64,000 bases of DNA, taken from positions 1 to 64,000 of the forward strand of contig CAWBHS010000038.1 in NCBI GenBank assembly GCA_963788655.1. The letters are read 5' to 3'. Shown here one piece after another: positions 1-64,000 of the stretch. This DNA is from an uncultured Verrucomicrobiae bacterium (GTDB lineage: Bacteria > Verrucomicrobiota > Verrucomicrobiia > Limisphaerales > JAFGQR01). Both the position numbers and the translations under genes were made by a program. How positions within the stretch are numbered: position 1 is the first letter of the stretch; each line of letters begins with the position of its first letter. A model generated the notes under the pieces. It saw nothing but the letters and a program-made list of their open reading frames with translations, searched no databases and had not been told where the DNA came from.

Positions 1-727
1 ACCGCTTGTGCTCATCGCGGCGCGGTACCACGGTGCTGCGCACCCAGAGGATATTGCCATTCTTATGAACAATCCGGTGCTCCAGTGGCGGTGGCGTATG
101 GCCGGCCAGAAGCTGCCGGGTTTGTTCTGCACGAGGTCGCGGTCCTTCTCGTTGCACCATCCGATCCACAGGTCACCGTCCCTGGCATATTCCTCGGCAG
201 TGTAGCCCGTGACGCCTTCGCAGCCCGGCCCATGGACGGCTTGCTTGGGGTGGTCGTTTTCCAGGATCACCGAAGGTGTAATCGGTGATGGACTCGAGCA
301 ATTGTTGCAGTCGTTGCTCGCGTTCTTGCAACACCAGTTCGGCGCGCTGCCGCTCAATCGCGAGCAAACCGCCCGGGTCAGCAAGTGCGAATCAAAGCGA
401 CCTTTCACCAGATAGTCCGTGCTCCTTCGCGCACGGCCGGAGCTGGCCAGCGTGTCATCATCCGCACCGCTGAGCACCAGGATTGCCACAGTTCGGTGCT
501 TGGGCGTGGATCCGGGTGAAAGTTTCCAAGCCGAGACTGTCAGGCAGGGAAAGATCACTGAGAATGACATCAAACTCGTCCTCGTGCAGCTTTTGCAGGG
601 CGTCCTTGAGCCGTTCGACGACCGTGATGGAAAAGTGCGTGCGGCTTTCTCCGAGGTAAAGGCAAATCAACCGCGAATCCATGCGGCTGTCCTCGACCAA
701 CAGAACTTTGATCTGCGCCGAATCCAT
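1..727 (-). CDS. Response regulator receiver + PAS sensor protein, frameshifted several times and running off the window edge
   Basis: KVLLVED...FDVILSDLSLPDSLG receiver motif at 458-727; continues in other frames (AIERQRAELVLQEREQRLQQLLESITDY, then a PAS-like GVTGYTAEE segment). Confidence 0.75.
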
Positions 728-835
728 ATCCCAAATTTACAACGCTCAGCTTAGAGTGTCATCGACTTATTATCAAAGTGAGCAAATTTCTTCGGGCCCA
801 CAAACCACCATTGCCGCGCCCAAGCGTTTTCCCTC

Positions 836-1196
836 AATGTCCTGCCGGCGTCCTGTCAGCAGGAACGGAGGCCCCAGGTGCGCTCGAATTGCGGCTTTGG
901 TTCGCGGGGCAAAGTTGCGCTCCACCTGCCTTCAGGATGCTGTAAGCACGCCGTCGAACGTGCCGCTGGCGTCTAGTCTGCAGTAACGGACGCCGAGGGG
1001 CGCTCGAATATCGTCTCTGTTTAATGGGGCAGTGTCTCGTTTGATCCGCCGGCAGGATGTTGGGAAGACTACTGCCGAACGGGCTCGCTGTGTCTCGACG
1101 GCAGGAAACGGACGCCAAAAGGGCGCTCGAAAATCGGCTTTGGTTCGCGGAAATAAGTTATGTTCGACCTGCCGACAAGATGTCGGCAGCACGTTA
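836..1196. repeat. Three decayed tandem REPIN-like units (~121-bp period), same family as the GspJ-leader repeats but in reverse orientation
   Basis: Units start near 836, 957 and 1078; each resembles ACGTGCTGCCGGCGTC...AACGGACGCC..GCGCTCGA...CTGCCGGCAGGATGCCGGCAGCACGTT. Confidence 0.75.
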
Positions 1197-1198
1197 CG

Positions 1199-2448
1199 TT
1201 AGCGTTTGAACACCACAAAAACGGCGAACTCGCCGGGGATATCCAATGCGACCGGATGTCCGTCAAAGACTCCCATGACAGTCGGCGGCCCGAACACTTC
1301 GCGCGGTCGGTGCAATGCAAACGCGTTACCCGGCTTCAAAAACCCGGACAAATCCGCGGCGACCCTTGCTTGCCGGTTCCAGTTGTAATCGCCAGGCGTG
1401 CCCGCAATGGATCATATTTGTTCGGCCGCAGGATAATCTCCGGAACGGATGGCCGTGGCGCTGACTTACCAAGCAGACGGTGACCGCGCTGGATGACCTG
1501 GCCAAACCGGTTGATGATCAGACCGCCGTTGACGATCGTGTTGCCCAGCACTTCGCAATCGAAATTGGTCGGCGCGTTGTAACCCAGTTGCAGATTCAGG
1601 CCGTAAAGAAAATTGGTCAGCACACGAATGCGGTGACTGGGCCGGCCCCCGCCAATCAAGAAGGTGCCGGCGTCGTAGCAGATATTGCCCTCGGCGAGGT
1701 AACCGTTCACATACGCGCGGCTGGAACCGTAGGCGTGCATCGTGTAACCGTACCCGCCGGTCATGATACAATCGGTGATCCGCTTCACACCGTCATTGTT
1801 CTGCGTGTAGATCGCGTGGCCATGGCCGCGATCAGTGCCGGCCCAGCCATTGTCATAAATGAGGCAGCCAGACACTTCGCTGTCGTGCGAACCCACCCAC
1901 CAACTGATGCCCTGACAGTTGTCGTGGATCACCAGGTTGATGAATTTGCAGTGGCTCCCGCTGTGAATGTTCAACCCACCCCAGGGCCGGTTAACATTGC
2001 GATAACTTGGGTCGGGCGGCACGGGTTGAGGTGGTCGCGGCTCTGAAACCAAAATCTCCAGACCCCAAATCCAGAGGTGCGTAGCCGGTTCCTGCACCGT
2101 CAAGCTGCCGTCGAGAGTCACGCGTTCGCCCGGTCGGGCGCGGACCACGATGGGCGCCAGTTCACTCCCGGCCAGCTTCACCACAAAGCCGGCGCTGCCA
2201 ACAGTTCCCGGATATTTGTAAGTTCCGCCACGTAACCACACGGTATCTCCCGGCGTGACTTTCTGCCGGCCAGCCAACGCCGACGCGATGTCCCAGGGCG
2301 ACGATGCCGTGCCTCCACCGCGTTCGGTACCGTTGGTGGCCACCAACCACTCCGCCGCTGGGAGCTGGTTTTCGGAGGCCAAGATGGCCAACGCCGCCAG
2401 GAATAAAGCACAAGTTTTTTTCAAGGAATTCGGTTGTCTCGCGTCCAA
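1199..2448 (-). CDS. Secreted right-handed parallel beta-helix (pectin-lyase-fold) protein; 1-nt frameshift near 1387
   Basis: Signal peptide, GTASSPW and [12 protein letters not shown] motifs, repeated beta-helix turns; adding one T (ATT TAC AAC TGG) extends the ORF to ...[10 protein letters not shown] at 1199. Confidence 0.75.
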
Positions 2449-2502
2449 TCATCGATTATGGCAAGTGCCCGCGCAAACAATTTAATTGAATCTGCAAATA
2501 CG

Positions 2503-3753
2503 ATGATGAAGCAACTGATACGTTCCATTTTGATTCTGGCCTCGCTGACTCTGATCTCCGTGACCATTGCCGCCGGCGCGGACTGGCCGCAATGGCGTGG
2601 TCCGCATCGTGACGGCCGTTGCACCGAAACCGGCCTGTTGAAGCAGTGGCCGGCCGAAGGGCCGCCGCTTGCCTGGAAAGCTCATGGTTTGGGCGATGGC
2701 TATTCCGGTGTGTCCGTCGTGGGAGACCGCATTTACACAATGGGCGATCTCGGGGATGGCAGTTATCTACTGGCGCTGAATCTGGCGGACGGCAAGATCG
2801 TTTGGTCCACCCGCCTCGGCCGGCCAGGCGGCGGTGGTGGTTATCCGGGGCCGCGTTGCACGCCGACGGTGGACGGCGAACTGATCTACGCTTTGAATCA
2901 ACACGGCGACTTGATCTGCGCGGAAGCCGTCACGGGTAAGGAACGGTGGAACCGGAGTTTGAGCAAGGATTTCCACGGCAAAATGATGTCCGGCTGGGGC
3001 TACGCCGAATCGCCACTGGTGGACGGCCAGCAAGTGGTTTGTACACCGGGCGGCCGCGAAGGGACGATTGTTGCCCTGAACAAAAAAACCGGCGAATTGA
3101 TCTGGCGCAGCAAAGAATTCACCGACAACGCGGCGTATTCCTCGCTCATCCTGGAGGAAATCGGCGGGGTGCGGCAGTATCTCCAACTGACCGATGCCAG
3201 TGTAGCTGCGGTGGCGGCCGACGATGGACGATTGTTGTGGCGTGCGGATCGCAGAGGCCGCACGGCGGTGATCACTACACCAATCTTTCATGACAATCTG
3301 GTTTTTGTGACGTCGGCCTATGGCGTGGGGTGCAATCTGTTCAAAGTTACCGCCAGCAGTCCGTTTGAGGCCGAACAGGTCTATGCGAACAAGAACATGG
3401 CCAACCATCACGGCGGCGTGATTCTTCTGGACGGACATTTATATGGTTACTCTGACGGCAAAGGCTGGGTCTGCATGGATTTCAAAACCGGCGAGATTGT
3501 CTGGAACGACAAGAGCCTGGGCAAAGGCTCCATTCTTTACGCAGACGGCCATTTCTATTTGCGCAGTGAAGCATCGACCCGCGGAACGCTGGTCCTGATC
3601 GAAGCCACGCCGGACGGTTACCGGGAACACGGCCGCTTCGATCAACCGGACCGCAGCGGCAAAAACACCTGGCCCCATCCGGTCATTGCCGACGGCAAGC
3701 TGTTCATCCGCGACCAGGATTTGTTGCTCTGCTATGACGTGAAGCAGAAGTGA
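2503..3753 (+). CDS. PQQ-binding-like (BamB-type) beta-propeller repeat protein
   Basis: Signal peptide, DWPQWRGP motif, repeated A.D..TG...W blades. Confidence 0.9.
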
Positions 3754-3763
3754 GGGGTGACCA

Positions 3764-4690
3764 TTACCCCAATGCTGCTATGGTCGCTTCCAGACTGGGC
3801 ACATCGGCCACGTTGAGCATTTGGACGCTGGGATTGATGCGTTTCATGAAACCGCTCAGGGCCTTGCCCGGCCCCAGTTCAATGAAGCGGGTGAAGCCTT
3901 GATCCAACAAATAGCGGATCGAAGCCTCCCATCTCACCGGAGACGTTACTTGCTCCACCAGCCGGCGGTGAATGTCCGATGGGGCGCCGTGCGGTTGGGC
4001 GGTGACGTTCGAAATCACGGGCAGCGCGGGAATGCCAATCGGGATCGCCCCCAGCGCGGCTTCGAGCTTGGGTTGGGCGCCGGCCATGAGTTGTGAATGA
4101 TAAGCGCCGGCAACCGGCAACGGCAACGCCCGGCGCGCCCCTTTGGCTTTGGCCAACTCACACGCTTTGTCCAAGTTGGCGGTCGGTCCGGAGATGACGA
4201 TTTGGCCCGGACAATTCAGATTGGCCAGTTCCACGCCGGCTTCCGCGCACACTTCCCGCGTGGGAGCTTCGTCCAATCCGATGATCGCCGCCATGCCGCC
4301 CTGGGTGGCTTCGCAGGCTTCCTGCATGAACAGTCCACGCTGACGCACGGCTTTGAGGCTGTCCTCGAAAGTAAACACCCCCGCGGCCGTTAGCGCGGTG
4401 AATTCGCCCAGCGATAAACCAGCAGTGGCGGCAAACGTCAGCTCCGGCCGGCGTTCCTTCAACAATTCGAACGCTACCCAACCCACCAGGAAAATCCCCG
4501 GCTGGGCGTGTTCCGTCTTGGTCAGTTCCGATTCCGGTCCGGCAAAACAGACTTGGGCCAGGTCGTAGCCAAGGGCAGCATTCGCCCGGTCGAACCAGGC
4601 CCGCGCGGTCGGGAACTGGTCCGCCAGGTCTCTTCCCATGCCGACGGTCTGGGCACCTTGCCCGGCAAATAATAATGCGGTTTTGCTCAT
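3764..4690 (-). CDS. fabD: Malonyl CoA-ACP transacylase
   Basis: LFAGQGAQ, AGLSLGEF catalytic Ser motif, AGAYHS, SPVRW, ELGPG. Confidence 0.95.
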   Translation of the reverse strand: MSKTALLFAGQGAQTVGMGRDLADQFPTARAWFDRANAALGYDLAQVCFAGPESELTKTEHAQPGIFLVGWVAFELLKERRPELTFAATAGLSLGEFTALTAAGVFTFEDSLKAVRQRGLFMQEACEATQGGMAAIIGLDEAPTREVCAEAGVELANLNCPGQIVISGPTANLDKACELAKAKGARRALPLPVAGAYHSQLMAGAQPKLEAALGAIPIGIPALPVISNVTAQPHGAPSDIHRRLVEQVTSPVRWEASIRYLLDQGFTRFIELGPGKALSGFMKRINPSVQMLNVADVPSLEATIAALG

Positions 4691-4752
4691 CGCTTGCGGG
4701 GACTAAACACAAAATTCGCGTCCAGGGAAAGCCGCTTTTGTGCTGACGGGTT

Positions 4753-4854
4753 GTAGTTCGGAGTCCCGCCTTCAGGCGGCATGGCGCCCGGATAGCATAT
4801 TGCAACACGATGGAATTGGGGCACCGCGCCGCTGGCTGAAGCCGGGACTCCGAA
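4753..4854. repeat. Inverted REP pair (REPIN-like) between fabD and gspG
   Basis: GTAGTTCGGAGTCCCGCCTTCAGGCGG ... GGCTGAAGCCGGGACTCCGAAC. Confidence 0.7.
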
Positions 4855-4985
4855 CCGCGACGTTTCAACGCCCCCGCCCGGCAGAACCGCACCCATAAGC
4901 TGGCTACCAAGCGGCCAAAGAATTTGAATCTTGCGGAAATTTGGCACGTCTAGTTAGCATTGACGATGTTGAATCAAAGAACGAT

Positions 4986-5522
4986 ATGACCATTCTGAAA
5001 ACTGTCTCGAGAACCCGCAGGTCGGCGCCCACCGCCGGTTTTACCCTCATTGAAGTCTTGCTGGTGATTGTCATCATCCTCTTGCTGGCCGGGGCGCTGG
5101 TGGTGTTTGTGCTGCCGCAGCAGGAAGGCGCGGAGAAGAACACGACCCGGTTAAAACTAAACAATATCGCCACCGCTCTGGATACCTACCGGCTCAACAT
5201 CGGCCATTATCCCACGGAGGACGAAGGTGGGCTGGAAGCGCTGTTGAAGAAACCGAGTTTTGAGAATGAGCGCCTGGCCGAAAAATGGATGGGACCCTAT
5301 CTCAAACCGGGTACGAAGTTGGAAGACTCCTGGAACAACAAACTTGAATACGAAGTGGTGGACCGGACGCTCGAAACCGAAAACGTGGGTTTGCCGTATC
5401 GGCTGTATTCCATCGGTCCGGACGGCCAACCCGACACCGATGACGACATCAAGTATGCCACGGAAGTCGAAACCGACACCATGGGCACCGGCTCGGCTTC
5501 GGACAGTTCGACGACCAAGTAA
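4986..5522 (+). CDS. gspG: Type II secretion major pseudopilin
   Basis: G|FTLIEVL prepilin motif; ALDTYRLNIGHYPT, WMGPYL, DSWNN, YSIGPDGQPDTDDDI T2SSG signature. Confidence 0.92.
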   Translation: MTILKTVSRTRRSAPTAGFTLIEVLLVIVIILLLAGALVVFVLPQQEGAEKNTTRLKLNNIATALDTYRLNIGHYPTEDEGGLEALLKKPSFENERLAEKWMGPYLKPGTKLEDSWNNKLEYEVVDRTLETENVGLPYRLYSIGPDGQPDTDDDIKYATEVETDTMGTGSASDSSTTK

Positions 5523-5537
5523 TCCCACGGAACTACC

Positions 5538-6272
5538 ATGACCATCGCGACCGGTCTGCGTCGGCAGAGGGCCGGTCAGGGCTTCACCTTAATCGAGCTC
5601 CTGCTGACGTGTTTGCTCCTGCTGCTCCTTTACGGGGCCGTCGCCTTCAGCTTTGACAGCTTGCAGCGGGGTGCCGGACTCCAGGAAGCGGCGCTGCAAA
5701 TGGAAGGCTTGCTGCACTACGCTCGCGCCCAGGCCGCGCAAACCGGACGCCGCGTCCAACTCAGCTTTGAAGAGAAAATCGATGACGATTTTTACGTGGC
5801 CCTTGGCGGGCTTCGCGTGGTGTGGGAACCGGATCCGTTGGAGCAACCCGGCGTCTTCGTGCCGTTGCCGGCTGCTTCGGATTATGTGAAAGGCATTACG
5901 AAAGCGGTCATGGTGGAAAGCGTTCGCCTGTTGGATGTCAATGGCAAGGAGCTGGCGTCCGAATCCGCTTCGGCGGACGACGGGTCGTTCGCCTTCGATG
6001 ATCCGTTCTCGATGTCCACGCCGCCAATCAATTTCTATCCGGACGGCTCCAGTGATTCCGCGAAAATCACCATCACGTCCTGGGACTACGACGATCCCCG
6101 GCGCATGGAGGTCAAGCTGGTGGGCGTCACCGGATCGATTCGACGGAGAATGGTGGACGAGGAGGCGGATGAGATGGGCATGGAAGCGCTGGATGATTCA
6201 ACCAACACCGATTCCCTGGGAACCTCGAGTTCGGGGAATTCAGTCACCCCGATAACTTCATCGCCCCAATAG
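5538..6272 (+). CDS. gspH: GspH/FimT-like minor pseudopilin
   Basis: G|FTLIELL; LHYARAQA; INFYPDGSS motif. Confidence 0.8.
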   Translation: MTIATGLRRQRAGQGFTLIELLLTCLLLLLLYGAVAFSFDSLQRGAGLQEAALQMEGLLHYARAQAAQTGRRVQLSFEEKIDDDFYVALGGLRVVWEPDPLEQPGVFVPLPAASDYVKGITKAVMVESVRLLDVNGKELASESASADDGSFAFDDPFSMSTPPINFYPDGSSDSAKITITSWDYDDPRRMEVKLVGVTGSIRRRMVDEEADEMGMEALDDSTNTDSLGTSSSGNSVTPITSSPQ

Positions 6273-6300
6273 CCACGGGAGCCAGCTCGCGCCCAAGCCT

Positions 6301-6972
6301 ATGAAACTTTCCTTCCTCAGCCGTAACGCTTCACTTGGCGGACCAGTGACGGGACGATTCGGCGAGGTAGGGCAGGCGTCTCGCCGGTCTCGAATAGCCG
6401 CGGGCTTTCCTCACCTTTTCGTGACGCTGAGAAAGTCCGGGCGATGCAACACAACTCCTTGGTTTACTTCCGTTCGGGACCGGCGGGACGCCTGTCCTAC
6501 TGAATCGTTACGGCTCGGCAGCAAACTTTCGTTCCGGTCGCGCGAGCGCGGGGCCGTACTGCTGGAAGTCGTCCTGGCGCTGATTCTTTTTGTGGCCGCT
6601 GCCGCCGTGATCACCGGCGGTATGCATGCTTCCCTGGATTCGGTGGACCGGATGCGGTTGAACACGCACGCCGCCGATCTGGCCATCTCCGTGATCTCGG
6701 AATTGCAACTGGGTATCCGCGGCCTCGATCTGACCGGTCCCGAACCGTTCGAGCCGCCTTACGAAAACTGGACGTGGGAAATTGTGATCACATCCGATGA
6801 GGTCCCGGTAGTTGGGAGTGGATTGGCGATCGAGGAAGAATCGCCGCTAACTCAAGTGGAAGTGATCATTCGGCACCAGGATCCGCCCCTGACGTACCGT
6901 TTGTCGCAGCTTATCCGGCCGGGTGCGGTGAGCCCGCCCACGGAAGAATCGGAACTTGAAACGACGTACTGA
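6301..6972 (+). CDS. gspI: GspI-like minor pseudopilin with an 84-aa leader containing an in-frame repeat
   Basis: RERG|AVLLEVVLAL prepilin-like site at 6553; operon position. Confidence 0.7.
   Translation: MKLSFLSRNASLGGPVTGRFGEVGQASRRSRIAAGFPHLFVTLRKSGRCNTTPWFTSVRDRRDACPTESLRLGSKLSFRSRERGAVLLEVVLALILFVAAAAVITGGMHASLDSVDRMRLNTHAADLAISVISELQLGIRGLDLTGPEPFEPPYENWTWEIVITSDEVPVVGSGLAIEEESPLTQVEVIIRHQDPPLTYRLSQLIRPGAVSPPTEESELETTY
6319..6515. repeat. REPIN/MITE (GTAG-GACAGGCG family) inside the GspI leader
   Basis: Outer IR AGCCGTAACG/CGTTACGGCT; inner GTAGGGCAGGCGTCTCGCC...CGGGACGCCTGTCCTAC; homologous copy at 36957-37184. Confidence 0.85.
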
Positions 6973-8203
6973 CATACGGAACCGCCTCACGTGGTTCAGC
7001 CAAGCACCGGTCCTTGCCGGTGCGTGCAACGTGCTGCCGGCATCCTGCCGGCAGGGCGAACGGGAGAATTGGCAACGAACGTTGTCGGCACGTCGAGCGC
7101 ACTTGGCGCGTCCGTTTCTGCCGGCGGGACGCCGGCAGCACGCTGCTGGCGCCCCCAACGTGCTGCCGGCATCCTGCCGGCAGGGCGAGCGGGAGAATTG
7201 GCAACGAATGGTGTCGGCACGTCGAGCGCACTTGGCGCATCCGTTTCTGCCGGCGAGACGCCGGCAGCACGCTGCTGGCGCCCCCAACGTGCTGCCGGCA
7301 TCCTGCCGGCAGGGCGAACGGGAGGATTGGCAGCGAACGTTGTCGGCCCGTCGAGCGCACTTGGCGCGTCCGTTACTGCCGGCGGGACGCCGGCAGCACG
7401 CTGCGGGCTTTACGTTAATCGAAGTCATTCTTGCCATATTCATTGCGATGGGTCTGCTGTTGGTGGTGCTCTTCTTTTATCATCAAACCACCCGTCTGCG
7501 GACCCAACTGCTCCAGGAAACCGAACGCCTTTCCGCCATTCGCCTGCTGCTTGACCGTCTGACCACCGATCTGCGCTGCGCGCGCACCGATTTCTCGCTG
7601 GGTATGGGGCTGACCGGCGATGCCACCTCGCTCGACTTTGTAAGCACCGGCGTGCCGTCGCTCATCGCCTGGCAGGGCGCGTCGCCCGGTCGTGCCGTTC
7701 GCGCGGAGACCGATTTGCGGCGCATCAGTTACCGGGCCACGACGGGTCTGGTGGATACCAACGTGGTCATCACTGGATTCACGCGGGAGGAACAGCCGCT
7801 CGTTGAACAACGGCAAACCGAAGATATTCTGGCCGACGATCTGGGGGGCTTCTTCCTGGAAGATGAACCGTTGCCGGCCGAGGAACCGTTGACCGACACG
7901 ATTCATTTTGTGCGGTTCCGGTATTGGGATGGTTCGGCCTGGCAAGACTCATGGGATTCCACCGATCTACCGACCGGCGTGGAAGTGAATTTTGGTGGCG
8001 AACCATTGCCGGAGGATCTCACCGCGGACGAATATCCGTACGAATTGTTCCGGCGGGTGATTTATCTCCCCGGCAGCACCGCCAACATTGGCGACGCCTG
8101 GCTGGATGAATTGATGGATGAGATCATGTCCTATGACGATTCAGCCCCCACGGACGAAACGGCCCCCGCCGAGGCCACCACACCAGCGGAGGGAACGCCG
8201 TGA
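6956..8203 (+). CDS. gspJ: GspJ-like minor pseudopilin with a repeat-expanded leader (start codon uncertain)
   Basis: AG|FTLIEVIL at 7409; FRYWDGSAWQDSWD..LPTGVEV C-terminal GspJ-like motif. Confidence 0.75.
   Translation: MKRRTDIRNRLTWFSQAPVLAGACNVLPASCRQGERENWQRTLSARRAHLARPFLPAGRRQHAAGAPNVLPASCRQGERENWQRMVSARRAHLAHPFLPARRRQHAAGAPNVLPASCRQGEREDWQRTLSARRAHLARPLLPAGRRQHAAGFTLIEVILAIFIAMGLLLVVLFFYHQTTRLRTQLLQETERLSAIRLLLDRLTTDLRCARTDFSLGMGLTGDATSLDFVSTGVPSLIAWQGASPGRAVRAETDLRRISYRATTGLVDTNVVITGFTREEQPLVEQRQTEDILADDLGGFFLEDEPLPAEEPLTDTIHFVRFRYWDGSAWQDSWDSTDLPTGVEVNFGGEPLPEDLTADEYPYELFRRVIYLPGSTANIGDAWLDELMDEIMSYDDSAPTDETAPAEATTPAEGTP
7028..7403. repeat. Three near-identical tandem 129-bp REPIN units, in frame in the GspJ leader
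   Basis: Units start at 7028, 7157 and 7286; each bounded by AACGTGCTGCCGGC...GCCGGCAGCACGCT. Confidence 0.95.
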
Positions 8204-9765
8204 ACCGTCCGGCGCCCATCACTACGCTTCGCCGCAAAAAACGGGCGCCGCACTTCGCGGTTGGCACGACGGCGACACTTGTGCAAAACGGGGCGCGGCC
8301 TTCAGGCCGCTTCAAGCCCCGGAAGATACTCAGTGGTTTGCCCAGTAGTGCGACGAAGCGGCGTAAACGCCGCGCTCCGACCGTAATTGACCTCACGTGT
8401 CGCAATAGTGCTGGCTCCGGTTTCGTCCTCATTGCCGTGCTGGTGGTGATCATGCTGACGTCGATGATCGCAATCAGCCTGCTGTTCCGGGTGCGGGCGG
8501 AAGACACCGCCAGCGCTGCCAGTGCCGGGAATGAACAAGCCTGGGCCGCGGCCATGAGTGGCGTGCAGGAAGTGATGCGGTTTATGAAAGCATGTCCGGC
8601 CGGCTCGCTGGACTGGCAGAACAGCCCGGACACGTTTCACGATCACCAAGTGTTCGATGACGGCGCTGACCGCTGGTATTTCACGGTTTTCACGGCGGGC
8701 GATCCGACGGAACTGGAAGAGATTCGTTACGGCCTGACGGATGAAGCCAGCAAACTTAACGTCAATGAAGCCACCGAGGAAGCCCTGGGTAAACTGCCGA
8801 AAATGGAACCGCAACTGGTGCAGGCGCTGCTCGATTTCATCGACCTCGATGATGAGGCGCGCCCCGAAGGTGCCGAACAGGAGTATTACGATGCGCTGCC
8901 GAATCCCTACGTGATTCGCAACGAGCCGCTGGCTTCGCTGGACGAATTGTTGCTGGTGCGCGGTTTCACGCCGTCCCTTGTGTACGGCGAAGACATGAAC
9001 CTCAATTTCCGGTTGGACCCCAATGAAAACGACAGCGACCAATCGTTTCCGCCCGACGACAACAACGGCAAACTGGATTTGGGCTTGCGCGGCTATCTGA
9101 CGGTGGCTTCGTACGACTTGAACGAAGACAGCGACGGTTTCCCCCGGACCAACATCAATGACCCGGACGACCCTTTGCCGGACACGGACCTGCCGGACAC
9201 CACCCTTGCCTACCTCGAGGCGTTGCGCCGGAGTGGGGTGTCGCTCGAACAACCGGCTGACTTGCTGGACGCCAAAGAAAAATTGAAAGATGAGAATGGC
9301 AAAGAAGTCGAAATGGAATCCGGCGTTGATAAAGCCGTGCTGGCGACGGTGCTGGATGTATTGACAACCACCGCCGACACGCGGTTCGATGGGCTCATCA
9401 ACATCAACACGGCCTCGGCGACGGTGCTCCAAACCATACCGGGCATTGACAGCTTGGTGGCGGAGTCCATCCTGTCTGCCCGGCATTATGTGGCGCCGGA
9501 ACGCCGCCAGACCATTGCCTGGCTGTTGCAGGAAGGCGCGGTTTCTGCGGACGTGTTTAAGCAGATTGCGCCTCATCTGACGGCGCGCAGTTATCAATAC
9601 AGTTTTCATGTGATTGGATACGGAGTTCCCTCCGGACGTTATCGAGTGTTTGAAGCAACCGTGGATTTTGGACAGGTCGAACCGGCAATCTCGTATTTGC
9701 GCGAGATCACCCGGCTGGGCTTGCCATTCAAAATCGAAGTGAACCAGGAGGTGACCAGTGGCTAA
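8200..9765 (+). CDS. gspK: Type II secretion minor pseudopilin GspK with a 74-aa leader containing a repeat
   Basis: SG|FVLIAVLVV; DEASKLNVN, ALLDFIDLD, GAEQEYY, ELLLVRG, ININTAS GspK motifs. Confidence 0.9.
   Translation: MNRPAPITTLRRKKRAPHFAVGTTATLVQNGARPSGRFKPRKILSGLPSSATKRRKRRAPTVIDLTCRNSAGSGFVLIAVLVVIMLTSMIAISLLFRVRAEDTASAASAGNEQAWAAAMSGVQEVMRFMKACPAGSLDWQNSPDTFHDHQVFDDGADRWYFTVFTAGDPTELEEIRYGLTDEASKLNVNEATEEALGKLPKMEPQLVQALLDFIDLDDEARPEGAEQEYYDALPNPYVIRNEPLASLDELLLVRGFTPSLVYGEDMNLNFRLDPNENDSDQSFPPDDNNGKLDLGLRGYLTVASYDLNEDSDGFPRTNINDPDDPLPDTDLPDTTLAYLEALRRSGVSLEQPADLLDAKEKLKDENGKEVEMESGVDKAVLATVLDVLTTTADTRFDGLININTASATVLQTIPGIDSLVAESILSARHYVAPERRQTIAWLLQEGAVSADVFKQIAPHLTARSYQYSFHVIGYGVPSGRYRVFEATVDFGQVEPAISYLREITRLGLPFKIEVNQEVTSG
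8221..8387. repeat. REPIN-like element in the GspK leader
   Basis: Inverted pair GGGGCGCGGCCTTCAGGCCGCTTC (8290) / GAAGCGGCGTAAACGCCGCGCTCC (8355). Confidence 0.75.
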
Positions 9766-11527
9766 CTCGGTTCCCACTCCGAAAAACAAGTTGATCAAAC
9801 TGCGTCTGCCGCTACGGCGAAAACGCTCCCGCAGCCGGCCGCGCGGCCAGATCACCGCCATCGACGTCGAAGGCGACATTTTGCGCGTGGTGCAAACCTA
9901 CCAACGTAACGGGCGTACCCGCGTCTCACGCGTCGCAGTGGAACAATTGGATATTAGCGACAAAGCCAGTCTGGCCGATCCGGATATCCTGGGCCGGGCC
10001 ATCGCGAAAGCCCTGGCGCATTTGCGCGTCAAACCGGCGCAAGTGGTGATGGGTGTGCCGCGCGCACTGGTGGTTCTGCGGACGTTATCGTTACCCGCCA
10101 TCGATAACGTTCGTGAAGTAGCTTCTCTGGTGCATTTTCAGATCGCCAAAGATCTGCCGTTCAACATGGACCAGGCGGTGATTGATTTTAAGGTTCTTCG
10201 CTCGGTAACCTCGACCCCCGCCGGAACCAACTCGTCCGGCAGCGAGGCCAAAGATGCCAAGGAATCTGCCGAGACCCAGCCCAAACTGGACGTGCTGGTG
10301 GCCGCCGCCAACCGGGAGGTTATCGGGTTTTACGAGAAAACCGCCGCCGCCGCCGGCTTCAAGCTGATGGCGCTCGGTTTTCGTCCTTACGCCAATGCCC
10401 GTTGCGTGGAAGCCTGTCGGATTGCGGGGCCGGATGAAAGTGTGGCGTTTGTCACGTTGCGGCCGGACGAAGTGTTGGTGGACGTGATTGCCCAGCAGGA
10501 CTTGGTGTTCAGCCGCGGCACCTCGACCAAGCTCGATTACGAAACCGCCGCAACGGCCTACGTGACGGACGGTCAACTGCCGGAGCCGGAATTGCCGGCG
10601 GACCCGGAGCAACTTACGCCGGAAGCCGCAGCCTCCCTCAAGGATTCCGAGAATTCTCTCGTCGAAGCCATTACCATCGAAGTGGTCCGCAGCTTCCACG
10701 GGTTTGGAGGTATGGAAGTCAAGAATCCGGTTTCGCGCCTGGTGCTGGCCGGAGCCACCGGGCACGAGAACGTGGTCGTGGAAGCGCTCCGGAAGCGGCT
10801 CAACATTCCCTGCGAACTCATGGAACCGGCGCGCGCCTTGGACCTCCCCCTCGAAGCGCGCGGTTATGCCTCGGGCGCCATTGCTGCGTTGGGGTTGGGG
10901 CTGAGCATTTTCGATCCGCAAGGATTGCCCTTTGACTTCCTGAATCCCAAGCGACCGGCAGTCCGTCGCAACCTGCGGCGTATCAAGCTCCTTTCCGGAA
11001 TCGCCGCGGCGGCCCTGCTGGCGGTGACGCTAGGCGGGATTGAATTCTATTTGCTGCGCCAAAAGAACCGGGAACGCGACGCCCTGCAAGCCCAGTTGAA
11101 AGTTGAGGAAGGCCGGCACGATTTGTATCGGCGGATGCGCATCCAGGCGCTCGGAATCAAGAACTGGTTGGACGGCGGACAAAGCTGGCTGGATCATTAC
11201 GCCTATCTGAGCAGTGTGTTGCCGTCGTGCCAGGAAGTCTATATTACCGCCTTGAGCATCAGCAGCCGGGGCAGCATTAATTTGGCGGTGCAATCCCGCA
11301 GCGGCGAAGTGTTGGCCAAGCTCGAAAAACAACTCAGCGAGGCCGGTTACCAAGTCCAACCCCTGGCGATCAAGCCGGGGCGGGACAAGTTTGATTATCC
11401 ATTTCGCTCGAGCGTGGAATTGATCATCCCGGACCAACTGAAGATTGATTTGTCCAAACTGAATGTTCCGCCGCGTCCGGAAGACGACGCCTCGTTGGAT
11501 TCCGGGACCAAAGGAGGTGGCTCATGA
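9758..11527 (+). CDS. PilM-like actin-fold domain + TM + PilN-like domain (GspL-like assembly protein)
   Basis: TAIDVEG, VVLRTLSLP, DLPF..DQAVIDF, LVLAG, FDFLNPKR followed by TM helix and periplasmic ferredoxin-like segment. Confidence 0.8.
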   Translation: MANSVPTPKNKLIKLRLPLRRKRSRSRPRGQITAIDVEGDILRVVQTYQRNGRTRVSRVAVEQLDISDKASLADPDILGRAIAKALAHLRVKPAQVVMGVPRALVVLRTLSLPAIDNVREVASLVHFQIAKDLPFNMDQAVIDFKVLRSVTSTPAGTNSSGSEAKDAKESAETQPKLDVLVAAANREVIGFYEKTAAAAGFKLMALGFRPYANARCVEACRIAGPDESVAFVTLRPDEVLVDVIAQQDLVFSRGTSTKLDYETAATAYVTDGQLPEPELPADPEQLTPEAAASLKDSENSLVEAITIEVVRSFHGFGGMEVKNPVSRLVLAGATGHENVVVEALRKRLNIPCELMEPARALDLPLEARGYASGAIAALGLGLSIFDPQGLPFDFLNPKRPAVRRNLRRIKLLSGIAAAALLAVTLGGIEFYLLRQKNRERDALQAQLKVEEGRHDLYRRMRIQALGIKNWLDGGQSWLDHYAYLSSVLPSCQEVYITALSISSRGSINLAVQSRSGEVLAKLEKQLSEAGYQVQPLAIKPGRDKFDYPFRSSVELIIPDQLKIDLSKLNVPPRPEDDASLDSGTKGGGS

Positions 11528-12537
11528 AACCGCGCGAGAAACTGTTGCTGTTCGGCATCCTCGGCTTCGTGGGCGTGTTTGGATTGGGCTTCGGGCTCAA
11601 GACGATTTTGACCAAACCCCTCAAGGCGGCCGACCAGCGCAATGCCGGATTGCGCGGCAAGTTGAATAAACTCAAGGAGGAACGCCGCGCTTTTTTCGAA
11701 GCCGAAGACCGCGTGAAATCCTGGACCCAGCGCACGTTCGCCGATTCGGTGGATGACGCCAGCGCGCGATCCGGGGCCGTGCTCACCCAACTGATCCTGC
11801 AAAGCGGCCTGCCGGAAACCGCTTTCACCCGGCTGCCCGTCGGCCCGCGGCGGATCCGCGCTAAAGGCGACATGGAAATCGGCTGGAACATCCAGGGCGG
11901 CGGACCGTTATCCAACGTCATCAACCTGTTGTTCCTGCTCCAGGAATCGCCGCAAATTCACCGGATCGAAAGCATTGTGATCGGCACGGCGGACAAATCC
12001 GGCCAGGTCAAAGTCCATTTCAAATACCTGACGTTGGTGGTCATACCGGCGCCGGACGTGGAACCGCTGAAGCTTCCGGAGATCACCCTCGAGAATCCCA
12101 AGCGCCAATTGTATAAACCGATTGTCCGGCGCGACATTCTCCGGCCCTATATCAAACGTCCGCTCCCGCCGCCGGCACCGGCACCTCCGCCGACCGCGCC
12201 GCCACCCGCGCCCCCGCCAACACCGGCGCCGCCGGGACCGGAAACCTATCGCATCGTGTCGCTGAGCGACTGGGACGGTCAACCGGAAGTCCACGTGCGT
12301 GATCTCACCGCCAATAAAACGACCGCCTACAAATCCGGCGACGAACTGGCCGGCGGCGCGGTGGTGATGGTGGATTACCGCGCGTTGCCCATGCCGGGTA
12401 AGCCGGGGCTGATGTCTTATAGCCGCGTTATTCTCAAAATCGACGGCGAATACTGGGCCGTCGAGCGGGGTCAAACCCTGGCGGACAAATACAAATTGGC
12501 GTCCGAGCAATTACCGCCGCAATTGTCGCAACTCTGA
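11524..12537 (+). CDS. PilO/GspM-like protein with Pro-rich linker and C-terminal GspC/PilP-HR-like domain
   Basis: MKPREK-TM-coiled coil, FLLQESPQIHRIESI, poly-Pro linker, small beta-rich C-domain. Confidence 0.6.
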   Translation: MKPREKLLLFGILGFVGVFGLGFGLKTILTKPLKAADQRNAGLRGKLNKLKEERRAFFEAEDRVKSWTQRTFADSVDDASARSGAVLTQLILQSGLPETAFTRLPVGPRRIRAKGDMEIGWNIQGGGPLSNVINLLFLLQESPQIHRIESIVIGTADKSGQVKVHFKYLTLVVIPAPDVEPLKLPEITLENPKRQLYKPIVRRDILRPYIKRPLPPPAPAPPPTAPPPAPPPTPAPPGPETYRIVSLSDWDGQPEVHVRDLTANKTTAYKSGDELAGGAVVMVDYRALPMPGKPGLMSYSRVILKIDGEYWAVERGQTLADKYKLASEQLPPQLSQL

Positions 12538-12700
12538 GCGACGGTGGTTTTTCCGAAATCACGAATGGACCTAAATACGAACCGACAACTTTCTTTTGTG
12601 TTGCCTCCGATGAAACGGACGAAGCGCGGCCATGCCGACGCGAGACAGGCGCCGCTTTGCGGGAGCGCATGTTCTCAGTTTTCAAAAATCCAGCCCGCGG

Positions 12701-12786
12701 GTAGCAGCCGACGTAAGGGGGCTTATTCCCCCTCGGAAAACCTCACTGCTTTCGATAAAAACGAGCCTCCTTACGTCGGCTGCTAC
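12701..12786. repeat. Inverted REP pair (GTAGCAGCCGACGTAAG family)
   Basis: GTAGCAGCCGACGTAAGGGGGCT ... AGCCTCCTTACGTCGGCTGCTAC. Confidence 0.85.
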
Positions 12787-12851
12787 CCGTTTTTCAATGG
12801 GCTCTTAGTCTTCACCTGCTCACTTTCATAAAAACCGCGCCCTACAATCTG

Positions 12852-15800
12852 ATGCCCCGACCCATTCATTTAAGCTGTGATCTCAATCTCATGAACGGAC
12901 TGAAACGATTCTGCAACGGACTGGTTTGCATGCTGGCCGCCGCCACGGTGGCGATGGCCCAGGATGCTTCCACGAATTCACCTCCCGCAACCCCGGTCCC
13001 CGCGAGCGCCCCGGCCGCCAGTGCGCCCGTTACGAACGTGCCTCCGGCTGCCACCAATGCTGCGAGTGCCGCACCGACGACAGCGCCCGCCACCAATGCC
13101 GTGTCGCCGGCTACGGAGGAAGTGTCTCCCGCCCCCGCCCCGGCGCCCGCCAAACCGACTGCGGCCGAGCGCAACATCCGGTTCCAGTTCGACGGCATGT
13201 CCTACAGCGAAGTGCTGGAGCGATTTGCGCAAATGGCGCACAAACCATTGCTCACCGAAACGAAGGTCGAAGGCACGCTCACGTACAACGATCCCAAGCC
13301 GTACACCTACCCCGAGGCGTTCGACACGTTGAACCTGATGCTCTCGATGAAGGGCCTGATGCTGGTGGAAACGGACCATTATCTGCGGCTGGTGCCGTTC
13401 AAGGAACTGCCGCAAATGCCCCTCAAAATCCTGCACGGCCTCGAACACGACGGCGATGTTCGCCCCGGCGAGGTGGTCACGGTGGTCTTGAGCTTGAAGA
13501 ATCTCGAAGCCGGCGAAGTTTCCCAATCGATCACGCCGATGCTCTCCAGCGCCGGCTCGGTGGCACCTCTTTCGCGCGGGCAGGGCCTGATCTTGACCGA
13601 CCACCTGGCCAACATTCAGCGCATCCGCTATTTGCTCGACCAGATCGACACTGAATCAGCCGTCACGCGGCAAATGAAGACCTACACGCTGGTCCATGCC
13701 TCCGGCGCGATTGTGGCCGATTTGATCAACAAAACTTTCGGCGCCAGCACCGCCCCGAAGCGCACCCGGCACAATCCCAAGAATTCCAGCCTCGATGTGC
13801 TGCCGCCCGATCCGGCGGACTACGTCACTTCGATCTACGACGAGGCCTCGCGGACGATGGTCCTCTGGGGTCCGACCGACCGCGTGACCCTCGCTGAGGA
13901 ACTGATCAACAAATTCGAGCAACAAGGCGGCCTGGGCGGCGACATCCGAATATATTATCCACAGGATCTCAAACTCGAGGAACTGGCCCAAATGATCCGC
14001 CAGGCCATTCCCGGCGTGGCGGCGCCGAATGAAAACGCCCCGACCAAGGCCCGCTTGATTCCCGATGCCAGCCAGGACCGGCTGATTGTGGTGGCGCCGA
14101 TTCCCGGGCAATTAGAGTCCATTGATAGTTTCATCAACCAGGTGGACAAGGGCGTGAAATCCACCGGCAACAACCCGGGACGCATCCGTTCGGAAACCAT
14201 TCAAGTGACCAAGGTCTTCCGGCCCCGCACCGCCGAGCCGGCGACCGTTGCCAAGATTCTCACCGAAGCCCTGACGCGTCGCCTGCCATCCGGCGCAACC
14301 GCTACCAGTGCCAATGTCAGTGTCGAGCCCGGCAGTCAGAGCGTGGTGGTCAGCGGCTCGCCGTCCGACGTTCAAACCGCCATCAGCGTCCTCGCTCAAC
14401 TCGAGGACGGCACGGTGCCGACCGAAGCGCTGCAAACGAAGTTCTTCGAAGTGGGCAGCGCCGCCGAGGCTAAACGCCTGGAAACACTGGTCCAACAACT
14501 CTATCGCAACCAAGTCGGCGAGCCCGCCAACAAACTGCCCTCCGCCGCCAAGATTGTGGCTGAACCGGACTCAGGCCGGTTGATTGTTACCGCCACACCG
14601 GAGCACCTCACCTTGATTGAAAAACTGCTCAAAGATCTCCAGTCCGAGCCCACCGCGACGCAACCGCGCAATCTGGAGATTTTGACGCTGGACCACACGC
14701 AGGTGAACGACGTGATCAAGAACCTGACCAGCCTGGTGACCGAGCGGATGAGCGAAAAACGGTTCCAGGATTTGCCCAAGCCCGTGATCACGCCCGACGC
14801 GGCCAACAACCGATTGCTGGTGACCGCGACCGCGGAACAGCTTAAGGAAATCAAGTCCGTGCTGCAGATCCTCGACCTCGAACCGGCGCTGGTGCCGCGT
14901 CAGACCCGGATTTTTAAACTGGAAAATCTCCGGGCCGACACCGGCCTGGCCAGCTTCAACAACCTGCTCAACGAGCGTCTGACCGATAAACGTTTCGTCA
15001 ACCAGCCCAAACCCACCATTACGCCGGACGTTCCCAACAACCGTCTGTTGGTCACCGCTTCAGCGGATCAACTCAAGGAAATCGAGGAAGTGCTGCAATT
15101 GCTGGACGTCGCGCCCGAGCTGGCCAAGCGCGACCTGCACGTGGTCACGCTTAAGCACCTGCGCGTCGATACCGGGCTGACCAGCATCAACAACCTGGTC
15201 AACGAACGGATGGCCGATAAACGCTTCGACCGGGTGCCCAAGCCGACGCTCGTGCCCGACGCGCCCAACAACCGGCTGGTCATCACCGCCACGGACGAGC
15301 AGTTCCAGGAGATCGAACAAGTCATCAACCTCCTCGACGTGGTGCCCGAAACGGCGAAGCGGGAGATGAGAGTCATTGCCATTCAGTCCAAGTCCGCCGG
15401 CGAAATCATCAGCTTGACCACGCAACTGATGACGCAGTTGGTCGAGGCGCAGCCCAATCCGCAACTCGCGCCCAAGCTCATCCCCGATCCGTCCGGCCGG
15501 CAAATCATCGCGCTAGCGACGCCCAGCGATTTGCAGCGCCTCGAAACGTTTATTCAACAACTCGACACCGCTGCCGCCACGTCCGCAGCGCGGCAATTCA
15601 AAGCGGTGGAATTGTTTAGCCGTAATGCCACTGAGTTGACGCCGCTCGTCCAGCAACTGTATCAGGAACAGTTGAAAGGCCTGGCCGAACCCGCCGGCGG
15701 CGCCGCCACATTGCTGGCCGACACCAAGAACAATCGCATCATGGTCAGCGGATCAGAAGCGGAGATCGCCCGCGCCGAGGCTCTCATTCGCCAGTTGGAT

Positions 15801-18800
15801 CCGGAGAGCCTGAAGGGCACCAAAGAGGAAACGCGGGTGGTCCGCTTGAAATCGGCGCTGGCCGCCGAACTGGCGGCGTTGGTCGAGAAAAGTCTCAATG
15901 CCCAGTCGCAGCAGATCAAGGTGCTCGTGGACGCGCGCAGCAACAGCCTCGTGCTCACCGGCGATTCGGCCGCGGTCGAAGCCGCGTCCAAGGTCATCGA
16001 CCAACTCGACACCCGCTCAGACATGACGCCGCGCGAAATTCGGATCATGGATCTGCGCTCCGGCGATGCCACCACCGTGGCGCCAATGGTCACCAGCCTG
16101 TTCACCGAAATGATCAAGGACAAGCGCGGCCCGGAGTATGTGGCGCAGGCCAAGATCGTGGCGGATACCTCGGCGAACCGCCTGATTGTCACCGGTCCGA
16201 AGCCGGAGCTTGAGATGGTTGAGGAATTGGTCAAACAATTGGACGAAACCCCGGGACAATCCAGCGGCGCGCGTGTCTTCAAGCTCAATTCCGCCGACGC
16301 CGGCGTGTTGGCGCCCATTGTTTCCAACGCCATGATGCGGTTCGACGTGCGCGGACAGCCGATCCGCAAAGTGACCGTCTCCGCCGACCCGAAATCCAAC
16401 AGCCTGATCGTGACCGGCTCGCGGACGGATTTACAGGACGCGGCGGTGATCATTGAAGGACTGGACGGCGACTCCGGCGGCTTCCTGGCCAGCGATCAAA
16501 CGCGCCAGCTCAAAGTCATCAAAGTCAACACGGACGATCCGGCCCAGTTGGCGCAATTGGCGTTGCAGGTGTTCACCGCGCAAAACCTCGGCCGCAATTT
16601 GACCAATGTCCTCACCATCACCCCCGAGCCGGTCGGCAAGCGGCTGATTGTGATGGCGCCCGCCACGTTGATGCCGCAGGTCGAAACGGTCATCAAAACG
16701 TTGGACCTGCCCACGGAACAGGAACCACGTGGGTTGCACCCGGTGGATTTGAAAAATGCCCGGGCGCAGGAACTCATGACCTCGGTCAACCGGATCTATG
16801 CCGAGCAAACGCAGGGCAAGCCCGGCAAACCGGCCACGATTTATCCGGACACCGCCGGCAAGCGGCTCATGGTTTTTGGCACCCAGGAACAAGCGGCCGC
16901 CATTCAGCAGATCGTCGAAGCACTGGAAAGCCAGGCGAAGACCCCGCGGGAGACCAAGGTGTTTGATTTCGGGTTGCCGACCGAAGCACAACGACTTATG
17001 CCGTTGATCCAGCAGCTCTACAAAGACCAACTGGCCAACGATCCCACCGCCGGTCCCGCTGACGCGCAACTGATCACGGATCCGCGTTCTGGTCGGGTCA
17101 TTGTGTCGGCGCGGACGGATGACTTGAAACGCATCGAGGACATCGTGGCGACGCTCCAGCCGATCACGGACACCAACCTGTTGACCCGCGAAACGAAAGT
17201 CTTCGACTTGGGCCGGCTGGCCGAGGCGCAACGGGTGTTGCCGCTGGTCCAGCAACTGTACCGCGACCGGCTCACGAATGACCCTGCCGCCGGAGCGCCG
17301 GACGCGCAAATGATCAGTGATGGCCGCACCGGCCGCATCATTGTTTCGGCGCGCCAGGACCAATTGCAACTCATTGAAAATATTTTGACCGACTTGAAGC
17401 CGATGACGGATACCAATCAGGTGACGCGCGCCACGAGGTCGTTCGAGGTCGGCACGCCGGCGAATGTCGAGCGGTTGCTTCCGTTGGTGCAAAAGCTTTA
17501 TACGGATCAGTGGAAGGACCGGAGCGAGGAAGATCCGGCGGATGCACAAATCATGGGCGATCCTCGCGCGGGCCGGATTATCGCCACGGGCAAAACCAAT
17601 CACCTGAAGCAGATCGAAGCCATCCTCCAGCAACTCGGGGTAAACGTCAGCGGTGACTCGAACGCACCGCCCAGCAAATTGAAAACTGCCGAACGCGAAA
17701 CGCGCATCTTTGACCTCACTTCGGCCAACGCCGTCGAACTGGCCACCACGGTGCGGACACTTTACCTCGACCAGGTCAAAAGCCGGTTGGGCTCGCTTCA
17801 GCCGGATACGCTCATCGTTCCCGACGTCAATGCCAACCGGCTGATTGTGGTCGCCGAGCCGATTGAGCTCGCGGCAGTTGAAGACATCGTCCAGAAGCTC
17901 GACAAGGTGAGCGCCCAGAGCGCCTCGGCCCGCGTGTTCAAGTTGAAGTCGGCCGACCCGACGAAGGTCAGCGAAATTCTGCAAAGTGCGCTGGTTACCT
18001 ACGACTCGTATGGCCGGCCGCGGAAACGCGTCACCATTAGTGTCGATGCCGCCACCCGTACGATCATCGCCACGGGCGACGCCAAGGAATTGCAGGCGGC
18101 TTCGGTGATTATTGAACAGCTCGATTCGTCGCTCGGGACTCAGACGGACCGGCAAATGAAGGTTGTTTCGTTGAAGAACGTTCGCGCCAGCGAGCTATAC
18201 ACCAAGGTGCAACAACTGTATCAGGACCAGGTTAAAAGCCGTCCGGAACTGGGCATTGCCGACGCCCTCGTGATGCCCGACGCCACCAGCAATCAGCTCA
18301 TTCTGGCCGGCAGCACCGCGCAACTCGAACTGATCGAAAAGATCATCAACGACCTGCAAGCCGCGCAAGCCAACCAGGCGCCGCGCGAAACCAAGATGAT
18401 CGACATCGGCCCCGCCGATGAAGTCACGCGTCTCCTGCCGTTGGTGCAGCAACTCTATCGCGAACAATGGCGCGACCAGGATCCGAGCGATCCGCCGGAC
18501 GCGCAGATCATACCCGATACCAAGAATGGCCGCTTCATTGTCACCGCGCGAACGAATCACATCGCCGCCATCGAGGACATTGTGAAGAAGGTGCAAGGTG
18601 ACCGGACGGCGACCGCCGACCTGCGCGAAACCCGCGTCTATGATTTGACATCCGCCACGGCCATCGAACTGGCCACCACGGTGCGTTCGTTGTATTTGGA
18701 GCAGGCCAAGGCGCGGCCGGGTTCGGCGGCCAGCGACACCATCATTCAGCCCGATCCCGGCGCCAACCGACTGATTGTGTGCGGCACAACCAACGAATTG

Positions 18801-21800
18801 GCGATTGTGGAAGACATTATCACCAAGCTCGACAAGGTCAGCGCGCAAAGCGCCTCGGCCCGCGTGTTCAAGTTGAAGTCGGCGGACCCGACAAAGGTCA
18901 GCGAGATTCTGCAATCGGCCTTGGTGACGTATGACTCGTATGGCCGCCCGCGGAAACGGGTTACCATCAGTGTCGATGCCAATACGCGCACCATCATTGC
19001 CACGGGCGACGCCAAGGAATTGCAGGCGGCGTCGGTGATTATTGAACAACTCGACTCCTCGCTCGGGACTCAGACGGACCGGCAAATGAAGGTTGTTTCG
19101 TTGAAGAACGTTCGCGCCAGCGAGCTATACACCAAGGTGCAACAACTGTATCAGGACCAGGTTAAAAGCCGTCCGGAACTGGGCATTGCCGATGCCCTCG
19201 TGATGCCCGACGCCACCAGCAATCAGCTCATTCTGGCCGGCAGCTCCGCGCAACTCGACTTGATCGAAAAAATCATCAACGATCTGCAAGCCGCGCAAGC
19301 CAACCAGGCGCCGCGCGAAACGAAGATGATCGACATCGGCCCCGCCGACGAAGTCACGCGTCTCCTGCCGTTGGTGCAGCAACTCTACCAGGAACAATGG
19401 CGGGACCAGGCACCGAGCGATCCGGCCGACGCGCAGATCATGCCGGACACGAAGAATGGCCGGTTCATCATCACCGCCCGCACGAATCACATTGCCGCCA
19501 TTGAGGACATTGTGAAGAAAGTCCAAGGCGACCGCGCAGCCACGGCGGAATTGCGTGAGACGCGCGTCTATGATCTGACGGCCGCCACCGCCGTCGAACT
19601 GGCGGCCACGGTGCGGTCGTTGTATTTGGAGCAGGCCAAGGCGCGTCCGGGTTCGACCGCCAGTGAAACCATCATTCAACCCGATCCCGGCGCCAACCGG
19701 CTGGTCGTTTGCGCGACGACGAACGAGTTGGCGATGGTCGAGGACATCATCACCAAGCTCGACAAGGTCAGCACCCAAAGCGCTTCCGCCCGCGTGTTCA
19801 AGTTGAAGTCGGCCGACCCGACGAAGGTCAGCGAAATTTTGCAAAGTGCGCTGGTCACCTATGACTCGTATGGCCGGCCGCGGAAACGCGTCACCATCAG
19901 TGTCGATGCCGCCACCCGCACGATCATCGCCACGGGCGACGCCAAAGAATTGCAGGCGGCTTCGGTCATTATCGAACAACTCGATTCTTCGCTTGGGGTG
20001 CAGGCCGAACGCCAGATGAAAGTGGTGCCGTTGAAGAAGGCGCACGCGACCGAATTGGTCAGCCAAGTGCAGCAATTGTATCAGGACCGCGTCAAGAGCA
20101 ATCCCGAATTGGGCCTCGCCGACGCGTTGATTTTGCCTGATGCCACGAGCAATCAACTTATTCTAGCCGGCACGGAACCGCAGGTGAAGGTGATCGAAGA
20201 CATCGTGAGCCAGCTCGTCGAACACGCCGCCGCGCAAGGTCCGCGCGAAACCAAGTTCTTCGAGATCGGGCAACCGGAGGAAGTGCGCCGCGTTCAGGCG
20301 CTGGTGCAGCAATTGTACACGGACGAGTGGAAGGACAAACAACCGCAGGATCCGGCCGACGCCCAAATCCTGCCCGACGAACAGAACGGGCGTCTGATTG
20401 TCACTGCCCGCCAGGAGCATTTGGCGGCCATCGAAAAGATCATTACGCAAATCCACCCGGAGCGCGCCGAAGCCGCTGCCATCGAAACAAAGGTTTACGA
20501 TTTGCAGGCCACGTCCGCTGCGGAGTTGGCGACGACCGTCAAAACGTTGTACCAGGAACAGCTCAAATCGCGTCCCAGTGCTCCCGTCAGCCAGGCCACC
20601 ATTCTGCCGGACCTCACCGCCAATCGACTGATCGTTTCGGCAACGACGAATGAACTGGCGGCGCTGGACGCCATCATCAAGAAGCTCGATGACGTCAGTC
20701 TCCAATCCGGCCGCACCCGGGTGTTCAAATTAAAGTCCGCCGAAGCCGAACAGGTCGCGTCGGTGCTGTCCACCGCGTTTACCGAGATGAGCCGTTATGG
20801 CCGTCCCCTGCCGCGCGTGAGCGTCGGGGCTGACCGCCAGAATAATTTGTTGATTGTTTCCGGCGAACCCAAGGACCTCCAGGCGGTGGCGACGATCATC
20901 GAGGAAATGGATTCCGCGATCACGCGCGGCAAGCGTTCCATGCGGATCTTTGCCTTGAAGACCGGTCTCGCCACCGAAGTTTCCAGCCGGGTGGAGCAGC
21001 TTTACAAGGATCAGGTTAAAGGCAGTGCGGAGGGCGGCACAGCGGACGCGTTGATCATGGGCGACGATGTCAGCAACCGGCTGATTGTCACCGCCAGCGA
21101 CGCGCACATGAAGGTGATCGAGAGCATCGTCACCCAACTCCAGGAAGCCGGCGAAGGCACGGGACGGCAGACGCGGGTGTTAATGCTCGAACGCAATTCA
21201 GCCAGTTCCATCGCCGCCATGATGTCCCAGTTGTTCTGGCGCGAGACGCGGAGCACCGATCCCGGCCAGCGCCTGGTTATCACCGCTTCCCCGGATGATC
21301 GCACGCTGCTGGTGGATGCCACCGGCCAGATTCTGGAAAAGGTCGAGCAGCTAGTGAAGACGCTCGACAGCGATGAAGCCAAAGGCGCGTTGGAAGTCCG
21401 CACCTATCAAATACCGGATGGCAACGCCATGCTGCTGGCGCAGGGTTTGTCGCGGATGTTCATGGAACGGGGGGGCGGCGCTGGCGGGCCGGCGCCACGG
21501 TTTGAAGGCGATCCCACATCGAACATCCTTTTGGTCGGCGCCACCAAAGACCAGTTTACGAAAATCGACAAGTTGATCGAAGAATTGAAGGCCTCGGTGT
21601 CCGTGACCAACGAGATTCGCACCTTTGTATTGAAGAACGGCGATCCGGAACAAGTGTCCCAAGTCCTGGAGGACATGTTGTCCGACGGCGGGTCGTCGCG
21701 CGGTTCGGGCGGATATCGCGGACCGGGATCCTACATGTATCGCATGCGTAGCCGCGGTGGTGCCAGTCTCAACGAAGTTCGTGTGACACCGGCGACCTCG

Positions 21801-24800
21801 CTCAACGCCGTAGTCGTGCAGGGGCCGCCGGAGAAGCTGGTGATCGCCGAACAATTGGTCAAGACGCTGGACAGCGAGGAAGGTCCGGGCAAATGGGAAG
21901 TGCGCACCTACGAGGCGCCCGAAGGCACGGCGTTCAACCTCGCCCAGAGTCTCCAGCGTCTCTTTGCCGAACGCGGCGAACGGCCCCGGCGGGGCATGGA
22001 ACCGCGGTTCGAAGCCGACGCCGGCGGCAGCGTGCTGATGGTCGGCGCCACCAAAGACCAGTTCGAACAGATCGACAAATTGATCACGGAATTGAAAACG
22101 TCCGTGTCGGTCACCAACGAAATGCGCACGTTCGTGCTCAAGAACGGCGATCCCGAACAAATCGCTAACGTGCTGGAAGAAATGTTGACCGGCGCATCCG
22201 GTTCCTCGCGGCGCTTTGGCAACCCCGGCCGGCCGGGCAACTACCGCTATGGCCGTTCCGGCAGTTCCAGCAGCGAAGTCCGCATCGCGCCGGCGCCTTC
22301 TTTGAACGCCATTGTCGTGCAGGGACCGCCGGACAAACTGGCGCTGGCCGAACAATTGGTCCAATCGTTGGACAGCGAGGAAGGTCCGGGCAAATGGGAG
22401 GTGCGCACGTATCAGGCGCCCGAAGGCAGCGCGGTGACTCTGTCTCAAAGCCTGCAACGCCTCTTTACCGAACGGCGCGGGCCGAACACCGTCGGCCTGC
22501 AACCGCGCTTCGAAGCGGACGCCAACGCGGACGTCATCATGGTGGGCGCGACCAAGGATCAATTCGAACAAATCAGCAAGCTCATCACGGAATTGCAGAG
22601 TTCGATATCGGTCACGAACGAGATGCGCACGTTCGTGTTGAAGAATGCCGATCCCGAACAGGTCGCCAGCGTACTCGAAGAAATGTTGGCCGGTGGTGCG
22701 GGGGGCTCCCGCCGCGGTGGTGGTGGCAGGGCTTACGGTGATGCCAACGGTTCTCCCTTTCGCTATGGCCGCTCGCGCGCCACTGGCCCCAGCAATGTCC
22801 AGGTGGCGGCGGCACCTTCGTTGAAAGCGGTGGTCGTTCAGGGGCCGCCGGACAAACTGGTTTTGGCCGAGCAACTGGTCAGATCGTTGGACAGTGAGGA
22901 AGGCCCCGGCAAATGGGAGGTGCGCACGTACCCGGCGCCCGAGGGCAGCGCGATGAACCTCGCGCAGAGCCTGCAACGGTTGTTCACCGAACGCGGCGGG
23001 CCAACCCGCACCGGCCTGGAGCCGCGGTTTGAAGCGGACATGAATTCGAATGTCATCATGGTGGGCGCAACGAAAGATCAGTTCACCCAGATCGATAAGC
23101 TGGTGGAAGAAGTGCTGAAGTCGGCCGCCCCCACGAGTGAGATTCGCACGTTCATCTTGAAGTTTGCCGAGCCGGAACAGATTTCCAACGTGCTCTCCGA
23201 CATGTTGTCCGGCACTGGCGGTTCTTCCCGTTCCACCACTTATTATCCGGGGGCGTCGTATCGCTATGCGCGTATGGGCGGTGCCGCCACCCGCGAAGTG
23301 CATGTTTCGCCCGCGCCCGCGCTGAACGCCGTGGTGGTGCAGGGTCCGCCGGACAAAATCGTGGAAGCGGAGAAACTGATCGCGACGCTCGACAAGGAAG
23401 ACGCCGAAGGCCAGAACGTCATCCAGGCCGTTCACCTGGCCAAAGGCCGGGCGGAGGACATTGCCGAGGCGCTGTCACAAAACATCGCCGACCGCACCAG
23501 CCGCATGCAAGGCGCGCCCAAGACGCGCATGCAGCGTGTGAACGTAACCGCCGTGGGCGGTGCCGACAGCCTGCTCATCAGTGGTCCCGGGGACGCGGTC
23601 AAAGAAGTGTTGTCCATCATCCGCGAACTGGACCAGGAGAGCAAAGGCGACGAAATCGAAGTGCGGATTTACAAACTGGAAAACGGCGAAGCCAAGGAGA
23701 TCTCGACCGTGATCCAACAACTCCTGCTCAACGTCACCCGCGCCACGCCGCGCAGTAAGTCCCTGGCGCGTAATGTTCCGGCATCGGTGTCCGTGGACGA
23801 AAAATCCAACAGCCTGATCATTTCCGGCACGGCGGCGCACTTCAGCGTGGTCGAGAAAGTCCTGCCCACGCTGGACAGAATTCCCGAACGCGCCGACCGC
23901 GACATTGACATCGTGTGGCTGCAAAACGCCCAGGCCATGGACGTGGCGTTCACATTGAATTCCGCTTTTGAAGCGCGCGACGAAAAAGACCGCCCGGTCA
24001 TCGAATCGGACATCATGGCCAACACGATCACGATCATTGGGAAGAAGGCCGACATCGCGCACATCCAGGACATGATCGCCCGCATGGACGAACCGTCGAA
24101 CGACAACTCGGTGCAAGTCCGGTTGCGGGCGATCACCAGCGTGCCGGCGGAGCAAATGATCAAAATGTTGACGAACATTTATCCGCAGATGGTCTTCGGC
24201 CAAATCCGGGTGGTGGACAAACTCAAGCCGCAGCCGATGAAACCCGAAGCGGCCCGGAAGCCCGCCGGCACGAACCAACCGCCAGGGGCTCCGGCGCTGC
24301 CGACCAGCCCTACCAACCGCCGCCGGTGCCGCCGGAAGTGGTCATCGCGCTCGACAAAGAAGCCAACGCGCTGATTCTCTCCGGTCCTACGCGGGAATTG
24401 GATCAGGTGGAGCGGATTATCTCCGAACTGACCTTCAACTTCATTACCAGCGATGCCGAGTTCCGGCTCTATCCGCTCAAGGAAGCCGACCCGGTGGTGG
24501 TGGCGCGGACCTTGACCGAACTGTTCCGCGAGCCGGCCGTTCAAGTGCAGCAACAACCAAAGCAAGGCCAACCGCAGCAGCAAAACCAGCCGCCTCGCGC
24601 GGTGGTGCCCAAGCCCAAGCTGACGGTCGTGGCCGAACCGCGCACCCGTAGCGTCATCGTGCGCGCCAAACCCTCGGATTTCCCGCTGGTGGAGGGCCTC
24701 ATCAAACAGCTCGACGCCGCGGACCTGATGGCGCAATTGGACTTTCGCGTGGTGCTCCTCACCAATGCCCAGCCCGAAAAGGTCGTGGGCCTGGTGCAGC

Positions 24801-27800
24801 AAATGGTCAAGCAACTGGGCGAAGTCCGGCCCGGTGACCCGCTCACGGTCACGGTCGATACCCGTTCGCGCGGCTTGCTGCTGGTCGCGCGTCCCAATGT
24901 GTTGGATCGCATCGAGCAAATGGTGCGCGCGCTGGACGTGCCTTCGGAATATGAACAGGCCGAAGTGCTGGTGGTGTCGCTCAAGAAGGCCAGCGCGCCG
25001 CAATTGGCCAGTGTACCTGCAGAACATGCTCAAGCCCGGCACCGAGGGGCAACTCACGCCGGAAGCCCGCGAACTCCAGGAACAAGTGCGGAAGTTGAGA
25101 ATCAAGAATGACGCCGGCGAGGAAGTCGTCCTGGACCTGACCAAGCCCATCAAGATTTTGCCCGATCCACAAACCACCGGCACTGGCGGTAACCGGCTTA
25201 TCCTTACCTCGACGCCGGACAACCTCAAAGCCCTGCAAGCCGTCGTGACCATGATGGACAGCGTGCCGGTGCAGGAAGGCGTGGACGTGAAACTCATTCA
25301 CCTGGCCTTTGCCGACGCCAACACGGTGGCCCAGACGTTGACCACCATTTTTACTCAGGGCAAACAACTGGCCACCGGCCCCATTCCGAATGCCCAACCG
25401 GAAAGCGAGTCCGGCAAAGCCCTGGTCAACCCGCTCAACGTGGCCATCGATCCGCGGTCCAATACGCTCATCCTCAGCGGCCAGAAGGAGAGCCTCGACC
25501 TGGCGCTCAAAGTGGTCGATGACCTGGACCGCGAACTGGACCGGTTCATGACCGACGTGAAACTGTTCCGGCTGAAGCACGCCTCGGCCACCCGCTTGCT
25601 GCCGTTGTTGCAATCCGTGTTTGCCGAAGGGCCGGCGGTGCCCGGTTCCGAAGGTTTGAACACCATGGTAACCCGGTTGCGCACGGCGGTGGAGCAAGGC
25701 GCTCCGATTACCACCCTGCAACCCAAGACGCGCGCCGCACTGGTGGTTCAGGCCGACGACATTGCCAACATTCTCATCGTGGCCGCCCGCACGGATGCCA
25801 TGCCCTTGATCGAGGAAGTGATCAATCAGTTGGATATTCCCGCCGCCTCCGGCATGGACACTATCCGCATCTACCCGCTCAACCATGCCGACGCGAGCGC
25901 CATTCAGAAAATCATCACCGACCTCCACACCGGACCGCGGGCCGCCTCGATCCGCACGGAAGACCGGCCGACGGTTACGGTCGATCAACGCAGCAATTCC
26001 TTGATTGTTTCCGGCAATGAAAAAGCCTTCGGCATTATCGAAGGCTTGCTCAAAAAGTTGGACCAGGAACTGCCGTTTGAATTGCGCGACATTCGCATCG
26101 TGGCGCTCGAAAACGCGGACGCCACGGTTGTGGCCGGCACGTTACAGCAACTGATGGATGCCCGCGTAACGCGCCGCGCCGCATTGGACCAGCAACAGGC
26201 GGATCTGCTCAAGGTGATCATTGTGGCCGATCCGCGCAGCAACAGCCTGCTCGTTGGCGGCTCGAAAGACAGTTACGAATTGGTCACCTCGCTGGCCCAG
26301 CAATTGGACCAGGCGGCGCCGGCGTTGAGCGGACGCATCCGGTTGGTGCCGCTGCAATTCGGCGACGCGCGGTCCATCGCCATTGCGCTGGGCCAACTCT
26401 TCACGCAACGGTATTCCATGGCCCGCACGCCAGACGTGCAGCGTAGCCGGCCAGTCATTGTGGCCGACCCGCGCAGCAACAGTTTGTTGGTGGCTGCCAG
26501 TGTGGATGACAACCAGGCTATTGATGAACTGCTCAAGAAGCTCGACCAGAAATTAGACGACCCGTCGATGGTGATCACCGTCGTGGGCTTGCAGCACAAT
26601 GATTCCACCCGCGTCGCGGCTACGTTGGAATCGGTTTTTCAAGCTCGGTTGCGCGCGCGTCGAGTGCCGGGCCAGACGCCGTCGCCACAGGACATGGTGA
26701 ACGTCGAGCCGGAGTCGTTGAACAACTCGCTGATCATCTACGCGAGCAAAGAGAACCAGGAACTCATCAAGGGTTTGTTGGAAAAGATTGACGTGGAACC
26801 CGTGGCCCTCGGCGGGATCATTCAGACCTTTACGCTGCAATTCGCCGATGCTCAGCGCGTGGCCACCATGCTGCAGTCTTTGGTGACGCAGGGACTCTAT
26901 CGTCCCGGCGCTTCCTCTCCGCGCGGTCCCGGCGCCGCCCAGCGCAACGCTTTGGCGGTCACGGTCGATCCCCGCAGCAACACGTTGATTGTGTCCGCCA
27001 GTCCGGAAAACATGCTGGTCATCAAGGAAATCATCAATCGGGTGGACACCCAGGACATGGCGGAAACGGGCAATGTGCGCTTGTACCAACTCAAGAAGGC
27101 CCGGGCGAGCAGCCTGGCCACCGTGCTCGAACAGTTCTTTCGCTCGAAGCGCGCCGCGGAATCCACCGGCATCAACGCGGCCGAACGCACCGTGCCGGTT
27201 TCAGTCATTCCCGACGACCGCAGCAACACCTTGCTGGTCACCGGGGGCAAGGAAAGCTTCGATGTTCTCGAACGGATCATCAAGCAACTGGACGGCGATG
27301 AGATTTTCGCGCGGATGAATTTCAAGGTGTTCCCGTTGAAGCAAGCCACCGCCACCAAGTTGCAATCCACCTTGCAGCAAATCTTCGCCAACCGCCCACC
27401 GCGCGTCCGCGGCGAACCTCTCGATCCCATCACCATCGTGGCCGACTCGTGGGTTAACGGGCTGATTGTGGGGGCTTCGACCGAAGATTTGGAAATGGTG
27501 GGCTCGCTGATTGAGCAACTCGACAGTGAGCCGACGGAAGGCGGGTTGTCCGTCCAGGTGTTGCCCCTGGCCAAAGCCAACGCCACCCGCGTGGCGCAAA
27601 CCATCCAGGGCCTGTTCCGCGAAGGCACGGCCGGCGCCGCCATGCCCGTGTCCGTCAGCGCCGACGAGCGCATCAATGCCATCGTCGTCTCCGCCGGCGA
27701 AGCGGACGCCAAACGCATTTCGGACTTGGTGAAGAAACTGGACACCGACCAGGTGGCCAAAGTGGCCGAGATTAAAATCTTCCCGCTCCAATATGCCCGG

Positions 27801-29585
27801 GCCGATTCCCTGGCCACCATCCTCAACCAGGCCCTGAATCAGAAGCCCACGCCGTTGACCGAGCAAAGCCCCAATGCCCAATCGCTGCTCCAGTTTGTCG
27901 CGCGCACCCAGGACGGCAAAGCGTTGGTTACCGCCGCGCTGCGGGAAGCCGTCTTGATCACGCCGGACGTGCGGATGAATGCGCTGATCGTTTCCGGCCC
28001 CGTCGATTACATGGGCTTGCTGGAACAAATCATCACCCGCCTGGATTCCAGTTCGCCGCAAGTGGCCAAGATCAAGGTGTTCCAATTGCTGAATGCCGAC
28101 GCCCGCCAAATGTCCGATGTGCTGAGCACGCTCTTCCGCATGCAGCAAGCCGCCACCGCCAACCAGCGATCCATCGAATACACGCTCGTCAAATCCGATT
28201 TCAGCGGTCTCGATATGTTCGGCCCGGACCAGGAACTGGCTTCGGCCACGCTGGGCACCGCGGAACAAAGCGCGCTGACCGTGACGGTGGATCCGCGCAC
28301 CAACAGCCTGCTGGTCGGCGGCACCGAACACTATGTCGAGCTGGTTTCCGAGATTGTGACCGCGCTCGACGCGAATCCCGGGCAGGAACGGCATTCGGAG
28401 GTTTATCGCTTGAAAAACGCGCAGGCCCTCGGGGTGGCAACGGCGGTCCGCAGTTTCCTGGACCAGGAACGCCAGCGGGTCACCCAAGTCCTGGGTGCCG
28501 ATGCGGTCGGCACGGCCCAGCGGTTGCTCGAGCAGGAAGTCGCCATCGTGGCCGAGGAAGTCAGCAACACCCTGTTGGTTTCGGCCAACCCGCGTTATTT
28601 TACCCAGGTCAAGGCGCTCATCGAACAATTGGATCAACCCCAGCCGCAGGTGCTCATCCAGGTGTTATTGGCCGAAGTGACGCTGGATTCGACCACGGAA
28701 CTGGGTGTGGAATGGAGTTATGCCGGCGCCAAGAGCGGTAACAATTTTCTCACCGGCACCGACTTTGGCGTGGCCCAGGAATTGCAGACCTTCGGCGGTT
28801 ACTCGGCCGCGGTGACCGGTAGCGATTATACGTTCCTGTTGCGGGCGCTGAAAAATGATGGGCGCCTGGAAGTCCTGAGCCGCCCGCAAATCTTGACCGC
28901 CGATAACAAACCGGCGTCCATCAACATTGGCCAACGCGTCCCGCTCATCACCGATAGCCAGATCACGCCCCAAGGCGGCTCGGTCACCACATTCCGCTAT
29001 GAAGACGTCGGTATCAACCTGACCGTGACGCCGCGCATCAGCCCGGACGGCCTGGTCAGCATGGAAGTCTCCACCACGAACAGCGCCATCAGCAGTTCGA
29101 CCGTCCAGGTCGGCTCGTCGGCCAATGTCCCGATCATCAACTCGCGCCGGGCCACCACGTCCCTCAGCGTGCAAAGCGGCCAAACTATTATCATTGGCGG
29201 GCTCATTTCCACGACGGATGACGAGCGCGTGAAGAAAATGCCCTTGCTCGGCGATATTCCCCTGATCGGCGCGCTGTTTCGCAGCTCCCGCCGGGCGACC
29301 GACCGGAAAGAATTGTTGATCTTGCTGACCCCCCAGGTGTTGGCCAGTCGCACCAACTCGGTGGGCGTGGACGCGGAAAAACTGACGCGGGAGAACTTGG
29401 ATCGTTCGACGATCAAAGATCAAATCAAACGGGATACGTTACAAAAACAACTGCTGGATCCGCTGTTCCCGACGATCAAGGAAGAGAAGCCACAACCGAC
29501 CCCGGGACCGCAATCCAAAAAACCCGCGGTTGATCCGGTTGATGCCGCCGTCCCGATCCGTTACGAAACGCCCGACCCATCATGA
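12852..29585 (+). CDS. gspD: Giant GspD-type secretin (~5,570 aa), split into three ORFs by two compensating indels (~24320 and ~25010)
   Basis: Signal peptide, N0 (IRFQFDG..GTLTY), ~62 KH-like N repeats (L..A.A..V...L....D..SN.LIV), C-terminal QVLIQVLLAEV, LSRPQILTADNKPASINIG, KMPLLGDIPLIGALFRS; first and last ORFs share one frame. Confidence 0.9.
17901..20690 (+). repeat. Intragenic tandem repeat, 930-bp (310-aa, four N-domain) period
   Basis: GACAAGGT.AGC...CGCGTGTTCAAGTTGAAGTCGGC at 17901, 18831 and 19761; first two copies nearly identical in DNA. Confidence 0.92.
21370..23400 (+). repeat. Intragenic tandem repeat of a two-N-domain unit (~500-520 bp, four copies)
   Basis: GACAG.GAGGAAGG.CC.GGCAAATGGGA at 21870, 22371 and 22890; VVQGPP.KL motif four times. 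Confidence 0.88.
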
Positions 29586-30166
29586 CCGGAATTCTACCGA
29601 TGGCGCGATTATTGACCACGACTCTCCTCCACTTTAGCCGCCGCATCGGATCGCGGTTCTCCGGGGGCATGCTGCGTTGTGTTCTCATCGGGTTGGCGGT
29701 TGCCTTGCTGACCGGATGCGCTTCCAGCCGTCAGGGAACCACGAGTGGCAACGCCGCACCCAACTCGCCCATTGACCGCATTCACATCATCAGCCAGCCG
29801 GTGGCCATCAACTTCGACCAACTTCCCGGGGCGGACGGTTTCGGCGTTACCCTGTTTGCCACGACCGCCCGCGAGCCTAAATCTGTGGCTATTCCCGAGG
29901 GCAAACTGGAAATCTTGATGTATGACGGTCTGCTCAAAGTAAGGGAATTTGCCACGACCAAGCCCCTGAAAACCTGGACCTACACCGCCGAAGAACTCCG
30001 GGCGTATGCTGCCAACGGCTCCATTGGCGTTGGGTACCGCCTGACTCCTCAATGGGGTGACCAGGTGCCGACGCAAAACCGCATCACCGTCCTGGCCCGC
30101 TACACGTCTCCGACCGGGGCGGTTCGCTATTCCGAACCCACCGTCATCTCCCTGTTGGCCGGGTGA
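29582..30166 (+). CDS. Lipoprotein coupled to the secretin gene (candidate pilotin); start may be 29669
   Basis: LAVALLTG|C lipobox; ATGA overlap with the secretin stop. Confidence 0.7.
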   Translation: MTGILPMARLLTTTLLHFSRRIGSRFSGGMLRCVLIGLAVALLTGCASSRQGTTSGNAAPNSPIDRIHIISQPVAINFDQLPGADGFGVTLFATTAREPKSVAIPEGKLEILMYDGLLKVREFATTKPLKTWTYTAEELRAYAANGSIGVGYRLTPQWGDQVPTQNRITVLARYTSPTGAVRYSEPTVISLLAG

Positions 30167-30472
30167 TGGCCAAACATGGTTGAACGGTAGGGCACGTCAC
30201 CCCGTGCGCGTCGGCTGGTTCCCCCTGATGCGGTTTGCTCCCTTCGCGGCGTACGGGGGACTGTGCGCTCTGCCTGGCATCGGTAGCATATTAACCACTC
30301 CGTGCAATAAATGACCAACCTGCTTCTATATCCACACCACTACCGGAGCCGGTGCCCGAATTCTTGTCTTCACCCTGAACGGGCACCAGCGTCAAGGTTC
30401 GCCTCAAGTTTCCACCGCAAAATGGCACTCAATCCAAAGGGCGCCCTGCGTTTCCAACTTCGACGGGCCTGG

Positions 30473-30488
30473 TGGCATCAACGTTGCT
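30473..30488 (+). promoter_or_regulatory. sigma54 (-24/-12) promoter
   Basis: TGGCATCAACGTTGCT matches TGGCA-N6-TTGC with correct spacing, ~200 bp upstream of the ATP-grasp operon. Confidence 0.7.
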
Positions 30489-30535
30489 AAAACCACCGAA
30501 TCCTTGCATTGATCGCATGGCCTGCGCGAGAATTA

Positions 30536-30667
30536 GAGCTTGTTTGAACAATGGTAGCCGCCGACGTAAGGAGGCTCATTCATTGCGGGCGTGGGACGGT
30601 TTTCCGAGGAAAAATGAGCCTCCTCACGTTGGCGGCTACGGACCGGTTGGAGTTTTAAAACAGGCTC
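30536..30667. mobile_element. 132-bp MITE-like element carrying a REP pair, flanked by TTA duplication
   Basis: TTA|GAGCTTGTTTGAA ... TTAAAACAGGCTC|TTA; inner GTAGCCGCCGACGTAAGGAGGCTC / GAGCCTCCTCACGTTGGCGGCTAC. Confidence 0.75.
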
Positions 30668-30689
30668 TTAACGTTTGCAGGATTGGTTT

Positions 30690-32213
30690 ATGTATTTTCA
30701 GAACTACGATGTAGGAGCGTTCTTCGATGAAATGTTCGATGAGCACGGGCAGCCCCGCCCGGTTGCTCAGCCATTGATCGCCACCATCGACAACCTTCCG
30801 GACGGCGAGCTGTTAATCCGGCAGCAGGCGGCCGAGCGGGCCCTGCTGCAACTGGGAATCACTTTCAATGTGTATGGCGAAGGCGCGGGCGTGGAGAAGA
30901 TATTTCCCTTCGACCTCCTGCCGCGCATTGTTTCTGAAGCGGAATGGGGACGGATCGATCGCGGATTGAAGCAGCGCATTCATACGCTCAATCTATTCAT
31001 CAACGACCTGTATCACGAACAGCGCGTCATCAAAGACGGCGTCGTGCCCGAGGAAATTGTCCTTTCCTCGAAAGCGTACCGGCGGGAATGCATCGGATTG
31101 AAGCCGCCACAAGGTATCTGGTGCCACATCACCGGCACGGATCTGGTGCGGCACCACGACGGTCAGATTTACGTGCTCGAAGACAATTTGCGTTGCCCCT
31201 CGGGGGTGTCCTACGTGCTGGAAAACCGCCGCGTCATGAAGAGCATGTTTCCTCAAGTCTTCGCGGCGATGAAGGTTCGTCCGGTGGCCGATTATCCCAG
31301 CCACCTCCGCGACGTGCTCGATTACCTGGCGCCCGCGGAGGTGACTTCGCCGCACGTCGTCTTGCTGACCCCGGGCATTTACAACTCCGCCTACTTCGAG
31401 CATTCCTTCCTCGCCCAGCAGATGGGTATCGAACTGGTCGAAGGCCGCGACCTGGTGGTCCATGACGGTTACGTATGGATGCGCACCACCAAGGGCTTCG
31501 AGCGCGTGGACGTGATTTATCGGCGGATCGACGATGATTTTCTGGACCCGCGGGTTTTTCGTCCTGATTCCATGCTCGGGGTGCCGGGCTTGATGGAAGT
31601 GTATCAGCAGGGCCACGTGGCCCTGGCCAACGCGCCGGGCAATGGCGTGGCGGATGACAAAGTGGTTTATGCCTATGTGCCGCGCCTGGTGAAGTATTAC
31701 CTCGATGAAGACATCGTGTTGCCGAACGTTCCCACGTACATCTGCGCGGACGCCAAGGATCTGCAATACGTGTTGGAGCATCTTCCCGAACTGGTGGTCA
31801 AAGCCGCCCATGAATCCGGTGGCTACGGCATGCTCGTCGGGCCGCAGGCCACCCACGCCCAATGCGCCGAGTTCGCCGAACGCGTCAAGGCCAACCCGCG
31901 CAACTACATCGCCCAACCCACGCTGGGCTTGTCACGGGTGCCGACCATTGTGGACAATCATTTCGAGGGCCGGCACGTGGATTTGCGTCCGTACATTCTT
32001 TACGGCGAAGACATCTTCGTATTGCCCGGCGGCCTGACCCGCGTGGCGTTGAAGCAAGGTTCGCTGGTGGTCAACTCCTCCCAGGGCGGCGGCAGTAAGG
32101 ACACCTGGGTGCTGGCCGACCATGCCGCGAGCGGCCAACCAAATCCAAAGGCTGAAATCCGAAATCCGAAAGCAAACCGAAAACCGAATGAAATTCAAAG
32201 GCAGCAGATCTGA
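30690..32213 (+). CDS. Circularly permuted type 2 ATP-grasp protein
   Basis: GITFNVY, VLEDNLRCPSGVSY, LTPGIYNSAYFEH, VDVIYRRIDD, VNSSQGGGSKDTWV. Confidence 0.95.
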   Translation: MYFQNYDVGAFFDEMFDEHGQPRPVAQPLIATIDNLPDGELLIRQQAAERALLQLGITFNVYGEGAGVEKIFPFDLLPRIVSEAEWGRIDRGLKQRIHTLNLFINDLYHEQRVIKDGVVPEEIVLSSKAYRRECIGLKPPQGIWCHITGTDLVRHHDGQIYVLEDNLRCPSGVSYVLENRRVMKSMFPQVFAAMKVRPVADYPSHLRDVLDYLAPAEVTSPHVVLLTPGIYNSAYFEHSFLAQQMGIELVEGRDLVVHDGYVWMRTTKGFERVDVIYRRIDDDFLDPRVFRPDSMLGVPGLMEVYQQGHVALANAPGNGVADDKVVYAYVPRLVKYYLDEDIVLPNVPTYICADAKDLQYVLEHLPELVVKAAHESGGYGMLVGPQATHAQCAEFAERVKANPRNYIAQPTLGLSRVPTIVDNHFEGRHVDLRPYILYGEDIFVLPGGLTRVALKQGSLVVNSSQGGGSKDTWVLADHAASGQPNPKAEIRNPKANRKPNEIQRQQI

Positions 32214-32330
32214 AGTAGCGATCCTTCCAACACGTCACTTCAACCGCTGGGCAGCGGGGAATGGAAGCGCATGGTTCCCGGAACTGGATTTCGGTCCTTT
32301 GGTTCTCGGCCTTCATTCCCGTTTATTCCC

Positions 32331-33317
32331 ATGCTAAGTCGGGTTGCTGAATCAATCTATTGGATGAGCCGTTATGTGGAGCGGGCCGAAAACGTGGCCC
32401 GTTTCCTGGAAGTCAATTTCCTGCTGATGCTGGATGCGCCGGACGGGTTCGACCAGCAATGGAAGCCCTTGGTCAACACCACCGGCGATGCCGACGACTT
32501 TGCCCAACGCTATGGGAGGGCGCACCAGGAAAACGTCATCCAGTTCCTGACGTTCGACGCCCAGAATCCGAACTCGATCCTGTCGTGTCTGCGGGCCGCG
32601 CGCGAAAGTGCGCGTACCGTGCGGGAGATCATTTCCTCGGACATGTGGCTGCAGTTGAACAAGGCCTACATCATGGCGAACCATGCGGCCAATAATCCGC
32701 GTACCCTGGCGTCACAACACGATTTTCTAACCGAAGTCAAAATGGCCAGCCACCTGTTTTCCGGGGTGACCAATGCGACCATGACGCACGAGGAAGCCTG
32801 GCATTTCTGCCGGTTGGGTCGCATGCTCGAACGGGCCGACAAAACCTCCCGCATCCTGGATGTTAAATACTTCTACCTGCTGCGCAACGTGGACGACGTG
32901 GGCACGCCCTTTGATGAGTTGCAATGGGCGGCGGTCCTGCGGTCCGCCAGCGCCCTCGAGATGTACCGCAAGCGGTACGGCCGCATTTCCCCGACCGGCG
33001 TGGTGGATTTTCTCTTGTTGGACCGGTTGTTCCCGCGGGCCATCCAGTATTGCTTGATGGCGGCGCGCGATTCGCTCCACGCCATTTCCGGCACGCCCCT
33101 GGGCGCCTTCCGCTTTCCGCACGAGCGGTTGCTCGGACAGCTTTGTTCGGACCTCTGGTACACGGCGGTGCAGGAAATCATCGACGGCGGGCTGCACGAA
33201 TACGTGGATGAACTCCAAACGCAAATGAACCAAATCGGTGCCGGCATCTTCGATACTTTTTTTGCGCTCAAGAAACCCTCCTCCACCAAGGATCGCTCCA
33301 GCCTGGCGTTGACTTGA
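32331..33317 (+). CDS. Alpha-E domain protein
   Basis: MLSRVAESIYWMSRYVERAEN, LGRMLERADKTSRILDVK, FPRAI. Confidence 0.95.
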   Translation: MLSRVAESIYWMSRYVERAENVARFLEVNFLLMLDAPDGFDQQWKPLVNTTGDADDFAQRYGRAHQENVIQFLTFDAQNPNSILSCLRAARESARTVREIISSDMWLQLNKAYIMANHAANNPRTLASQHDFLTEVKMASHLFSGVTNATMTHEEAWHFCRLGRMLERADKTSRILDVKYFYLLRNVDDVGTPFDELQWAAVLRSASALEMYRKRYGRISPTGVVDFLLLDRLFPRAIQYCLMAARDSLHAISGTPLGAFRFPHERLLGQLCSDLWYTAVQEIIDGGLHEYVDELQTQMNQIGAGIFDTFFALKKPSSTKDRSSLALT

Positions 33318-33337
33318 ACTCCCGGGAAACACTTCGT

Positions 33338-33420
33338 TCTTGCGCTTGCTCCGGCTCATGGTCTTGATCTCTCGGCGGGCTTGAGCCAGCGTTCGAATAT
33401 GAAACCGAGCAAGCGCAAGA
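33338..33420. repeat. Perfect 14-bp inverted repeat element between operon genes
   Basis: TCTTGCGCTTGCTC ... GAGCAAGCGCAAGA. Confidence 0.7.
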
Positions 33421-33497
33421 GTTGATATGCGATTGGAGATTATGGTTGCCGCCTGTGGGCTGGTTGAACGGTATCTGAAGTTGATGTCGCACAGATC

Positions 33498-36017
33498 ATG
33501 AATGTTGTGTCGAACCCTGAGGTTGGGAGCGCATCGTCCGGGCTCTTCCACGACTATCTGGCAACGCCCGGTGTCTATGACGAGATGGAAACCGGACCCG
33601 GTTTACCGCGGCCGCACTGGCAGAAATTCCGGGACGCTTTGACTCAGTTTGGCGCGAGTGACATGAACACCCGCTGGAAGGACGCCCGGCGCATGCTCGA
33701 GGAACACGGGGTCACGTACAACGTGTACGCCGACGCCCAGGGCATGGACCGGCCGTGGGAATTTGACTTGGTGCCGCTGCTGATCCCGGCGGCGGAATGG
33801 CGGCAAATCGAGGCGGGGCTGATTCAGCGGGCGCATTTGATGAATACCATCCTGGCGGATTTATACGGTCCGCAACGGTTGCTGCGCGAAGGCCGTTTGC
33901 CACCCGCACTCGTGTACGCCAATCCGGCCTTCCTGCGCGCCTGCCACGGCATCCGGGTTCCGGGCGATGTTTACCTCTTCCGTTACGGTGTGGATCTTGC
34001 CCGCGCGCCGGACGGACAATGGTGGGTGCTGGCGGATCGCACTCAGGCGCCTTCCGGCGCCGGCTACGCGCTGGAGAACCGCTTCGTCATCTCCCGCGTG
34101 CTGCCGGGCCTTTACCGATCCTGTCAGGTGCAACGGCTGGCTACCTTCTTCCAAATGGAACGGGACGCGTTGCGGGGCCTGGCCACGCGCCATCAGGAGA
34201 ATCCGCGAGTGGTACTGCTGACGCCCGGCCCCTACAACGAGACGTACTTCGAACAAGTCTATTTGGCGCGTTACCTGGGATTCACCCTCGTCGAAGGCGC
34301 CGATCTGGCGGTGCGGGACCGGTGTGTGTTCCTGAAGACGCTGGAGGGATTGCAACCGGTGGACGTCATCATCCGGCGGGTGGACGACACGTTTTGTGAT
34401 CCGCTCGAATTGCGGACCGATTCGTTTCTCGGCGTGCCGGGCTTGGTCGATGCCGTGCGGGCCGGAAACGTGGCCGTGGCCAACGCCCTGGGTTCGGGGC
34501 TGGTGGAAACGCCTTCCTTGCCGGCCTTCCTGCCGGGCTTGTGCCGCCACTTGTTGGGCGAAGAACTCAAACTTCCATCGGTGGGCACCTGGTGGTGCGG
34601 CCAGGAGCGTGAATTTCAATATGTGGCCGAACACCTGGACCAGGTGGTGGTCAAACGAGCCTTTGCGTCCTCGTTTGCGGAACCGGTGTTCAGTATAAAA
34701 TTGAAGGCCAGCAAACGCGCCGCGCTGTTGGCCAAATTGCGGGCCTCACCGCTCGAATTTGTCGGCCAGGAACAGGTGGCCCTGTCGCATGCCCCGGTCT
34801 GGACGGGACGCCGGATGGTGTCGCGTCCGGTCGTTTTGCGCGCTTATGTGGCCGCGGTCGGGGATGCTTACGCGGTGCTGCCGGGTGGCCTGGCGCGGGT
34901 GTCCGCCTCGCAACGGGATCCGGTGGTTTCCATGCAGAGCGGCGGCGGTAGCAAGGACACCTGGATTCTGGCCGAAGGACCGGTGCCGATGGTCACGCTG
35001 GTGCCCAGTCTCGCGCAATCCCTCCAATTGGACACCACCGCCGCCGAAGTGCCCAGCCGGGTGGCGGAGAATCTCTATTGGCTGGGCCGTTATGCGGAGC
35101 GTCTGGAAGATACCATGCGCCGGCTGCGGTGTACCATTCGTTACCTGTCCGCCGAAGCCGGTCCGGACGCCACCCCGGAGCGCGCGGCGCTGGTGCGGAT
35201 GCTCGTCTGGCTCGGCCTGCTGCCCGCGCAATTTTGCGAACAAACGCCATTGGCCGAACTCGAAGAGGAAATCATTGCGCTCGTCAATAATGAGGAGCGG
35301 GCCGGCAGCGTACGTTATTTGCTCACCCGGATGCGCCAAATCGCCTTGATTGTCCGTGACCGATTTTCCACGGATTCCTGGCGCATCTTTTTGAAGTTGC
35401 AAACCAGTACCCGGTTGTTGCCCGGCCACGTGCGCTTGCTCGAAGTCCAGGCGCAGCTTAACGCGCTGGTGGTGGATTTGGCCGCGTTCAGCGGCATTGA
35501 AATGGAAAACATGAACCGCGGCCACGGCTGGCGGTTCCTGGACATTGGCCGGCGGTTGGAGCGGGCGCTCGCCATCGCCACCGTGATCCGGGCGGCGCTG
35601 CTCACCGAACCCGGCACCGGCGCGCTGCTGGAACCGCTGTTGATCATCGCCGATAGTGTGATGACGTATCGGCGACGGTTCTTTGCCCAGCCCCAATGGC
35701 CGGCGGTGCTCCTGCTCTTGTTGCTGGAAGAGAAGAATCCGCGCTCCCTCGCGTTCCAGTTGAAGACCCTGGCCGAGCACACCGCCGTGTTGCCCAGTGA
35801 GGCCGGGGCCTTGGGTTTGAGCCGGGAGTTGAAACAGCTTACGACCGCCCAGGAACATCTGCGGCGCATCCGCGTTCAGGACTTGTCGCATCCGCTGGAC
35901 GAGTCCCAGTCCCAACGCCTCGTGGAAACGCTGTTCACGGTGGCTGATGAAATCCGCCGGGTTTCCGACAACTTGGCCGAGCGATACTTTAGCCACACGG
36001 CCGCCCGGGTCAGTTGA
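33498..36017 (+). CDS. Circularly permuted ATP-grasp fused to an alpha-E domain
   Basis: GVTYNVY, DRTQAPSGAGYALENR, GGGSKDTW, then PSRVAENLYWLGRYAER. Confidence 0.95.
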   Translation: MNVVSNPEVGSASSGLFHDYLATPGVYDEMETGPGLPRPHWQKFRDALTQFGASDMNTRWKDARRMLEEHGVTYNVYADAQGMDRPWEFDLVPLLIPAAEWRQIEAGLIQRAHLMNTILADLYGPQRLLREGRLPPALVYANPAFLRACHGIRVPGDVYLFRYGVDLARAPDGQWWVLADRTQAPSGAGYALENRFVISRVLPGLYRSCQVQRLATFFQMERDALRGLATRHQENPRVVLLTPGPYNETYFEQVYLARYLGFTLVEGADLAVRDRCVFLKTLEGLQPVDVIIRRVDDTFCDPLELRTDSFLGVPGLVDAVRAGNVAVANALGSGLVETPSLPAFLPGLCRHLLGEELKLPSVGTWWCGQEREFQYVAEHLDQVVVKRAFASSFAEPVFSIKLKASKRAALLAKLRASPLEFVGQEQVALSHAPVWTGRRMVSRPVVLRAYVAAVGDAYAVLPGGLARVSASQRDPVVSMQSGGGSKDTWILAEGPVPMVTLVPSLAQSLQLDTTAAEVPSRVAENLYWLGRYAERLEDTMRRLRCTIRYLSAEAGPDATPERAALVRMLVWLGLLPAQFCEQTPLAELEEEIIALVNNEERAGSVRYLLTRMRQIALIVRDRFSTDSWRIFLKLQTSTRLLPGHVRLLEVQAQLNALVVDLAAFSGIEMENMNRGHGWRFLDIGRRLERALAIATVIRAALLTEPGTGALLEPLLIIADSVMTYRRRFFAQPQWPAVLLLLLLEEKNPRSLAFQLKTLAEHTAVLPSEAGALGLSRELKQLTTAQEHLRRIRVQDLSHPLDESQSQRLVETLFTVADEIRRVSDNLAERYFSHTAARVS

Positions 36018-36032
36018 TTGTCAGATTGGCGT

Positions 36033-36932
36033 ATGCGTTACCAAGTTACCCACCGCACCAGCTACGAGTACGATGACAACGTCACCCTGTCCCAGCACGC
36101 GCTGCGGCTGATTCCCCGCGACCTGCCCCGGCAGCGCCGCTTGCAGCACAATTTCCACTTCACTCCGGAACCGGCCTTGAGCTGGAACCATACGGATTAT
36201 TATGGGAACACGGTCGTTTTCCTGACGCTGGAAAAGGCGCACCGTGGGCTGGAAGTGGTTTCGTTGAGCATGGTGGACGTCGATCCGGTCACTTGGCCGG
36301 AGCCGTCCACCACGCCGCCTTGGGAACAGGTACGGGCTGCTTGCAATGGCCAGGCTGCCACTCCGGAAATTGCGGCCAGCGAATTTGTGTTTGATTCGCC
36401 GCTGCTCCGGCGCTTGCCCCCAGTAGCGGATTACGCCGTTGAATCCTTTGCGCCGGCACGGCCGGTTTTGGAAGCGGTGTTAGAACTGACGCGCCGCATT
36501 CACGGGGATTTTACCTTCGATCCGAAAGCCACCACGGTAGCCACTCCGCTCGACGAAGTGCTGCAATTGCGCCGGGGCGTCTGCCAGGATTTTGCGCACC
36601 TGCAAATTGCCTGTCTGCGCGCGATGGGTGTGCCGGCGCGCTACGTCAGCGGCTACCTGGAAACCCTGCCACCGCCGGGCCAGCCCAAACTGGCCGGCGC
36701 CGACGCTTCCCATGCTTGGTGTTCGTTCTTCTGCCCCGGCTTGGGTTGGATTGACGTGGACCCGACGAACAACCTGCTGCCCTCCGACCGGCATGTCACC
36801 ATCGGCTGGGGACGCGATTACAGCGATGTCAGTCCCATTCGCGGCGTCATCCTGGGGGCCGGTGAACACTCGCTCACTGTGAACGTGGACGTCACGGCGC
36901 TGGAGGACGGAACGCCGGTGACTCAACCATAA
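36033..36932 (+). CDS. Transglutaminase-like protein (Bact_transglu_N + core)
   Basis: YQVTHRTSYEY, GVCQDFAH, ARYVSGYL, ASHAW, DPTN, GRDYSDVSP. Confidence 0.95.
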   Translation: MRYQVTHRTSYEYDDNVTLSQHALRLIPRDLPRQRRLQHNFHFTPEPALSWNHTDYYGNTVVFLTLEKAHRGLEVVSLSMVDVDPVTWPEPSTTPPWEQVRAACNGQAATPEIAASEFVFDSPLLRRLPPVADYAVESFAPARPVLEAVLELTRRIHGDFTFDPKATTVATPLDEVLQLRRGVCQDFAHLQIACLRAMGVPARYVSGYLETLPPPGQPKLAGADASHAWCSFFCPGLGWIDVDPTNNLLPSDRHVTIGWGRDYSDVSPIRGVILGAGEHSLTVNVDVTALEDGTPVTQP

Positions 36933-36956
36933 GCTTCCGTTTGGACTGGCGGGTTG

Positions 36957-37184
36957 GCCGTAGCGCCAGCGTTTGTCGTGCGCCCGGTTTGTCATTACTT
37001 GCGCGAGGAGAGCGACCGTCCAATGCTCACTCAACCGTAGGACAGGCGTCTCGCCTGTCGCTAATCACCGAAGGCCTTCCTCACCCTTTGGTGGCGCTGA
37101 GATCGTTTGAACGACGCAACAAAATCCCATGGATTACTTCCGTCCGCGGCCGGCGGGACGCCTGTCCTACTGCGTTGTTACGGC
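36957..37184. repeat. REPIN/MITE copy homologous to the GspI-leader element
   Basis: GTAGGACAGGCGTCTCGCCTGTC at 37037 to CGGGACGCCTGTCCTAC at 37170; spacer colinear with 6367-6500. Confidence 0.85.
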
Positions 37185-38128
37185 GTTGCCAACGCTGACC
37201 GATGCCCGCGGTTTCGGGCTTCTTCGGGAGAGACGCCCTGCTGCCGCAGGTGCCGCAGACTGAGGGCATCATGACGTTTGGCCAGGCGCACGCCGTTATC
37301 ATCTGTAACCAGCGGGCAATGGAAGAACCGCGGCGGTAGCAGTCGTAAAGCCTGATACAACAGGAGTTGCCGGGCGGTGGACAACAAGAGATCCGCTCCG
37401 CGCACCACTTCCGTAATCCGCATCGCGGCATCATCCACCACCACCGCCAATTGATACGCCGGCACCCCATCGTGGCGCCACACAACGAAGTCACCGAAGT
37501 CTTTGCCTGCCGCGAACGCCTGTGGTCCCTGGCAGCCATCGCCAAACCGGATCACTTCGCCGTCTGGAACGCGAAACCGCCAATTGATCCGGGGACGCTC
37601 CCCCATGATTGCTCGCGTGGCCAAGTCGGCAGAACCGGCCAACGTGGTATCAAGAGCGGAATGAATTGCGGCTTGGTCGGTCAACGGTGTCCCCGCTTGC
37701 GGCCGACACGTTCCCGGATAAACCGGTTCTTCCTCGCCCTGGTGCGGAGCCTGTGACGCACGTTGCAGTTCTTTGCGCGAGCAGGTACACGGATAAACCC
37801 AGCCCCCGGCATGCAACTTCACCAACGCGGCAGCGTACAACTCTCGCCGCTCGCTTTGGTGGTAAGGACCGTAAGGACCGCCGCAATCCGGACCCTCCTG
37901 CCACTGGAGACCAAACCACCGCAAGTCTTCCAGCATCGCTTCCGCGAACGTTGCTTTGCTGCGGTCCGGATCCAGATCCTCGTTGCGCAGGATCAACGCG
38001 CCTCCATGCTGTTCAGCCCGTTGCTGCGCGATCCAAAAAGTTTGCGCATGCCCCAAGTGCAAGTAACCCGTCGGCGACGGTGCAAGCCGTCCACGGTAAC
38101 CTTCTGCGTTGGTAGCGGGTTGCGTCAT
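37178..38128 (-). CDS. gluQ: tRNA glutamyl-Q(34) synthetase
   Basis: GRLAPSPTGYLHLGH, YPCTCSR, YPGTCR, AYQLAVVVDD, VVRGADLL, LAKRH; no anticodon-binding domain. Confidence 0.93.
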   Translation of the reverse strand: MTQPATNAEGYRGRLAPSPTGYLHLGHAQTFWIAQQRAEQHGGALILRNEDLDPDRSKATFAEAMLEDLRWFGLQWQEGPDCGGPYGPYHQSERRELYAAALVKLHAGGWVYPCTCSRKELQRASQAPHQGEEEPVYPGTCRPQAGTPLTDQAAIHSALDTTLAGSADLATRAIMGERPRINWRFRVPDGEVIRFGDGCQGPQAFAAGKDFGDFVVWRHDGVPAYQLAVVVDDAAMRITEVVRGADLLLSTARQLLLYQALRLLPPRFFHCPLVTDDNGVRLAKRHDALSLRHLRQQGVSPEEARNRGHRSALATP

Positions 38129-38198
38129 CGCCTCCAGCCTAGCCAATCCGCTTTGGTTATGCGAGGGGCGGGACTGGGGTTGCTCGCGGTACGTCGCA

Positions 38199-39044
38199 TC
38201 AAAACACCACGTCGGAATTGGCCGCCAGCCACTCGGTCAAACCCGGCAACCGGAACGGTAGAATTCGTTGAACTTTGGCGCAGTTCAACGAGGTGTCCGG
38301 CGCCCGTTTCGGTCCTTGGTAATCGTGCAGTGACGCGGGCTGTATTTGGAGCTTGAACTGCGGCCAACGCGCGGCGAGCAATCGGCCAATCTGCCACCGC
38401 GAGAGCCGCTCGCTGCCGGCCAAGTGGTACACCCCTGGCTGGCTGGCCGCCACCAGCGCCCAAATCGCTTGCGCCGTCACCACGGCCGGAATGGGGCATC
38501 GGAATTCATCGGTAAACAGCCGCAAGGTTCGCCCCTTCTGCCACGCTTGGCGGAGTTGTTCATTGAAACCCCGATCACCGGTCGTGGAGGTTCCTCCGTT
38601 CAGCGACGTGCGAATGACCGTGTGTTGCGGGTTGGCGAGGACTTTCTGTTCCGCCGCCAGTTTGGTTTCGGCATACACATTGAGCGGATGGGGGCGATCG
38701 TCCTCGTCGTACTCTCCCTGTCGGCCATCAAAAACCAAGTCGGTCGAGAAGAACACGAAGGCCTTATCAATGGCCAAATCCGCCAACAGGGCGGTGACAT
38801 CCACATTCAACACGCGCGCCAGGGCCGGATTCTGTTCACAGGCCACCGTGCGAGTTAGCGCCGCGCAATGAATCACCAAGTCCGGATCGTCCTGTTCGAA
38901 CAAAAGCCGTACCGTCTGATAATCCGTCAAGTCCAACTCCGGGCGCGTCAAACCACGCACCTCCCAGTCGGGGGCATACATCGACGCCGTCCGCACCAGG
39001 TAACTGCCAATCAGGCCGCCCGCGCCGGTGATCCATGCTTTCAT
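38199..39044 (-). CDS. RmlD-like (dTDP-4-dehydrorhamnose reductase family) extended SDR
   Basis: ITGAGGLIG, STDLVFDG, YAETK, FTDEFRCP. Confidence 0.88.
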   Translation of the reverse strand: MKAWITGAGGLIGSYLVRTASMYAPDWEVRGLTRPELDLTDYQTVRLLFEQDDPDLVIHCAALTRTVACEQNPALARVLNVDVTALLADLAIDKAFVFFSTDLVFDGRQGEYDEDDRPHPLNVYAETKLAAEQKVLANPQHTVIRTSLNGGTSTTGDRGFNEQLRQAWQKGRTLRLFTDEFRCPIPAVVTAQAIWALVAASQPGVYHLAGSERLSRWQIGRLLAARWPQFKLQIQPASLHDYQGPKRAPDTSLNCAKVQRILPFRLPGLTEWLAANSDVVF

Positions 39045-39393
39045 TCGTTTTGCGGCCGAAGCTTAAAGGCCAAACCTCGCCCGTCAAGGACAGTGCGAAT
39101 GGGGAGGGTCAGGTGGATTGGACTACTTGAATCGCCGATCGTTCTTGCGCCTCGCCTTAAGGGGGCCGGTTAAGGAGTATTCCCGCATGACCAAAACCCG
39201 TTTTCAAATCGTCAATCCGTTTCGGTCCGAAGATTGTTATTCCCCTGTTTCCGCCTTGGATTTTTGTTCATGGTTGCCGCATTGAATCCGCCCTGGCGGC
39301 AGACACTGACTACGCTATGCACGTCTCCGACGGTTCCGGGGGAGAGTGGAGAACGTAATGATTCAACCCCAAGCTAAAACGCGTTTTTGTTGT

Positions 39394-39428
39394 ACAAACA
39401 GAAAGGCCGGAACTGATCCGGCCCTTTC
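39394..39428 (-). terminator. Intrinsic terminator-like hairpin
   Basis: Minus strand GAAAGGGCCGG-ATCAGTT-CCGGCCTTTC followed by TGTTTGT. Confidence 0.6.
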
Positions 39429-39520
39429 CTGAGAACAAATTTAATTCTTTTTCGATGCGGCGCCGCAGTTTTACGCCTGACTAGTCACACACAGATCTGC
39501 ATTTCTGCATCGCTAACAAC
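39394..39520 (-). ncRNA. Candidate small RNA (~125 nt)
   Basis: Extended -10 TGGTAAATT upstream, CGATGC/GCATCG closing stem, terminator, no evident ORF. Confidence 0.35.
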
Positions 39521-39934
39521 GAAGTAAATTTACCAGATGCCTTGTCCCCTGCCAGTCACCAGGTCCTGGGGACGCGCCAATCTGGATGTTTCGCCCACTG
39601 ATGGGGAGAACGGCTTCTGCTCCACGCAAGGCTACGCAGCCTCCCGCCCCTTTGCCGGCGCTCCTGCGGGCGGATTCCCTGGTCCGAAACTCAAGCTCAG
39701 AACCATTCTGATTGCGGCCAAGTTCGGATGGCGGGCGACAATTCAGACGAGCGCCCGGCCAACCCCAGTTGAGTTGGGCGTTGAATTGATTATAGTTAAT
39801 CAGTCGCTCGTGGCGACAGGGATTAAGGGCCGGCTGCCGAAGGACTCATAAAGGTCCGAGCAGTCGGCGCGGGCAAAGTGCGCCAGGGGCGATGGGATTG
39901 TAATTAACCGTTACCAAACGAAAGGAAAGGATCC

Positions 39935-40126
39935 ATGATTCATTTGGAAATCACCTCGGAGGAATACGAACTTCTGCAGCAAGTGCTGAAGGACCAGCTC
40001 ACCAAGCTGGAAATCGAAATCAATCACACCGACCACGGCGATTTCAAGGCCTCGTTGAAGCACCGGCGGGAGGTGCTCACCAAACTGATCGAGCGGGTGG
40101 GCCAAGCCAGTTTGGCAGTTGGGTAG
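39935..40126 (+). CDS. Small hypothetical helical protein (63 aa)
   Basis: AAAGGA SD, typical codon usage, EINHTD..DFK..LK.R pattern. Confidence 0.75.
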   Translation: MIHLEITSEEYELLQQVLKDQLTKLEIEINHTDHGDFKASLKHRREVLTKLIERVGQASLAVG

Positions 40127-40153
40127 CGGGATTGGGCCGCACCCATTTCGCAA

Positions 40154-40271
40154 GTAGGACAGGCGTCTCGCCTGTCCCGAATATCCAAAGACCGTTCCTC
40201 CTCGCGTGATACGCTCCATACCTAATTGAAGGGTGGTTGGCCGTCCGGGACAGCCGGGACAGTTGACCTAC
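40154..40271. repeat. GTAG-GACAGGCG family REP pair between convergent genes
   Basis: GTAGGACAGGCGTCTCGCCTGTCCC ... GGGACAGCCGGGACAGTTGACCTAC. Confidence 0.7.
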
Positions 40272-41676
40272 CGGCTGAAGCCTTCGGCCATTTACGGGAC
40301 AGTCGTCCAAGGTGCCCGCTGCTGACCCAGAGCGCCAGGGCGCATTTTTCAATGAAATAGAAGTCCGCTGGGCACCACGGCACGTCGATAAAGGTCAAGA
40401 CCGGCTCGGCCGGTAATTGTTCCACCAACACAGCTCCCGCAAACAGTGCGCGCGAAAAGTGCAACGGGTTCGTGTAATTCTCACCCCCAATCAGCCGGTC
40501 ACCAAAAGCCAGATACCACCCATTTCGCTCCTGCCGAAACGCTTGCAAGTAAGCGGCACCACGGCCGTCGGTCCACTTGTGCAGGGCCTGACCAACTTCC
40601 GGAACCAAATCGCAGTAGCGACTCAACCGGAAGTTGTGGAGCCCCTTGGTCGCCAGATTGGAGTGCTCCAGAATCCCCGGATTCACCCGCTCCAGATTCA
40701 CTCGCAGCTCCAACAATTGCCGAGCGCGAGCTTCCGCGTGGCGTTCTGTCGTTTCGTCGCCATTCAGTTTCGCCAGGCGAACCACTCCCAACAACCCCGC
40801 CAAATCACCGTTCAAGGTTTCGGGTTCGCCTTGCTTGAAATCCCGGCGGTTAATATCGAAAACATAATCCTTTGCCAACAGTGGCTTGACGCGGGCTTTG
40901 ATCCGCGGCCAATGCTCGCGGGCAAGCTCCGCGTCCTGGGCATAATGGCACCACGCCCAAAACGCATACACCCCAAACGCACTGGCCGCTTTGCCTTTGC
41001 CCAGACGGCGCAGATTGTCCGGCACGGTGTACGATTCGCGCGGCCGGCCTAGGCGATTGTCCCATCCGTCCACCGCGTAAGGTGGAGCGACGTTCGCTTG
41101 CGCCCGCATGAAGGTTTTCACCCGCTCGCCCGTAGCGTCCGACAAGAACGGCCAGGCCAACGCCAGCGAGTAAAACATTTCGTCAGGATGATTGAAATAG
41201 ACCTCGTAGCCGCTGATCCCGAGCGTGTGGTGAAATGGTCGAAACGGAAAGGCCGCGAGTAATTCTTCGATATGACGTTCGAGTTTGGCGCGGCAACGAA
41301 TGGCTTCGGGAGCGACCGGAGAAGTCCCCAAACGAGGTGTCTGACTAAAAAACTCACTAACATCCTTGTTAGTGAGTTTGGCCGGGTTGGCAGGTGAAAT
41401 CCGGTTAACTTCGCCGACAATATTTTGGCCGCTGGTAAAGTCAATCCCGAAATTGCACATCAGGCAGCAAATCAGCTCAACCAACAGAGAACAGCCAGCC
41501 AGCCGCCGCGGCCAATTGCGGGTGCGAGACTGAACTGGCCACCGAACACTGCGGACAACGTAGCAGCCGAGGTGACGAGGCTCTGATTTCTTCTGACTGC
41601 GCTGTGACTTGGCGGATGTCAGAGCATCGTCACCTCGGCTGCTAGTAGTTTGGGGATGGTTTCTCGACAATCTCAT
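40222..41676 (-). CDS. Hypothetical secreted helical protein, translationally coupled to the upstream PQQ gene; repeat inserted after the ATG
   Basis: ATGA overlap at 41673-41676; hydrophobic stretch LAGCSLLVELICCLMC after the repeat; long open frame. Confidence 0.65.
   Translation of the reverse strand: MRLSRNHPQTTSSRGDDALTSAKSQRSQKKSEPRHLGCYVVRSVRWPVQSRTRNWPRRLAGCSLLVELICCLMCNFGIDFTSGQNIVGEVNRISPANPAKLTNKDVSEFFSQTPRLGTSPVAPEAIRCRAKLERHIEELLAAFPFRPFHHTLGISGYEVYFNHPDEMFYSLALAWPFLSDATGERVKTFMRAQANVAPPYAVDGWDNRLGRPRESYTVPDNLRRLGKGKAASAFGVYAFWAWCHYAQDAELAREHWPRIKARVKPLLAKDYVFDINRRDFKQGEPETLNGDLAGLLGVVRLAKLNGDETTERHAEARARQLLELRVNLERVNPGILEHSNLATKGLHNFRLSRYCDLVPEVGQALHKWTDGRGAAYLQAFRQERNGWYLAFGDRLIGGENYTNPLHFSRALFAGAVLVEQLPAEPVLTFIDVPWCPADFYFIEKCALALWVSSGHLGRLSRKWPKASAGRSTVPAVPDGQPPFN
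41526..41674. repeat. MITE/REPIN (GTAGCAGCCGA family)
   Basis: Inner pair GTAGCAGCCGAGGTGACGAGGCTCTGA / CAGAGCATCGTCACCTCGGCTGCTA; outer GAGACTG / CAATCTC. Confidence 0.75.
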
Positions 41677-43202
41677 TTGCCCTCCAAACACAACACCTGC
41701 GAACCGACCGGGAAATACACGCGGTTGCCGACGACGGACACAATCGCGCGCGCCGGACCGTGCCATTCGTTGACGATGCCAAACGGTTGCCCCGCCGCGG
41801 CGGCTTTCGCGTAGCCACCTTGATTTTCCCAACCGAAATTGCCTGGACCGTAGAAGCCGCCATAAGTATCGCGCTTGCCGAACAGGTTTGCGGTCAGACC
41901 GGTTTGGAAATCCAGCGAACCGATATAGCCTTGGTGAATCGAGAACAATTTGTTCGGCGAACAGGCCAGCGTTTGCGTTTCGTCACCAATCGTGTTGAAC
42001 GTCATCCAAGGCATATCCTTGCGTCCCGGAGGGCGGCCGGGTTCTTTGGATTTGTAGGCGTGTTCGATCAACTCCACGCGCCCGGTTTCCAAATCCAACT
42101 TGCCCACCCCGGTGAATGGCCGTACCTCGCCGCCGCCATCCCAGACGCCGTAGGCGGACCGGATCAGCACAAACACTTCACCGGTGCGCGGATTGCAGCA
42201 AGGAGGCGTCAGCGGATTGTGCAGGCCGCCCGTGTAGAGGATCGGAGCCATCCATGGCTCCTGTCCGTCCGCGAGGCGAAAGGCGTAGAAGGTTTGTTCC
42301 GACGAGTGGCTTTTCAAGAAGTCCACAATGAAGTCCTGTTCGTGGCGAACGTCTTCGCGGGTGCCGGGAACGTAGCGGGGATCGGGTCCGGTAAAACCAG
42401 TTCGCCGAATAAGCATTTCCTGGTTCTCGCCGAGAATGGTGTGGAAGTCTTTGCCCGGATTCGTGGTCACGATCACCAACCCACGAACAATCACCGGCGC
42501 ATAATCCCGCACACTCAATCCCTCGAGTTTGCGCGACTTCCACAACAGTTTGCCCGTGGACACTTCGAGGCAATAAACGTGCATGTCTTCGGAAGCGAAA
42601 ACCACCCGGGTCCCGTCTTCGCTGATCGAGGCGCTGGTTAGGATGCGGTCGCCCGTGGGAAACGTCCAGGCGGGTCGTCCCTCGCGGGCGTCCAGCGCAT
42701 AAAACAGGCCGTCCCGCGCGCCGAACAAAACCAATCCAGCATACACGACCGGCGAAACCCAAATCCCTTCGCCAGCCGCAAACTTCCAGCGCGATTTGCC
42801 GGTGCTGGTTTCGACGGCGTACAAACTGCGGTCCATCGAGCCAAAGAACACCGTGCCGCCACTAAACATGGCCGAATGCCCAATGGGGCCACCGGTGTTG
42901 AACACCCATTTCTCAGCGCCCGTTGCCGCGTCCCACGCATACAAATTTCCGGCGTATGTGCCCATGAACGCCAAGCCGTCGCCAACGATGACTTCCGCGC
43001 GCGGCCCGGTGAGTTCGTGGTAGAGTTCCTGGCGCCAAACCAGCTTGAGGGGGCCCTGGGGAAACCGGGGATAGAACCCGGAGCGCTGAAGGTCGCCGTG
43101 GAGAGTCGGCCAGGAAGCGCCATCGTTGCGCGAAGGCTCGGCAGCCCAACCGGCCAGAGTGCCCGCCACGACAACGACAAGAATCTCAGCAAACACGCGC
43201 AT
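41673..43202 (-). CDS. PQQ-binding-like beta-propeller repeat protein
   Basis: Signal peptide, WPTLHGDLQRSG, repeated LYA.DA.TG..KW blades. Confidence 0.85.
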   Translation of the reverse strand: MRVFAEILVVVVAGTLAGWAAEPSRNDGASWPTLHGDLQRSGFYPRFPQGPLKLVWRQELYHELTGPRAEVIVGDGLAFMGTYAGNLYAWDAATGAEKWVFNTGGPIGHSAMFSGGTVFFGSMDRSLYAVETSTGKSRWKFAAGEGIWVSPVVYAGLVLFGARDGLFYALDAREGRPAWTFPTGDRILTSASISEDGTRVVFASEDMHVYCLEVSTGKLLWKSRKLEGLSVRDYAPVIVRGLVIVTTNPGKDFHTILGENQEMLIRRTGFTGPDPRYVPGTREDVRHEQDFIVDFLKSHSSEQTFYAFRLADGQEPWMAPILYTGGLHNPLTPPCCNPRTGEVFVLIRSAYGVWDGGGEVRPFTGVGKLDLETGRVELIEHAYKSKEPGRPPGRKDMPWMTFNTIGDETQTLACSPNKLFSIHQGYIGSLDFQTGLTANLFGKRDTYGGFYGPGNFGWENQGGYAKAAAAGQPFGIVNEWHGPARAIVSVVGNRVYFPVGSQVLCLEGK

Positions 43203-43289
43203 GGTGATGGGAAGCATCATAGAAAGACTGGGCGGCAATGCCAGTGCATTTTCGATCGCATTCAGCCCCGCATTTTTCAGGTGGCGAAT

Positions 43290-43412
43290 AGGGTGCGTGG
43301 AGCTTGCTCCCGCTTTCGGTTGCTGGCGGGCGCACAACGAATTTTACCCCACGCGAAGGATTTGACGGTCCTTAGCCGCACGAAAGCGCCGGCAAGCCGG
43401 ACGCACTCCAAA
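43290..43412. repeat. REP pair (GGAGTGCG...GCTTT family)
   Basis: GGGTGCGTGGAGCTTGCTCCCGCTTT ... AAAGCGCCGGCAAGCCGGACGCACTCC; second copy at 50796-50917. Confidence 0.8.
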
Positions 43413-43531
43413 CGCTGGCGCGACGGGCCGGACGCCAAATCACATCTGACATCCAGCATCTGACCTCGACTAATTCTCCCCTGCCGCTTGCCCACGAGAG
43501 GCGATTGCGCTAAACCTGTTGGCACGGAATC

Positions 43532-44200
43532 ATGCTAAACAAACCGGTATCCAACGAAACTCTGTTGCAACAATTGCGCTGGCGTTACGCGGTCAAGAAA
43601 TTTGACCCGACCAGGAAGATCAGTGCCTTGGACTGGCAAACCCTCGAAGAAGCCTTGGTGCTATCACCCTCCTCGTACGGCTTGCAGCCGTGGAAATTCA
43701 TCGTCGTCACCCGGCCCAAAACCCGGGAAGAACTGCTGCCGGTTTCGTGGAACCAAGCACAGGTGGTGGATTGCTCGCACTTGGTCGTGTTTGCCATTAA
43801 GAAACACTTTGGCCTGAAACAAGTGGACGACTTTGTGCAACGCATGGCGGAAGTGCGCGGCGTGCCCGTGGAGGCCTTGGCCGCGTACCGGGGCTACATC
43901 GTGCAGGACATCATCGAGGGCATTCGCAGTCACCAGGTCAACGCTTGGTCCACGTGCCAGGTCTACATCGCCTTGGGCAATTTCATGACCAGCGCCGCGA
44001 TGCTGGGCATCGACACCTGCCCGATGGAAGGCATCGAGCCGGACAAATACGATCAAATCCTCGGCCTGGCCCGGCGGGATTTGGGCGCGGTGGTCGCTTG
44101 CGCCGCCGGCTACCGGGCCGCCGATGACAAATATGCCACGCTGCCGAAAGTGCGTTTCAAAGCGGAACACGTCATCGAACGCATTCAGCGCGAGGAATAG
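43532..44200 (+). CDS. NAD(P)H-dependent nitroreductase (NfsB-like)
   Basis: WRYAVKKFD, SPSSYGLQPW, GIDTCPMEG. Confidence 0.92.
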   Translation: MLNKPVSNETLLQQLRWRYAVKKFDPTRKISALDWQTLEEALVLSPSSYGLQPWKFIVVTRPKTREELLPVSWNQAQVVDCSHLVVFAIKKHFGLKQVDDFVQRMAEVRGVPVEALAAYRGYIVQDIIEGIRSHQVNAWSTCQVYIALGNFMTSAAMLGIDTCPMEGIEPDKYDQILGLARRDLGAVVACAAGYRAADDKYATLPKVRFKAEHVIERIQREE

Positions 44201-44306
44201 GATTGCGGATTTCGGGGTTCGATTTTGGTCCAGTCAGAACACGTTTCTTCCGACTTTAGCAAAGCCCTGCTCCATGCCCGCGTTTCCGTTCCCGCTGGTG
44301 CAACAA

Positions 44307-45506
44307 TTACATCTCCCGCAGCGCCGAGGCCACGGGCAACCGCGCGGCCCGGATCGCGGGAAACAAACCGCCCACCAGGCCGATCAGCGCGGCGTAAAGG
44401 ATGCCCTTGAACAGCAAGCCCGGGGTCACAGCAAAGGCAAACGCCACCTGGCTGAAGCTTTGCCAGTTCATCGTCGCCGCGCGAAAACCGTCAAACACCA
44501 AGTAAGCCAATCCCCCTCCAATCCCGCCGCCCAGCAACGCCAGTAGCAGCGATTCCAGCAGCACCGACATCACCACCGGACCGCTGCCAAAGCCCAGCGC
44601 CCGCAGCGTGGCAATCTCTCGCGTGCGCGCGGCGACGGCTGAATACATCGTGTTGAGTGCGCCAAAGACCGCGCCAATTCCCATCAGGCCAGCGATGATG
44701 GTGCCCAATCCGGCAATCAAATTGTAAACCACGCGCGATTGTTCCCAGTAGTATTCGCTCTGCCGGATCACTTTGACGTTCAACCGGGGATCGCTCATCA
44801 GCGCGTCCTTGAATTCAGCGAAGGCCGCCGGCGACCGCAGCCGCACCAGCACGGATTGAAAGCTATTGCCGCGATTGTAGGCGGATTGCAGCACCCGCGC
44901 ATCCGTCCAAATCTCCGATTCGGCCACCCCGCCGTTGGCCGCGAAGATGCCGACCACTCGCCACTCGTTACGGCCGACTTTCAACCGCGCGCCCAGATTC
45001 AATCCGGCAAACTCGTTGGCGGCGCCGCGGCCCACGATGATTTCATTGCGTCCCGGCTCAAAGCGCCGGCCTTCGATAAGCCGCAGGTCATCGCGCACTC
45101 GAAATGCCGCCGGTCCAATGCCGCGCAACGGCACGTTGGCGTCGGTGCCGGAGGAACGCATCGGCAAGTTGATGATGACAAAGAGTTCCGCCGAAGCCAG
45201 CGGTCCTCCCTCCGTCCACTTGACGCCGGGGGCATCGGCGATCAGGCGCGTCTGTTCGCCGGTCAGGAAACTCACCATCTCGCTGTCCGAACCGCTGCGC
45301 ATCACCACCGCCGCATCCGGGGAACCGGAAATGGTGAGCGCCTGCCGGAAACCTTGAGCGATGGACAAGGTGCCCACCAGCACCGCCACGACGCCCGCGA
45401 TGCCAAACGCCGCCGCGGCCGTGGCGCCTTTGCGTTGGGGAATGGTCAACAGACTGAACTTCGTGATCGAAGCCAGTTGCGAAAACCAATGGATCGGGCC
45501 GCTCAT
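44307..45506 (-). CDS. ABC transporter permease (MacB/FtsX family)
   Basis: ALNTMYSAVAARTREIATLRALGF, PAIRAARL. Confidence 0.9.
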   Translation of the reverse strand: MSGPIHWFSQLASITKFSLLTIPQRKGATAAAAFGIAGVVAVLVGTLSIAQGFRQALTISGSPDAAVVMRSGSDSEMVSFLTGEQTRLIADAPGVKWTEGGPLASAELFVIINLPMRSSGTDANVPLRGIGPAAFRVRDDLRLIEGRRFEPGRNEIIVGRGAANEFAGLNLGARLKVGRNEWRVVGIFAANGGVAESEIWTDARVLQSAYNRGNSFQSVLVRLRSPAAFAEFKDALMSDPRLNVKVIRQSEYYWEQSRVVYNLIAGLGTIIAGLMGIGAVFGALNTMYSAVAARTREIATLRALGFGSGPVVMSVLLESLLLALLGGGIGGGLAYLVFDGFRAATMNWQSFSQVAFAFAVTPGLLFKGILYAALIGLVGGLFPAIRAARLPVASALREM

Positions 45507-45508
45507 CG

Positions 45509-46663
45509 TCACGCTCTCCGCAAGGCATCCGCAATGCGCAACCGCATGGCTTGCACCGCGGGCATGATGCCGGTCACCAATCCCAGCGTGAGCGCCAGTA
45601 GCAACCCGGTCACTCGGTCCCGCGCGGGAAAATAAAACACCGGCAGCGCGCCGCGCGTGGGATCGCCCGTCGAAATGAACCACCAGGCCAAGCCCAATCC
45701 CAGCGCTCCGCCCAATACAGCGAGCAAACATGATTCGGCCAGCACCAGCGATAGCATTTGCCCGTTGGTGAAGCCCAGCGCCTTGAGCACGCCCAATTCG
45801 CCGGTGCGCTCACGGACGGATTGCGCCATGGTGTTGCCGGCCACGAGCAGAATGGTAAAGAACACCGCGCTCAGAATGGCTTTGATAATCAGCCCAATGT
45901 CGCCCACCTGCCGCGCCCAGCCTTGGAGAAACGCCTTTTCGGTTTCGGTTTTGGTTTCCGCCGAGGAATTGGCGAACTCTTCGTCAATCCGCTTCGCCAC
46001 GTCGGCGGCTTCGGCCGGATCGCGGACGCGCACCATGTACCAACCAACCGTCCCTTTGCCGAACATCCGGGTTTCCTCGAAGTAATCGTAGCGGAAAAAC
46101 AATTGCGTGGTATCCGTGCCTTTCGCCGCGCCATCATAAATGCCCACCAGGTCAAATTCCCAAGTGCGGCCGCCGTCGTTCTTCGTCCAGATTGTCGCCT
46201 GAATGGGAATGCGGTCGCCGACCTTCCAACCGAAGCGCTCGGCGGTTGCCCGTCCCACGATGGCCCCCGTGCGCGTGCGCAGCCAGGCTTCTTTCTGCGC
46301 TTCCGGCAATCGATACTCGGGATACATTTTGAGGAACGGCTCCGGGTTCACCGGGATTTGCGCGAAGAAGTTTTTGGGGTCCTGATAAATGCCGCCAAAC
46401 CAGGTTTCATAGACGGCGCTGGCCACTCCGGGCAAACGCTTGATGCGCGCCAGGTAACTTTCCGGCAGCAATTGCGCCAGGGAAACCCGATGCCGCACAA
46501 ACAAGCGATCCACCCCGGCCACCTCGACGCCGGCATTGAGGCCCACGCGGATGGCCGCCAGGTAACCGAAAAGGATAAACGCCACCACAATCGAAAGCAG
46601 CGTCAACGACGTCCGCAGTTTCTTGCGGCGCAGATTGCTCGCGATGAGGTGAAGAAATTTCAT
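45509..46663 (-). CDS. ABC transporter permease (MacB/FtsX family)
   Basis: NLRRKKLRTSLT, NTMAQSVRERTGELGVLKALGF. Confidence 0.92.
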   Translation of the reverse strand: MKFLHLIASNLRRKKLRTSLTLLSIVVAFILFGYLAAIRVGLNAGVEVAGVDRLFVRHRVSLAQLLPESYLARIKRLPGVASAVYETWFGGIYQDPKNFFAQIPVNPEPFLKMYPEYRLPEAQKEAWLRTRTGAIVGRATAERFGWKVGDRIPIQATIWTKNDGGRTWEFDLVGIYDGAAKGTDTTQLFFRYDYFEETRMFGKGTVGWYMVRVRDPAEAADVAKRIDEEFANSSAETKTETEKAFLQGWARQVGDIGLIIKAILSAVFFTILLVAGNTMAQSVRERTGELGVLKALGFTNGQMLSLVLAESCLLAVLGGALGLGLAWWFISTGDPTRGALPVFYFPARDRVTGLLLALTLGLVTGIMPAVQAMRLRIADALRRA

Positions 46664-46669
46664 GGAGTA

Positions 46670-47140
46670 GGGGCAGAAGTGCCGAACATTTTCTGCGCAT
46701 GGACTGCCGAATCGACCTTCACGCGGAACGGCCTCGAAGGTCGGAGCGCCATCCCTCTCTGTGGGTCGCGGTCGAAGGTGCTCCCTCTCCCCCGGGGAGA
46801 GGGCTGGGGTGAGGGGGAAGGAACCGTCCTGTTACTCGTGCCGCCGAAAGTCACTCTATCGTCCTCGTGGGGAAATCCCAGGCCAAGGCGCGGTTCGGAC
46901 ATCGCGTTTCCCCTCACCCTGACCCTCTCCCTCAGGGAGAGGGAACAGCCGGAGGTTCCACCGATTGATACCAACGTTCCCTGGGCATAGACCGCCGAAT
47001 CGACCTGCGGCTGGAACCGTCTTGAAGGTCGAAGCAGCATACCTCTGGCATCGGTGCCGAAGGTGCTCCCAATCACCCAAACGCGCCCGCTGGCTTTTCC
47101 CTCTCCCCACAACCGGGAGAGGGTTAGGGTGAGGGGTGAG
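46670..47140. repeat. Composite repeat block: CCCTCTCCC/GGGAGAGGG hairpins plus an ~85-bp direct repeat
   Basis: Hairpins at 46783, 46910 and 47099; GCCGAATCGACC...GAAGGTGCTCCC at ~46706 and ~46994. Confidence 0.8.
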
Positions 47141-47213
47141 AATAAAGTGCGGCACTCCCCATTCACCACGACCAATCCACCATTCACAATCGCCACGTTA
47201 TCGCTCCTTCTTG

Positions 47214-47927
47214 TTAGTGCGGTGCCTCGGTGACCATCTCGCCCTTGTACAAATGCACTGTCCGCGTCGCCCGCGCCGAGGCGTGCGGATCGTGCGTCAC
47301 CATGATGATGGTTTTCCCGTGCTGCCGGTTCAGTCCCTGGAGCAGATCGAGCACTTCGTCGCCGGATTTGCGGTCCAGGTCGCCGGTCGGTTCGTCGCAG
47401 AGCAGCAGCGTCGGATCGGTGACGATGGCTCGGGCAATTCCGACGCGCTGCTGTTCGCCCCCCGAGAGTTGTTGCGGGTAATGCCGGGTGCGATGGGCCA
47501 GTCCCACGACTGCCAGGGCAATCGCGACGTGCCGTTTACGTTGGGTGCGCGAAAGGCTGGTCAGCAAGAGCGGCAGTTCCACGTTACGTTCCGCCGTAAG
47601 CACCGGCATCAAGTTGTACAGTTGGAAGACAAAACCGATGTGCCGGGCGCGCCACGCCGCCAGCGCGCGGTCGGACAACCGATCAATCCGACGATGGCTG
47701 ACCGCCACCGAACCTTTGCTCGGCCGGTCCAGTCCGCCGATGAGATTGAGCAACGTGCTTTTGCCCGAACCCGAGGGGCCCATCAGCGCGAGGAACTCGC
47801 CCTGGCGTACTTCGAGGTCGATGCCCTCCAATACATGCACCGCTTCCGTCCCGCGGCGGTAATATTTCTCCACCTGCTGGACGGACACGAGCACGCCATT
47901 GCCGGCCTGGACGGTTCCTTCGCTCAT
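47214..47927 (-). CDS. ABC transporter ATP-binding protein (LolD/MacB-like)
   Basis: GPSGSGKST, LSGGEQQRV, LLCDEPTGDLD, VTHD. Confidence 0.95.
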   Translation of the reverse strand: MSEGTVQAGNGVLVSVQQVEKYYRRGTEAVHVLEGIDLEVRQGEFLALMGPSGSGKSTLLNLIGGLDRPSKGSVAVSHRRIDRLSDRALAAWRARHIGFVFQLYNLMPVLTAERNVELPLLLTSLSRTQRKRHVAIALAVVGLAHRTRHYPQQLSGGEQQRVGIARAIVTDPTLLLCDEPTGDLDRKSGDEVLDLLQGLNRQHGKTIIMVTHDPHASARATRTVHLYKGEMVTEAPH

Positions 47928-49138
47928 CGGGCCATTTCCCGCACGCGAACGCCATCCCGCAGTTTGTCCTGTCCTTCGACGACCACCAATTCTCCCGCCG
48001 TCAGTCCGGCCACCACCGGGACTTGTTCGTCGCGCTTGGCACCGGTTTCGATCAGACGGCGCGTGGCCTTGCCATCGTTGACCACCCAAACCTGTGAACG
48101 CTCGTCCGTTTCGTCCACGGCGGCCTGGGGCACGACGGGATAACGGTCCTCAGGGTTGGCAGGACCGGCGCGCAGGAAAGCAACTTTAACCGCCATGTCA
48201 GGCAGGATGCGCGGGTCCAATTTCTCAAAACCCACCCGCACTTTGACGGTGGACTTTTGGCGGTCGGCGGTCGGGATAATGGCGATGACTTTGGCTGGAA
48301 TTTTCCAATCCGAATAAGCGTCGAGCGTGGCCTCCACGGGTTGGTCTTCGGACACGCGATTGAGGTAGCTTTCGTTGACATCGACTTCGATTTCGAGCGA
48401 GTTCATGTCCACGATGGTGCCAATGCCAGTGCGGGTGAAGCCGCCCCCGGCGGACACCGGCGAAATCATCTCACCGGGCTGGGCGTTCTTGGTCGTCACA
48501 ATGCCCGTGAACGGTGCCCGAATAACGGTGTCATCCAATTGCTGTTGCCACAGGGCCACCTGACTCTGAGCCACGTCAATGTCCGCGCGTTGCTTTTCCA
48601 ACTGCGCTTTGCGGGAATTTACCTCGGCCTCGGCGCGATCCAGGTCGGACTGGGTTACCACGTCGTTGGTCACGAGCGAACTGATGCGGCGCAGTTCTTT
48701 TTGCGCTTCCTCCAGGCGCACCTGCGTTTCCGTCAGGCTGGCTTTGGTGGACTGCAATTGGGCGCGGGCAAGGTTCAGGCTGGCCTTGATATTGGCATCG
48801 TCCAACCGCGCCAACACGTCGCCTTCCTGCACGCGCATGCCTTCCTCGATCAGCAATTCCGTGACCTTGCCGGTGACTTTCGACGACACCGTGGCTTCGC
48901 GCCGGGCGGTCACGTAACCCGAAGCATTCAGGAGCACCCGTTGCTTGGCCGGATCGGGAGGCTGGACCGCAATCGTGCGCACTTCGACCGCGCGCCCATT
49001 GCGGAACCACCAAAACACGACCGCCGCCACGACCAGCAACAGGACCACAATCCAGCCCCAGCGCGCCTTGGACCGTTCCGGCTCGTCGTCGCCGCGGTCA
49101 ATGCGCAATTCATCCAGGGACGGTTTTTCCGTACTCAT
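47924..49138 (-). CDS. Efflux periplasmic adaptor subunit (MacA-like)
   Basis: TM anchor, ASGYV, V.EG..V..GDVLARLD, IRAPFTG, PTADRQK. Confidence 0.92.
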   Translation of the reverse strand: MSTEKPSLDELRIDRGDDEPERSKARWGWIVVLLLVVAAVVFWWFRNGRAVEVRTIAVQPPDPAKQRVLLNASGYVTARREATVSSKVTGKVTELLIEEGMRVQEGDVLARLDDANIKASLNLARAQLQSTKASLTETQVRLEEAQKELRRISSLVTNDVVTQSDLDRAEAEVNSRKAQLEKQRADIDVAQSQVALWQQQLDDTVIRAPFTGIVTTKNAQPGEMISPVSAGGGFTRTGIGTIVDMNSLEIEVDVNESYLNRVSEDQPVEATLDAYSDWKIPAKVIAIIPTADRQKSTVKVRVGFEKLDPRILPDMAVKVAFLRAGPANPEDRYPVVPQAAVDETDERSQVWVVNDGKATRRLIETGAKRDEQVPVVAGLTAGELVVVEGQDKLRDGVRVREMAR

Positions 49139-49266
49139 AAACCCGCATTGCTATCGGCAAAGCGCCTGGCCGTCAAGATTGCGGGGAAGTTCCGGTTCAG
49201 CCGCTCACCAAATTTCCGCGCTTTTGCGCTGTTCGTTATGCGGGCTTTGCGGCAAACTCTCGGGTT

Positions 49267-50613
49267 ATGAAAACCAATCTAACTCGTCGTTCTTTTCTCA
49301 ATCGCGCCGCCGTATTGGGCGGCGGAATGTTGATTGCCCCCTCCGGCGTCGTCAAAGCCCGGGCCGGACAATCGCCCAACGAAAAGTTGAACATTGCCAT
49401 GATCGGCACCTGGGGCCGGGCGGAAGCCCACTTCGGCGCCGTTTCCGGGGAGAACGTTGCCGCGCTTTGCGACATTAACGAACAACACCTGGCCGGCGCC
49501 GCCAAACGGTTTACCAAGGCCAAGACCTACGTGGACTGGCGCAAATGCCTCGAGCAAAAAGATCTGGATGCCGTCATGTGTTGCACGGCGGATCACACCC
49601 ACGCCTTTGTCGCCAACTGGGCGATGAACCGCGGGCTGCACATTTATTGCGAGAAGCCGCTGGGCAACAGCGTCGAGGAAGTCCGGGTGGTGCGCGCGAA
49701 TTATCTCAAGAACAAAAACAAACTGGCCACGCAGGTCGGCACGCAACGCCACGCGATTGAAAACTTCAACCGCGTGCGGGAGCTGGTGTTGGACGGCGCG
49801 CTGGGCCAATTGGAACGGGTGAGCGCCTGGGGCGACCGCCAGATTCCCAAGCCCGGCTATCTGCCCCCGAAAGGCAATCCGCCCGCGGGTTTCCACTGGG
49901 ATTTGTGGCTCGGGCCTTCGCCCTATCACCATTACAACCCGGAATACTTCTCCGGTGGTTCGGGGATGAACTGCCTGCATTGGAACATGTATTGGGACTT
50001 CGGCAGCGGCCAGGTCGGCGATATGGGCAGTCACACGATGGATTTGGCCTGGAACGCCCTGGACGGCGACCTGCCGACCTCCGCCGAAGCCAAGGGCGAT
50101 CCGTTCAATGCCGATGTCACGCCGGTCAAACTGGAATCGCATTTCGAGATCCCCGCCAATAACTGGCGACCCGGCATCCGCGTCTCCTGGTATCAAGGTG
50201 GCGCCATGCCGGAATCCCCGGCGCCCTACATCAATCTGCACAAGATCGGTCACGGCGCCATGTTCGAGGGCAACAAAGGCATCCTGGTGGCCGATTTTGG
50301 CTCGCGGGTGCTGTATCCGTTGGGCAGCCATGCCGACCTGACGTATTACCAGCCGCGCAAGAAGGAAGATCTGATTCCGGCGATTGGCAGTTTCCAGGGC
50401 CAATGGATCAAGGCCTGCAAAGGTAACCTCCAAACCTCCTGCAACTTTGATTACAGTGGGAAAATGACCGAGATGATGCTGTTGGGATTGGTTGCCTATC
50501 GCGTGGGCAAGAAGATCAATTACGATGGCGCCACCGGCCGCGTGACCAACAGCCCCGAGGCCAACGAATTGCTTCGCCGCGATTACCGGGACGGTTGGAC
50601 GCTTGACGGTTAA
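49267..50613 (+). CDS. Tat-exported Gfo/Idh/MocA oxidoreductase
   Basis: TRRSFL Tat motif, YCEKP, TQVGTQR, WDLWLGP, GDMGSH. Confidence 0.92.
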   Translation: MKTNLTRRSFLNRAAVLGGGMLIAPSGVVKARAGQSPNEKLNIAMIGTWGRAEAHFGAVSGENVAALCDINEQHLAGAAKRFTKAKTYVDWRKCLEQKDLDAVMCCTADHTHAFVANWAMNRGLHIYCEKPLGNSVEEVRVVRANYLKNKNKLATQVGTQRHAIENFNRVRELVLDGALGQLERVSAWGDRQIPKPGYLPPKGNPPAGFHWDLWLGPSPYHHYNPEYFSGGSGMNCLHWNMYWDFGSGQVGDMGSHTMDLAWNALDGDLPTSAEAKGDPFNADVTPVKLESHFEIPANNWRPGIRVSWYQGGAMPESPAPYINLHKIGHGAMFEGNKGILVADFGSRVLYPLGSHADLTYYQPRKKEDLIPAIGSFQGQWIKACKGNLQTSCNFDYSGKMTEMMLLGLVAYRVGKKINYDGATGRVTNSPEANELLRRDYRDGWTLDG

Positions 50614-50651
50614 CGCGGCTGATTCGCTCCCCGCACAAAAATCGGACAGCC

Positions 50652-50917
50652 GGTAACCGCCGACGTAAAGAGGCGGAGCGCGAGCATGATGCGTCGGCTC
50701 CGCCTCGTATTCTGAATAGGTTCCTTTATCCCATCGCTTTCCTTCGCTGGGAGGAAGGAGGGTTCACCGGGCGGAGGTAAGTCGCGCCCGCGTTGGGAGT
50801 GCGCCCGGCTTGCCGGCGCTTTTGGTTGGGGAGCGGCGGTCAAATCGTTGCGGGCACGGCCTGCTTCCTAACGCGCGGCGCCTGGCACGAAAGCGGGAGC
50901 AAGCTCCACGCACTCCA
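50652..50917. repeat. Cluster of REP-like elements
   Basis: GGTAACCGCCGACGTAAAGAGGCGG at 50652; GGAGTGCGCCCGGCTTGCCGGCGCTTT / AAAGCGGGAGCAAGCTCCACGCACTCC at 50796-50917. Confidence 0.75.
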
Positions 50918-51266
50918 AACGCTTCGCGAGGATTGGAAACCACCGACGCGGATTCACATTGGAACATGTAGGACCGGCGCCTCGCCGGTCGGTCGGTATG
51001 CCTCGCTCCCGCCGGCCGTTAGAGGACGACGCTCGAATGGTCCCCCTCCCCGGCGCCATTCAGAGCAACGGCGCGGCGACGTTGACTGCCTCCGGGGCGG
51101 ACGCGCCCCACGGACCAGAGAGTCCGGACCAGTTCCTCGGGCAGTTCGCGGACTGGATTGCCCTGCCCGTCTCTGCCATCCAGCATCTGGCATCGTTCAA
51201 CTTCCACCGCAATGCTCCCTCCATCACCCGCAGGCATCCATCGGGCGCATAAGGATGAATTAGGCG

Positions 51267-51295
51267 TTGACAATGGTGGCAAGATCGGGTGTTCT
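51267..51295 (+). promoter_or_regulatory. Candidate cassette promoter (Pc-like)
   Basis: TTGACA-17 bp-TGTTCT; -35 perfect, -10 weak. Confidence 0.4.
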
Positions 51296-51316
51296 TGTCC
51301 CTATGAAGACCCAAGG

Positions 51317-51400
51317 TTTTCTGCCTATCACGGTAAACGGCAACTTTTTTCTGCCTAATTCTGTTATTCCACCCGTTGGTACGCCTAAACAGCGTTAGGC
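51317..51400 (+). other. attI-like integron recombination site
   Basis: CGCCTAAACAGC-GTTAGGC; core complementary to GCCTAAC of cassette 1; no attC stem upstream. Confidence 0.65.
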
Positions 51401-51420
51401 AAAGCAAGGCGCATCAACAA

Positions 51421-51867
51421 ATGGACACCATCGCACTCAGCAAATTCGGCCATTCCGAAGAGGAAGCTGCAATTACGTTCATCATAAACGGACGCGACCT
51501 TATCGACATCATCTTCGACCATGGCGGCGTTGCCCTTGGCCTTCCACTTCAGGTGATTTGCCAAGAGGAACGGTTCACAGTATTCAACGACAGGATTTCT
51601 GTTCGTCCTGAGCGCTTGGCAGTGCTTGCATGTGAGCAGGGTTGGTCAGGTGTCACCGCGGCGACCGCTATGGTAAATTGGTCGGACAGCGCCGTTACTT
51701 GGTCAGAGCTTGCGTCAGCGTGGCGAGGCAAGCCCTCGTCGATTCCGCAGATTGGGCCTTTCGAGTTTGACCGCAAGCAATACGAAGGAGTGATGGCGAC
51801 AGGTCGCGAATTAGCCGAGAGTTGGAGAATGTCACATGGCCTTCAGTCCAGTTCCAAAATTGCCTAA
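51421..51867 (+). CDS. Cassette 1 hypothetical protein
   Basis: ORF fills cassette; stop TAA lies in the R'' box. Confidence 0.8.
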   Translation: MDTIALSKFGHSEEEAAITFIINGRDLIDIIFDHGGVALGLPLQVICQEERFTVFNDRISVRPERLAVLACEQGWSGVTAATAMVNWSDSAVTWSELASAWRGKPSSIPQIGPFEFDRKQYEGVMATGRELAESWRMSHGLQSSSKIA

Positions 51868-51957
51868 CCAATCGAGTCACCGAATGAGCGGCAAGCACGT
51901 CAGTTTTGAATTTGGAAGGCACCGGGATGCCGCTCATCGGTGCTCTCAGCGTTCGCC
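51862..51957 (+). other. attC1
   Basis: GCCTAAC CAATC GAG T CACCGAATGAGCGGC ... GCCGCTCATCGGTG CTC TCAGC GTTCGCC. Confidence 0.9.
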
Positions 51958-51963
51958 AGCAGT

Positions 51964-52413
51964 ATGATCGCGCTCGATCTTCAGACGTTTGAGCAAAGCC
52001 GTGAAAGCGGCACCGTGACGGGCGTGATCCACGTTGATTTGGAGTCGGGGGCATTTCCAGAGACGGGCTGGTCAGATTTCCCCGTGATCATTCTCAGTTG
52101 GTGGGCCGAGGCATTGCTCCAGTTGGAGACGCCCACGAGGCGCGAGGTGCTGTGGCGATTCATGGACGGCCCGCACAGTCTGACGCTCACAAAGGTGACG
52201 GGCCTCGTTCCAAGTGGCGCGCTGACATTTGGGCGTGTGGAGAGTGGTGTGCTTGAGGCAGCACAGCGCGTCGTCGCATACTGCGAGCAGCACGAGATGT
52301 TCAGCAAAGATTTGGAGACGCTGCGAGAGAATGTCCAGAGACTCAAGGCGAACCAGACGGTGCAGCGAACGGGAGCCAGCCGTTCGCTCACATTGAAATA
52401 CGACCGTCAGTGA
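51964..52413 (+). CDS. Cassette 2 hypothetical protein (reads into attC2)
   Basis: ATG 13 nt after crossover; FPETGWSDFPVIILSWW. Confidence 0.75.
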   Translation: MIALDLQTFEQSRESGTVTGVIHVDLESGAFPETGWSDFPVIILSWWAEALLQLETPTRREVLWRFMDGPHSLTLTKVTGLVPSGALTFGRVESGVLEAAQRVVAYCEQHEMFSKDLETLRENVQRLKANQTVQRTGASRSLTLKYDRQ

Positions 52414-52447
52414 CGGCTGGCTCCCGTCGCTGACCTTTACGTTCTGC
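52347..52447 (+). other. attC2
   Basis: GGCGAAC...CAGCGAACGGGAGCCAGCCG / CGGCTGGCTCCCGTCGCTG...GTTCTGC. Confidence 0.9.
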
Positions 52448-52465
52448 GGAATCACGTGCGAATCC

Positions 52466-53779
52466 ATGCGATACCTTCTGTCCCTAATGCTAATCCTTGC
52501 GGCGAACCATCCCCACTGCGGGGGCGCAACGCCTGACCCATACGACGCGCTGTATGACACCATCATAGTCCGCAAGACGCTCGATGGGGGTGTTGTTGCA
52601 CCAGAACCGGAGTCACCCTTGCTTTGGAGTGATTCAACCTACTTGATCAACAAAGGCGAGCTTACGCGGCTTTTGAATTCACTGGACAGGTTTAACGCGC
52701 TTTCTCGGGAGCAGATCACAGCCTATCCGTCGGTGAAGCGCGCAATTCTACAGCACCACGTCTGGACGGTGTTCGACTGGACGACGAGGCTCAGCGAATC
52801 ATCGCTCGAACCACGGCTTACGCAATCCAAGCTGTTCAGGCTTCAGCAGGGTCTCGCTTCCACGATCAAAAAGCTCGCCCTGTCGGAGACGGAGATTCAT
52901 CGGTTACCCACCTCCATGAAAGTGCCCGCGGATTTCAGTGTTCAAGCACAAGATGGCGAAACCGGCGACGCGTTGAAAACATTGTTTCCACGTGATCTCT
53001 ACAATGAACAAGGCCCATGGGTGTGCCTTGCGAAGCTTGATCATGATGTCCCGGCGATGTTGCACACGGATTCGGTAGGCTCGCGTTCAGCCTTTCTCAT
53101 TTTCTTGAGGCTGCCAGACGGTCGCCAGGAGACTTTGGATTACCTTGATCGACTGGCAGCTTTTCGGTCGCCGTGGGTTCCAGGCAAGCAGGAGCCATTT
53201 GTAAATATAACCCGGCAACCGGTGATGAGGTATCTGGACCTGCACGACAATCCGCTGACTCCTCAGTTTCCTGTTGGAACTCAAGTTGCGCTTGTGCAGC
53301 AGGCATTGCTGATTAGCGACTCAGAGGAGCTTGTTCTAAGTCCGCTTGTGCAGAGCGTTCAATTGCGTGTCTATCTCAACGTCGATATTGATACGAGGCG
53401 GAACAATCAGGCACTCCCGCCGAGTCAGGTCTTCGCGGAGTTTGTCCTGCAGCCGAGAGAGATGATCAAGAGCGGGAACCCCATGAGAGCTGTCGCAGCA
53501 GGGGAGATTCGTTACTCGACCACCTTTGTATCTGGTGATCCAATTGAGCATCCGGGAATATCACACGGTTCCAACGTCCCGCGGTTGGAGAGCTGCACGG
53601 CCTGTCATAGCGCCTCGGGAATTCATTCCTTCAACAGCCGTTTGGAACTCTTTCAGAACAGAAGTCTACTGCCACCCCGTTTCACCGCGACCAGTCCGAA
53701 AGCAATAGGAGATTCCACTGCTAGACTGAAGCGCACGGACGTTTCGTGGGGACTGCTGCGAGGACTGTGGCGCAATTAA
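52466..53779 (+). CDS. Cassette 3 secreted protein with a single CxxCH heme-binding motif
   Basis: Signal-peptide-like N-terminus; CTACH near C-terminus. Confidence 0.75.
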   Translation: MRYLLSLMLILAANHPHCGGATPDPYDALYDTIIVRKTLDGGVVAPEPESPLLWSDSTYLINKGELTRLLNSLDRFNALSREQITAYPSVKRAILQHHVWTVFDWTTRLSESSLEPRLTQSKLFRLQQGLASTIKKLALSETEIHRLPTSMKVPADFSVQAQDGETGDALKTLFPRDLYNEQGPWVCLAKLDHDVPAMLHTDSVGSRSAFLIFLRLPDGRQETLDYLDRLAAFRSPWVPGKQEPFVNITRQPVMRYLDLHDNPLTPQFPVGTQVALVQQALLISDSEELVLSPLVQSVQLRVYLNVDIDTRRNNQALPPSQVFAEFVLQPREMIKSGNPMRAVAAGEIRYSTTFVSGDPIEHPGISHGSNVPRLESCTACHSASGIHSFNSRLELFQNRSLLPPRFTATSPKAIGDSTARLKRTDVSWGLLRGLWRN

Positions 53780-53794
53780 TACCAAAGTGAAACC

Positions 53795-53866
53795 GAAGAA
53801 CCAATCGTGCGAGCGAGTCCCGACTGCGCTATCGCGCCGTCGGGATCGCTCCACTCGGCGTTCGGC
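53795..53866 (+). other. attC3
   Basis: GAAGAAC CAATC GTG C GAGCGAGTCCCGAC ... GTCGGGATCGCTC CAC TCGGC GTTCGGC. Confidence 0.85.
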
Positions 53867-53875
53867 GGCGAATCT

Positions 53876-55530
53876 ATGAGTGTCCTCACGCGCATGTTTG
53901 GCAAGAAGCAGTCCCCAACGCCAAGGATCATTCCGATTTGCGCTGTTCTTCGCCACACACGTCAGCCGGGCTTCTTCCTCCAATCGTTCTGCCGCGACAA
54001 GTTTGCTGGTTTCCATAGGAACTGGGGATACCTGCAATCCCTTAGTCGCTGGTAATAAATAAGGGTGGCATGTGCAGGTCGAGTTGGCTATGATGCTCCG
54101 CTATGAGTCATTTGGCGGTGCTCACGCAGAAGTTCAGATCGATTTGGCCACTTCTTGATGAACGAACGCGGCGCATCATGGCGGCGAACGAGGCGATCGG
54201 CCTGGGTTATGGCGGCGTGTCGATCGTTCATCGGGCTTGTGGATTGTCGCGGAAGGCGATTGGCAAGGGAGTCCTCGAAATTCAAACGGGGACATGCCTT
54301 GCGGAAGGGCGCATCCGGCGTGCGGGAGCGGGGCGCAAGACGATCACGGAAACCGATCAGGGTCTGCTGCATGCACTGGAGTAGTTGATTGACTGTGGCA
54401 CGCGCGGTGATCCGGAGTCTCCTTTGCGCTGGATTTGTAAGAGCACGCGGACCATCGCTTTGCAATTGCGCCAGCAGCGGCATCCGATCAGCCATGTGAA
54501 AGTGGCCCAACTCCTCCACGAACAGAACTACAGTCTGCAAAGCAATCGCAAGACCGAGGAAGGCAAGGGTCACCCGGACCGGGATGCGCAGTTCCGCCAT
54601 ATCAACGCGAGTGTTAAAAAATCCTGGCGGCAGGACTGCCGGTTATTTCAGTGGACACCAAGAAGAAAGAACTGATTGGCAACTACGATAATGCCGGTCG
54701 ACAATGGCTGCCTTCCAAACAGCCCATTAAAGTCAGCGGCCATGACTTCCCGAGTCCCGAAGTGCCCCGGGCTTATCCCTATGGCATTTATGACCTGGGA
54801 CGCAATGCCGGCTTTGTGAACATCGGCACCGACCACGACACGGGTGCCTTTGCCGTGGCCTCCATTCGGGGTTGGTGGCGCTTTGAAGGCCGCCATTTGT
54901 ATCCCGCCGCCCGGAAGATTCTCATCACCGCCGACGGCGGTGGCAGCAACGGTTCCCGGCTGCGGCTCTGGAAATGGGAATTGCAACAGTTGGCCGATGA
55001 AACCGGATTGTCGCTTTCCATCTGCCACTTTCCACCCGGCACGAGCAAATGGAACAAGATCGAGCATCGCCTCTTTTCCTTCATCTCCTCGAATTGGCGG
55101 GGTGAGCCGTTGCGGGATTACGAAACCATCGTGAACTTGATTTCCAAGACCACTACGGCCAAGGGATTAAAAGTAACCTGTCGATTGGATCGTCGCAAAT
55201 ATCCCACAGGCCGAAAAGTCTCCAACCAAGAAATGAAGCGGGTGAATGTGAAACGCAATCTGTTCCATGGCGAATGGAACTATGTTATCAAGCCAGGCTC
55301 TCAGAGTCTGAGTTGATACCTTAATTACTTACCGAATACTTAGCGAAGCGGAGATGCGAACTACTGGGTTGCAGGTCGTGCTTGCAGACTTGGAAGATTA
55401 CTCACGGAGAGACAGCGATCAGCGCGTTAACAAAAGGTGGTGCGAGTTTACAGTTGTGACTTCGTTGATCACGACAAAATCCGACCGCTTGAAGAAAAGG
55501 CTTCACGCAAAATTGACCGGTAGGCCCAAC
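53876..55530 (+). pseudogene. Cassette 4 gene interrupted by an IS
   Basis: Removing 54045-55339 plus one TTA joins ...YLQSL to SEAEMRTTG... in frame. Confidence 0.75.
54045..55339 (+). mobile_element. ISAzo13-family insertion sequence (Rhodopirellula-type DDE transposase), apparently inactive
   Basis: Imperfect IRs GTCGCTGGTAATAAATAAGG / GTATTCGGTAAGTAATTAAGG, TTA duplication; RGDPESPLRW, SVDTKKKELIG, ITADGGGSNG, PPGTSKWNKIEHRLFS; in-frame TAG at 54382 and frameshift near 54620. Confidence 0.92.
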
Positions 55531-55661
55531 AAGGTCACTGGAGCGAACAGCCGCCCCGCTTCGCAGTTAGAGAGTCACGGGCTTCGGCGACGCGCTCTGG
55601 TTGTCGAGCGGCACAGGCGTTATCACGGCGGGGCGGCTGTCGCTCAGTTCTGTCGTTGGGC
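55524..55661 (+). other. attC4
   Basis: GCCCAAC...GAGCGAACAGCCGCCCCGC / GCGGGGCGGCTGTCGCTC...GTTGGGC. Confidence 0.88.
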
Positions 55662-55693
55662 CACAATATCACTCGGACATTCCTAAACAGCAT

Positions 55694-56020
55694 ATGCCAA
55701 TTTGCCCCGAATGCCGCACTGGATACGACGACACATTGCCCGCATGTCCTTCTTGTCACCGACAGAATCCTTCACTGGGGCGGTCATGGTCGATCATTAG
55801 GACCGGCAGGCTTATCGTCGGCCTTGTCGTAATCAATATCGGGATATTTGTCATGACGGCAGCTTGGCTACCACGAAAGAGCAGCTACCGATTCAGCGGT
55901 CCCATTTCTCGATTCATCAATTCCCGGGAACGATGGGATATTCCCTGGGTGGTACTGGTGGGCAGTTCACTCGTTTCCACCGGTGCAGTGTTGGTTCTAC
56001 GGAAGGGACAGAACAGTTGA
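55694..56020 (+). CDS. Cassette 5: zinc-ribbon + two-TM membrane protein
   Basis: CPEC-x10-CPSC followed by two hydrophobic helices. Confidence 0.7.
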   Translation: MPICPECRTGYDDTLPACPSCHRQNPSLGRSWSIIRTGRLIVGLVVINIGIFVMTAAWLPRKSSYRFSGPISRFINSRERWDIPWVVLVGSSLVSTGAVLVLRKGQNS

Positions 56021-56050
56021 GATGAAGAACAAGCCCAACAAGTGCGATGG

Positions 56051-58223
56051 TCGTGCCGAGACAAGCTCGGGACGTTGGAAGAGGGGTGACACCCCTTGAA
56101 ATTCGTCAATATTACCCAGTGGGTGCGTCCGCGGGTGCGGTCCAATCCCACTCGACCAAAGGCTAGCCACCGGGTCGATAGCGGAACCGAAGTGCGATCG
56201 TCAGCAGACGGTGTGCGAAGCAGAGGGAACGCGAGGGCGCAGGCCGCGGAATTGAACCCCGAAAAATGTATCGTGGTGGTCAGAGAATAAGTCCGGGCAA
56301 CCGGAACGAAAGCCGACAGGGTCCATCGCCTGGAAGGCGGCAGTCCTGTCCGCGTCACGGCGAGCGGGCGGGACCCCACCGAGGTCTGAGAGCGGGGCAT
56401 GCGCTTAGAGGGGTAATCCGGGAACTCGGGAGAACCTCCCGTCTCCTTGGGGAAAACCGCCGGAATCAGGGTGACCGGCACCATCAACACCCTGGCGTTG
56501 GCCGTTGGATGCGGACGGTCAACGAGCCGAACCCGGCGCGAGCCGGACGGAACACGAAAGACAGCGCATCAACCCAAGGTACCGGCAGGGAGCCGCAAGC
56601 GAACCGACCGGGAGGGACGAAGGTAGTCGTAGCAACGCATAGTACCGCTGATTCCGAGGCCGCGAGGCCGACGGATCGGACGCGTGGGGAACCGAGGCCC
56701 AAGGGACCCACGATAAACCCCCAGTGGGAGCGGGAAGGCAATGCCGGGCATGACCTCTGGACCAGGGAACTACCGGAGTGACTTCGAGCGCACCAACGGT
56801 ATCCTCGCGACTGGCCCAGATTGCGGAGCAATCAAAGCGGGAGCCGGCGATGGTGTTCACCACGCTGGCTCATCATTTGGACGAGGACTTTCTCACGGAA
56901 GCCTTTCACCAACTGCGGAAAGACGCCGCGGCGGGCATCGATCAGATGACCGTAGCGGGCTACGAGCCGAACTTGCGGGAAAACATCGCCGAGCTGGTGC
57001 AACGGTTGAAGACCCGGAAATACCGGGCGCAACCGGCCCGGCGGGTGATGATTCCCAAGAGTGACGGCAGCCAGCGCGCGCTGGCGATCCTGGTGCTGGA
57101 AGACAAAATCGTGCAACGGGCGGTAGCGAGCCTGCTGGAAGCGATCTACGAACCCCACTTCTATGGGTTCTCGCATGGCTTTCGGCGCGGGCATAGCGCG
57201 CACGAAGCATTGAGTCGTCTGCGGGACCAGTGTCTGAAGCTGGGCACCAATTGGATTATTGATGCCGACATTGCCAAGTTCTTTGATACCATCGCGCCGG
57301 AGCACTTGCGCACCATCCTCCAAAAGCGCGTCAACGACGGCACCATCCTGCGACTGATTGGGATGTGGCTGCACGTGGGCGTGCTGGAGGGAGAGCAAGT
57401 GATTCGGAGCGAACTGGGCACCCCGCAAGGGGGCGTGATCTCGCCTATCCTGGCAAACATTTTCCTACACACGGTGCTGGACGAGTGGTTCGAAACGGTC
57501 GTGCGACCGCGCATGGGCGGGAACTGCTGGCTGGTGCGGTTTGCGGATGATTTTGTCATGGGTTTTGCGATCAAGACCGACGCGGCGAAAGGGTTTCGGG
57601 TCTTGCCGAAGCGGTTCGATCGGTATGGGCTGACGATCCATCCGGTGAAAAGCCGGCTGGTGCAATTCAGCCGGCCGTTCGGGCGGCACGGCAAAGGCCC
57701 GGGGACGTTCACGTTTCTGGGGTTCGACCACTACTGGGGCAAGACCCTGAAGGGTGGCTGGACGATCAAGCGCAAGACCCACGGGAAACGGCTGCGCCGG
57801 TTCCTGAGCGGGATTCACGAGTGGTGCCGCAGGCACCGCCACGACCCCATCGTGGAGCAATACCGGACCTTGAAGGCCAAACTGCGCGGACACTATGAGT
57901 ATTACGGTGTGCGCGGAAACTTCAAGCTGCTGGAAGTTGCCTATGAACACACCGAACGGGTGTGGAAGCGGTGGTTGAGTCGGCGGAGTTCCAAGCACCG
58001 GCTGAACTGGGAGCAATGGATGGTGCGGTGGCAGGCGATCTGCCCGCTGCCGAAACCGAGGATCGTCCATGAGTTTTGAGGGCGGGCAGCAACGCGTCAT
58101 GCGCCCCGGCTGGGAACGGTCGGGGACACCCACCGGGTGGCGGGTACTGAGGAACCGTGTGAGGGAATGCTTCACGCACGGGTCTGTGGGGGGCGTCGGG
58201 GGCAACCCCGGCTCCTACCCGGC
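56051..58223 (+). mobile_element. Group II intron (probably bacterial class E-like)
   Basis: EBS1 loop at 56321-56329 complementary to the exon junction; domain V GAACCGTGTGAGGGAATGCTTCACGCACGGGTC at 58152; domain VI with bulged A 58217. Confidence 0.9.
56778..58079 (+). CDS. ltrA: Group II intron reverse transcriptase/maturase, no endonuclease domain
   Basis: AAAGID, DKIVQ, SHGFR, DADIAKFFD, GTPQGGVISPILAN, RFADDF, FTFLGF, LRGHYEYY. Confidence 0.95.
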   Translation: MTSSAPTVSSRLAQIAEQSKREPAMVFTTLAHHLDEDFLTEAFHQLRKDAAAGIDQMTVAGYEPNLRENIAELVQRLKTRKYRAQPARRVMIPKSDGSQRALAILVLEDKIVQRAVASLLEAIYEPHFYGFSHGFRRGHSAHEALSRLRDQCLKLGTNWIIDADIAKFFDTIAPEHLRTILQKRVNDGTILRLIGMWLHVGVLEGEQVIRSELGTPQGGVISPILANIFLHTVLDEWFETVVRPRMGGNCWLVRFADDFVMGFAIKTDAAKGFRVLPKRFDRYGLTIHPVKSRLVQFSRPFGRHGKGPGTFTFLGFDHYWGKTLKGGWTIKRKTHGKRLRRFLSGIHEWCRRHRHDPIVEQYRTLKAKLRGHYEYYGVRGNFKLLEVAYEHTERVWKRWLSRRSSKHRLNWEQWMVRWQAICPLPKPRIVHEF

Positions 58224-58323
58224 ACCGAATGACGAGGAGCGCGGTCAGCCGCATGTTCCAAGTCGAGCGCCCTTGGCGCGCTCCTCGTCATCGGTCAGCT
58301 TTGCGTTCGGCGGAAGACGGCGT

Positions 58324-58692
58324 ATGGCATTGACGTGCTACACTGGGCCAGAGGCACTCGAATGGCTGAAAGAGAAAGCCGCCGCAAAGGGGTTCGCCTT
58401 GAATCGCTTTGGGAACAAGGACGAAGCGATCTGTTTCGTGGAGCAGCTTTATCGGCTTGGAGCATCCAGAGTATTTGTGCCGGATGACGCGATCCGCGAT
58501 TACGAGAGGCTCCGGCGTGAGATAGGCGGGGCATCTTCCGACTCTCTCGTCGTTGTCTTGCCATCCGAGTCTGCCAAGCGAGAAGCTCTGCTTGAGTTTT
58601 ATCAGCAGGAAGCCAGCAGTGAGGGTTTGGATGACCAGACGCCGGAGCAATCAATAGCCGACGGCCAATACCTTTTTTTCTGGTGGGACTAG
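58324..58692 (+). CDS. Cassette 6 hypothetical protein (C-terminal FWWD)
   Basis: ORF fills the cassette between GTTCGGC and GCCGAAC. Confidence 0.8.
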   Translation: MALTCYTGPEALEWLKEKAAAKGFALNRFGNKDEAICFVEQLYRLGASRVFVPDDAIRDYERLRREIGGASSDSLVVVLPSESAKREALLEFYQQEASSEGLDDQTPEQSIADGQYLFFWWD

Positions 58693-58703
58693 ATGAGAGA
58701 ATC

Positions 58704-58796
58704 GCCGAACAAGCCGGATGCAGTGAACCCCGCGATTGCGCCTTGGTTTCAATCCGGATATCACTGGCGCGGGGTCACTGATCCGGGACGTTCGAC
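58704..58796 (+). other. attC6
   Basis: GCCGAAC...GAT G CAGTGAACCCCGCG / CGCGGGGTCACTG ATC...GTTCGAC. Confidence 0.9.
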
Positions 58797-58813
58797 TGGG
58801 AGCCCAACGCTTT

Positions 58814-59369
58814 ATGTCGGTTTACGGCCTTGAGATTCGTTACAATAACAACGCACCACTTCGCTGCTTTTCGCGTGAGCGCGGCGGGGTGAGTGCTCAC
58901 GTGTACACCGTGAAGGGAAACCAGCTCCAACTAGATGTCATGAGAAAGACGGACTTTCGTCGCTTGGAGTACCTCATTGCCTGCCTTGGTCCCCGGAGAC
59001 GTGTTGAGTTTTACGTTTATGAGCCGAGCACGTATAGGGAAACAGAGTATGGGGCGGCTTAGCCGTCTTGCCCGCAAGCCGCTAACACGTCGCAAGACAC
59101 CGAATTTCAGGCTTGGGTTTGATCTTCGTCTTAAGACAGGTGACACCATTCGGACATCTCACCCCAATCGCGGAGGACTCAGTTTTATGCTTGCCAACAT
59201 TCCACTCAACCATGCCAGAGCATTCGTGATGGCTTGGAATCAGTCCGAGCGATGGCATTGGCAGTTACCTGACCTCCACTCGGACGAAGGAGTCGCGTTT
59301 CACATCATCGAGACCGACTGGTGTGATGAGCCGCCCAGCGTCCGATCCGCATCCGACCCACATGACTGA
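58814..59369 (+). CDS. Cassette 7 hypothetical protein with a +1 frameshift in a C-run near 58991
   Basis: Two overlapping ORFs join as ..CLGP|GDVLSF..; the two halves resemble each other (RGGVS / RGGLS). Confidence 0.6.
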
Positions 59370-59371
59370 AT

Positions 59372-59441
59372 GTCGAACAAAGCGATGGACACGAATCCTC
59401 ACTCCGCTGCGCTCCTTGAGGATCGGTCATCGGCGTTCGGC
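59372..59441 (+). other. attC7 (short right spacer)
   Basis: GTCGAAC AAAGC GAT G GAC..ATCCTCA / TGAGGAT..GTC ATC GGC GTTCGGC. Confidence 0.8.
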
Positions 59442-59459
59442 GACATGCCGCATGCACTT

Positions 59460-59693
59460 ATGAGCAACGATACCCAGACAAACCACGCGGACACGACCTT
59501 GCTGATCCTCGGCATCGTGTCGTTTTTCCTTTACCCATTCACGGCCATTCCAGGCATCCTCATTGGCAGGCAGCAGACCGGCCTCTCGTCGCGTGGACGG
59601 ACTGGTTACGTGCTTTGCTGGATTTGCATGGGACTTTTCTGCGTCCACTTGCTGATCGTCGGCCTGATGCTCGCGCAGGGGATGGCACGATGA
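59460..59693 (+). CDS. Cassette 8 small two-TM membrane protein (DUF4190-like)
   Basis: LILGIVS...IPGILIG...G..TGYVL pattern. Confidence 0.65.
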   Translation: MSNDTQTNHADTTLLILGIVSFFLYPFTAIPGILIGRQQTGLSSRGRTGYVLCWICMGLFCVHLLIVGLMLAQGMAR

Positions 59694-59715
59694 GCACGAC
59701 TCTTCAGTCAGGATT

Positions 59716-59837
59716 GCCGAACAAGCGGGTGGAGCCGCCCCGCCGCCCCGCTTGTCCGTTTGACGCTGGGCGGCAATTCGAGAGTGCCTCGTGCGCTCCA
59801 CCGTTCCTGTCGGCGGCGGTCGCTCACCCCGTTGGCC
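59716..59837 (+). other. attC8 (short right spacer)
   Basis: GCCGAAC AAGCG GGT G GAGC ... GCTC ACC CC GTTGGCC. Confidence 0.8.
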
Positions 59838-59886
59838 TCTGCCGACAACGTCGTAGCAAGTCCGAAAGTCCGAGAGCCCTCGATCA

Positions 59887-60432
59887 ATGAAGAAGCGTAT
59901 GACGACATCCGACAAGTTGGCCCTTTGGGCACTCGTTGTCTCTCTGCTGGCGCTGCTCGGAGTACCAGGCTCTGCGTGGCTTTCGTATCATTATGCTGTC
60001 AAAGTCTTCCGCCTCCAGGAAATTGAAGCCAAAGCAGCGCAATGGTACGATGCAAAAGTGCGACTGGATCATGACTTGACTCTCTATGGTCGCGTAGTGC
60101 GGACGATTGGAGAGACGGAACTCGGGGTCGGCTTCAACACCAGACCAATCCCGGAGCCAGACCGGTTCTTCACCAAGGTGTTTGACACGGGCATTCACGA
60201 TCTCATTCTAAGCGATGTCACTCGGCTAAGAAACCTCGGCTTTGACGTGTTCTTCGAGGCCCAGGACTCCACGGTCAACGAGGCATTGATCATGTTCATT
60301 CTGAAGCAGGACAAATTGACTTCCGCAAAGAGGGCCGAGCTGATCTTCAGGTGTTTTCTAGAGAATGGCGTCCAGGCAAAACTATCCACAATTTCGCGCG
60401 AGGACATTCGCGCTTTCTTGCGGTCACGATGA
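59887..60432 (+). CDS. Cassette 9 membrane-anchored hypothetical protein
   Basis: N-terminal TM helix; ORF fills cassette. Confidence 0.75.
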   Translation: MKKRMTTSDKLALWALVVSLLALLGVPGSAWLSYHYAVKVFRLQEIEAKAAQWYDAKVRLDHDLTLYGRVVRTIGETELGVGFNTRPIPEPDRFFTKVFDTGIHDLILSDVTRLRNLGFDVFFEAQDSTVNEALIMFILKQDKLTSAKRAELIFRCFLENGVQAKLSTISREDIRAFLRSR

Positions 60433-60448
60433 GAGCAACAGAATGATC

Positions 60449-60546
60449 GGCCAACAAGGCGGTCCAGCGAACGGGAGCCAGCCGTTCAGTTCAGACACAA
60501 TTCGACCGTCATCGGCGGCTGGCTCCCGTCGCCGACCTCGTTAGAC
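60449..60546 (+). other. attC9 (close relative of attC2, short right spacer)
   Basis: GGCCAAC...CAGCGAACGGGAGCCAGCCG / CGGCTGGCTCCCGTCGCCG ACC TC GTTAGAC. Confidence 0.85.
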
Positions 60547-60574
60547 ACCAAGACCAAATTGAAAGGAACAGCAC

Positions 60575-60880
60575 ATGGGATGGGGCAGAACTTTACTACT
60601 CGGGGACATTGGCAATCGTTTAGATATTGAAGATACCGAACGTGACATCGCCGCTCTCAGGGAAGAGATTGCCGGTGCCTTTCGGAAGGATATGTCGCAG
60701 GATGATATTATCCGCAAGCTGATCGCCGAGAACTCACAGTTGAAACTCTACTTCGCGTCGCTCGTGCGCTTGCTGACTAGAACGGGAACCATTTCCAGAG
60801 AGGATCTCGCCGCGGTCGTCGCTGCCGTCGATGCTGAAGATGGCCAAGTCGATGGACAGTTTACTGGCAAAATTGTCTAA
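60575..60880 (+). CDS. Cassette 10 hypothetical coiled-coil protein
   Basis: AAAGGA SD; stop in R'' box GTCTAAC, complementary to 5' GTTAGAC. Confidence 0.8.
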   Translation: MGWGRTLLLGDIGNRLDIEDTERDIAALREEIAGAFRKDMSQDDIIRKLIAENSQLKLYFASLVRLLTRTGTISREDLAAVVAAVDAEDGQVDGQFTGKIV

Positions 60881-60907
60881 CCAAACGAGTCACCCAAACT
60901 CAGCGGT

Positions 60908-63274
60908 TCACGCGGCGCGGGCCAGGGGGGCGGACTTCAGGCGCACCAGGGTGCTGACATCCAGGATCAGCCCGACCCGGCCATCGCCCATGATCGCGGC
61001 CCCGGCGAGGGCGGGGGATTGCTTGAACATGTCGCCCAGGCTTTTGATGACCACCTCCTGCTTGCCGAGCAACTGATCCACCAACAGGCAGCGCCGTTCG
61101 ACGCCGGTTTCGACCAGCAGGATGATGCCTTGGGTGGGATCGGTCTTGGCGGCGGGCACCCCAAAAAAATCATGGAGCCGCAACAGCGGACTGAGCCGGC
61201 CACGGACATTCACCATTTCCAGGCGGTCGTGCAGGGTCGAAATCATCTCCGGGGTAGGGCGGAAGGATTCGCGCACACTGTAGGTGGGCAGGATGAATCG
61301 CTCCGCGCCGACGCCCACAATGAAGCCGTCGATGATGGCCAGCGTCAGCGGCAGGCTGATGGTAAAGGTCGAGCCCCGGCCCGGGGTGGATTGGATGCTG
61401 ATGGTGCCGCGCAGTTTTTCGATGTTTCGCCGCACCACGTCCATGCCCACCCCGCGTCCGGAAATGTCCGTGACTTGTTCCGCGGTCGAAAAGCCCGGCG
61501 CAAAGATCAGATCGAAAACTTCCTTCTCGGCCAATTGTTCATCCGCTCGCACCAGTCCGCGGTCGCGCGCTTTGGCCAGAATACGCGCTTGGTCCAAACC
61601 CGCACCGTCATCCTGAATTTCCACCATGATGCTGCCGCCTTCGTGAAAGGCGCGCAGGAAAATGGTTCCCTGGGGCCGCTTGCCCTGGGCTTCCCGGCGC
61701 GCCGGCGATTCAATCCCGTGATCGACCGAGTTACGGATCATGTGGACCAATGGATCGGTGAGTTCCTCGGTAATGGTGCGGTCCAGTTCGGTTTCTTCGC
61801 CGCTCATTCGCAACTCGACCTGTTTGTCTTGTTTGGCGGCCAGGTCGCGCACCAACCGGTTCATCTTTTGGAACGTCGGCCGGATTGGGACCATGCGCAG
61901 CGACATGGTGACCTTTTGCAATTCGCGCGTAATTCCCGACAATTGGGCCAGGTTGCGGTTCAACCGCTGGCTCTGGAGGGATTTCAACGCGCCATCCTGG
62001 GCCACCATGGATTGGGCGATCACCAATTCGCCCACCAGATCCATCAAGCTGTCGAGCTTGAAAGTGTCCACCTTGACCACCGCGGTTTCGCTCAGGCGCC
62101 GGTTCGTGGCCGGTTTGGCCGTCGCCACCGGGGCCGGGGGAACCGCCGCCGAATCGGCGGCCGGAAGGTCTGGGCTCGCACTGGCCTGGGAGGCGGTAGG
62201 CGCGGCGGGCGCAGCGATGGCCGGCGTGGGCGCGGGTGCCGTCGTCGATGCTTCCGGAGCGGTGATGACGGCTTTTACCCGTGCCACCAGCGCGTTGGTG
62301 GGAATGATGATGGAGTCGGCATGTCCGGCGCCCAGCGCATTTTGGATTTCGGCGATGAACTGTTTCAGGCAATCGGCGCCTTCGAGGATCACGTCAATGA
62401 TGGGCGAGGTGATGCTCAACTTGTGTTGTCGCGCCAGGTCCAGCAACGATTCCAATTCGTGCGCCAGCCGGTTGACCGGAGTCAACCGCAGAAAACCGGA
62501 GCCGCCTTTGAACGTGTGAAAGGCACGAAAGATCGAGTTGAGCGTGTCCGCATCGACGGGATTGTCCTCGAGGACCAAGACGCCCAGCTCAATGTTCTGC
62601 AAATGCTCTTCGGATTCGGTGACAAACTCCCGCAGCAAATCCGCGTCTTGCTCGAGGTCCAATTCCAACGGCAGGTCGGCAATGGTTTCCGTGCGGGGTG
62701 TTTCGGCCGGCGGAGACGCTTCGGCGGCAGCCACGGCACCGGTTGGCAACTCGGCGGGGAGCGGCTCCGCGGCAGATGACAAACCGGGCGCTTCGGGGGC
62801 ATCGACGGATCCGACCGGGGGTGACGAAGACGTTTCGGAGGTGCTTTCGGCGGCCGACCACGCGGCTGGCATTTCCGGCAACGGCTGCTGGCGCTGCCTC
62901 GCGTCGAGCGCGGTTTGCATCCAAACGTTCCATTCGCGTAGCCAGGCCAGTGACGATTCGTCGAACCGGGCGGTGCGTTCGAAAATACCGTCCACCGTCT
63001 GCCGCGCTTTGCCGATGGCCGACGACAATTCGGACGGGAGCGGATTGGTCTGGCTGAATTCCTCGAGCTGCAACAGCAGATTGTTCAACGGCAGCAACCC
63101 GGCGTCCTTGCCTGGCTCGGCGAACATCAGTTCCATCGCCAGTTGGCGCGTCCATTCGGCCCACGGTTCTCCGGGAGCCGGCGGCGGGTTCTCAGCGGGC
63201 ACTTGGTTCTCCACGGGTGGGGGAACTGGCGCGGACGACGACGGTTTCTTTTTTTGCGGACGAGGTTTCTTCAT
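60908..63274 (-). CDS. cheA: Chemotaxis histidine kinase
   Basis: IFRAFHTFKG Hpt, LMDLVGELVI dimer domain, HMIRNSVDHG, DDGAGL, PGFSTA..SGRGVGMDVV, C-terminal CheW domain. Confidence 0.96.
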   Translation of the reverse strand: MKKPRPQKKKPSSSAPVPPPVENQVPAENPPPAPGEPWAEWTRQLAMELMFAEPGKDAGLLPLNNLLLQLEEFSQTNPLPSELSSAIGKARQTVDGIFERTARFDESSLAWLREWNVWMQTALDARQRQQPLPEMPAAWSAAESTSETSSSPPVGSVDAPEAPGLSSAAEPLPAELPTGAVAAAEASPPAETPRTETIADLPLELDLEQDADLLREFVTESEEHLQNIELGVLVLEDNPVDADTLNSIFRAFHTFKGGSGFLRLTPVNRLAHELESLLDLARQHKLSITSPIIDVILEGADCLKQFIAEIQNALGAGHADSIIIPTNALVARVKAVITAPEASTTAPAPTPAIAAPAAPTASQASASPDLPAADSAAVPPAPVATAKPATNRRLSETAVVKVDTFKLDSLMDLVGELVIAQSMVAQDGALKSLQSQRLNRNLAQLSGITRELQKVTMSLRMVPIRPTFQKMNRLVRDLAAKQDKQVELRMSGEETELDRTITEELTDPLVHMIRNSVDHGIESPARREAQGKRPQGTIFLRAFHEGGSIMVEIQDDGAGLDQARILAKARDRGLVRADEQLAEKEVFDLIFAPGFSTAEQVTDISGRGVGMDVVRRNIEKLRGTISIQSTPGRGSTFTISLPLTLAIIDGFIVGVGAERFILPTYSVRESFRPTPEMISTLHDRLEMVNVRGRLSPLLRLHDFFGVPAAKTDPTQGIILLVETGVERRCLLVDQLLGKQEVVIKSLGDMFKQSPALAGAAIMGDGRVGLILDVSTLVRLKSAPLARAA

Positions 63275-63277
63275 GAC

Positions 63278-64000
63278 TCAGAATCCAAAGCTTAATACCA
63301 GAGAGCGGACCACCAGGGTCCAGCCATCGACCAACACAAACAGCAGCAGTTTGAGCGGGAGCGAGATGGTCATCGGCGGCATCATCATCATGCCCATGCT
63401 CATCAGCACGGTGGCGACGACGAGGTCGATGAGAATGAAGGGTACGAACAACAGGAAGCCCATTTGGAAGGCCGTCCGCAATTCGCTGATGATGAAACCG
63501 GGGATGACGACTTTGAGCGGCAACTGCTCGGGCGGTTTGGGCCCTTCCTTGGCCAGCGCCACGAACAGCTCGACGTCCTTCGCCCGCGCCTGCCGCAACA
63601 TGAAGGCGCGGATGTGACCGGAGGCCTTGGCCAGCGCCTCCTGGCCGGAGATCTGTTTGGCCTGGTACGGGGCGATGGCGTCCGTGCTGATCTTTTCCCA
63701 GACCGGTTGCATGACGAAGAAGGTGAGGAAGAGCGAGAGGCCCACAATGATTTGATTGGCCGGAGTGCCCTGCAACGACAAGGCCGTGCGCACGAAGGAG
63801 AGCACAATCACCGTTCGGGTAAAACTGGTCATCAGCAGGATGATCGCGGGCGCCAGGCTCAGCAGCGTGATCAAGAAGAGGATCTTGACCGCCATGTCCA
63901 CGTCCTGCGGCTGGTTGCTGGCTTCCATCCCGAGATTGAACTTGAACGGGGCAATGGAAAATGCGTTCGTCGAAACGGCGCCTGGGCCCGATCCTCCCGC
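63278..64000 (-). CDS. fliP: Flagellar export protein FliP (5'-partial; frame open to the window edge)
   Basis: TSFTR, SELRTAFQMGF, MGMMMMPP..ISLPLKLLLFVLVDGW. Confidence 0.95.
   Translation of the reverse strand, partial: AGGSGPGAVSTNAFSIAPFKFNLGMEASNQPQDVDMAVKILFLITLLSLAPAIILLMTSFTRTVIVLSFVRTALSLQGTPANQIIVGLSLFLTFFVMQPVWEKISTDAIAPYQAKQISGQEALAKASGHIRAFMLRQARAKDVELFVALAKEGPKPPEQLPLKVVIPGFIISELRTAFQMGFLLFVPFILIDLVVATVLMSMGMMMMPPMTISLPLKLLLFVLVDGWTLVVRSLVLSFGF

Follow-up and report, generated by a model that had tools for sequence, protein, structure and literature searches.

Why do three consecutive pseudopilin genes of one operon open with unusually long leaders, each of them containing a palindromic repeat that recurs in the rest of the genome? 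The question is raised by a 64,000-nucleotide stretch of DNA from an uncultured Verrucomicrobiae bacterium (the window, which is the whole stretch analysed). A sequence-only reading of this window had proposed that the leaders of GspI, GspJ and GspK act as a safe haven, in which mobile repeats stay in frame and the host prepilin peptidase removes them at the protein level. Our analysis points to an answer that differs between the genes. It is likely that the repeats landed in leader segments and that those of gspK, and probably of gspI, are read through, while the array in gspJ more likely provides a new TTG start.

A pseudopilin operon with three long leaders

The source genome is a MAG of 8.96 Mb in 115 contigs (86% complete, 5.6% contamination). 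The operon has the gene order G–H–I–J–K, and a PilM/GspL-like gene comes next. Three of the ORFs score over the Pfam cut-offs, namely 4941–5522 (T2SSG, 75.2 bits), 5538–6272 (GspH, 29.6 bits) and 8200–9765 (T2SSK_1st, 52.6 bits), the last reaching 89.6 bits against NF037980, below its cut-off of 130 bits. The ORF at 6956–8203 matches T2SSJ at 23.2 bits, below the Pfam cut-off of 28 bits. The ORF at 6301–6972 has no Pfam match and scores 20.9 bits against the NCBIfam model TIGR01707 (gspI), below the cut-off of 44.35; it occupies the GspI position and aligns with the I orthologs of six relatives from residue 78–84 onwards. We annotate the genes, all on the forward strand, as a gspG-like major pseudopilin (4986–5522, beginning at the nearest in-frame start), a gspH-like pseudopilin (5538–6272) and gspI-, gspJ- and gspK-like minor pseudopilins (6301–6972, 6956–8203 and 8200–9765). 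There is little or no spacer in the operon: the gspI ATG lies 28 nt beyond the gspH stop, as in relatives, and the start of gspK, a GTG, shares bases with the gspJ stop (GTGA). No stop or frameshift interrupts the mature parts of I, J and K, which are intact and align end to end with their same-genus orthologs at 63, 59 and 72% identity. At least one second gspK-like paralog is encoded elsewhere in the genome (C60, 33% identity). A search among genome contigs for related loci returned only three distant ones.

The first two leaders are ordinary, as the sequence-only reading had said: 18 aa in GspG (MTILKTVSRTRRSAPTAG|FTLIE), into which no repeat extends, and 15 aa in GspH, which is repeat-free. 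Measured from the most upstream starts, those that follow are 84 aa in GspI (ATG 6301; leader 6301–6552, mature part AVLLEV from 6553), 151 aa in GspJ (TTG 6956) and 74 aa in GspK (GTG 8200; leader 8200–8421, mature part FVLIAV). The processing sites G|AVLLEVVLALILFVAAAAVI, G|FTLIEVILAIFIAMGLLLVV and G|FVLIAVLVVIMLTSMI have the −1 Gly of class III signals and their mainly hydrophobic stretch of about 20 residues, with Glu at +5 in I and J and missing in K (FVLIA). Absence of this Glu is usual for GspK. All three leaders are hydrophilic, with net charges of +12, +21 and +17 and a TM-like segment in none, and thus fit the positive-inside topology described in the available text of PMC4471445. 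The same text gives leaders of 6–26 aa, extending to about 30 aa in type IVb pilins; the 84-, 151- and 74-aa leaders lie outside this class III range, and those of 74–84 aa are about three times as long. The genome encodes a Peptidase_A24 homolog (C24:880–1503; 36.9 and 29.6 bits, over cut-off), which would be the candidate for cleaving these sites.

Three repeats in the leaders end close to the processing sites

Each long leader contains its own dispersed repeat. Counting matches of 60 nt or more beyond the locus itself, blastn against the 8.96-Mb genome gives 93 for I, 493 for J and 25 for K. The gspI leader contains a palindromic element of about 200 nt (6319–6515, with similarity to some copies until about 6523), which has outer inverted ends (6319–6338 and 6496–6515) and an inner pair of GTAG-headed hairpins with inverted 28-nt arms (6367–6394 and 6473–6500). 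In gspJ there are three tandem 129-nt REPIN-like units, 93–96% alike (7027–7408), each with two inverted 33-nt hairpin arms 63 nt apart, and the last unit terminates on the −1 Gly codon (7406–7408). The gspK leader carries a MITE of about 155 nt (8261–8415) with 17-nt terminal inverted repeats (TIRs). The predicted RNA folds are very stable, with minimum free energies (MFE) of −109.6 kcal/mol for family I (6316–6523), −246 for the J array and −69.8 for family K, and z-scores of −7.8, −10 and −2.5 that derive from mononucleotide rather than dinucleotide shuffles.

By size (under 300 bp), copy number and inverted ends, both the family-I element and the family-K repeat resemble MITEs, and families I and J have the hairpin pairs of REPs and REPINs, the GTAG head being noted for I. 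The families are not as unrelated as had been claimed: each leader does have its own repeat, but I and J share a hairpin core of 12–16 nt. Ten family-K TIR pairs spanning 150–199 nt are present in the genome; pairs spaced 400–3000 nt were not found, nor was an autonomous parent. Twelve Y1_Tnp matches score over cut-off, and a link of any of them to these repeats as RAYT is putative. For families I and K, no target-site duplication was consistent beyond shared TTAG/CTAA-type ends. The family-I element in gspI is flanked by a 13-nt direct repeat on the forward strand (6304–6316, with a 12/13 partner at 6523–6535); the partners are 219 nt (73 codons) apart and duplicate the first leader codons (KLSF), and a comparably long flanking duplication was not seen around other family-I copies.

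The repeats stop just short of the processing site (G|A or G|F), as had been noted, with about 27–35 nt (I), 0–5 nt (J) and 6 nt (K) between repeat end and cleavage codon. Had the true starts lain downstream of the repeats, these would be intergenic; in all three genes there is no ATG, GTG or TTG from the repeat end to the cleavage site. The shortest leaders with any canonical start are 44 aa (I), 16 aa (J) and 28 aa (K), and all those starts lie inside the repeats, so at least this much of each leader is repeat-derived. Stops are absent from the gene frame of the I, J and K leaders and number 6/2, 1/1 and 2/4 in the other two forward frames. At E values up to 1, the leaders matched no Pfam or NCBIfam family apart from two chance-level matches in the J leader. 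The earlier description of long, basic leaders made of dispersed repeats is thereby borne out.

The frame of gspK is conserved across the order

The clearest comparison is available for gspK, whose same-genus ortholog is insert-free and has a 9-aa leader. The start codons of the two genes are homologous (GTGAAC...CCGGCGCCC here versus ATGAAC...CGCCCCGCC in the ortholog; MNRPAP versus MNSRPAQ), as shown by local alignment of the junctions, whose upstream flanks global MAFFT alignment misplaced. The alternative in-frame starts GTG 8281 (47-aa leader) and TTG 8338 (28 aa) are both within the repeat. This copy of the MITE is old, with about 72–78% identity to other copies, and has zero indels against them. 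Two contigs of run X1, a soil metagenome (share 0.06) that may be the source sample, match 8312–8500 and 8510–8660 exactly, the first of them spanning the junction between the MITE and mature gspK; the 12 short X1 contigs contained no empty-site allele or joint. A look for sequencing runs that contain the locus turned up this one DNA run and no RNA run.

Of 401 genomes of the order searched, 84 have an ortholog, and we compared 33 of these orthologous loci; the family-level search covered G000 and G001 only. In all 33 loci the K frame stays open as far back as the gspJ stop. A start codon and that stop overlap in 28 of them, and in 32 the distance from the J stop to the cleavage site equals 2 mod 3. 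Inserts of 110–224 nt occur at the K junction in ten loci, with sequence likeness in one pair only, and all ten are in frame; under a free frame the probability of this would be at most (1/3)^9, a figure to be read with the relatives not being independent samples. Six of the seven long K leaders tested carry repeats of their own genome (105 matches in G039, 16 in G033, 92 in G030, 20 in G182 and 64 in G314, with G000 also positive), and none was found in that of G127. The 38-aa K leader of G033 has no alternative start, and an ATG inside the repeat of G039 would yield a 13-aa leader. All eight repeat-bearing leaders analysed in four genomes have a stop-free gene frame. Stops occur in about 12 of their 16 remaining forward frames, a count that ignores stops of the overlapping upstream stop codon. 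Since relatives keep their inserts in frame, the inserts are probably translated and then discarded. For gspK, the safe-haven proposal is thus strongly supported by frame conservation, as a leader that would be read through from its ancestral start.

Genome-wide enrichment of repeats in leaders, which the sequence-only reading had suggested as a check, is weak. Repeats make up 5.3% of bases in the 60 nt before cleavage sites (6 of 77 sites), against a genome average of 4.6%, and the leader density is higher only than that of coding interiors (1.3–1.6%), by about 3–4 times. A first mature-region control was dropped, as 33 of the 77 sites scored as repeated owing to the conserved pilin N-terminus being a multicopy paralog, and the control was rerun on +100 to +420 nt.

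gspI is probably read through, and gspJ may start within its repeat

In gspI, further in-frame starts are GTG 6346 (69-aa leader) and GTG 6421 (44 aa; inside the repeat). Of 87 family-I copies, only 14 have the gspI frame open. The leader region of the same-genus gspI, 60 aa long, is non-repeat, showing that long I leaders need no repeat, and the I leader of G030 carries a repeat of its own genome. The order-wide H/I junction was readable in 9 of 34 sequences, the rest being short loci or having an unaligned N-terminus. It is plausible that the gspI repeat is read through as leader.

The safe-haven proposal fares less well for gspJ. Candidate starts are TTG 6956, with the 151-aa leader, and TTG 7361, which belongs to the last repeat unit and gives a 16-aa leader of textbook length (MARPLLPAGRRQHAAG|FTLIEV). 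Both ATGs of the same-genus gspJ ortholog are lost here, one being ATA at 6974 and the other deleted. Family-J copies are open in the gspJ frame in 46 of 77 cases, and 72% of all copy-frames are open; the open frame of gspJ therefore says little, as the repeat is open in most frames. Among seven relatives with an I-to-J gap of more than 100 nt, two (L059 and L065) have a closed frame and a downstream start, and the J leader of G039 holds a repeat of its own genome. Translation of the gspJ array as a long leader is thus doubtful.

A model for repeat insertion and its alternatives

We propose that three kinds of small non-autonomous palindromic repeats, two REPIN-like doublets and one TIR-type MITE, settled in the tightly packed operon, whose only tolerant spots would be the cytoplasmic, cleavable leader segments of GspI, GspJ and GspK. 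With little or no spacer between the genes, an insert upstream of a mature part would fall between start and cleavage site, and there would survive only when the frame is kept. In gspK, and probably in gspI, translation would run from the ancestral start through the whole insert and give a long N-terminal extension that is very basic and not hydrophobic. We infer the translation, membrane topology and cleavage of such repeat-derived leaders: the extension would stay in the cytoplasm, and prepilin peptidase would remove it together with the leader, so that the mature protein would be unchanged. In gspJ, the array would more likely supply a new TTG start and the entire 16-aa leader, including the approach to the −1 Gly, and would leave the two and a half units ahead of that start as untranslated spacer. 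A broader version seems distinctly improbable to us, in which the leaders of tip pseudopilins would be an order-wide standing harbour for selfish palindromic DNA, the peptidase would act as protein-level excision, and the hairpins would perhaps be co-opted to lower translation or set mRNA half-life for small, matched amounts of I, J and K relative to GspG; here the inserts would have to be read because the genes are translationally coupled.

Alternatively, the repeats could be effectively intergenic, the starts having moved into them (GTG 6421 in gspI, TTG 7361 in gspJ, TTG 8338 or GTG 8281 in gspK), which would leave leaders of 44, 16 and 28–47 aa and make the upstream openness a GC-rich accident. 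In-frame GTG or TTG codons within all three repeats are consistent with this, as are the loss of the ancestral gspJ ATGs, the J starts relocated behind closed frames in two relatives, the repeat-internal ATG of G039 with its 13-aa K leader, and the warning in the available text of PMC3733652 that misannotation may explain most REPs at ORF N-termini, which would then be extragenic. However, relocation needs no such frame as that kept, with an overlapping start, by all ten long K inserts, the K leader of G033 offers no alternative start, and the rarity of family-I copies open in the gspI frame does not suggest an accident. We regard this explanation as rather unlikely, and even under it a large repeat-encoded share of the leaders would remain.

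It is very improbable that the inserts disabled the genes and left I, J and K, if not the whole operon, in decay with no working protein made. The length of the leaders, the missing gspJ ATG starts and the paralogous gspK at C60 would fit decay, but the mature parts are stop- and frameshift-free at 59–72% identity to orthologs, the same layout occurs with intact genes in many genomes of the order, and the K MITE, at about 75% identity to its family, has no frame-breaking indel in spite of its age. Just as hard to credit is a non-canonical start just before the cleavage site (ATT in gspK, ATA 6974 in gspJ) or placement of the repeats by misassembly of the MAG. There is an in-frame ATT 12 codons ahead of the K cleavage site, but no such codon in gspI from the repeat to the cleavage site. 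The genome is a draft of 115 contigs, yet the X1 contig, which may come from the source sample, matches exactly across the boundary between MITE and mature K, and the same arrangement is found in independently assembled genomes. We thus favour insertion into leader segments, with read-through in gspK and probably gspI.

Relation to known in-frame repeats

Our literature searches found no report of repeats in prepilin leaders, which appear to be a previously unreported form of in-frame REP or MITE insertion. The Rickettsia RPEs are similar in being small palindromic mobile repeats, of several families per genome, that are tolerated in frame in genes for conserved proteins (available text of PMC10969869 and PMC2229807). 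According to the same text, however, RPE peptides remain on the surface of the finished protein, whereas here the segment would be cut off and the mature protein unchanged; the repeat families are also unrelated, and the present host is free-living with a large genome. Translation of the insert as part of a functional protein characterizes the RPE kind, and is suggested indirectly here by the order-wide conservation of the K frame. Closer in sequence features are the intragenic GTAG/CGTC REPs of Di Nocera, De Gregorio and Rocco (2013, PMC3733652), GTAG-headed hairpins found in ORFs singly or as inverted dimers, which the available text describes as most numerous in a verrucomicrobium and often located at ORF N-termini. 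That text deems the N-terminal cases probably misannotated, whereas the conservation of the K frame argues for reading here; the words pilin, prepilin and pseudopilin are absent from its four supplementary files.

A MITE-encoded peptide within a cleavable N-terminal signal is known from the Yersinia YPAL element in YPO1552 (Delihas 2008, available text of PMC2229807). There, the MITE forms the hydrophobic core of a class I Sec signal in a possibly new gene, unlike the hydrophilic class III leaders of conserved genes described here. As the long leaders of type IVb pilins show (about 15–30 aa, available text of PMC4471445), prepilin peptidases accept varied lengths and sequences ending in Gly, but those leaders are family-specific sequence. 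The ones here consist of mobile DNA and, at 74–84 aa (151 aa at most), would exceed them in length about threefold.

Should the cell make and process the long precursors, prepilin peptidases would cope with leaders of several times the greatest length described so far, and the tolerated length would bear on substrate recognition by these enzymes. The leaders would also be a class of coding sequence in which selfish repeats settle at almost no cost, with the product removed by the host, and such a near-costless harbour would account for repeats recurring across many lineages at the same boundaries between genes. Gene callers and curators tend to trim N-termini of this kind as errors, and the frame conservation of gspK suggests that some of them are real. 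Finally, a regulatory role of the hairpins can be tested, since they would lie within the translated 5′ portion of genes whose products are required at low levels.

Dispersed repeats in the leaders of three consecutive pseudopilins

The 8.96-Mb genome (59.6% GC, a draft of 115 contigs; the window covers the initial 64 kb of contig C38) carries a compact pseudopilin operon at 4941–11527. gspG, gspH and gspK match the Pfam models T2SSG, GspH and T2SSK_1st above cut-off, gspJ scores below cut-off for T2SSJ, and the gene after gspK is PilM/GspL-like according to Pfam. The gspI-like ORF (6301–6972) has no Pfam match and a sub-threshold NCBIfam gspI match; it occupies the GspI position in the operon and can be aligned with its counterparts in six relatives. 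The leaders, i.e. the parts before the prepilin cleavage site, have 18 aa in GspG and 15 aa in GspH, against 84 aa in GspI (from ATG 6301; net charge +12), 151 aa in GspJ (from TTG 6956; +21) and 74 aa in GspK (from GTG 8200; +17), so the lengths and the basic nature claimed in the sequence-only reading are correct. No membrane-span-like stretch was found in the three long leaders.

That reading had also claimed mobile repeats in all three, and blastn of the leader regions against their own genome confirmed this: beyond the locus it found 93 (I), 493 (J) and 25 (K) matches with a length of ≥60 nt. The family I element (6319–6515, with similarity to some copies reaching ~6523) is ~200 nt long; its outer ends are inverted, and two 28-nt GTAG-headed hairpins in opposite orientation lie further in. 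Family J forms three tandem 129-nt units at 7027–7408, 93–96% alike, each with two inverted 33-nt hairpin arms; the genome holds the arms more often than the spacer. Family K is a ~155-nt MITE (8261–8415) with 17-nt terminal inverted repeats, whose copy in gspK has ~72–78% identity to other copies and no indels against them. The families had been called unrelated, which does not hold entirely for I and J: their hairpin cores have a 12–16-nt motif in common (6372–6387, 6479–6494, 7120–7135, 7249–7264 and 7378–7393), so the two may depend on related enzymes. The genome contains 12 Y1-transposase matches above cut-off; an autonomous parent of the family K MITE was not found. The two TIR-bearing elements, at 8261–8415 and 6319–6515, end in TTAG/CTAA-type tetranucleotides, and more family I copies or fragments lie in the window at 37037–37184 and ~40153–40186.

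The predicted RNA folds were much more stable than those of shuffled sequences (100 mononucleotide shuffles each) for the I repeat (−109.6 kcal/mol, z −7.8), the last J unit (−87.5 kcal/mol, z −6.4), the whole J array (−246 kcal/mol, z −10) and the K repeat (−69.8 kcal/mol, z −2.5), compared with z-scores of +1.4, +0.4 and −1.1 for three control segments taken from these genes. The repeats occupy the leaders of GspI, GspJ and GspK but not those of GspG and GspH. GspI, GspJ and GspK form the low-abundance pseudopilus tip, where, speculatively, a drop in output caused by hairpins in the mRNA might do no harm or even be of use.

Translation starts and the repeats

Between the end of the repeat and the cleavage site there is no ATG, GTG or TTG in gspI, gspJ or gspK. 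The nearest in-frame starts all lie inside the repeats, namely GTG 6421 (44-aa leader) in gspI, TTG 7361 (16 aa) in gspJ and TTG 8338 (28 aa) in gspK; part of each leader is repeat-encoded whichever canonical start is used, and in gspJ repeat sequence makes up the whole leader as far as the −1 Gly. Each family J unit ends in ...RRQHAAG and the last adjoins FTLIEV, so that initiation at TTG 7361 would yield MARPLLPAGRRQHAAG|FTLIEV, whose leader is of an ordinary kind and comes entirely from the repeat. Among the 77 G|FTLIE-type sites of the genome, the nearest start yields a leader of <30 aa at 64 and is missing at 7, and the 44 aa of GspI are among the two longest.

Inserts in gspK are kept in frame across the order

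The sequence-only reading proposed leaders as a safe haven, in which repeats are tolerated since prepilin peptidase would remove their product. The three genes differ in how well they fit this proposal. The same-genus genome G001 has an insert-free gspK with a 9-aa leader (MNSRPAQNG|FVLVAV), whose ATG overlaps the J stop (ATGA). GTG 8200 of the window aligns with this start, overlaps the J stop likewise (GTGA) and is followed by codons homologous to those of G001 (MNRPAP), which places the ancestral start upstream of the MITE. A search of 401 genomes from the order gave an ortholog at E ≤1e-90 in 84, and 33 loci were analysed. In all 33, no stop interrupts the K frame between the J stop and the cleavage site; a start codon overlaps the J stop in 28, and the distance from J stop to K cleavage is 2 mod 3 in 32; measured from the overlapping start, the leaders cover a continuous range from 9 to 76 aa. 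The frame is kept at all ten loci with a distance of 110–224 nt; of their inserts, only two resemble each other. Untranslated inserts would be under no frame constraint, and this outcome would then have a probability of at most (1/3)^9, a figure weakened by kinship, though the inserts differ. Seven of the long leaders, those other than the ones of G150, G178 and G225, were tested for repeats of their own genome, and six contain them: that of the window genome and those of G039 (105 matches), G033 (16), G030 (92), G182 (20) and G314 (64). The seventh, from G127, showed no own-genome repeat, only an internal palindrome. In the simplest reading, K would be translated by coupling to J, so that ribosomes would have to read through any insert behind its start, and only in-frame, stop-free and non-hydrophobic inserts would survive. 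Of the three genes, gspK is the strong case, and the safe-haven interpretation is supported for it.

The cases of gspI and gspJ

For gspI, reading of the repeat as part of the leader is plausible. ATG 6301 lies 28 nt past the H stop, and the I starts of relatives are also within ~30 nt of it; only 14 of 87 family I copies are open in the frame used by gspI, and the other two forward frames of the leader contain 6 and 2 stops. The element is flanked by a 13-nt direct repeat (12/13 match; 6304–6316 and 6523–6535, 219 nt or 73 codons apart) that duplicates the first leader codons (KLSF). Other family I copies lack a long flanking duplication of this kind, which rules out an ordinary target-site duplication. 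The gspI of G030 has a 60-aa leader with a repeat (42 matches). In G001 (locus L031, contig C60), a 215-nt stretch of 82% GC lies between the H stop and mature gspI and makes for a leader of 60 aa if translation starts at the one ATG close by; apart from a single weak 29-nt match, the stretch has no further copy in G001. Long I leaders thus occur without repeats. Across the order, the H/I junction had enough flank for analysis in only 9 of 34 sequences.

A long translated repeat leader is doubtful for gspJ. The gspJ of G001 has two ATGs, one immediately behind the I stop and one six codons upstream of it. At the aligned positions of the window, ATA (6974) replaces the former and a 3-nt gap removes the latter, so that TTG 6956 is the only aligned start left. 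The open frame has little weight because the family J repeat is open in most frames (72% of all copy-frames; 46 of 77 copies in the gspJ frame). Among seven sequences with I-to-J gaps of >100 nt (the window and six relatives), the J frame is open in five, including G039, whose 42-aa leader holds a repeat with 62 matches. It is closed in L065 (G182) and L059 (G257), where 357 and 195 nt, respectively, separate the I stop from the J cleavage site, leaving J a TTG or ATG 13–14 codons before that site as its start. These two are counter-examples in which, on their sequences, the extra DNA is truly intergenic, showing that start relocation does happen at the I–J junction.

Repeats at prepilin-type sites genome-wide

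The 77 prepilin-type sites of the genome exclude gspK, which is without Glu5. A repeat of at least five copies lies within 300 nt upstream of nine, and five of these (gspI and gspJ of the window and three on C3 and C110) have no canonical start downstream of it; at a sixth, on C87, the only such start is a GTG, with which the leader would have 3 aa. Repeats account for 5.3% of bases in the 60 nt before cleavage sites (6/77 sites with a repeat), 4.6% in random 300-nt windows (53/500), 1.6% in long-ORF interiors (15/500) and 1.3% in the mature parts of the same 77 genes (2/77). Leaders therefore behave like average DNA, unlike coding DNA, and the suggested enrichment exists against long-ORF interiors and mature parts but not against random windows; it is modest rather than striking. 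The prepilin-type genes at C3 ~1826, C3 ~5723, C110 ~110520 and C87 ~90535 (all +) have dispersed repeats running to 8–45 nt before the cleavage site and, the C87 GTG aside, nearest canonical in-frame starts 33–46 aa upstream, inside the repeats.

Relation to known insertions and to leader processing

In-frame MITE/REP insertions are established for Rickettsia RPEs, ERIC, YPAL and Correia elements (PMC2229807, PMC10969869), and one YPAL copy is described as part of a Sec signal peptide, in YPO1552 (PMC2229807). Di Nocera et al. list intragenic GTAG and CGTC REPs, with intragenic GTAG most numerous in a verrucomicrobium, and caution that N-terminal REPs may be misannotated (PMC3733652); the words pilin, prepilin and pseudopilin are absent from four supplementary files of that paper. 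In a full-text literature search, prepilin leaders with repeats did not come up in any paper. What is new is the setting in pseudopilin leaders; the kind of selfish DNA is known.

Leader lengths are given as 6–26 aa, and to ~30 aa for type IVb, in PMC4471445, and the inserts fit the topology described there because the encoded peptides are basic and non-hydrophobic. The genome encodes a Peptidase_A24 homolog, and we infer that the peptidase could cleave leaders of 74–84 aa. The −1 residue is Ala, not Gly, in GspJ of many relatives and GspK of several (for example ...RSA|FTVLEV and ...PRA|FVLVAV), at loci that include L033, L052–L054, L056, L057, L061 and L066.

Follow-up and report, generated by a model that had tools for sequence, protein, structure and literature searches.

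The described systems closest to the protein analysed here are the GspD-type secretins of type II secretion systems (T2SS), in which the canonical N0-N3 layout takes up about 650 aa and the solved chains measure 524-657 aa. For the secretin family, one passage of a TCDB survey gives a size of 555 +/- 151 aa (PMC4827864). As described in a section of another report, N0-N2 of the secretin XcpQ self-assembles, with a ring 80 A high, and N0-N1-N2 shows considerable flexibility relative to N3/C (PMC5646246). Extra N-domains are known from Thermus thermophilus PilQ, a protein of 757 residues; according to excerpts of the corresponding report, these beta-alpha-beta-beta-alpha domains stack as rings, six in all (N0-N5), and the 350 A complex spans a wide periplasm (PMC5745081). 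In the same phylum as the window (the whole 64,000-nucleotide stretch of DNA that was analysed), there is the Amuc_1098-family pilus secretin of Akkermansia, along with the PilM-like Amuc_1101 (NF042912, NF045709); this family is ordinary in size, given that its model is 805 positions long, and the window barrel (80.9 bits) and PilM-like neighbour (26 bits) match the Akkermansia models weakly, far under the cut-offs of 750 and 650.

So how does the secretin encoded in the window compare with these proteins? The PilQ of Thermus serves as our working model, with extra N-domains as stacked rings, whereas the window protein, known here from sequence, has ten times the N-domains and is encoded in a T2SS-type operon.

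Domain architecture and gene neighbourhood

When read through two frame changes, the secretin gene (positions 12852-29585, + strand; Table 1) is one 16.7-kb reading frame of 5,577 codons that specifies a protein of about 604 kDa. Membership in the secretin superfamily is indicated by the barrel, which matches positions 1-168 of the 169 in Pfam Secretin PF00263 at 175 bits (cut-off 27.5, E 1.3e-51). PDB sequence searches return PulD, GspD, ExeD and XcpQ at E 1e-64 to 1e-55 (PulD 6hcg at 1.3e-64 with profile A3), and E. coli GspD 5wq7 matches the barrel at 9.6e-45; the barrel and the last N-domain together align over about 390 residues with the T2SS proteins of E. coli K12 (5wq7), K. pneumoniae (PulD, 6hcg), V. 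cholerae (5wq8) and A. hydrophila (ExeD, 6i1x). At the opposite end, residues 111-388 are collinear with positions 1-259 of the GspD model TIGR02517, which correspond to N0-N1-N2; for N0, the domain to which GspC/PilP docks, the model PF21305 stays below its cut-off of 27 here at 22.6 bits, although it is precomputed on many homologues. Between the two ends, Pfam detects 36+3+13 = 52 Secretin_N stretches, each passing on its own (part B alone yields 3 stretches, 5.5e-28), and our own iterated HMM finds 61 N-domains. Part A contains 44 of them, part B 2 and part C 13; the remaining 2 are split by the breaks, and the N-terminal halves of these are detected weakly. Together with N1 (about aa 200-270), which this HMM nearly missed (i-E 0.013), the total is a probable N0 plus 62 N-domains, and Pfam, our HMM, an AlphaFold2 model of six domains and Foldseek agree on the Secretin_N type, whose fold is beta-alpha-beta-beta-alpha. 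The original prediction of a GspD-type secretin with N0, about 62 Secretin_N-like repeats and a canonical barrel, at about ten times the normal size, is borne out by these results.

TIGR02517 is the best model at both ends of the protein. The breaks prevented the whole protein from being scored as one, and the pieces scored alone, the N-terminal 616 aa at 126.9 bits and the C-terminal 522 aa at 297.5 bits, stay under the equivalog cut-off of 351.35. Identity as PilQ was considered and rejected: TIGR02515 reaches 205 bits, less than the 297.5 of GspD and less than its own cut-off of 284, and the AMIN domain is absent from the Pfam output for this protein. By its sequence, the window secretin is a GspD-type variant that differs from T2SS GspD/PulD in the number of N-domains (62 versus 3) and in length (5,577 codons versus 524-657 aa).

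The gene context is likewise that of a T2SS, with pseudopilin genes G-K in the secretin operon, followed by platform genes, all in canonical order. GspG scores above its cut-off and the assignments of H, I, J, K and the PilM/GspL- and PilO/PilP-like proteins are weaker: the GspH-like protein, at 244 aa, exceeds the 169-position model, and the GspI-like protein has no match in Pfam. The platform genes are PilM- and PilO/PilP-like rather than clear GspL/M/C genes. A homologue of the former lies upstream of the secretin in all three loci that extend that far; one of the latter lies immediately 5' of the secretin in all seven loci in which the region is visible. The PilO/PilP-like (GspM/GspC-like) assignment itself, for a protein that has no match in Pfam or NCBIfam, is offered as a lead only. 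No genes for GspE, GspF or the prepilin peptidase (GspO) were found within the window. Pilotin-dependent secretins have a cognate outer-membrane lipoprotein, the pilotin, that binds the C-terminal S-domain. In the window, a lipoprotein gene overlaps the secretin stop, and a homologue follows the secretin directly in 74 of 80 related loci; both the PilO/PilP-like and the lipoprotein genes flank the secretin in related loci. In contrast to T2SS partners, this lipoprotein is a predicted beta-sandwich (AlphaFold2, pLDDT 80.4) of no known family: searches of Pfam, NCBIfam and PDB sequences give no match to a pilotin or any other family, and the matches from Foldseek are all of a generic Ig/FN3-like kind, with none reaching E<=0.001. 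An IS element and a group II intron are also located near the secretin gene.

Table 1. Features of the secretin gene and its surroundings, in window coordinates
Feature	Position	Strand	Evidence or remark
GspG major pseudopilin	4941..5522	+	PF08334 T2SSG 5e-21; TIGR01710 100.2 bits, cut-off 88.85
GspH-like minor pseudopilin, 244 aa	5538..6272	+	PF12019 GspH 1.1e-6; TIGR01708 1.3e-8, below cut-off
GspI-like minor pseudopilin (weak)	6301..6972	+	TIGR01707 gspI E 0.0011, below cut-off; placed between H and J
GspJ-like minor pseudopilin, 415 aa	6956..8203	+	PF11612 T2SSJ 9.2e-5, below gathering score; NF006453/TIGR01711 weak
GspK minor pseudopilin, 521 aa	8200..9765	+	PF21687 T2SSK_1st 8.6e-14; NF037980 2.1e-25, below cut-off
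PilM/GspL-like assembly-platform protein, 589 aa	9758..11527	+	PF11104 PilM_2 6.2e-16; TIGR01175 2.9e-17
PilO/PilP-like (GspM/GspC-like) protein (lead only)	11524..12537	+	Atlas feature matches 0.90-0.92 to PilO/PilP clusters
Secretin part A, frame 0	12852..24314	+	Probable signal peptide, linker, N0, N1, 44 complete N-domains, first half of another
Probable Sec signal peptide, aa 1-36	12852..12959	+	Translation inspection: K/R n-region, hydrophobic core, AMA/QD cleavage
N0 domain, aa 113-176	13188..13379	+	PF21305 22.6 bits, below cut-off 27; TIGR02517 collinearity
Three 930-nt four-domain tandem units	17928..20717	+	Unit comparison
Domains 34-41, four two-domain units	21396..23393	+	Present in P0123; no counterparts in P0019, P0031
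Frame change 1	24315..24343	+	Net -1, in an N-domain's Pro-rich loop
Secretin part B, frame 2	24344..25015	+	Second half of an N-domain, two complete N-domains, first half of next
Frame change 2	25016..25016	+	One extra base; P0123 residues 3579/3580 map to 25015/25017
Secretin part C, N-domain section	25017..28634	+	Second half of one N-domain, 13 complete N-domains
Secretin beta-barrel PF00263	28845..29342	+	Pfam; PDB sequence matches to solved GspD/PulD
C-terminal tail	29343..29585	+	Conserved motif KRDxLQxxLLDPLxP (consensus of alignment A3, 77 sequences), then stop codon
Conserved lipoprotein	29582..30166	+	Lipobox LTGC; start overlaps secretin stop

A family of giant secretins and the two frame changes

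On comparison with the databases, the window protein proves to be no isolated case. Of the 2,716 candidates that were scored, 926 clusters, at 2,651-5,000 aa, match the window barrel, and the survey of relatives' lengths called for in the original prediction gives, for the best 150 representatives, 112 of at least 3,000 aa and 6 of at least 5,000 aa, up to 5,532 aa; the family mode is about 3,950 aa. Almost all come from Verrucomicrobiota/Limisphaerales MAGs, and to judge from these relatives the source organism also belongs to Limisphaerales. These relatives go by the names 'hypothetical protein', 'secretin N-terminal domain-containing protein' and, in some cases already, 'GspD'; in agreement with the expectation that no functional description existed at this scale, a full-text literature search found no account of such giant secretins. 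To judge from these matches, the window secretin is one member, possibly broken, of a very large, apparently unstudied family of Verrucomicrobia with 19 to 58 N-domains. Its closest relative (MBN2508403.1, hereafter P0123; 5,121 aa, from a Verrucomicrobiota MAG) has the same architecture and is collinear with it, with 78% identity in the first 620 residues and 73% in the final 1,540, but differs in having 55 rather than 61 domains by our HMM and in lacking the two frame changes.

In the window itself, the frame-0 ORF 12852..24374 encodes 3,840 aa, frame 2 is open over 23972..25111, and frame 0 reopens over 24729..29585, with the stop at 29583-29585. The idea of one ancestral gene with cancelling -1 and +1 changes fits the homologues well, inasmuch as all seven tested by tblastn (P0002-P0007 and P0123) are collinear with the window secretin across both break points. 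Residue 3339 of P0123 maps to 24314 in frame 0; residues 3348-3579 cover 24344-25015 in frame 2 at 72% identity, and frame 0 resumes at 25017-29555 with residues 3580-5121 (73% identity); given this mapping, the first break is a net -1 within 24315-24343. The second separates a Val codon from a Leu codon in a conserved helix, where homologues read ...QLASVLQ.ML.... P0123 is uninterrupted at both points. A third frame change in the window lies inside an IS transposase and is compatible with an error-prone assembly or with ordinary decay.

We favour local assembly or sequencing errors over real mutations as the source of the two frame changes, and in our own estimate this is the more likely explanation. 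The most serious contender, which we nonetheless hold to be less probable, is that the giant family is real and the window copy has recently decayed into a pseudogene; the frame changes would both be genuine, so that translation would end at 24374 and yield a 3,840-aa product without the barrel. The gene call of the public record (P0122), which starts 26 codons after the 12852 start and gives a truncated product of 3,814 aa, contains the frame changes; neither of them falls in a long homopolymer, and the other window genes look intact over full Pfam profiles, so that nothing points to a high overall rate of indel errors. Furthermore, 2 of the 80 related loci carry one interruption each (a frameshift in L067, an in-frame stop in L046), and the IS element and group II intron nearby testify to mobile-element activity. 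Decay, however, would have left no further lesion across 16.7 kb, and the 224 codons between the breaks are free of stops and as similar to P0123 as the flanks are (72% versus 73%). In a gene of 16.7 kb, chance would seldom place two independent indels with opposite signs only 0.7 kb apart (a rough estimate multiplies about 8% for their distance by 50% for their signs), whereas such a pair is natural for a local consensus problem.

The N-domain array and a possible conduit

The array is conserved in a manner that bears on its structure. At roughly 11,200 junctions in 302 relatives, the linker is 7-9 aa long in about 76% of cases, and linkers are conserved to the same degree as the domains (0.67 versus 0.72); in each of six domains, about half of those positions with conservation of >=90% are specific to the domain concerned. 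The N-terminal domains and the last 20 domains are conserved one-to-one with orthologues: for window domains 1-4 and 42-61, the positional counterpart in P0123, P0019 and P0031 is by far the best match (e.g. 372 versus 53). An AlphaFold2 monomer model of a six-domain block (25839-27311) shows six beta-alpha-beta-beta-alpha units, each predicted with confidence and with no fixed geometry among them (pTM 0.37). The top Foldseek matches of this block are T2SS secretins, at the level of single domains only; the arrangement of several domains together does not overlay that in solved secretins (TM 0.1-0.2, rmsd 35-40 A). From a monomer model built with 68 rather similar sequences, one would not expect to see a geometry that exists only in the oligomer.

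We lean, if only slightly, towards a scenario in which the protein is the outer-membrane GspD-type secretin of a T2SS/type IV filament-like machine, with its periplasmic part enlarged to N0 plus 62 N-domains and the array forming a long conduit. Given the homology of the barrel, 12-15 copies would form it, as in all solved secretins, and the N-domain arrays would extend from it into the periplasm, so that N0, at the far end, would dock to an inner-membrane platform made of the upstream-encoded PilM/GspL-like and PilO/PilP-like proteins. The array may be a conduit of great length, built as stacked rings or like a hose, inside which the pseudopilus would operate; with a rise per ring of about 2.7 nm, the value for XcpQ N0-N2, this conduit would measure about 165 nm or more and could bridge a wide or variable periplasm. 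A difficulty with such a conduit is that a straight tube of 165-250 nm would take up a large fraction of a small coccus; the literature search found no measured periplasm width for the Limisphaerales lineage. In its favour we count, as precedents, the stacked rings of Thermus PilQ, the XcpQ ring and the paryphoplasm of strain Ellin514, which is taken as an enlarged periplasm. According to a section of the relevant report, this compartment lies between the two membranes of the strain, which belongs to subdivision 3 of the phylum (PMC2647929). The prostheca or cage raised in the original prediction drew no support from the present data.

A bolder and rather doubtful version of the conduit scenario holds that, in Limisphaerales-type Verrucomicrobia, the secretin stacks roughly 40-60 rings into a homo-oligomeric tube or extensible hose, about 110-250 nm long and, as a 15-mer of the window protein, of about 9 MDa. 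This tube would span an enlarged periplasm of variable width and carry a pseudopilus or pilus from an inner-membrane platform to the outer membrane, and tandem domain duplication would tune its ring number to the architecture of the envelope. If this is true, the stacked-ring tube would far exceed every known secretion conduit in length, and would be a molecular read-out of the PVC cell plan. An exact ruler is unlikely, because domain number is not fixed (19-56 among 124 complete-looking proteins) and drifts with divergence (median difference 4-6 below 70% barrel identity).

It is also possible, although we consider it unlikely, that the gene is functional and the roughly 60 extra N-domains amount to 12-15 flexible tethers, like beads on a string, or to a folded or collapsible mesh, linking the outer-membrane pore to the inner-membrane platform or the cell wall over a variable gap. 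Flexibility of the N0-N2 rings is common among solved T2SS secretins. This alternative draws on the AlphaFold2 and Foldseek results, which are good for single domains only, on the wide variation of domain number among relatives, and on the considerable flexibility between N0-N1-N2 and N3/C described in the section cited above (PMC5646246). Against it stand the very uniform short linkers, the domain-specific conservation, which extends to the linkers, and the one-to-one positional orthology, all of which are easier to reconcile with a defined quaternary structure than with a generic spacer.

Length of the array and unity of the gene

The middle of the array has been expanded by tandem duplication of two- and four-domain units that were retained under purifying selection. 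The first two of the three 930-nt units are 89.5% identical in nucleotides and 93.9% in amino acids, with 67 synonymous versus 19 non-synonymous codon differences and a longest exact match of 134 nt; unit 3 is about 62% identical, and tandem units of roughly 507 nt are present as well. These repeats, along with the fact that the 61 domains detected by our HMM exceed those of all 302 relatives (maximum 58), could be taken to mean that the extreme length is an artefact of assembly, with repeat units mis-joined or duplicated and the true gene closer to the family mode. We regard this as very improbable: the units have diverged to an extent that makes them resolvable and not copies of one read set, their differences are mostly synonymous, the closest relative has the same eight-domain block 34-41 among its 55 domains, and intact relatives of 5,054-5,532 aa exist.

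Least credible of all is a division of the locus among two or three proteins, in which a periplasmic N-domain protein of 3,840 aa would be distinct from a secretin of 1,606 aa that begins with the ATG at 24765, as the ORF calls would have it and as the record suggests by annotating the first piece alone, since the first 84 codons of the latter ORF do not share the frame of any homologue, are rich in Arg, Trp and Cys and devoid of a signal peptide, the conserved frame-2 stretch would stay untranslated, all seven homologues are single proteins over the break region, and in 71 of the 80 related loci one frame is open to the 5' end of the locus.

A GspD-type secretin with a hugely expanded N-domain array

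The window gene (12852-29585) encodes a GspD-type secretin that belongs to a T2SS-like operon and carries a hugely expanded, ordered and selected array of N-domains. All three pieces into which the gene is split by two frame changes (parts A, B and C; see the table) match Pfam Secretin_N, with 36, 3 and 13 stretches, respectively, passing on their own score, and the last piece contains the secretin barrel (PF00263, 175 bits). This barrel aligns with E. coli GspD (5wq7) at E 9.6e-45, and a profile built from 77 orthologues matches PulD (6hcg) at E 1.3e-64. A profile HMM iterated on the window gene itself recognises 61 N-domains, of which part A contains 44, part B 2 and part C 13; the remaining 2 are halved by the breaks, and their N-terminal halves are weakly detected. 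Residues 111-388 align with positions 1-259 of TIGR02517 (GspD), that is, with N0, N1 and N2; this alignment supplies N1 (at about aa 200-270), which our own profile barely detects, and by Pfam alone N0 reaches 22.6 bits, below the threshold of 27. In all, the protein has N0 and 62 N-domains, in agreement with the original prediction of N0, about 62 N repeats and a secretin barrel, and amino acids 1-36 are a putative signal peptide, assigned by inspection only. In an AlphaFold2 monomer model of a six-domain block, computed with 67 positional orthologues, six beta-alpha-beta-beta-alpha units are formed (mean pLDDT 73), and the best PDB matches of this model in Foldseek are the T2SS secretins ExeD, EpsD, GspD, PulD and XcpQ N0-N2.

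Features of the secretin locus and of the rest of the window
Feature	Position	Strand	Remarks
GspG	directly upstream block	+	above NCBIfam cut-off
GspH-, I-, J- and K-like minor pseudopilins	5538-9765	+	all much longer than the NCBIfam models: H 244 aa (model, 169 positions), I 223 (101), J 415 (192), K 521 (307)
PilM/GspL-like protein	directly upstream block	+	589 aa
Protein without family match	directly upstream block	+	337 aa; look-alikes in the Atlas protein-cluster database include PilO/PilP clusters
Secretin, open frame holding part A	12852-24374	+	ATG to stop, ORF of 3,840 aa
Secretin, open frame holding part B	23972-25111	+	second frame open
Secretin, open frame holding part C	24729-29585	+	first frame open anew; stop 29583-29585
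Lipoprotein	29582-30166	+	194 aa, lipobox LTGC; start overlaps secretin stop
ATP-grasp cluster	30675-36932	+	two circularly permuted ATP-grasp proteins, Alpha-E domains, transglutaminase-like protein
MacB-type exporter	44307-49138	-	two FtsX/MacB_PCD permeases, ABC ATPase (47217-48149), HlyD-family membrane-fusion protein
ISAzo13-type DDE transposase (PF07592)	54385-55313	+	profile positions 6-87 in 54385-54672, 85-308 in 54618-55313
Group II intron	56142-58079	+	D1-D4 (Rfam RF02005, 74 bits) 56142-56394; reverse transcriptase ORF (PF00078) 56778-58079
CheA (788 aa) and FliP	60908-63928	-	at window end

Read through both breaks, the frame comprises 5,577 codons (~604 kDa). Both frame changes are present in the public gene call, and because of them the annotation of the window copy gives a truncated product (P0122, 3,814 aa). 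That a single secretin gene with two cancelling indels is involved, as had been predicted, is borne out by tblastn: all seven homologues tested (P0002-P0007 and P0123) are continuous across both junctions. In particular, P0123 (MBN2508403.1), an intact protein of 5,121 aa that is the closest relative found, places its residue 3339 at 24314, its residues 3348-3579 in the other frame at 24344-25015 (72% identity), and its residues 3580-5121 at 25017-29555 (73% identity). Break 1 is a net loss of one base in the interval 24315-24343, which encodes part of a Pro-rich loop of an N-domain. The mapping of P0123 to 25015 and 25017 defines break 2 as exactly one surplus base, 25016, between the Val and Leu codons of a conserved helix that reads ...QLASVLQGML... 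in the homologues.

So are the two frame changes real? Local consensus error is the reading that we consider the more probable, given that the breaks are only 0.7 kb apart and opposite in sign, and that the intervening segment is undamaged and equals its flanks in conservation. A recent pseudogene, in which both changes would be real, is possible: neither break site contains a long homopolymer, the remaining window genes appear intact, and the giant secretins of other MAGs are occasionally interrupted. Thus, one related locus (L067) has a single frameshift at about 6168-6180 and another (L046) a single in-frame stop at about 4334, so breaks in the giant secretin gene recur in assemblies. Programmed frameshifting is rejected because it would require two events separated by 0.7 kb, the first -1 and the second +1, because the sequence at break 1 shows no X XXY YYZ heptamer, and because every homologue tested is in one frame. 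As a separate observation, the transposase gene of the window is divided over two frames by a further frame change, the third, which is adjoined by an A6 run at ~54615-54620 and could represent decay, slippage or sequencing error.

Growth of the array and the family of giant secretins

Comparison of the aligned sequences indicates that growth of the array is located in its middle. For domains 1-4 and 42-61, the positional counterpart is by far the best match in each of three relatives (with 55, 46 and 42 domains), and these one-to-one matches imply that the ends of the array are old and individually conserved. Among the three relatives compared, only P0123 shares with the window gene an eight-domain block (domains 34-41). 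A repeat search detected three 930-nt four-domain units at 17928-20717 and four units of ~507 nt. The first two 930-nt units are 89.5% identical at the DNA level and 93.9% identical at the protein level; 67 of the codon differences between them are synonymous and 19 are non-synonymous. Tandem Repeats Finder gave no matches, since units of 507-930 nt exceed its maximum period of 500. Linkers are strikingly uniform in length, those of 7-9 residues accounting for ~76% of the ~11,200 junctions across the relatives. Furthermore, of the positions that are at least 90% conserved in the six-domain alignment, about half are specific to one domain, and the linkers are as conserved as the domains. Among 124 complete-looking relatives, the number of N-domains ranges from 19 to 56 and drifts with divergence of the barrel, so that a long array is kept but its exact number is not, which weakens the idea of an exact molecular ruler. 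The most common values are 42 domains (70 of 302 relatives) and 3,900-3,999 aa (71 of 302), in what is a biased sample of proteins returned by searches.

By its sequence, the window secretin is a member of a family rather than a one-off. When proteins of 2,651-5,000 aa were searched with the barrel end (last 515 residues), 2,716 candidates were scored and 926 clusters reached E<=0.001; the 120 best of these span 3,028-4,934 aa (median 3,982). In an exhaustive HMMER search over 50%-identity representatives, 4,153 proteins scored at E<=1e-30; among the best 150 of these, 112 are at least 3,000 aa long and 6 at least 5,000 aa, the longest having 5,532 aa, and the short ones are mostly fragments truncated at the N-terminus. 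In the species genomes of GTDB, a scan with the barrel alignment gave 531 pattern matches, 472 of which encode relatives. The best 80 of these come from MAGs titled Verrucomicrobia, Limisphaerales or Pedosphaera, plus a few with mislabelled titles; the top identity is ~68-69% (69% over the end block), and in 71 of the 80 loci the frame stays open to the locus edge, for up to ~12 kb. The same type of scan with the N-terminal 616 aa produced 40 pattern matches and no confirmed relatives. With its 61 domains by our own profile, the window gene has more than any of the 302 relatives analysed (maximum 58), and this possibly broken copy is the longest among the sequences compared. The relatives are named GspD, 'secretin N-terminal domain-containing protein' or 'hypothetical' in their sources, and a cluster look-up of 10 large relatives found none from a cultured isolate. 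Some loci (L005, L009, L012, L044, L045, L052, L057, L074 and others) carry titles such as Akkermansia muciniphila, Klebsiella, Bifidobacterium, Cyanophyceae, Kapaibacterium or Methylomirabilota, yet encode a Verrucomicrobia-type giant secretin (up to 68% identity); these are probably mislabelled or mis-binned MAGs.

The size of the secretin family is given as 555 +/- 151 aa in a TCDB survey (PMC4827864). In full-text searches that covered mainly literature outside subscription journals, we found no paper on secretins with many N-domains, and the expectation that no functional description exists at such a scale holds provisionally. The hyper-extended family is visible in databases and apparently unstudied.

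A possible conduit across the periplasm

Secretins are among the best-studied outer-membrane machines: the barrel consists of 12-15 subunits, the N-domains are periplasmic rings, N0 contacts the inner-membrane platform, and three to six rings are regarded as sufficient for the periplasmic part. The paryphoplasm can be read as an enlarged periplasm. In the literature, the N-domains are described as binding GspC and as building a tunnel through the periplasm, and N0-N2 of XcpQ as assembling by themselves into a ring with a height of 80 A (PMC5646246). PilQ of Thermus, a protein of 757 residues, forms a 350 A complex with six stacked rings, which bridges a wide periplasm and which the authors rate among the largest characterised (PMC5745081). 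Strain Ellin514 (subdivision 3) has been described with a paryphoplasm between two membranes (PMC2647929).

The 62 N-domains are inferred to stack into a conduit or hose, which would have a length of ~165 nm at ~2.7 nm per ring, and a greater length at the Thermus spacing. A serious rival is that the N-domains instead form a flexible tether or a folded arrangement. Two points count against stacking: the six-domain model (pTM 0.37; Foldseek TM scores of 0.1-0.2 to solved secretins) does not fix the inter-domain geometry, and no measurement of periplasm width was found for the lineage of the window organism. The TM scores do not decide whether the geometry is GspD-like because the geometry of the model is itself low-confidence.

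In a family found in hundreds of environmental Verrucomicrobiota lineages, purifying selection maintains 19-58 N-domains that are ordered and individually conserved, which implies a structural solution that has apparently gone unstudied. This solution might be a conduit of great length or a novel coupling of the two membranes; both possibilities would be directly relevant to the much-debated question of how the envelope of PVC bacteria is organised.

Operon and neighbouring genes

Where the respective 5' region is visible, a PilO/P-like gene precedes the secretin in all seven related loci and a PilM/L-like gene does so in all three; that the 337-aa protein of the window is itself PilO/PilP-like is a lead only. 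Given the length of the minor pseudopilins, an enlarged tip complex may accompany the enlarged secretin. On the 3' side, a homologue of the lipoprotein gene follows the secretin in 74 of the 80 related loci, and the first two genes of the ATP-grasp cluster farther downstream lie beside it in none of the 80. Sequence searches of Pfam, NCBIfam and the PDB gave no match to the lipoprotein, and only hypothetical PVC clusters are named for it in Atlas; its model is a generic beta-sandwich (pLDDT 80.4) with only generic Ig/FN3-like structural neighbours in Foldseek. Our guess is that it is a candidate accessory protein, a pilotin-like or PilP-like partner of the secretin. Genes for GspE, GspF and prepilin peptidase are not found within the 64-kb window, and promoter and terminator scans around the ends of the secretin gene gave nothing above shuffled expectation.

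Elsewhere in the window, the group II intron adjoins the IS element, a MacB-type exporter is encoded on the opposite strand, and the presence of CheA and FliP implies that the organism probably possesses flagellar motility and chemotaxis.

Follow-up and report, generated by a model that had tools for sequence, protein, structure and literature searches.

Secretin length is thought to match the distance between the two membranes. [quoted passage not shown] Secretins studied so far have N-modules that are flexible and whose symmetry is debated (PMC10550240). Taller secretins are known: PilQ of Thermus thermophilus has six rings and measures 350 Å in a cell with a ~70 nm periplasm, with ring number following envelope width (PMC5745081, PMC4463427), and GspD of Deinococcus radiodurans (DR_0774) measures 350 Å compared to 220 Å in Klebsiella, the extra height being linked to a thick envelope; this GspD also has an Ig-like belt of the pilotin GspP (PMC10828601). 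Here we describe a locus within a window of 64,000 nucleotides (contig CAWBHS010000038.1) from a soil/sediment-type Verrucomicrobia bacterium that encodes a GspD of ~5,560 aa. This protein retains the signal peptide, N0, KH-type N domains, and barrel of its T2SS counterparts, but possesses 62 N domains instead of three. It is also linked to T2SS GspD by its best sequence and fold matches and by partners that include the G-K pseudopilins, L, M/C, E, and F. The comparison with Thermus PilQ, which likewise has extra rings, differs in that the giant protein has ten times more of them and occurs in a T2SS rather than a type IV pilus (T4P) context; furthermore, the whole periplasm is wide in Thermus, whereas other envelope proteins are normal here. 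A literature search returned no description of the giant secretin.

The giant gspD gene

Giant gspD is a single secretin gene at 12852-29585 (+) once two frameshifts are read through. The frames 12852..24374 (3,840 aa) and 24729..29585 are in register, and the segment ~24320-25012 is coding in a different frame; one base was lost in a Pro-rich stretch at ~24310-24320 and one was gained at ~25013, so the two shifts compensate each other. The read-through chain with an X at each break is 5,576 aa from the first ATG in frame (12852), and the likely start at ATG 12891 (MNGL.., matching the same-genus ortholog P0002) gives a product of ~5,563 aa. A promoter scan yielded 0 sites versus 2.2 expected. 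Frame analysis confirms the proposal of the first-pass annotation that one 16.7-kb gene carries cancelling -1 and +1 indels. Judged from the reading frames, both frameshifts are most likely assembly errors: 10 frame switches were counted in 52 conserved loci of the assembly (77,750 bases; one counted twice), and the resulting rate of ~0.12 frameshifts per coding kb predicts ~2 in 16.7 kb; in addition, the same-genus ortholog is intact at 5,121 aa. The presence of two frameshifts could instead mean that the gene decayed recently to a pseudogene or encodes two proteins, a reading that we consider very improbable not only at this background rate but also because the genes for GspE and other ATPases of the same assembly are broken in the same fashion, the segment in the shifted frame shares 79% identity with the G001 ortholog and 93 of 180 identical residues use different codons, both breaks fall inside domains (repeats 46 and 49), and open frames of at least 3,000 aa occur in 64 of 81 relatives. 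Assembly-made repeats were rejected: between duplicated blocks the differences are mostly synonymous, and no exact DNA repeat in the gene exceeds 134 bp.

Domain architecture of the giant GspD

The signal peptide (12891..12959, +), assigned from the sequence and ortholog N-termini, is followed by N0 (13170..13421, +), for which the PF21305 match is weak (E 1e-4, below cut-off, aa 113-176) and positions 1-261 of TIGR02517 align with aa 111-390. The repeats fall into three regions. A conserved N-terminal block, R1-R18 (13476..17669, +), includes R2-R3, found in 137/137 complete orthologs, and R9-R15, found in 126/137. The variable middle, R19-R42 (17697..23417, +), consists of super-repeats, some of four domains (310 aa) and some of two, whose sister copies reach 98.7% protein identity and differ in their DNA mainly at synonymous sites. 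The conserved C-terminal block, R43-R62 (23418..28655, +), contains both frameshifts; all 20 of its repeats are retained in 126/137 orthologs, with R55-R62 in every one of the 137. The chain ends with the secretin barrel (PF00263, E 1e-51) and a C-terminal tail, conserved in the consensus, that is a possible S-domain (28656..29585, +).

An HMM built from the repeats detected 62 units, of which 61 had E<1e-3 and the other was a weak N1 spanning aa 209-273, in agreement with the manual count of about 62 KH-like repeats in the first-pass annotation. Its identification of a signal peptide, N0, and barrel was likewise borne out, weakly in the case of N0, and its suggested HMMER count gave 34+2+13 (49) passing Secretin_N stretches over the three gspD pieces, establishing the repeats as Secretin_N-type. 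All 62 units have the complete beta-alpha-beta-beta-alpha topology and are joined by GspD-like short linkers; the large insertions all lie in the alpha1-beta2 loop, and R46 has a long Pro-rich loop. The best Foldseek matches of the barrel were GspD 5zdh (E 7e-32), 6i1x, and 6hcg, and a profile of the middle super-repeat matched GspD structures best (6hcg, E 1e-25). The TIGR02517 GspD score was 620.6 bits (cut-off 351) versus 331 for PilQ and 284.5 for SctC, all values that are inflated by the repeats. The AlphaFold prediction gave beta-alpha-beta-beta-alpha units with good local folds in the C-terminal block, and the monomer model from R52 to the barrel had a pTM of 0.30, making it uninformative about overall shape.

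A T2SS operon and its companion lipoprotein

The operon order is gspG-H-I-J-K-L-(M/C)-D, all on the + strand, with giant gspD last and followed by a gene for an Ig-fold lipoprotein. GspG, the major pseudopilin (4941..5522), exceeded the T2SS pseudopilin cut-off (TIGR01710, 100 bits versus 88.9; PF08334), and H, I, J, and K occur in the expected order with scores below cut-off. These are the minor pseudopilin gspH (5538..6272; PF12019 E 1e-6, TIGR01708 below cut-off), a gspI-like minor pseudopilin with a long leader (6301..6972; TIGR01707 E 1e-3, position conserved in relatives), a gspJ-like minor pseudopilin (6956..8203; PF11612 E 9e-5), and gspK (8200..9765; PF21687, PF03934, and NF037980 E 2e-25). 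The gspJ-like gene carries three in-frame 129-bp palindromic repeats (7015-7408) ahead of the cleavage site. The probable GspL (9758..11527), found in 15/21 loci, combines a PilM-like cytoplasmic domain (PilM_2 E 6e-16), a TM segment, and a PilN-like part, with a weak TIGR01709 match. The next gene (11524..12537) probably encodes a GspM-GspC fusion on the basis of its conserved position upstream of D and its layout of a TM segment, an M-like domain, a Pro-rich linker, and an HR-like domain; a weak GspC_delta match (E 0.013) covers aa 190-288. Such an apparent fusion of M and C sets the locus apart from known T2SSs. Orthologs of GspE and GspF are encoded away from the operon contig, on C75 and C82, and are 75-78% and 63-69% identical, respectively, to operon-linked copies; both genes adjoin the operon in G040, G121, G288, and G002. 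A prepilin peptidase (PF01478) is encoded on C24. No retraction ATPase was present in the operon clusters, and the three gspD pieces gave no Pfam match to PilQ-type AMIN or B domains. Gene content and order identify the giant GspD as part of a complete type II secretion operon and not as a T4P secretin of the PilQ kind.

The lipoprotein (29582..30166, +) has a lipobox, LLTGC, with an invariant Cys and was found in 85/301 genomes, including all 82 carriers of the giant secretin. Its predicted Ig/FN3-like beta-sandwich (AlphaFold pLDDT 87) gave generic Ig-like matches, at best Z 9.4 and rmsd 2.6 over 99 aligned residues; Deinococcus GspP did not feature in the fold matches that were listed. Sequence searches of Pfam, NCBIfam, and PDB gave no match, its Atlas neighbors are unnamed PVC clusters, and its sequence matches that of no known pilotin. 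We regard it as a candidate pilotin.

Distribution and repeat-number variation

The giant-secretin clade is conserved and single-copy in 82 of the 301 sampled genomes of the order, and relatives occur in Phycisphaerae. A phylum-wide sample of 400 other genomes, just two of them from the same order, gave one match at E<=1e-48, a 402-aa frame; with the query used, the clade was not found beyond the order in this sample. The first-pass annotation had also proposed an undescribed system; the system is not entirely new, the locus being a complete T2SS operon with an extreme secretin that belongs to a widespread clade rather than standing alone. Repeat number ranged from 33 to 56 in the 137 complete ortholog sequences, compared to 62 here. 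Their ends are fixed and the middle is variable, with expansions sited differently in different lineages, a pattern that fits a spacer. The 20 C-terminal repeats exhibit position-specific conservation at 46-72% identity.

A quick secretin tree (94 rows, two outgroups, about half of the representatives left out) recovered the giant clade with 80% support and placed short GspD as its sister clade. The short sister secretin is kept by 63/82 carriers and was not found with the query used in four carriers of 2.6-2.9 Mb (G046, G106, G142, and G176). The split short GspD of the order, located at C60:59313-62101 in the present genome, is the nearest paralog of the giant barrel across these genomes (41-44% identity) and has the same operon order. 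Short GspD proteins of the order have a normal total length distributed over two or three separately exported chains, versus the one giant chain; the mitochondrial GspD/GspDN pair (PMC8134430) was grouped with them for comparison. LEPR-XLL giant exoproteins were rejected as candidate substrates, being present in 13/30 carriers versus 10/30 non-carriers.

Co-evolution of the N domains

Mean-field DCA was applied to 11,640 pooled repeats from 294 proteins (Meff 6,652; pooled repeats are not independent), and the coupling pattern together with secondary-structure prediction, rather than coordinates, served to assign the faces of the sheet and the sides of the helices. The monomer core was evident as 17/90 pairs at z>=2.8 between sheet face A and the inner helix. 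Within the repeat, a second, coherent patch joined the opposite sheet face to the outer side of helix 1, with 6/90 pairs versus 0/90 and 2/90 in control blocks (39-21, z 6.0; 41-18, z 5.0; 39-22, 48-18, 50-22, and 39-18). The 39-21 coupling recurred in disjoint distant and near sets (z 5.7 and 4.7). Positions 21 and 39 are also complementary in charge, with opposite charges at 2.3x and 2.05x and like charges at 0.11x and 0.45x. Second-patch coupling was present in repeats >20 from the C-end (z 6.4) and in the last 14 (z 3.0) and was not seen from one repeat to the next (z -0.0 and 1.8). Among cross-repeat couplings, the i to i+1 set peaked at z 6.5, not clearly higher than the peak of z 5.4 in the i to i+2 control, and so gave no clear axial contacts. 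Position 48 on the outer face is hydrophobic in 97% of repeats, and the outer sheet face is hydrophobic throughout the chain. The results provide indirect support, of moderate signal and silent on symmetry and geometry, for N domains that pack laterally, like with like, between chains. Ring stacking, as first suggested, is indirectly supported by this signal, by the conserved hydrophobic outer sheet face, and by the GspD-like short linkers, and it follows that a straight conduit would far exceed 100 nm; the co-evolution signal would look no different for a tube that spirals or kinks.

Envelope width and proposed mechanism

Other envelope proteins of this genome are ordinary in size (BamA, 861 aa; TonB, 284 aa; MCE proteins, 340-531 aa; other secretin frames, 182-949 aa), and the inner-membrane T2SS partners are not lengthened. 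These values and the short secretin of most carriers speak against a greatly widened periplasm around the entire cell, one of three options in the first-pass annotation, which also named a prostheca/appendage core and a folded-back cage; any widening would have to be local. Imaging of strain Ellin514, of subdivision 3, showed an expanded outer compartment (PMC2647929) that was later reinterpreted as periplasm (PMC3422733), and two newly cultured Limisphaera are simply called diderm in a figure legend (PMC13608581).

The reading we find reasonably likely is a dedicated T2SS whose extreme-length secretin would form a conduit, 170-260 nm long, through an envelope that is widened locally. In this model, ~15 chains, a number taken from known GspD, would insert their barrels into the outer membrane with help from the lipoprotein, and each of the 62 N domains would pack sideways on the same domain of the neighboring chain. 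The stacked rings would build a tube of ~170-260 nm and 9 MDa; at a probable length of ~200 nm, it would far exceed any studied secretion channel. At the far end, N0 would dock on a platform of ordinary type in the inner membrane (GspE/F/L/M) through the GspC-like domain of the latter, and a long GspG pseudopilus growing within the tube would drive folded substrates out. We know of no precedent for a 200 nm pseudopilus inside a cell. The tube would bridge a site where the membranes are far apart, either where the periplasm is locally expanded or where the outer membrane is extended. Lineages would adjust the length of the tube by gaining or losing middle blocks.

Rings might also form in a tube that is bent, coiled, telescoped, or laid along the membrane while the periplasm keeps its ordinary width, giving a long chamber or a lateral conduit from the inner-membrane platform to a distant outer-membrane pore. 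The normal size of all other envelope machines, the short sister T2SS secretin in 63/82 carriers, the Pro-rich loop of R46, and a positional conservation of the C-terminal repeats exceeding what a passive spacer needs would suit such a geometry. We nevertheless judge it unlikely, since a precise fold-back would poorly tolerate 33-56 repeats with lineage-specific expansion sites, the inter-repeat linkers are short, and like-with-like ring contacts would also yield position-specific conservation. Still less likely is a tube that guides or anchors a long GspG surface filament or cell appendage instead of exporting folded exoproteins. A pseudopilus crossing 200 nm is already of pilus length, the ordinary T2SS of most carriers implies that the giant system is probably specialized, and secretins can serve non-protein export, as in slime nozzles (PMC12475490). 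The pseudopilins argue otherwise, with GspG over the T2SS cut-off and H, I, J, and K of T2SS type, as do operon clusters without a retraction ATPase and the four small genomes that keep the giant secretin and in which the query used did not detect the short sister. In solved secretins the N-modules grow disordered toward the N-terminus (PMC10550240; 10.1101/2021.07.20.453082), which raises the further prospect of ring formation confined to the barrel-proximal repeats, with the remainder a flexible string serving as a tether between N0 and the platform or as a substrate binder; this is improbable given that lateral couplings in repeats >20 from the C-end match the overall set in strength, the weaker ones being those of the last 14 repeats, and that the hydrophobic outer sheet face persists throughout.

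Returning to the straight conduit, we propose more tentatively that a self-assembling tube of 100-260 nm, its length encoded by the gene and tuned like a ruler by block duplication, spans or itself sets a specialized PVC envelope compartment, either a wide periplasmic lumen or an outer-membrane extension. It would be the longest periplasmic conduit known and would hold an intracellular pseudopilus ten times that of model T2SSs. The 33-62 ring domains in 82/301 genomes predict a visible structure of 100-260 nm. The long-standing debate on the PVC "paryphoplasm" or widened periplasm would become testable, as tube length should track repeat number and tube position should mark where the membranes part. 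For type II secretion, the piston model could likewise be tested at ten times the usual distance, and the giant secretin may offer a natural modular nanotube.

Reading Frame and Domain Content of the Giant GspD

The giant GspD is encoded at window positions 12852-29585, where a 3,840-aa frame beginning at 12852 is followed, at ∼24320-25012, by a stretch in which coding continues in a different frame and then by a second frame, of equal register to the first, that stops at 29585. The joined chain, with X placed at both breaks, comprises 5,576 aa, and on the basis of comparison with P0002, a same-genus orthologue, ATG 12891 is its likely start. The count of about 62 N repeats made by hand in the first-pass annotation was borne out by a repeat HMM, which gave 62 units (R1-R62, from the N to the C terminus; 61 strong plus a weak N1). 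The domain check proposed there returned 49 passing Secretin_N stretches across the three pieces in Pfam, along with a weak N0 and the barrel. The protein scores above the TIGR02517 GspD cut-off.

The two breaks sit within repeats 46 and 49. Proteins from relatives' loci, when aligned against this assembly, switched frame 10 times over 52 loci that together span 77,750 bases (one of them is counted twice), or ∼0.12 per kb, so that ∼2 are expected over 16.7 kb. The cognate GspE and several further ATPase genes of this genome are broken likewise, and the frame-shifted piece retains 79% identity to the same-genus orthologue, with divergence mainly at silent sites. These comparisons make it very probable that the breaks are assembly errors; decay of the gene to a pseudogene in this genome, the other reading of the same breaks, is highly improbable. 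Repeats R20 and R24 share 98.7% protein identity and differ over a 78-codon window by 21 synonymous codons and 1 non-synonymous codon. With differences mainly synonymous and no exact DNA repeat exceeding 134 bp, the duplicated blocks are real.

Distribution and Repeat Architecture

By barrel search, the giant-secretin clade is present in single copy in 82 of the 301 genomes of the order Limisphaerales, including the genome studied here. Open frames of at least 3,000 aa were found in 64 of the 81 relatives with the clade and shorter frames in the other 17; a sample of 400 other genomes of the phylum yielded a single match, a 402-aa frame. The database homologues are named Verrucomicrobia, Pedosphaera sp., or Limisphaerales and derive from MAGs wherever the organism is stated. 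Clustering at 50% identity gave 148 new representatives, of which 133 have at least 20 N domains (maximum 58), in a ranking biased to long proteins; two of 10 representatives looked up have Phycisphaerae/Phycisphaeraceae names. Complete orthologue sequences (n = 137; 117 taken from databases and 20 from loci, partly overlapping) contain 33-56 N domains with a median of 44, and the giant GspD, with 62, is the longest among the family members examined. Four small genomes of 2.6-2.9 Mb (G046, G106, G142, and G176) have kept the giant secretin, which in three of them is ∼3,200 aa long; the query used for the short sister secretin gave no match in these four.

When each orthologue repeat was assigned to the nearest repeat of the giant GspD, the ends of the family proved fixed and the middle variable. 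R2-R3 and R55-R62 were found in 137/137 orthologues, and R9-R15 and the complete R43-R62 block each in 126/137, in a set whose database part is biased by retrieval with the N-terminal part; the corresponding values for the 20 loci retrieved with the barrel were 20/20, 20/20, 12/20, and 14/20. The variable middle consists of 4-domain and 2-domain super-repeats. In distant members the expansion lies elsewhere, between R47 and R48, with R49-R50 and R61-R62 retained. All units have a beta-alpha-beta-beta-alpha order with short linkers, and insertions lie in the alpha1-beta2 loop; those in R49, R51, R60, and R61 are conserved and constant in length among orthologues. By analogy with phage pIV, for which a disordered N3 loop directed into the pore is described (10.1101/2021.07.20.453082), these four insertions may likewise point into the pore.

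Operon, Companion Lipoprotein, and Sister System

The operon order is G-H-I-J-K-L-(M/C)-D, followed by a lipoprotein gene (29582-30166) whose start overlaps the D stop; E and F lie next to the operon in several relatives and on separate contigs (C75 and C82) in this genome. The lipoprotein, of an unnamed PVC family, follows gspD in 18 of 20 fetched loci and tracks the giant secretin, being encoded in 85 of 301 genomes, among them all 82 carriers. Its predicted fold is an Ig/FN3-like sandwich (pLDDT 87) with a generic best match (Z 9.4). An Ig-like pilotin belt is reported in Deinococcus (PMC10828601), and the lipoprotein is a candidate pilotin.

The gspJ leader (7015-7408) holds three in-frame 129-bp palindromic repeats, each terminating on the residues preceding the prepilin cleavage site, and the gspI leader (6301-6550), also unusually long, may contain a similar element. 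REP-like inverted repeats with arms of 26 and 25 nt lie 5′ of gspD (12698-12789) and 5′ of gspG (4756-4855). Elsewhere in the window, 30675-36932 carries consecutive genes for a circularly permuted ATP-grasp protein, an alpha-E protein, a fused ATP-grasp/alpha-E protein, and a transglutaminase-like protein, and 56778-58079 encodes a reverse transcriptase (RVT_1 E 1e-31) probably belonging to a group II intron.

A sister T2SS operon of ordinary size (contig C60, 59313-72169) encodes a short, naturally split GspD: an N0+N chain plus a second chain that carries the barrel and a signal peptide of its own, or three chains at two relatives' loci (L044 and L047). The sister barrel was found in 206 of the order's 301 genomes; comparing the two genome lists shows that 63 of the 82 carriers have it.

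Frames of 3,600-6,100 aa with LEPR-XLL-like starts lie on contigs C22 (95581-113940), C81 (58355-74611), and C23 (9358-20262), and reach 28,355 aa in relatives. Tracking of the giant secretin by such exoproteins was rejected (13/30 carriers versus 10/30 non-carriers).

Co-evolution within the Repeats

Mean-field DCA was applied to 11,856 pooled repeats from 294 proteins of at least 2,000 aa (11,640 after the gap filter), with variable loop columns 26-34 removed. The strongest couplings reconstruct the monomer, with both helices against one sheet face. A second patch couples the opposite sheet face (39, 41, 48, and 50) with positions 18, 21, and 22 on the outer side of helix 1, with 6/90 pairs at z ≥ 2.8 versus 0/90 and 2/90 in control blocks and 17/90 in the core. 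It was stable in 16 half-samples, between which close kin were shared (39-21 mean z 5.1, minimum 4.2), and recurred in two disjoint sets, one near and one distant, as well as among repeats of the expanded middle. The signal fell to z 3.0 in the last 14 repeats, and stricter reweighting reduced it to z 4.1 and removed 41-18 from the top six. No such patch was detected by DCA between consecutive repeats. By helical wheel the pairs cannot touch inside one domain, which points to packing against the same repeat of a neighboring chain. Because the faces were assigned without coordinates, the couplings support, and do not prove, such lateral packing. The contact may correspond to the helix-on-sheet interface of ring-building motifs. 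Pair 21-39 prefers opposite charges. Neighboring pIV N3 domains are reported to pack hydrophobically (10.1101/2021.07.20.453082).

Predicted Tube Length and Possible Arrangements

At 2.5-4 nm per ring, the computed length is 170-260 nm for 63 rings, 120-180 nm for 43, and 90-140 nm for 33, and a 15-mer of the giant GspD would weigh ∼9 MDa. Reported values are six rings, 350 Å, and a 70-nm periplasm for Thermus PilQ (PMC5745081, PMC4463427), and T2SS heights of ∼220 Å in Klebsiella and 350 Å in Deinococcus (PMC10828601). The greatly widened periplasm, one of the possibilities raised in the first-pass annotation, was not supported for the cell as a whole: since other envelope proteins of this genome are ordinary-sized (BamA 861 aa, MCE 340-531 aa, TonB 284 aa) and most carriers also have the short sister T2SS, the gap bridged is probably local. 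Other secretin frames of the genome span 182-949 aa. An outer ribosome-free compartment was imaged in Ellin514 of subdivision 3 (PMC2647929) and has been reinterpreted as enlarged periplasm (PMC3422733).

We lean toward a specialized T2SS in which the secretin would run as a long, straight tube between an ordinary platform and the outer membrane and would enclose a long GspG pseudopilus. A bent or lateral tube within a normal periplasm is unlikely; a tube guiding a filament or appendage is less likely again, and repeats forming a flexible string, set beside the lateral couplings, are improbable.

The giant GspD is real and conserved, and apparently undescribed. Full-text searches, covering mainly the openly accessible literature, turned up no publication that describes a secretin this large, so that a passing or table mention may exist, and the word secretin is absent from the accessible portions of two giant-protein surveys (10.1101/2023.11.21.568195 and PMC11573180). 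The system is a T2SS variant at extreme scale. The lipoprotein family is a good marker gene where assemblies are fragmented, and the second DCA patch provides the first, indirect, evidence of added N domains stacking as rings.

Follow-up and report, generated by a model that had tools for sequence, protein, structure and literature searches.

A group II intron with non-consensus ends in an attC site's top strand, probably from an endonuclease-less lineage that homes there

The targeting of attC sites by group II introns is assigned to class C alone in the cited part of a 2015 review (PMC4424553). The introns concerned, S.ma.I2 and its relatives (the IIC-attC introns), are described in the cited parts of PMC3001079 and PMC7923331 as mobile, attC-specific elements that encode an RT without an endonuclease and occur also in integrase-less clusters. 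The window analysed here, a stretch of 64,000 nt from an uncultured Verrucomicrobiae bacterium, contains an intron within an attC site that an initial annotation had read as lying in the cassette orientation, with ends unlike the group II consensus, and had assigned to a separate attC-homing lineage. The locus therefore raises the questions of where this intron begins and ends, which strand of attC it occupies and whether it is related to the class C elements. The answer we consider probable is that it belongs to an IIB-like, IIE/IIF-resembling lineage, lacking an endonuclease, that homes to the top (cassette-sense) strand of attC. The features on which the argument draws are these:

56051..58223, + strand: complete group II intron of 2173 nt, 5'-UCGUG...CCCGGC-3', delimited by Rfam, homolog junctions, EBS1 pairing and an empty attC
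56142..56394, + strand: segment of domain I recognized by the Rfam model group-II-D1D4-6 (RF02005) at 74 bits (gathering score 49, E 9e-19)
56321..56329, + strand: EBS1 loop GTCCATCGC in a CAGG/CCTG stem, with EBS1 CCAUCG(C) at 56323-56329
56778..58079, + strand: RT/maturase of 433 aa with FADD at 57540-57551, from the ORF and domain scans
58152..58184, + strand: domain V, with AAC (58153-58155) replacing AGC and an A.G opposition replacing G.U
58188..58223, + strand: domain VI (58188-58220), with a bulged A at 58217, and then the final GGC
56033..56050, + strand: 5' part of the interrupted attC, comprising R'' GCCCAAC (56033-56039), the spacer AAGTG and IBS1 (G)CGATGG (56044-56050)
58224..58311, + strand: 3' part of the interrupted attC, comprising the rest of L'' (ACCGA, with the second extrahelical A), a variable hairpin, L' and R'
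55524..55661, + strand: empty attC in this array, corresponding, uninterrupted, to the attC that the intron occupies in homologous loci L001 and L002
59372..59441, + strand: empty attC carrying GCGATGG|AC (59382-59390), a perfect match to EBS1 plus delta

The boundaries at 56051 and 58223 follow from homolog junctions, from the alignment of L001 with the empty attC and from the pairing of EBS1 with the 5' exon. On inspection of the sequence, GCGATGG closes the 5' exon at 56050, and AC at 58224 opens the 3' exon. Eleven homologous loci were compared, and all lose similarity at the intron edges: similarity begins at TCG(T/C)G, after unrelated flanks, in each of the five with a readable 5' end, and stops after CCTACCCGGC (CCCGGC) in each of the ten whose 3' end can be read. 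Once joined, the exons of L001 give an alignment of 138 nt without gaps to the empty attC at 55524-55661, and a 1-base shift of either boundary lowers the score. A search of the window for 20 nt of the ligated junction found no uninterrupted copy of the occupied attC itself. EBS1 pairs with all of the last six exon bases in seven of seven copies and does so through five different sequence pairs (CCAUCG/CGAUGG, CCAGUG/CACUGG, GCAGUG/CGCUGC, GGAGCU/GGCUCC and UGAGCC/GGCUCA); a shift of the boundary by 1-4 nt in either direction leaves at most five of the six paired. Both boundaries of the initial annotation are thus borne out, as is the complement to GCGATGG|AC that it had placed in the loop of the CAGG/CCTG stem. 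Its reading of the ends, TCGTG at the start and CCCGGC with a penultimate G at the finish, is seen directly in the sequence. Against the group II consensus 5'-GUGYG...AY-3', the ends UCGUG...GC agree only at positions 3-5 (GYG), and the UCGYG start, the GGC end and the AAC triad of domain V are invariant in 11 close copies (the window and the ten loci having that end).

The proximity of both GTGCG and GTGCC to the 5' end, and the AC that follows GGC, would allow canonical ends to be drawn, the intron starting either with GTGCG (56042) or with GTGCC (56053), the latter combined with a 3' end ..GGCAC at 58225. We find this hardly credible. The TC at 56051-56052 is invariant, whereas bases 56042-56050 vary among homologs and are flank, so that the boundary does not fall at GTGCG, the place that the initial annotation had named as contrary to its own; two bases after GGC, homologs may carry C, G, A or T; at any other boundary tried, only 1-5 of the 6 EBS1 bases pair; and the alignment with the empty site has no space for additional bases. 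A frame shifted by +2 (GUGCC...GGCAC) was rejected on the invariant TC, the variable second base after GGC and a U-U mismatch that it introduces into EBS1.

The ligated exons are predicted to fold into a 106-nt attC (dG -54.2) that is interrupted after nt 18 and whose R', GTTCGGC, lies at 58305-58311, a layout that agrees with the neighbouring attCs. Its boxes, GCCCAAC...GTTCGGC, conform to the R'' consensus RYYYAAC and, but for one position in RRR, to the R' consensus GTTRRRY. IBS1 ends on an extrahelical G at 56050, and the fold and the flanks together confirm the annotated insertion in L'' adjoining the extrahelical base. About nine attC-like sites make up the array from 51.8 to 60.5 kb, and each has a + strand ORF in front of it. 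The 21 ORFs between 40 and 64 kb contain no integrase domain, and from 50.6 to 52.5 kb no ORF exceeds 167 aa; the attC cluster has no integrase nearby.

Polarity cannot be read from the boxes by themselves, R'' and R' being near-palindromic, and each site is indeed found on both strands. It could be argued from this that the array runs on the minus strand, which would make the intron an insertion in the bottom strand like those of the IIC-attC introns, a reading that we regard as very improbable. Bulged bases occur only in the + strand 5' arm, in three attCs of the window and two of L008, and the first extra base is C in the window sites at 51862, 52347, 59716 and 60449, as expected of the top strand. 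The cassette ORFs are likewise on the + strand, and seven of seven stop between 5 nt inside and 23 nt before the start of an attC, which upholds the co-orientation of intron and cassettes originally proposed. The insertion lies in L'' and not in R'' TTGT/T, and a ribozyme of 871 nt with 6-7 bp of EBS1 pairing stands against about 412 nt and 3-4 bp for class IIC (cited parts of PMC3753933 and PMC7923331).

The same position is occupied in the homologs. The simple attC finder misses most sites on the short homolog loci, and flanks were therefore read individually. An R''-like ..AAC lies 10-11 nt upstream in all six homolog loci with a 5' flank (L001, L002, L005, L008, L028 and L011). Insertion is after attC nt 17-18 in the window, L001, L002, L005 and L011, the flanks of L008 read to the same layout, and at every readable 5' junction the break falls directly 3' of the extrahelical base that comes first in the second box (L''). 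Of 12 3' flanks, window included, nine continue as a clear attC remainder; in the other three (L003, L004 and L007) a convincing remainder was not found. The surveyed insertion sites thus tie the homologs to attC, as the proposal of an attC-homing lineage had required. The 3' exons mostly read A(C/G)CGAA. In L011, with 51% RT identity and the 3' exon ACTTGA, the intron is positioned alike with respect to R'' and the bulged base. As computed, target recognition consists of 6-7 bp of EBS1-IBS1 pairing and a U beside EBS1 opposite A at +1 of the 3' exon; in the window, U56322 (and G56321) face the first one or two 3' exon bases in a delta-like arrangement. A complementary stretch for EBS2-IBS2 was not found at the homologous place in six introns.

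Outside its ORF the intron consists of a ribozyme of 871 nt. The Rfam model for domains V and VI, Intron_gpII (RF00029), matches end to end at 58150-58223, so that the model end coincides with 58223; the score of 37.6 bits (E 3.6e-05) is just below the gathering score of 40. Two covariance models built in the analysis also match both intron ends. Domain V reads GAACC...GGGTC; the usual AGC (or CGC) triad is not present at its base, and the AAC already recognized in the initial annotation faces G in all 11 close copies, window included. The terminal loop of domain V has 5 nt (GAGG-GAAUG-CUUC in the window), as it does in the homologs. A58217 is 7 nt from the 3' end, within the 7-8 nt at which a branch A is looked for, and aligns with the A that is bulged in RF00029. 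The fold of domains II-IV is conserved: of 111 predicted pairs, 18 have changed on both sides and still pair, and a search for J2/3 and gamma-gamma' gave a conserved AAGGUA linker between domains II and III. The change of G to A in the triad and the sub-threshold Rfam score make reduced activity possible.

The encoded protein scores 322.9 bits against TIGR04416 (cut-off 300) and E 1.1e-31 against RVT_1, with matches spanning residues 37-403 of 433. Neither domain scan of the 433-aa protein reports an endonuclease domain, in keeping with the FADD-bearing, endonuclease-less RT first described. A search of solved structures matches the protein to group II RTs and leaves their class unnamed. The dN/dS ratio of the RT is 0.13-0.23 in 15 pairs of copies, and one locus, L022, has the same junction and a deletion of about 540 nt within the RT. 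A tblastn search against plasmids returned, among the 5000 best-scoring records, only matches below 60% identity, the best at 47.6%.

How, then, does this intron relate to those already known? No description of the lineage was found in the literature searched, and the comparisons that follow refer to the cited parts of the papers. In common with the IIC-attC introns, it is inserted in attC, encodes an RT without an endonuclease and occurs in an integrase-less cluster, and here too EBS2 pairing was not found. The differences are substantial. IIC-attC introns occupy the bottom strand, opposite to the cassettes, whereas the window intron is in the top strand and co-oriented with them. They insert in R'' at TTGT/T, and the window intron in L'', 11 nt after AAC and directly after the extrahelical base. 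Their IBS1 is 3-4 bp, compared with 6-7 bp and a variable sequence here, and their ribozyme is of the small IIC type, compared with 871 nt. They also block transcription from Pc and bear an outward promoter. Taken together, the features of the window intron are not IIC-like and resemble those of classes IIE and IIF, a likeness drawn from shared features. With IIE, IIF and the unclassified endonuclease-less varieties g1-g4 it has in common a ribozyme of IIB-like type, an endonuclease-less RT/maturase and a domain V loop of 5 nt, which PMC3753933 names as an IIE/IIF idiosyncrasy. The IIE/IIF introns that have been tested nevertheless have canonical GUGYG...AY ends (PMC3753933), in contrast to UCGUG...GC and AAC here. 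According to PMC3552965, the boundaries of some new varieties are not predictable by the database tool. The word "integron" is absent from the whole text of that paper, and the introduction and sections 8 and 15 of PMC3753933 mention no integron or attC target.

Introns of other classes have been reported near cassettes. Sonbol and Siam (2021; PMC7923331) described integron-associated IIB introns, namely UHB.I2 (CL1) and the class E fragments H.ha.F1 and H.ha.F2, and these, like the window intron, are non-IIC introns in cassette arrays or integrase-less attC clusters. UHB.I2 is also co-oriented with the cassettes and has non-consensus ends (UUGCG..GU), but it lies just downstream of attC, not inside, and its exons are not conserved. 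H.ha.F1 and H.ha.F2 are 5'-truncated, hence no insertion site or EBS-IBS rule is defined for them, and lineage-wide attC homing is not demonstrated for these introns in the cited parts of that paper. A 2012 report cited there describes one intron in the top strand of attC in the cassette orientation; it is a single IIC intron outside the IIC-attC subgroup that shares strand and orientation with ours.

The unusual ends have a wider distribution than attC. A tree of 57 RTs groups the close copies into a clade of seven (SH-aLRT 100), and sister clades outside attC begin UUGCG, CAGCG or UCGCG, the last known from the 5' end of a single copy (L058). The UUGCG and CAGCG clades also end in ..GGC and have the AAC triad, whereas at about 41% identity the relatives show AGC and ends of the canonical kind. 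The sister clades use EBS1 at the same place in domain I and home to ordinary sites. Since the pyrimidine start, the G-C end and AAC are present in sister clades outside attC, they are older than attC homing; judged by this distribution, the variant core (U1, the G-C end and AAC) is inherited from the wider clade. The pattern of G1 with A(-2), as against U1 or C1 with G(-2), fits compensation between the first and penultimate bases. The suggestion of a separate attC-homing lineage with compensatory ends stands as regards strand, site, EBS1 length and ribozyme size, in all of which it differs from the IIC-attC introns, and the covariation across clades fits it; neither the ends nor AAC, however, are special to the attC lineage.

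A mechanism can be proposed in outline. Because the intron is co-oriented with the cassettes, the array transcript would include it, and protein-assisted splicing by branching at A58217 would restore the attC RNA. The ribonucleoprotein could then reverse-splice into single-stranded or breathing top-strand attC DNA and, having no endonuclease, prime cDNA synthesis from nascent strands at the replication fork. A constant feature of attC may set the position while EBS1 drifts site by site; candidates are the bulged base, the fold and the conserved A(C/G)CGAA of L''. More tentatively, and at somewhat less than even odds in our judgement, this may be an undescribed attC-homing lineage, independent of IIC-attC, that finds its site by the bulge or fold of the top strand and cuts right after the extrahelical nucleotide, within a wider clade whose core has been remodelled throughout, with pyrimidine-1/G(-2) in place of G1/A(-2) and AAC with A.G in place of AGC with G.U.

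The association with attC might instead be one of descent, in which ordinary sequence homing, through EBS1 and a few protein contacts, leads into related repeats and the fold and bulge are unused. The perfect EBS1-IBS1 match in every copy would accord with this, as would the A(C/G)CGAA common to most 3' exons and the ability of the sister clades to reach ordinary sites with EBS1 at the same place in domain I; moreover, the targeted attCs are related in sequence, so that structural recognition and plain sequence homing are not separated by the comparison. We nevertheless consider it unlikely, since a single structural position holds five different IBS1 sequences, L011 is at the same place despite its divergent RT and 3' exon, and no EBS2 was found that could make up an 11-13 nt address. 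Quite improbable, and more so than sequence homing, is that the window copy is a fossil that has lost splicing or mobility, its AAC triad and odd ends being decay. The domain V-VI score below the Rfam threshold and the RT deletion at the unchanged junction of L022 could be cited for this, together with the perfect target at 59382-59390, which is unoccupied although GCGATGG|AC is at the same place in L'' as the occupied site and only 1.1 kb downstream of the intron. That empty site argues against frequent homing in this genome. Decay is harder to reconcile with the invariance of AAC, UCGYG and GGC in the 11 close copies and their presence across sister clades, with an intact ORF at dN/dS 0.13-0.23, with compensatory changes in the stems and with an EBS1 that follows each site.

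If the preferred reading of a top-strand, attC-homing lineage is correct, the use of the other strand and another box would mean that introns have colonised integron sites at least twice. Judging from its orientation, such an intron could in principle be removed from the array transcript, as opposed to the IIC-attC introns that block transcription, and might then spare downstream expression as the initial annotation proposed. At the DNA level, insertion would split attC, so that integrase recombination there should stop and two cassettes may be frozen together. A clade that conserves U or C as the first base, a penultimate G and AAC offers natural variants of residues usually deemed nearly invariant and, were the remodelled core to prove true, a natural compensatory experiment on the domain V triple helix and on the contacts that prepare the second step of splicing. 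There is also a practical consequence for annotation: the domain V-VI model falls under the Rfam threshold at this locus, and tools that take their boundaries from GUGYG...AY training would put the ends of such introns in the wrong place.

The stretch from 56051 to 58223 on the forward strand is a complete group II intron, made up of the following parts.

Components of the intron (window coordinates)
56142-56394, + strand: match to the Rfam model group-II-D1D4-6, 74 bits
56321-56328, + strand: eight-base EBS1 loop, pairing with the 5' exon
56778-58079, + strand: RT/maturase ORF of 433 aa (RVT_1, E 1.1e-31; TIGR04416, 322.9 bits)
58150-58223, + strand: end-to-end match to the domain V-VI model Intron_gpII, 37.6 bits, at a permissive threshold
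58152-58184, + strand: domain V, with AAC in place of the expected AGC and a 5-nt terminal loop
58188-58220, + strand: domain VI, whose bulged A (58217) lies seven bases from the intron 3' end

The group-II-D1D4-6 match is the only one at gathering level across the whole 64 kb; that to Intron_gpII falls slightly below its gathering score of 40, and its final model base is 58223. TIGR04416, the group II RT/maturase equivalog, covers residues 37-403 of the ORF and exceeds its cut-off of 300. The active-site motif is FADD, and neither protein domain scan (those reporting RVT_1 and TIGR04416) returned an endonuclease domain. Excluding the ORF, the ribozyme is 871 nt long. An AAGGUA linker between predicted domains II and III (56576-56581) is invariant in six of six copies aligned. 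This linker is a J2/3 candidate and may have changed along with the AAC triad.

The boundaries rest on three lines of evidence. A scan of genome_contigs with the intron RT gave 80 loci, numbered with the prefix L, of which eleven (L001-L008, L022, L028, and L069) are close relatives of the whole intron by blastn, at 72-86% nucleotide identity. Similarity begins at TCGTG or TCGCG, preceded by unrelated flanks, at all five loci with the 5' end present, and ends at CCTACCCGGC at all ten with the 3' end present; the first base beyond is A in 10 of 11 sequences, counting the window, after which they diverge. The ligated exons of L001 align without gaps to the empty window attC at 55524-55661 over all 138 nt, and the score falls if either boundary is shifted by one base; the boundaries are unable to slide because the bases flanking each junction differ between its two sides. 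With the EBS1 register fixed as the six bases following a conserved U, EBS1 pairing to the final six bases of the 5' exon is 6/6 in 7/7 copies, through five different sequence pairs, and no more than 5/6 once the boundary is displaced by 1-4 bases. Wherever a copy has a known 3' exon, the same U faces the A (+1) with which that exon begins, an arrangement that resembles delta-delta'. No consistent EBS2-IBS2 pairing was found. Homolog edges, empty-site alignment, and EBS1 pairing thus uphold the ends at 56051 and 58223 proposed in the initial annotation and therefore exclude both a start at GTGCG (56042), which it had named as the case against them, and a frame moved by two bases (GUGCC...CAC).

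The intron lies in an array of attC-like sites on the + strand, at ~51.8-60.5 kb of the window.

Sites of the array, all of common layout (window coordinates)
51862, 52347, 53795, 55524, 58704, 59372, 59716, 60449, + strand: attC-like sites
56033, ending at 58311, + strand: interrupted attC hosting the intron

Each opens with a 7-nt R'' whose last bases are AAC; ~9 bases later comes a single extra base, then a paired stretch of 5-6 bases, another extra base (A), and a variable hairpin. The extra bases are confined to the 5' arm of the + strand, and the first is C in four sites (51862, 52347, 59716, and 60449), as in the top strand of classical attC sites. Seven + strand ORFs each have a stop close to an attC start, between 5 nt within the site and 23 nt ahead of it. 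Together, these traits give the array a + orientation, so that the intron runs in the same direction as the cassettes, as had been claimed from the sequence. No integrase domain was found in the 21 ORFs at 40-64 kb, and ORFs at 50.6-52.5 kb do not exceed 167 aa; within the window at least, the attC cluster thus lacks an integrase. The segment that holds it, 50600-60550, is bordered by genes for an oxidoreductase (49267-50613) and a CheA-like kinase (60908-63274). An ISAzo13-family transposase lies inside it at 54103-55316, between attCs 53795 and 55524, split across three overlapping ORFs, the last of which matches PF07592 at E 8.4e-98.

Once ligated, the exons of the window, L001, L002, and L005 fold as attC hairpins of 106-138 nt, in which the intron follows nt 17-18. 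Flanks read by eye indicate the same arrangement in L008. In all five, the intron sits immediately 3' of the first extrahelical base in L''. The 3' exon starts with A(C/G)CGA, the short helix of L'', after which comes the other bulged base, A; this layout bears out the placement in L'' beside an extrahelical base. A more distant relative, L011, has an RT only 51% identical, a UCGUG start, GGCTAAC 10 nt upstream of the intron, an EBS1 (UGAGCC) that faces GGCTCA, and ACTTG[A]CGGCGG as its 3' exon, which closes a hairpin; its structural position is equivalent, in an attC that is quite different. Across homologs, the proposed association with attC holds for 9 of 12 3' flanks (window included), which carry a clear attC remainder; L003, L004, and L007 show no such remainder. 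Three further attCs of the same polarity surround the L008 intron. The attC occupied in L001 and L002 is ~87% identical, gap-free, to empty window attC 55524-55661. These two metagenome-assembled genomes are labeled as different phyla and their introns are almost identical to each other, which points to recent cassette or intron exchange, or to binning errors.

The IIC-attC introns, as portrayed in passages of three papers (PMC3001079, PMC7923331, PMC3753933), insert at the TTGT/T of R'', on the bottom strand and in the orientation opposite that of the cassettes, with an IBS1 of 3-4 bp and a ribozyme of ~400 nt. The window intron does not have these properties: with its 871-nt ribozyme and an EBS1 of 6-7 bp, it is set apart from that class by described properties. 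It resembles IIE and IIF introns in its 5-nt domain V loop, a trait named in part of PMC3753933 as peculiar to them. No description of a top-strand attC-homing lineage was found among the papers listed for group II introns with integrons or attC, the attC top strand, or CALINs. The nearest reports, from a section of PMC7923331, are of a CL1 intron adjoining an attC and, in an integrase-less attC cluster, of truncated class E fragments; a 2015 review, in the portion concerned, credits attC targeting to class C only (PMC4424553). New endonuclease-less varieties whose boundaries were missed by a standard tool are described, in text without sequences, in PMC3552965, and the wider pyrimidine-1 clade may already be cataloged, for example in the tables of that paper or the class boundary figure of PMC4028801.

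From the close copies, two covariance models were built and applied to the window and each of the 80 loci; an RT tree (n = 57) was also drawn, leaving out rows with a match below 380 residues and two rows with stop codons. Three layers emerge from the tree. Seven close attC copies make up one clade (SH-aLRT 100), all with UCGYG, AAC, and ..CCCGGC, and with L011 they nest within a clade of 20 (SH-aLRT 96). The other branch of the latter (L014-L021, L024, and L035) has a UUGCG start, AAC, and a ..CGGC end, outside attC sites. L012 and L013 start with CAGCG and L058 with UCGCG. These non-G starts are supported because the sister clades carry a complement to the 5' exon at a constant place in domain I, preceded by U. 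Relatives at ~41% identity have an AGC triad and 3' ends in ..CCGC then RAY; the two with a visible 5' end, L032 and L027, begin with GUGCG. Sister introns outside attC (L012-L021, L023, L024, L035, and L058), with UUGCG, CAGCG, or UCGCG starts, have the AAC triad and, mostly, ..GGC ends. L009 and L010, within the sister clade, have an AGC triad and a ..GAC end, at loci that do not reach the 5' ends.

The first and penultimate bases are in contact in the yeast intron aI5gamma. Part of PMC4424553 says only that first and last intron nucleotides interact. The trait pattern found, G1 with A(-2) versus a first base U or C with G(-2), is what direct contact between first and penultimate bases would produce; two base pairs are even conceivable between U1-C2 and G(-3)-G(-2). 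The compensatory ends of the initial annotation are plausible on this pattern, but they do not belong to attC homing as such: the unusual ends are older, because the wider clade outside attC sites carries non-G starts too.

Several features may be counted for activity of the intron, judging from sequence comparison: the RT protein has dN/dS of 0.13-0.23 (15 pairs), 18 of 111 predicted pairs in domains II-IV remain paired through double changes, and EBS1 tracks each target. Against frequent movement here stand an unoccupied perfect target and a copy lacking part of its RT. The empty attC at 59372-59441 carries GCGATGG|AC at 59382-59390, in the same place in L'', perfectly matching EBS1 and the two bases beside it; this 9-mer occurs 4 times in the window versus 1.07 expected. 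L022 (locus 1-1004) has the same attC-intron junction as the window and lacks ~540 nt of the RT, and its 3' flank is 89% identical to the window over 387 nt.

Computation establishes the identity, boundaries, strand, site, pairing rule, lineage, and selection of the intron, and a cycle can be proposed in which it would be transcribed along with the array and spliced by protein-assisted branching at A58217, restoring the attC RNA. Mobility would proceed by reverse splicing into the top strand of exposed DNA, priming would take place at a replication fork, and the split attC would lose recombination by the integrase. Candidates for the feature that fixes the position are the bulge, the fold, and the conserved bases with which the 3' exon begins.

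Among the Vicinamibacterales loci (L030, L034, and L072-L078) there is a second domain V-VI-like element, at ~2793-2900 in most, whose end lies ~100-200 nt upstream of the matched intron's RT gene; these may be nested or tandem introns. Elsewhere in the window lie two very long ORFs, 12852-24374 (3840 aa) and 24765-29585 (1606 aa), made of repeats of 930, ~500, and 231 nt.
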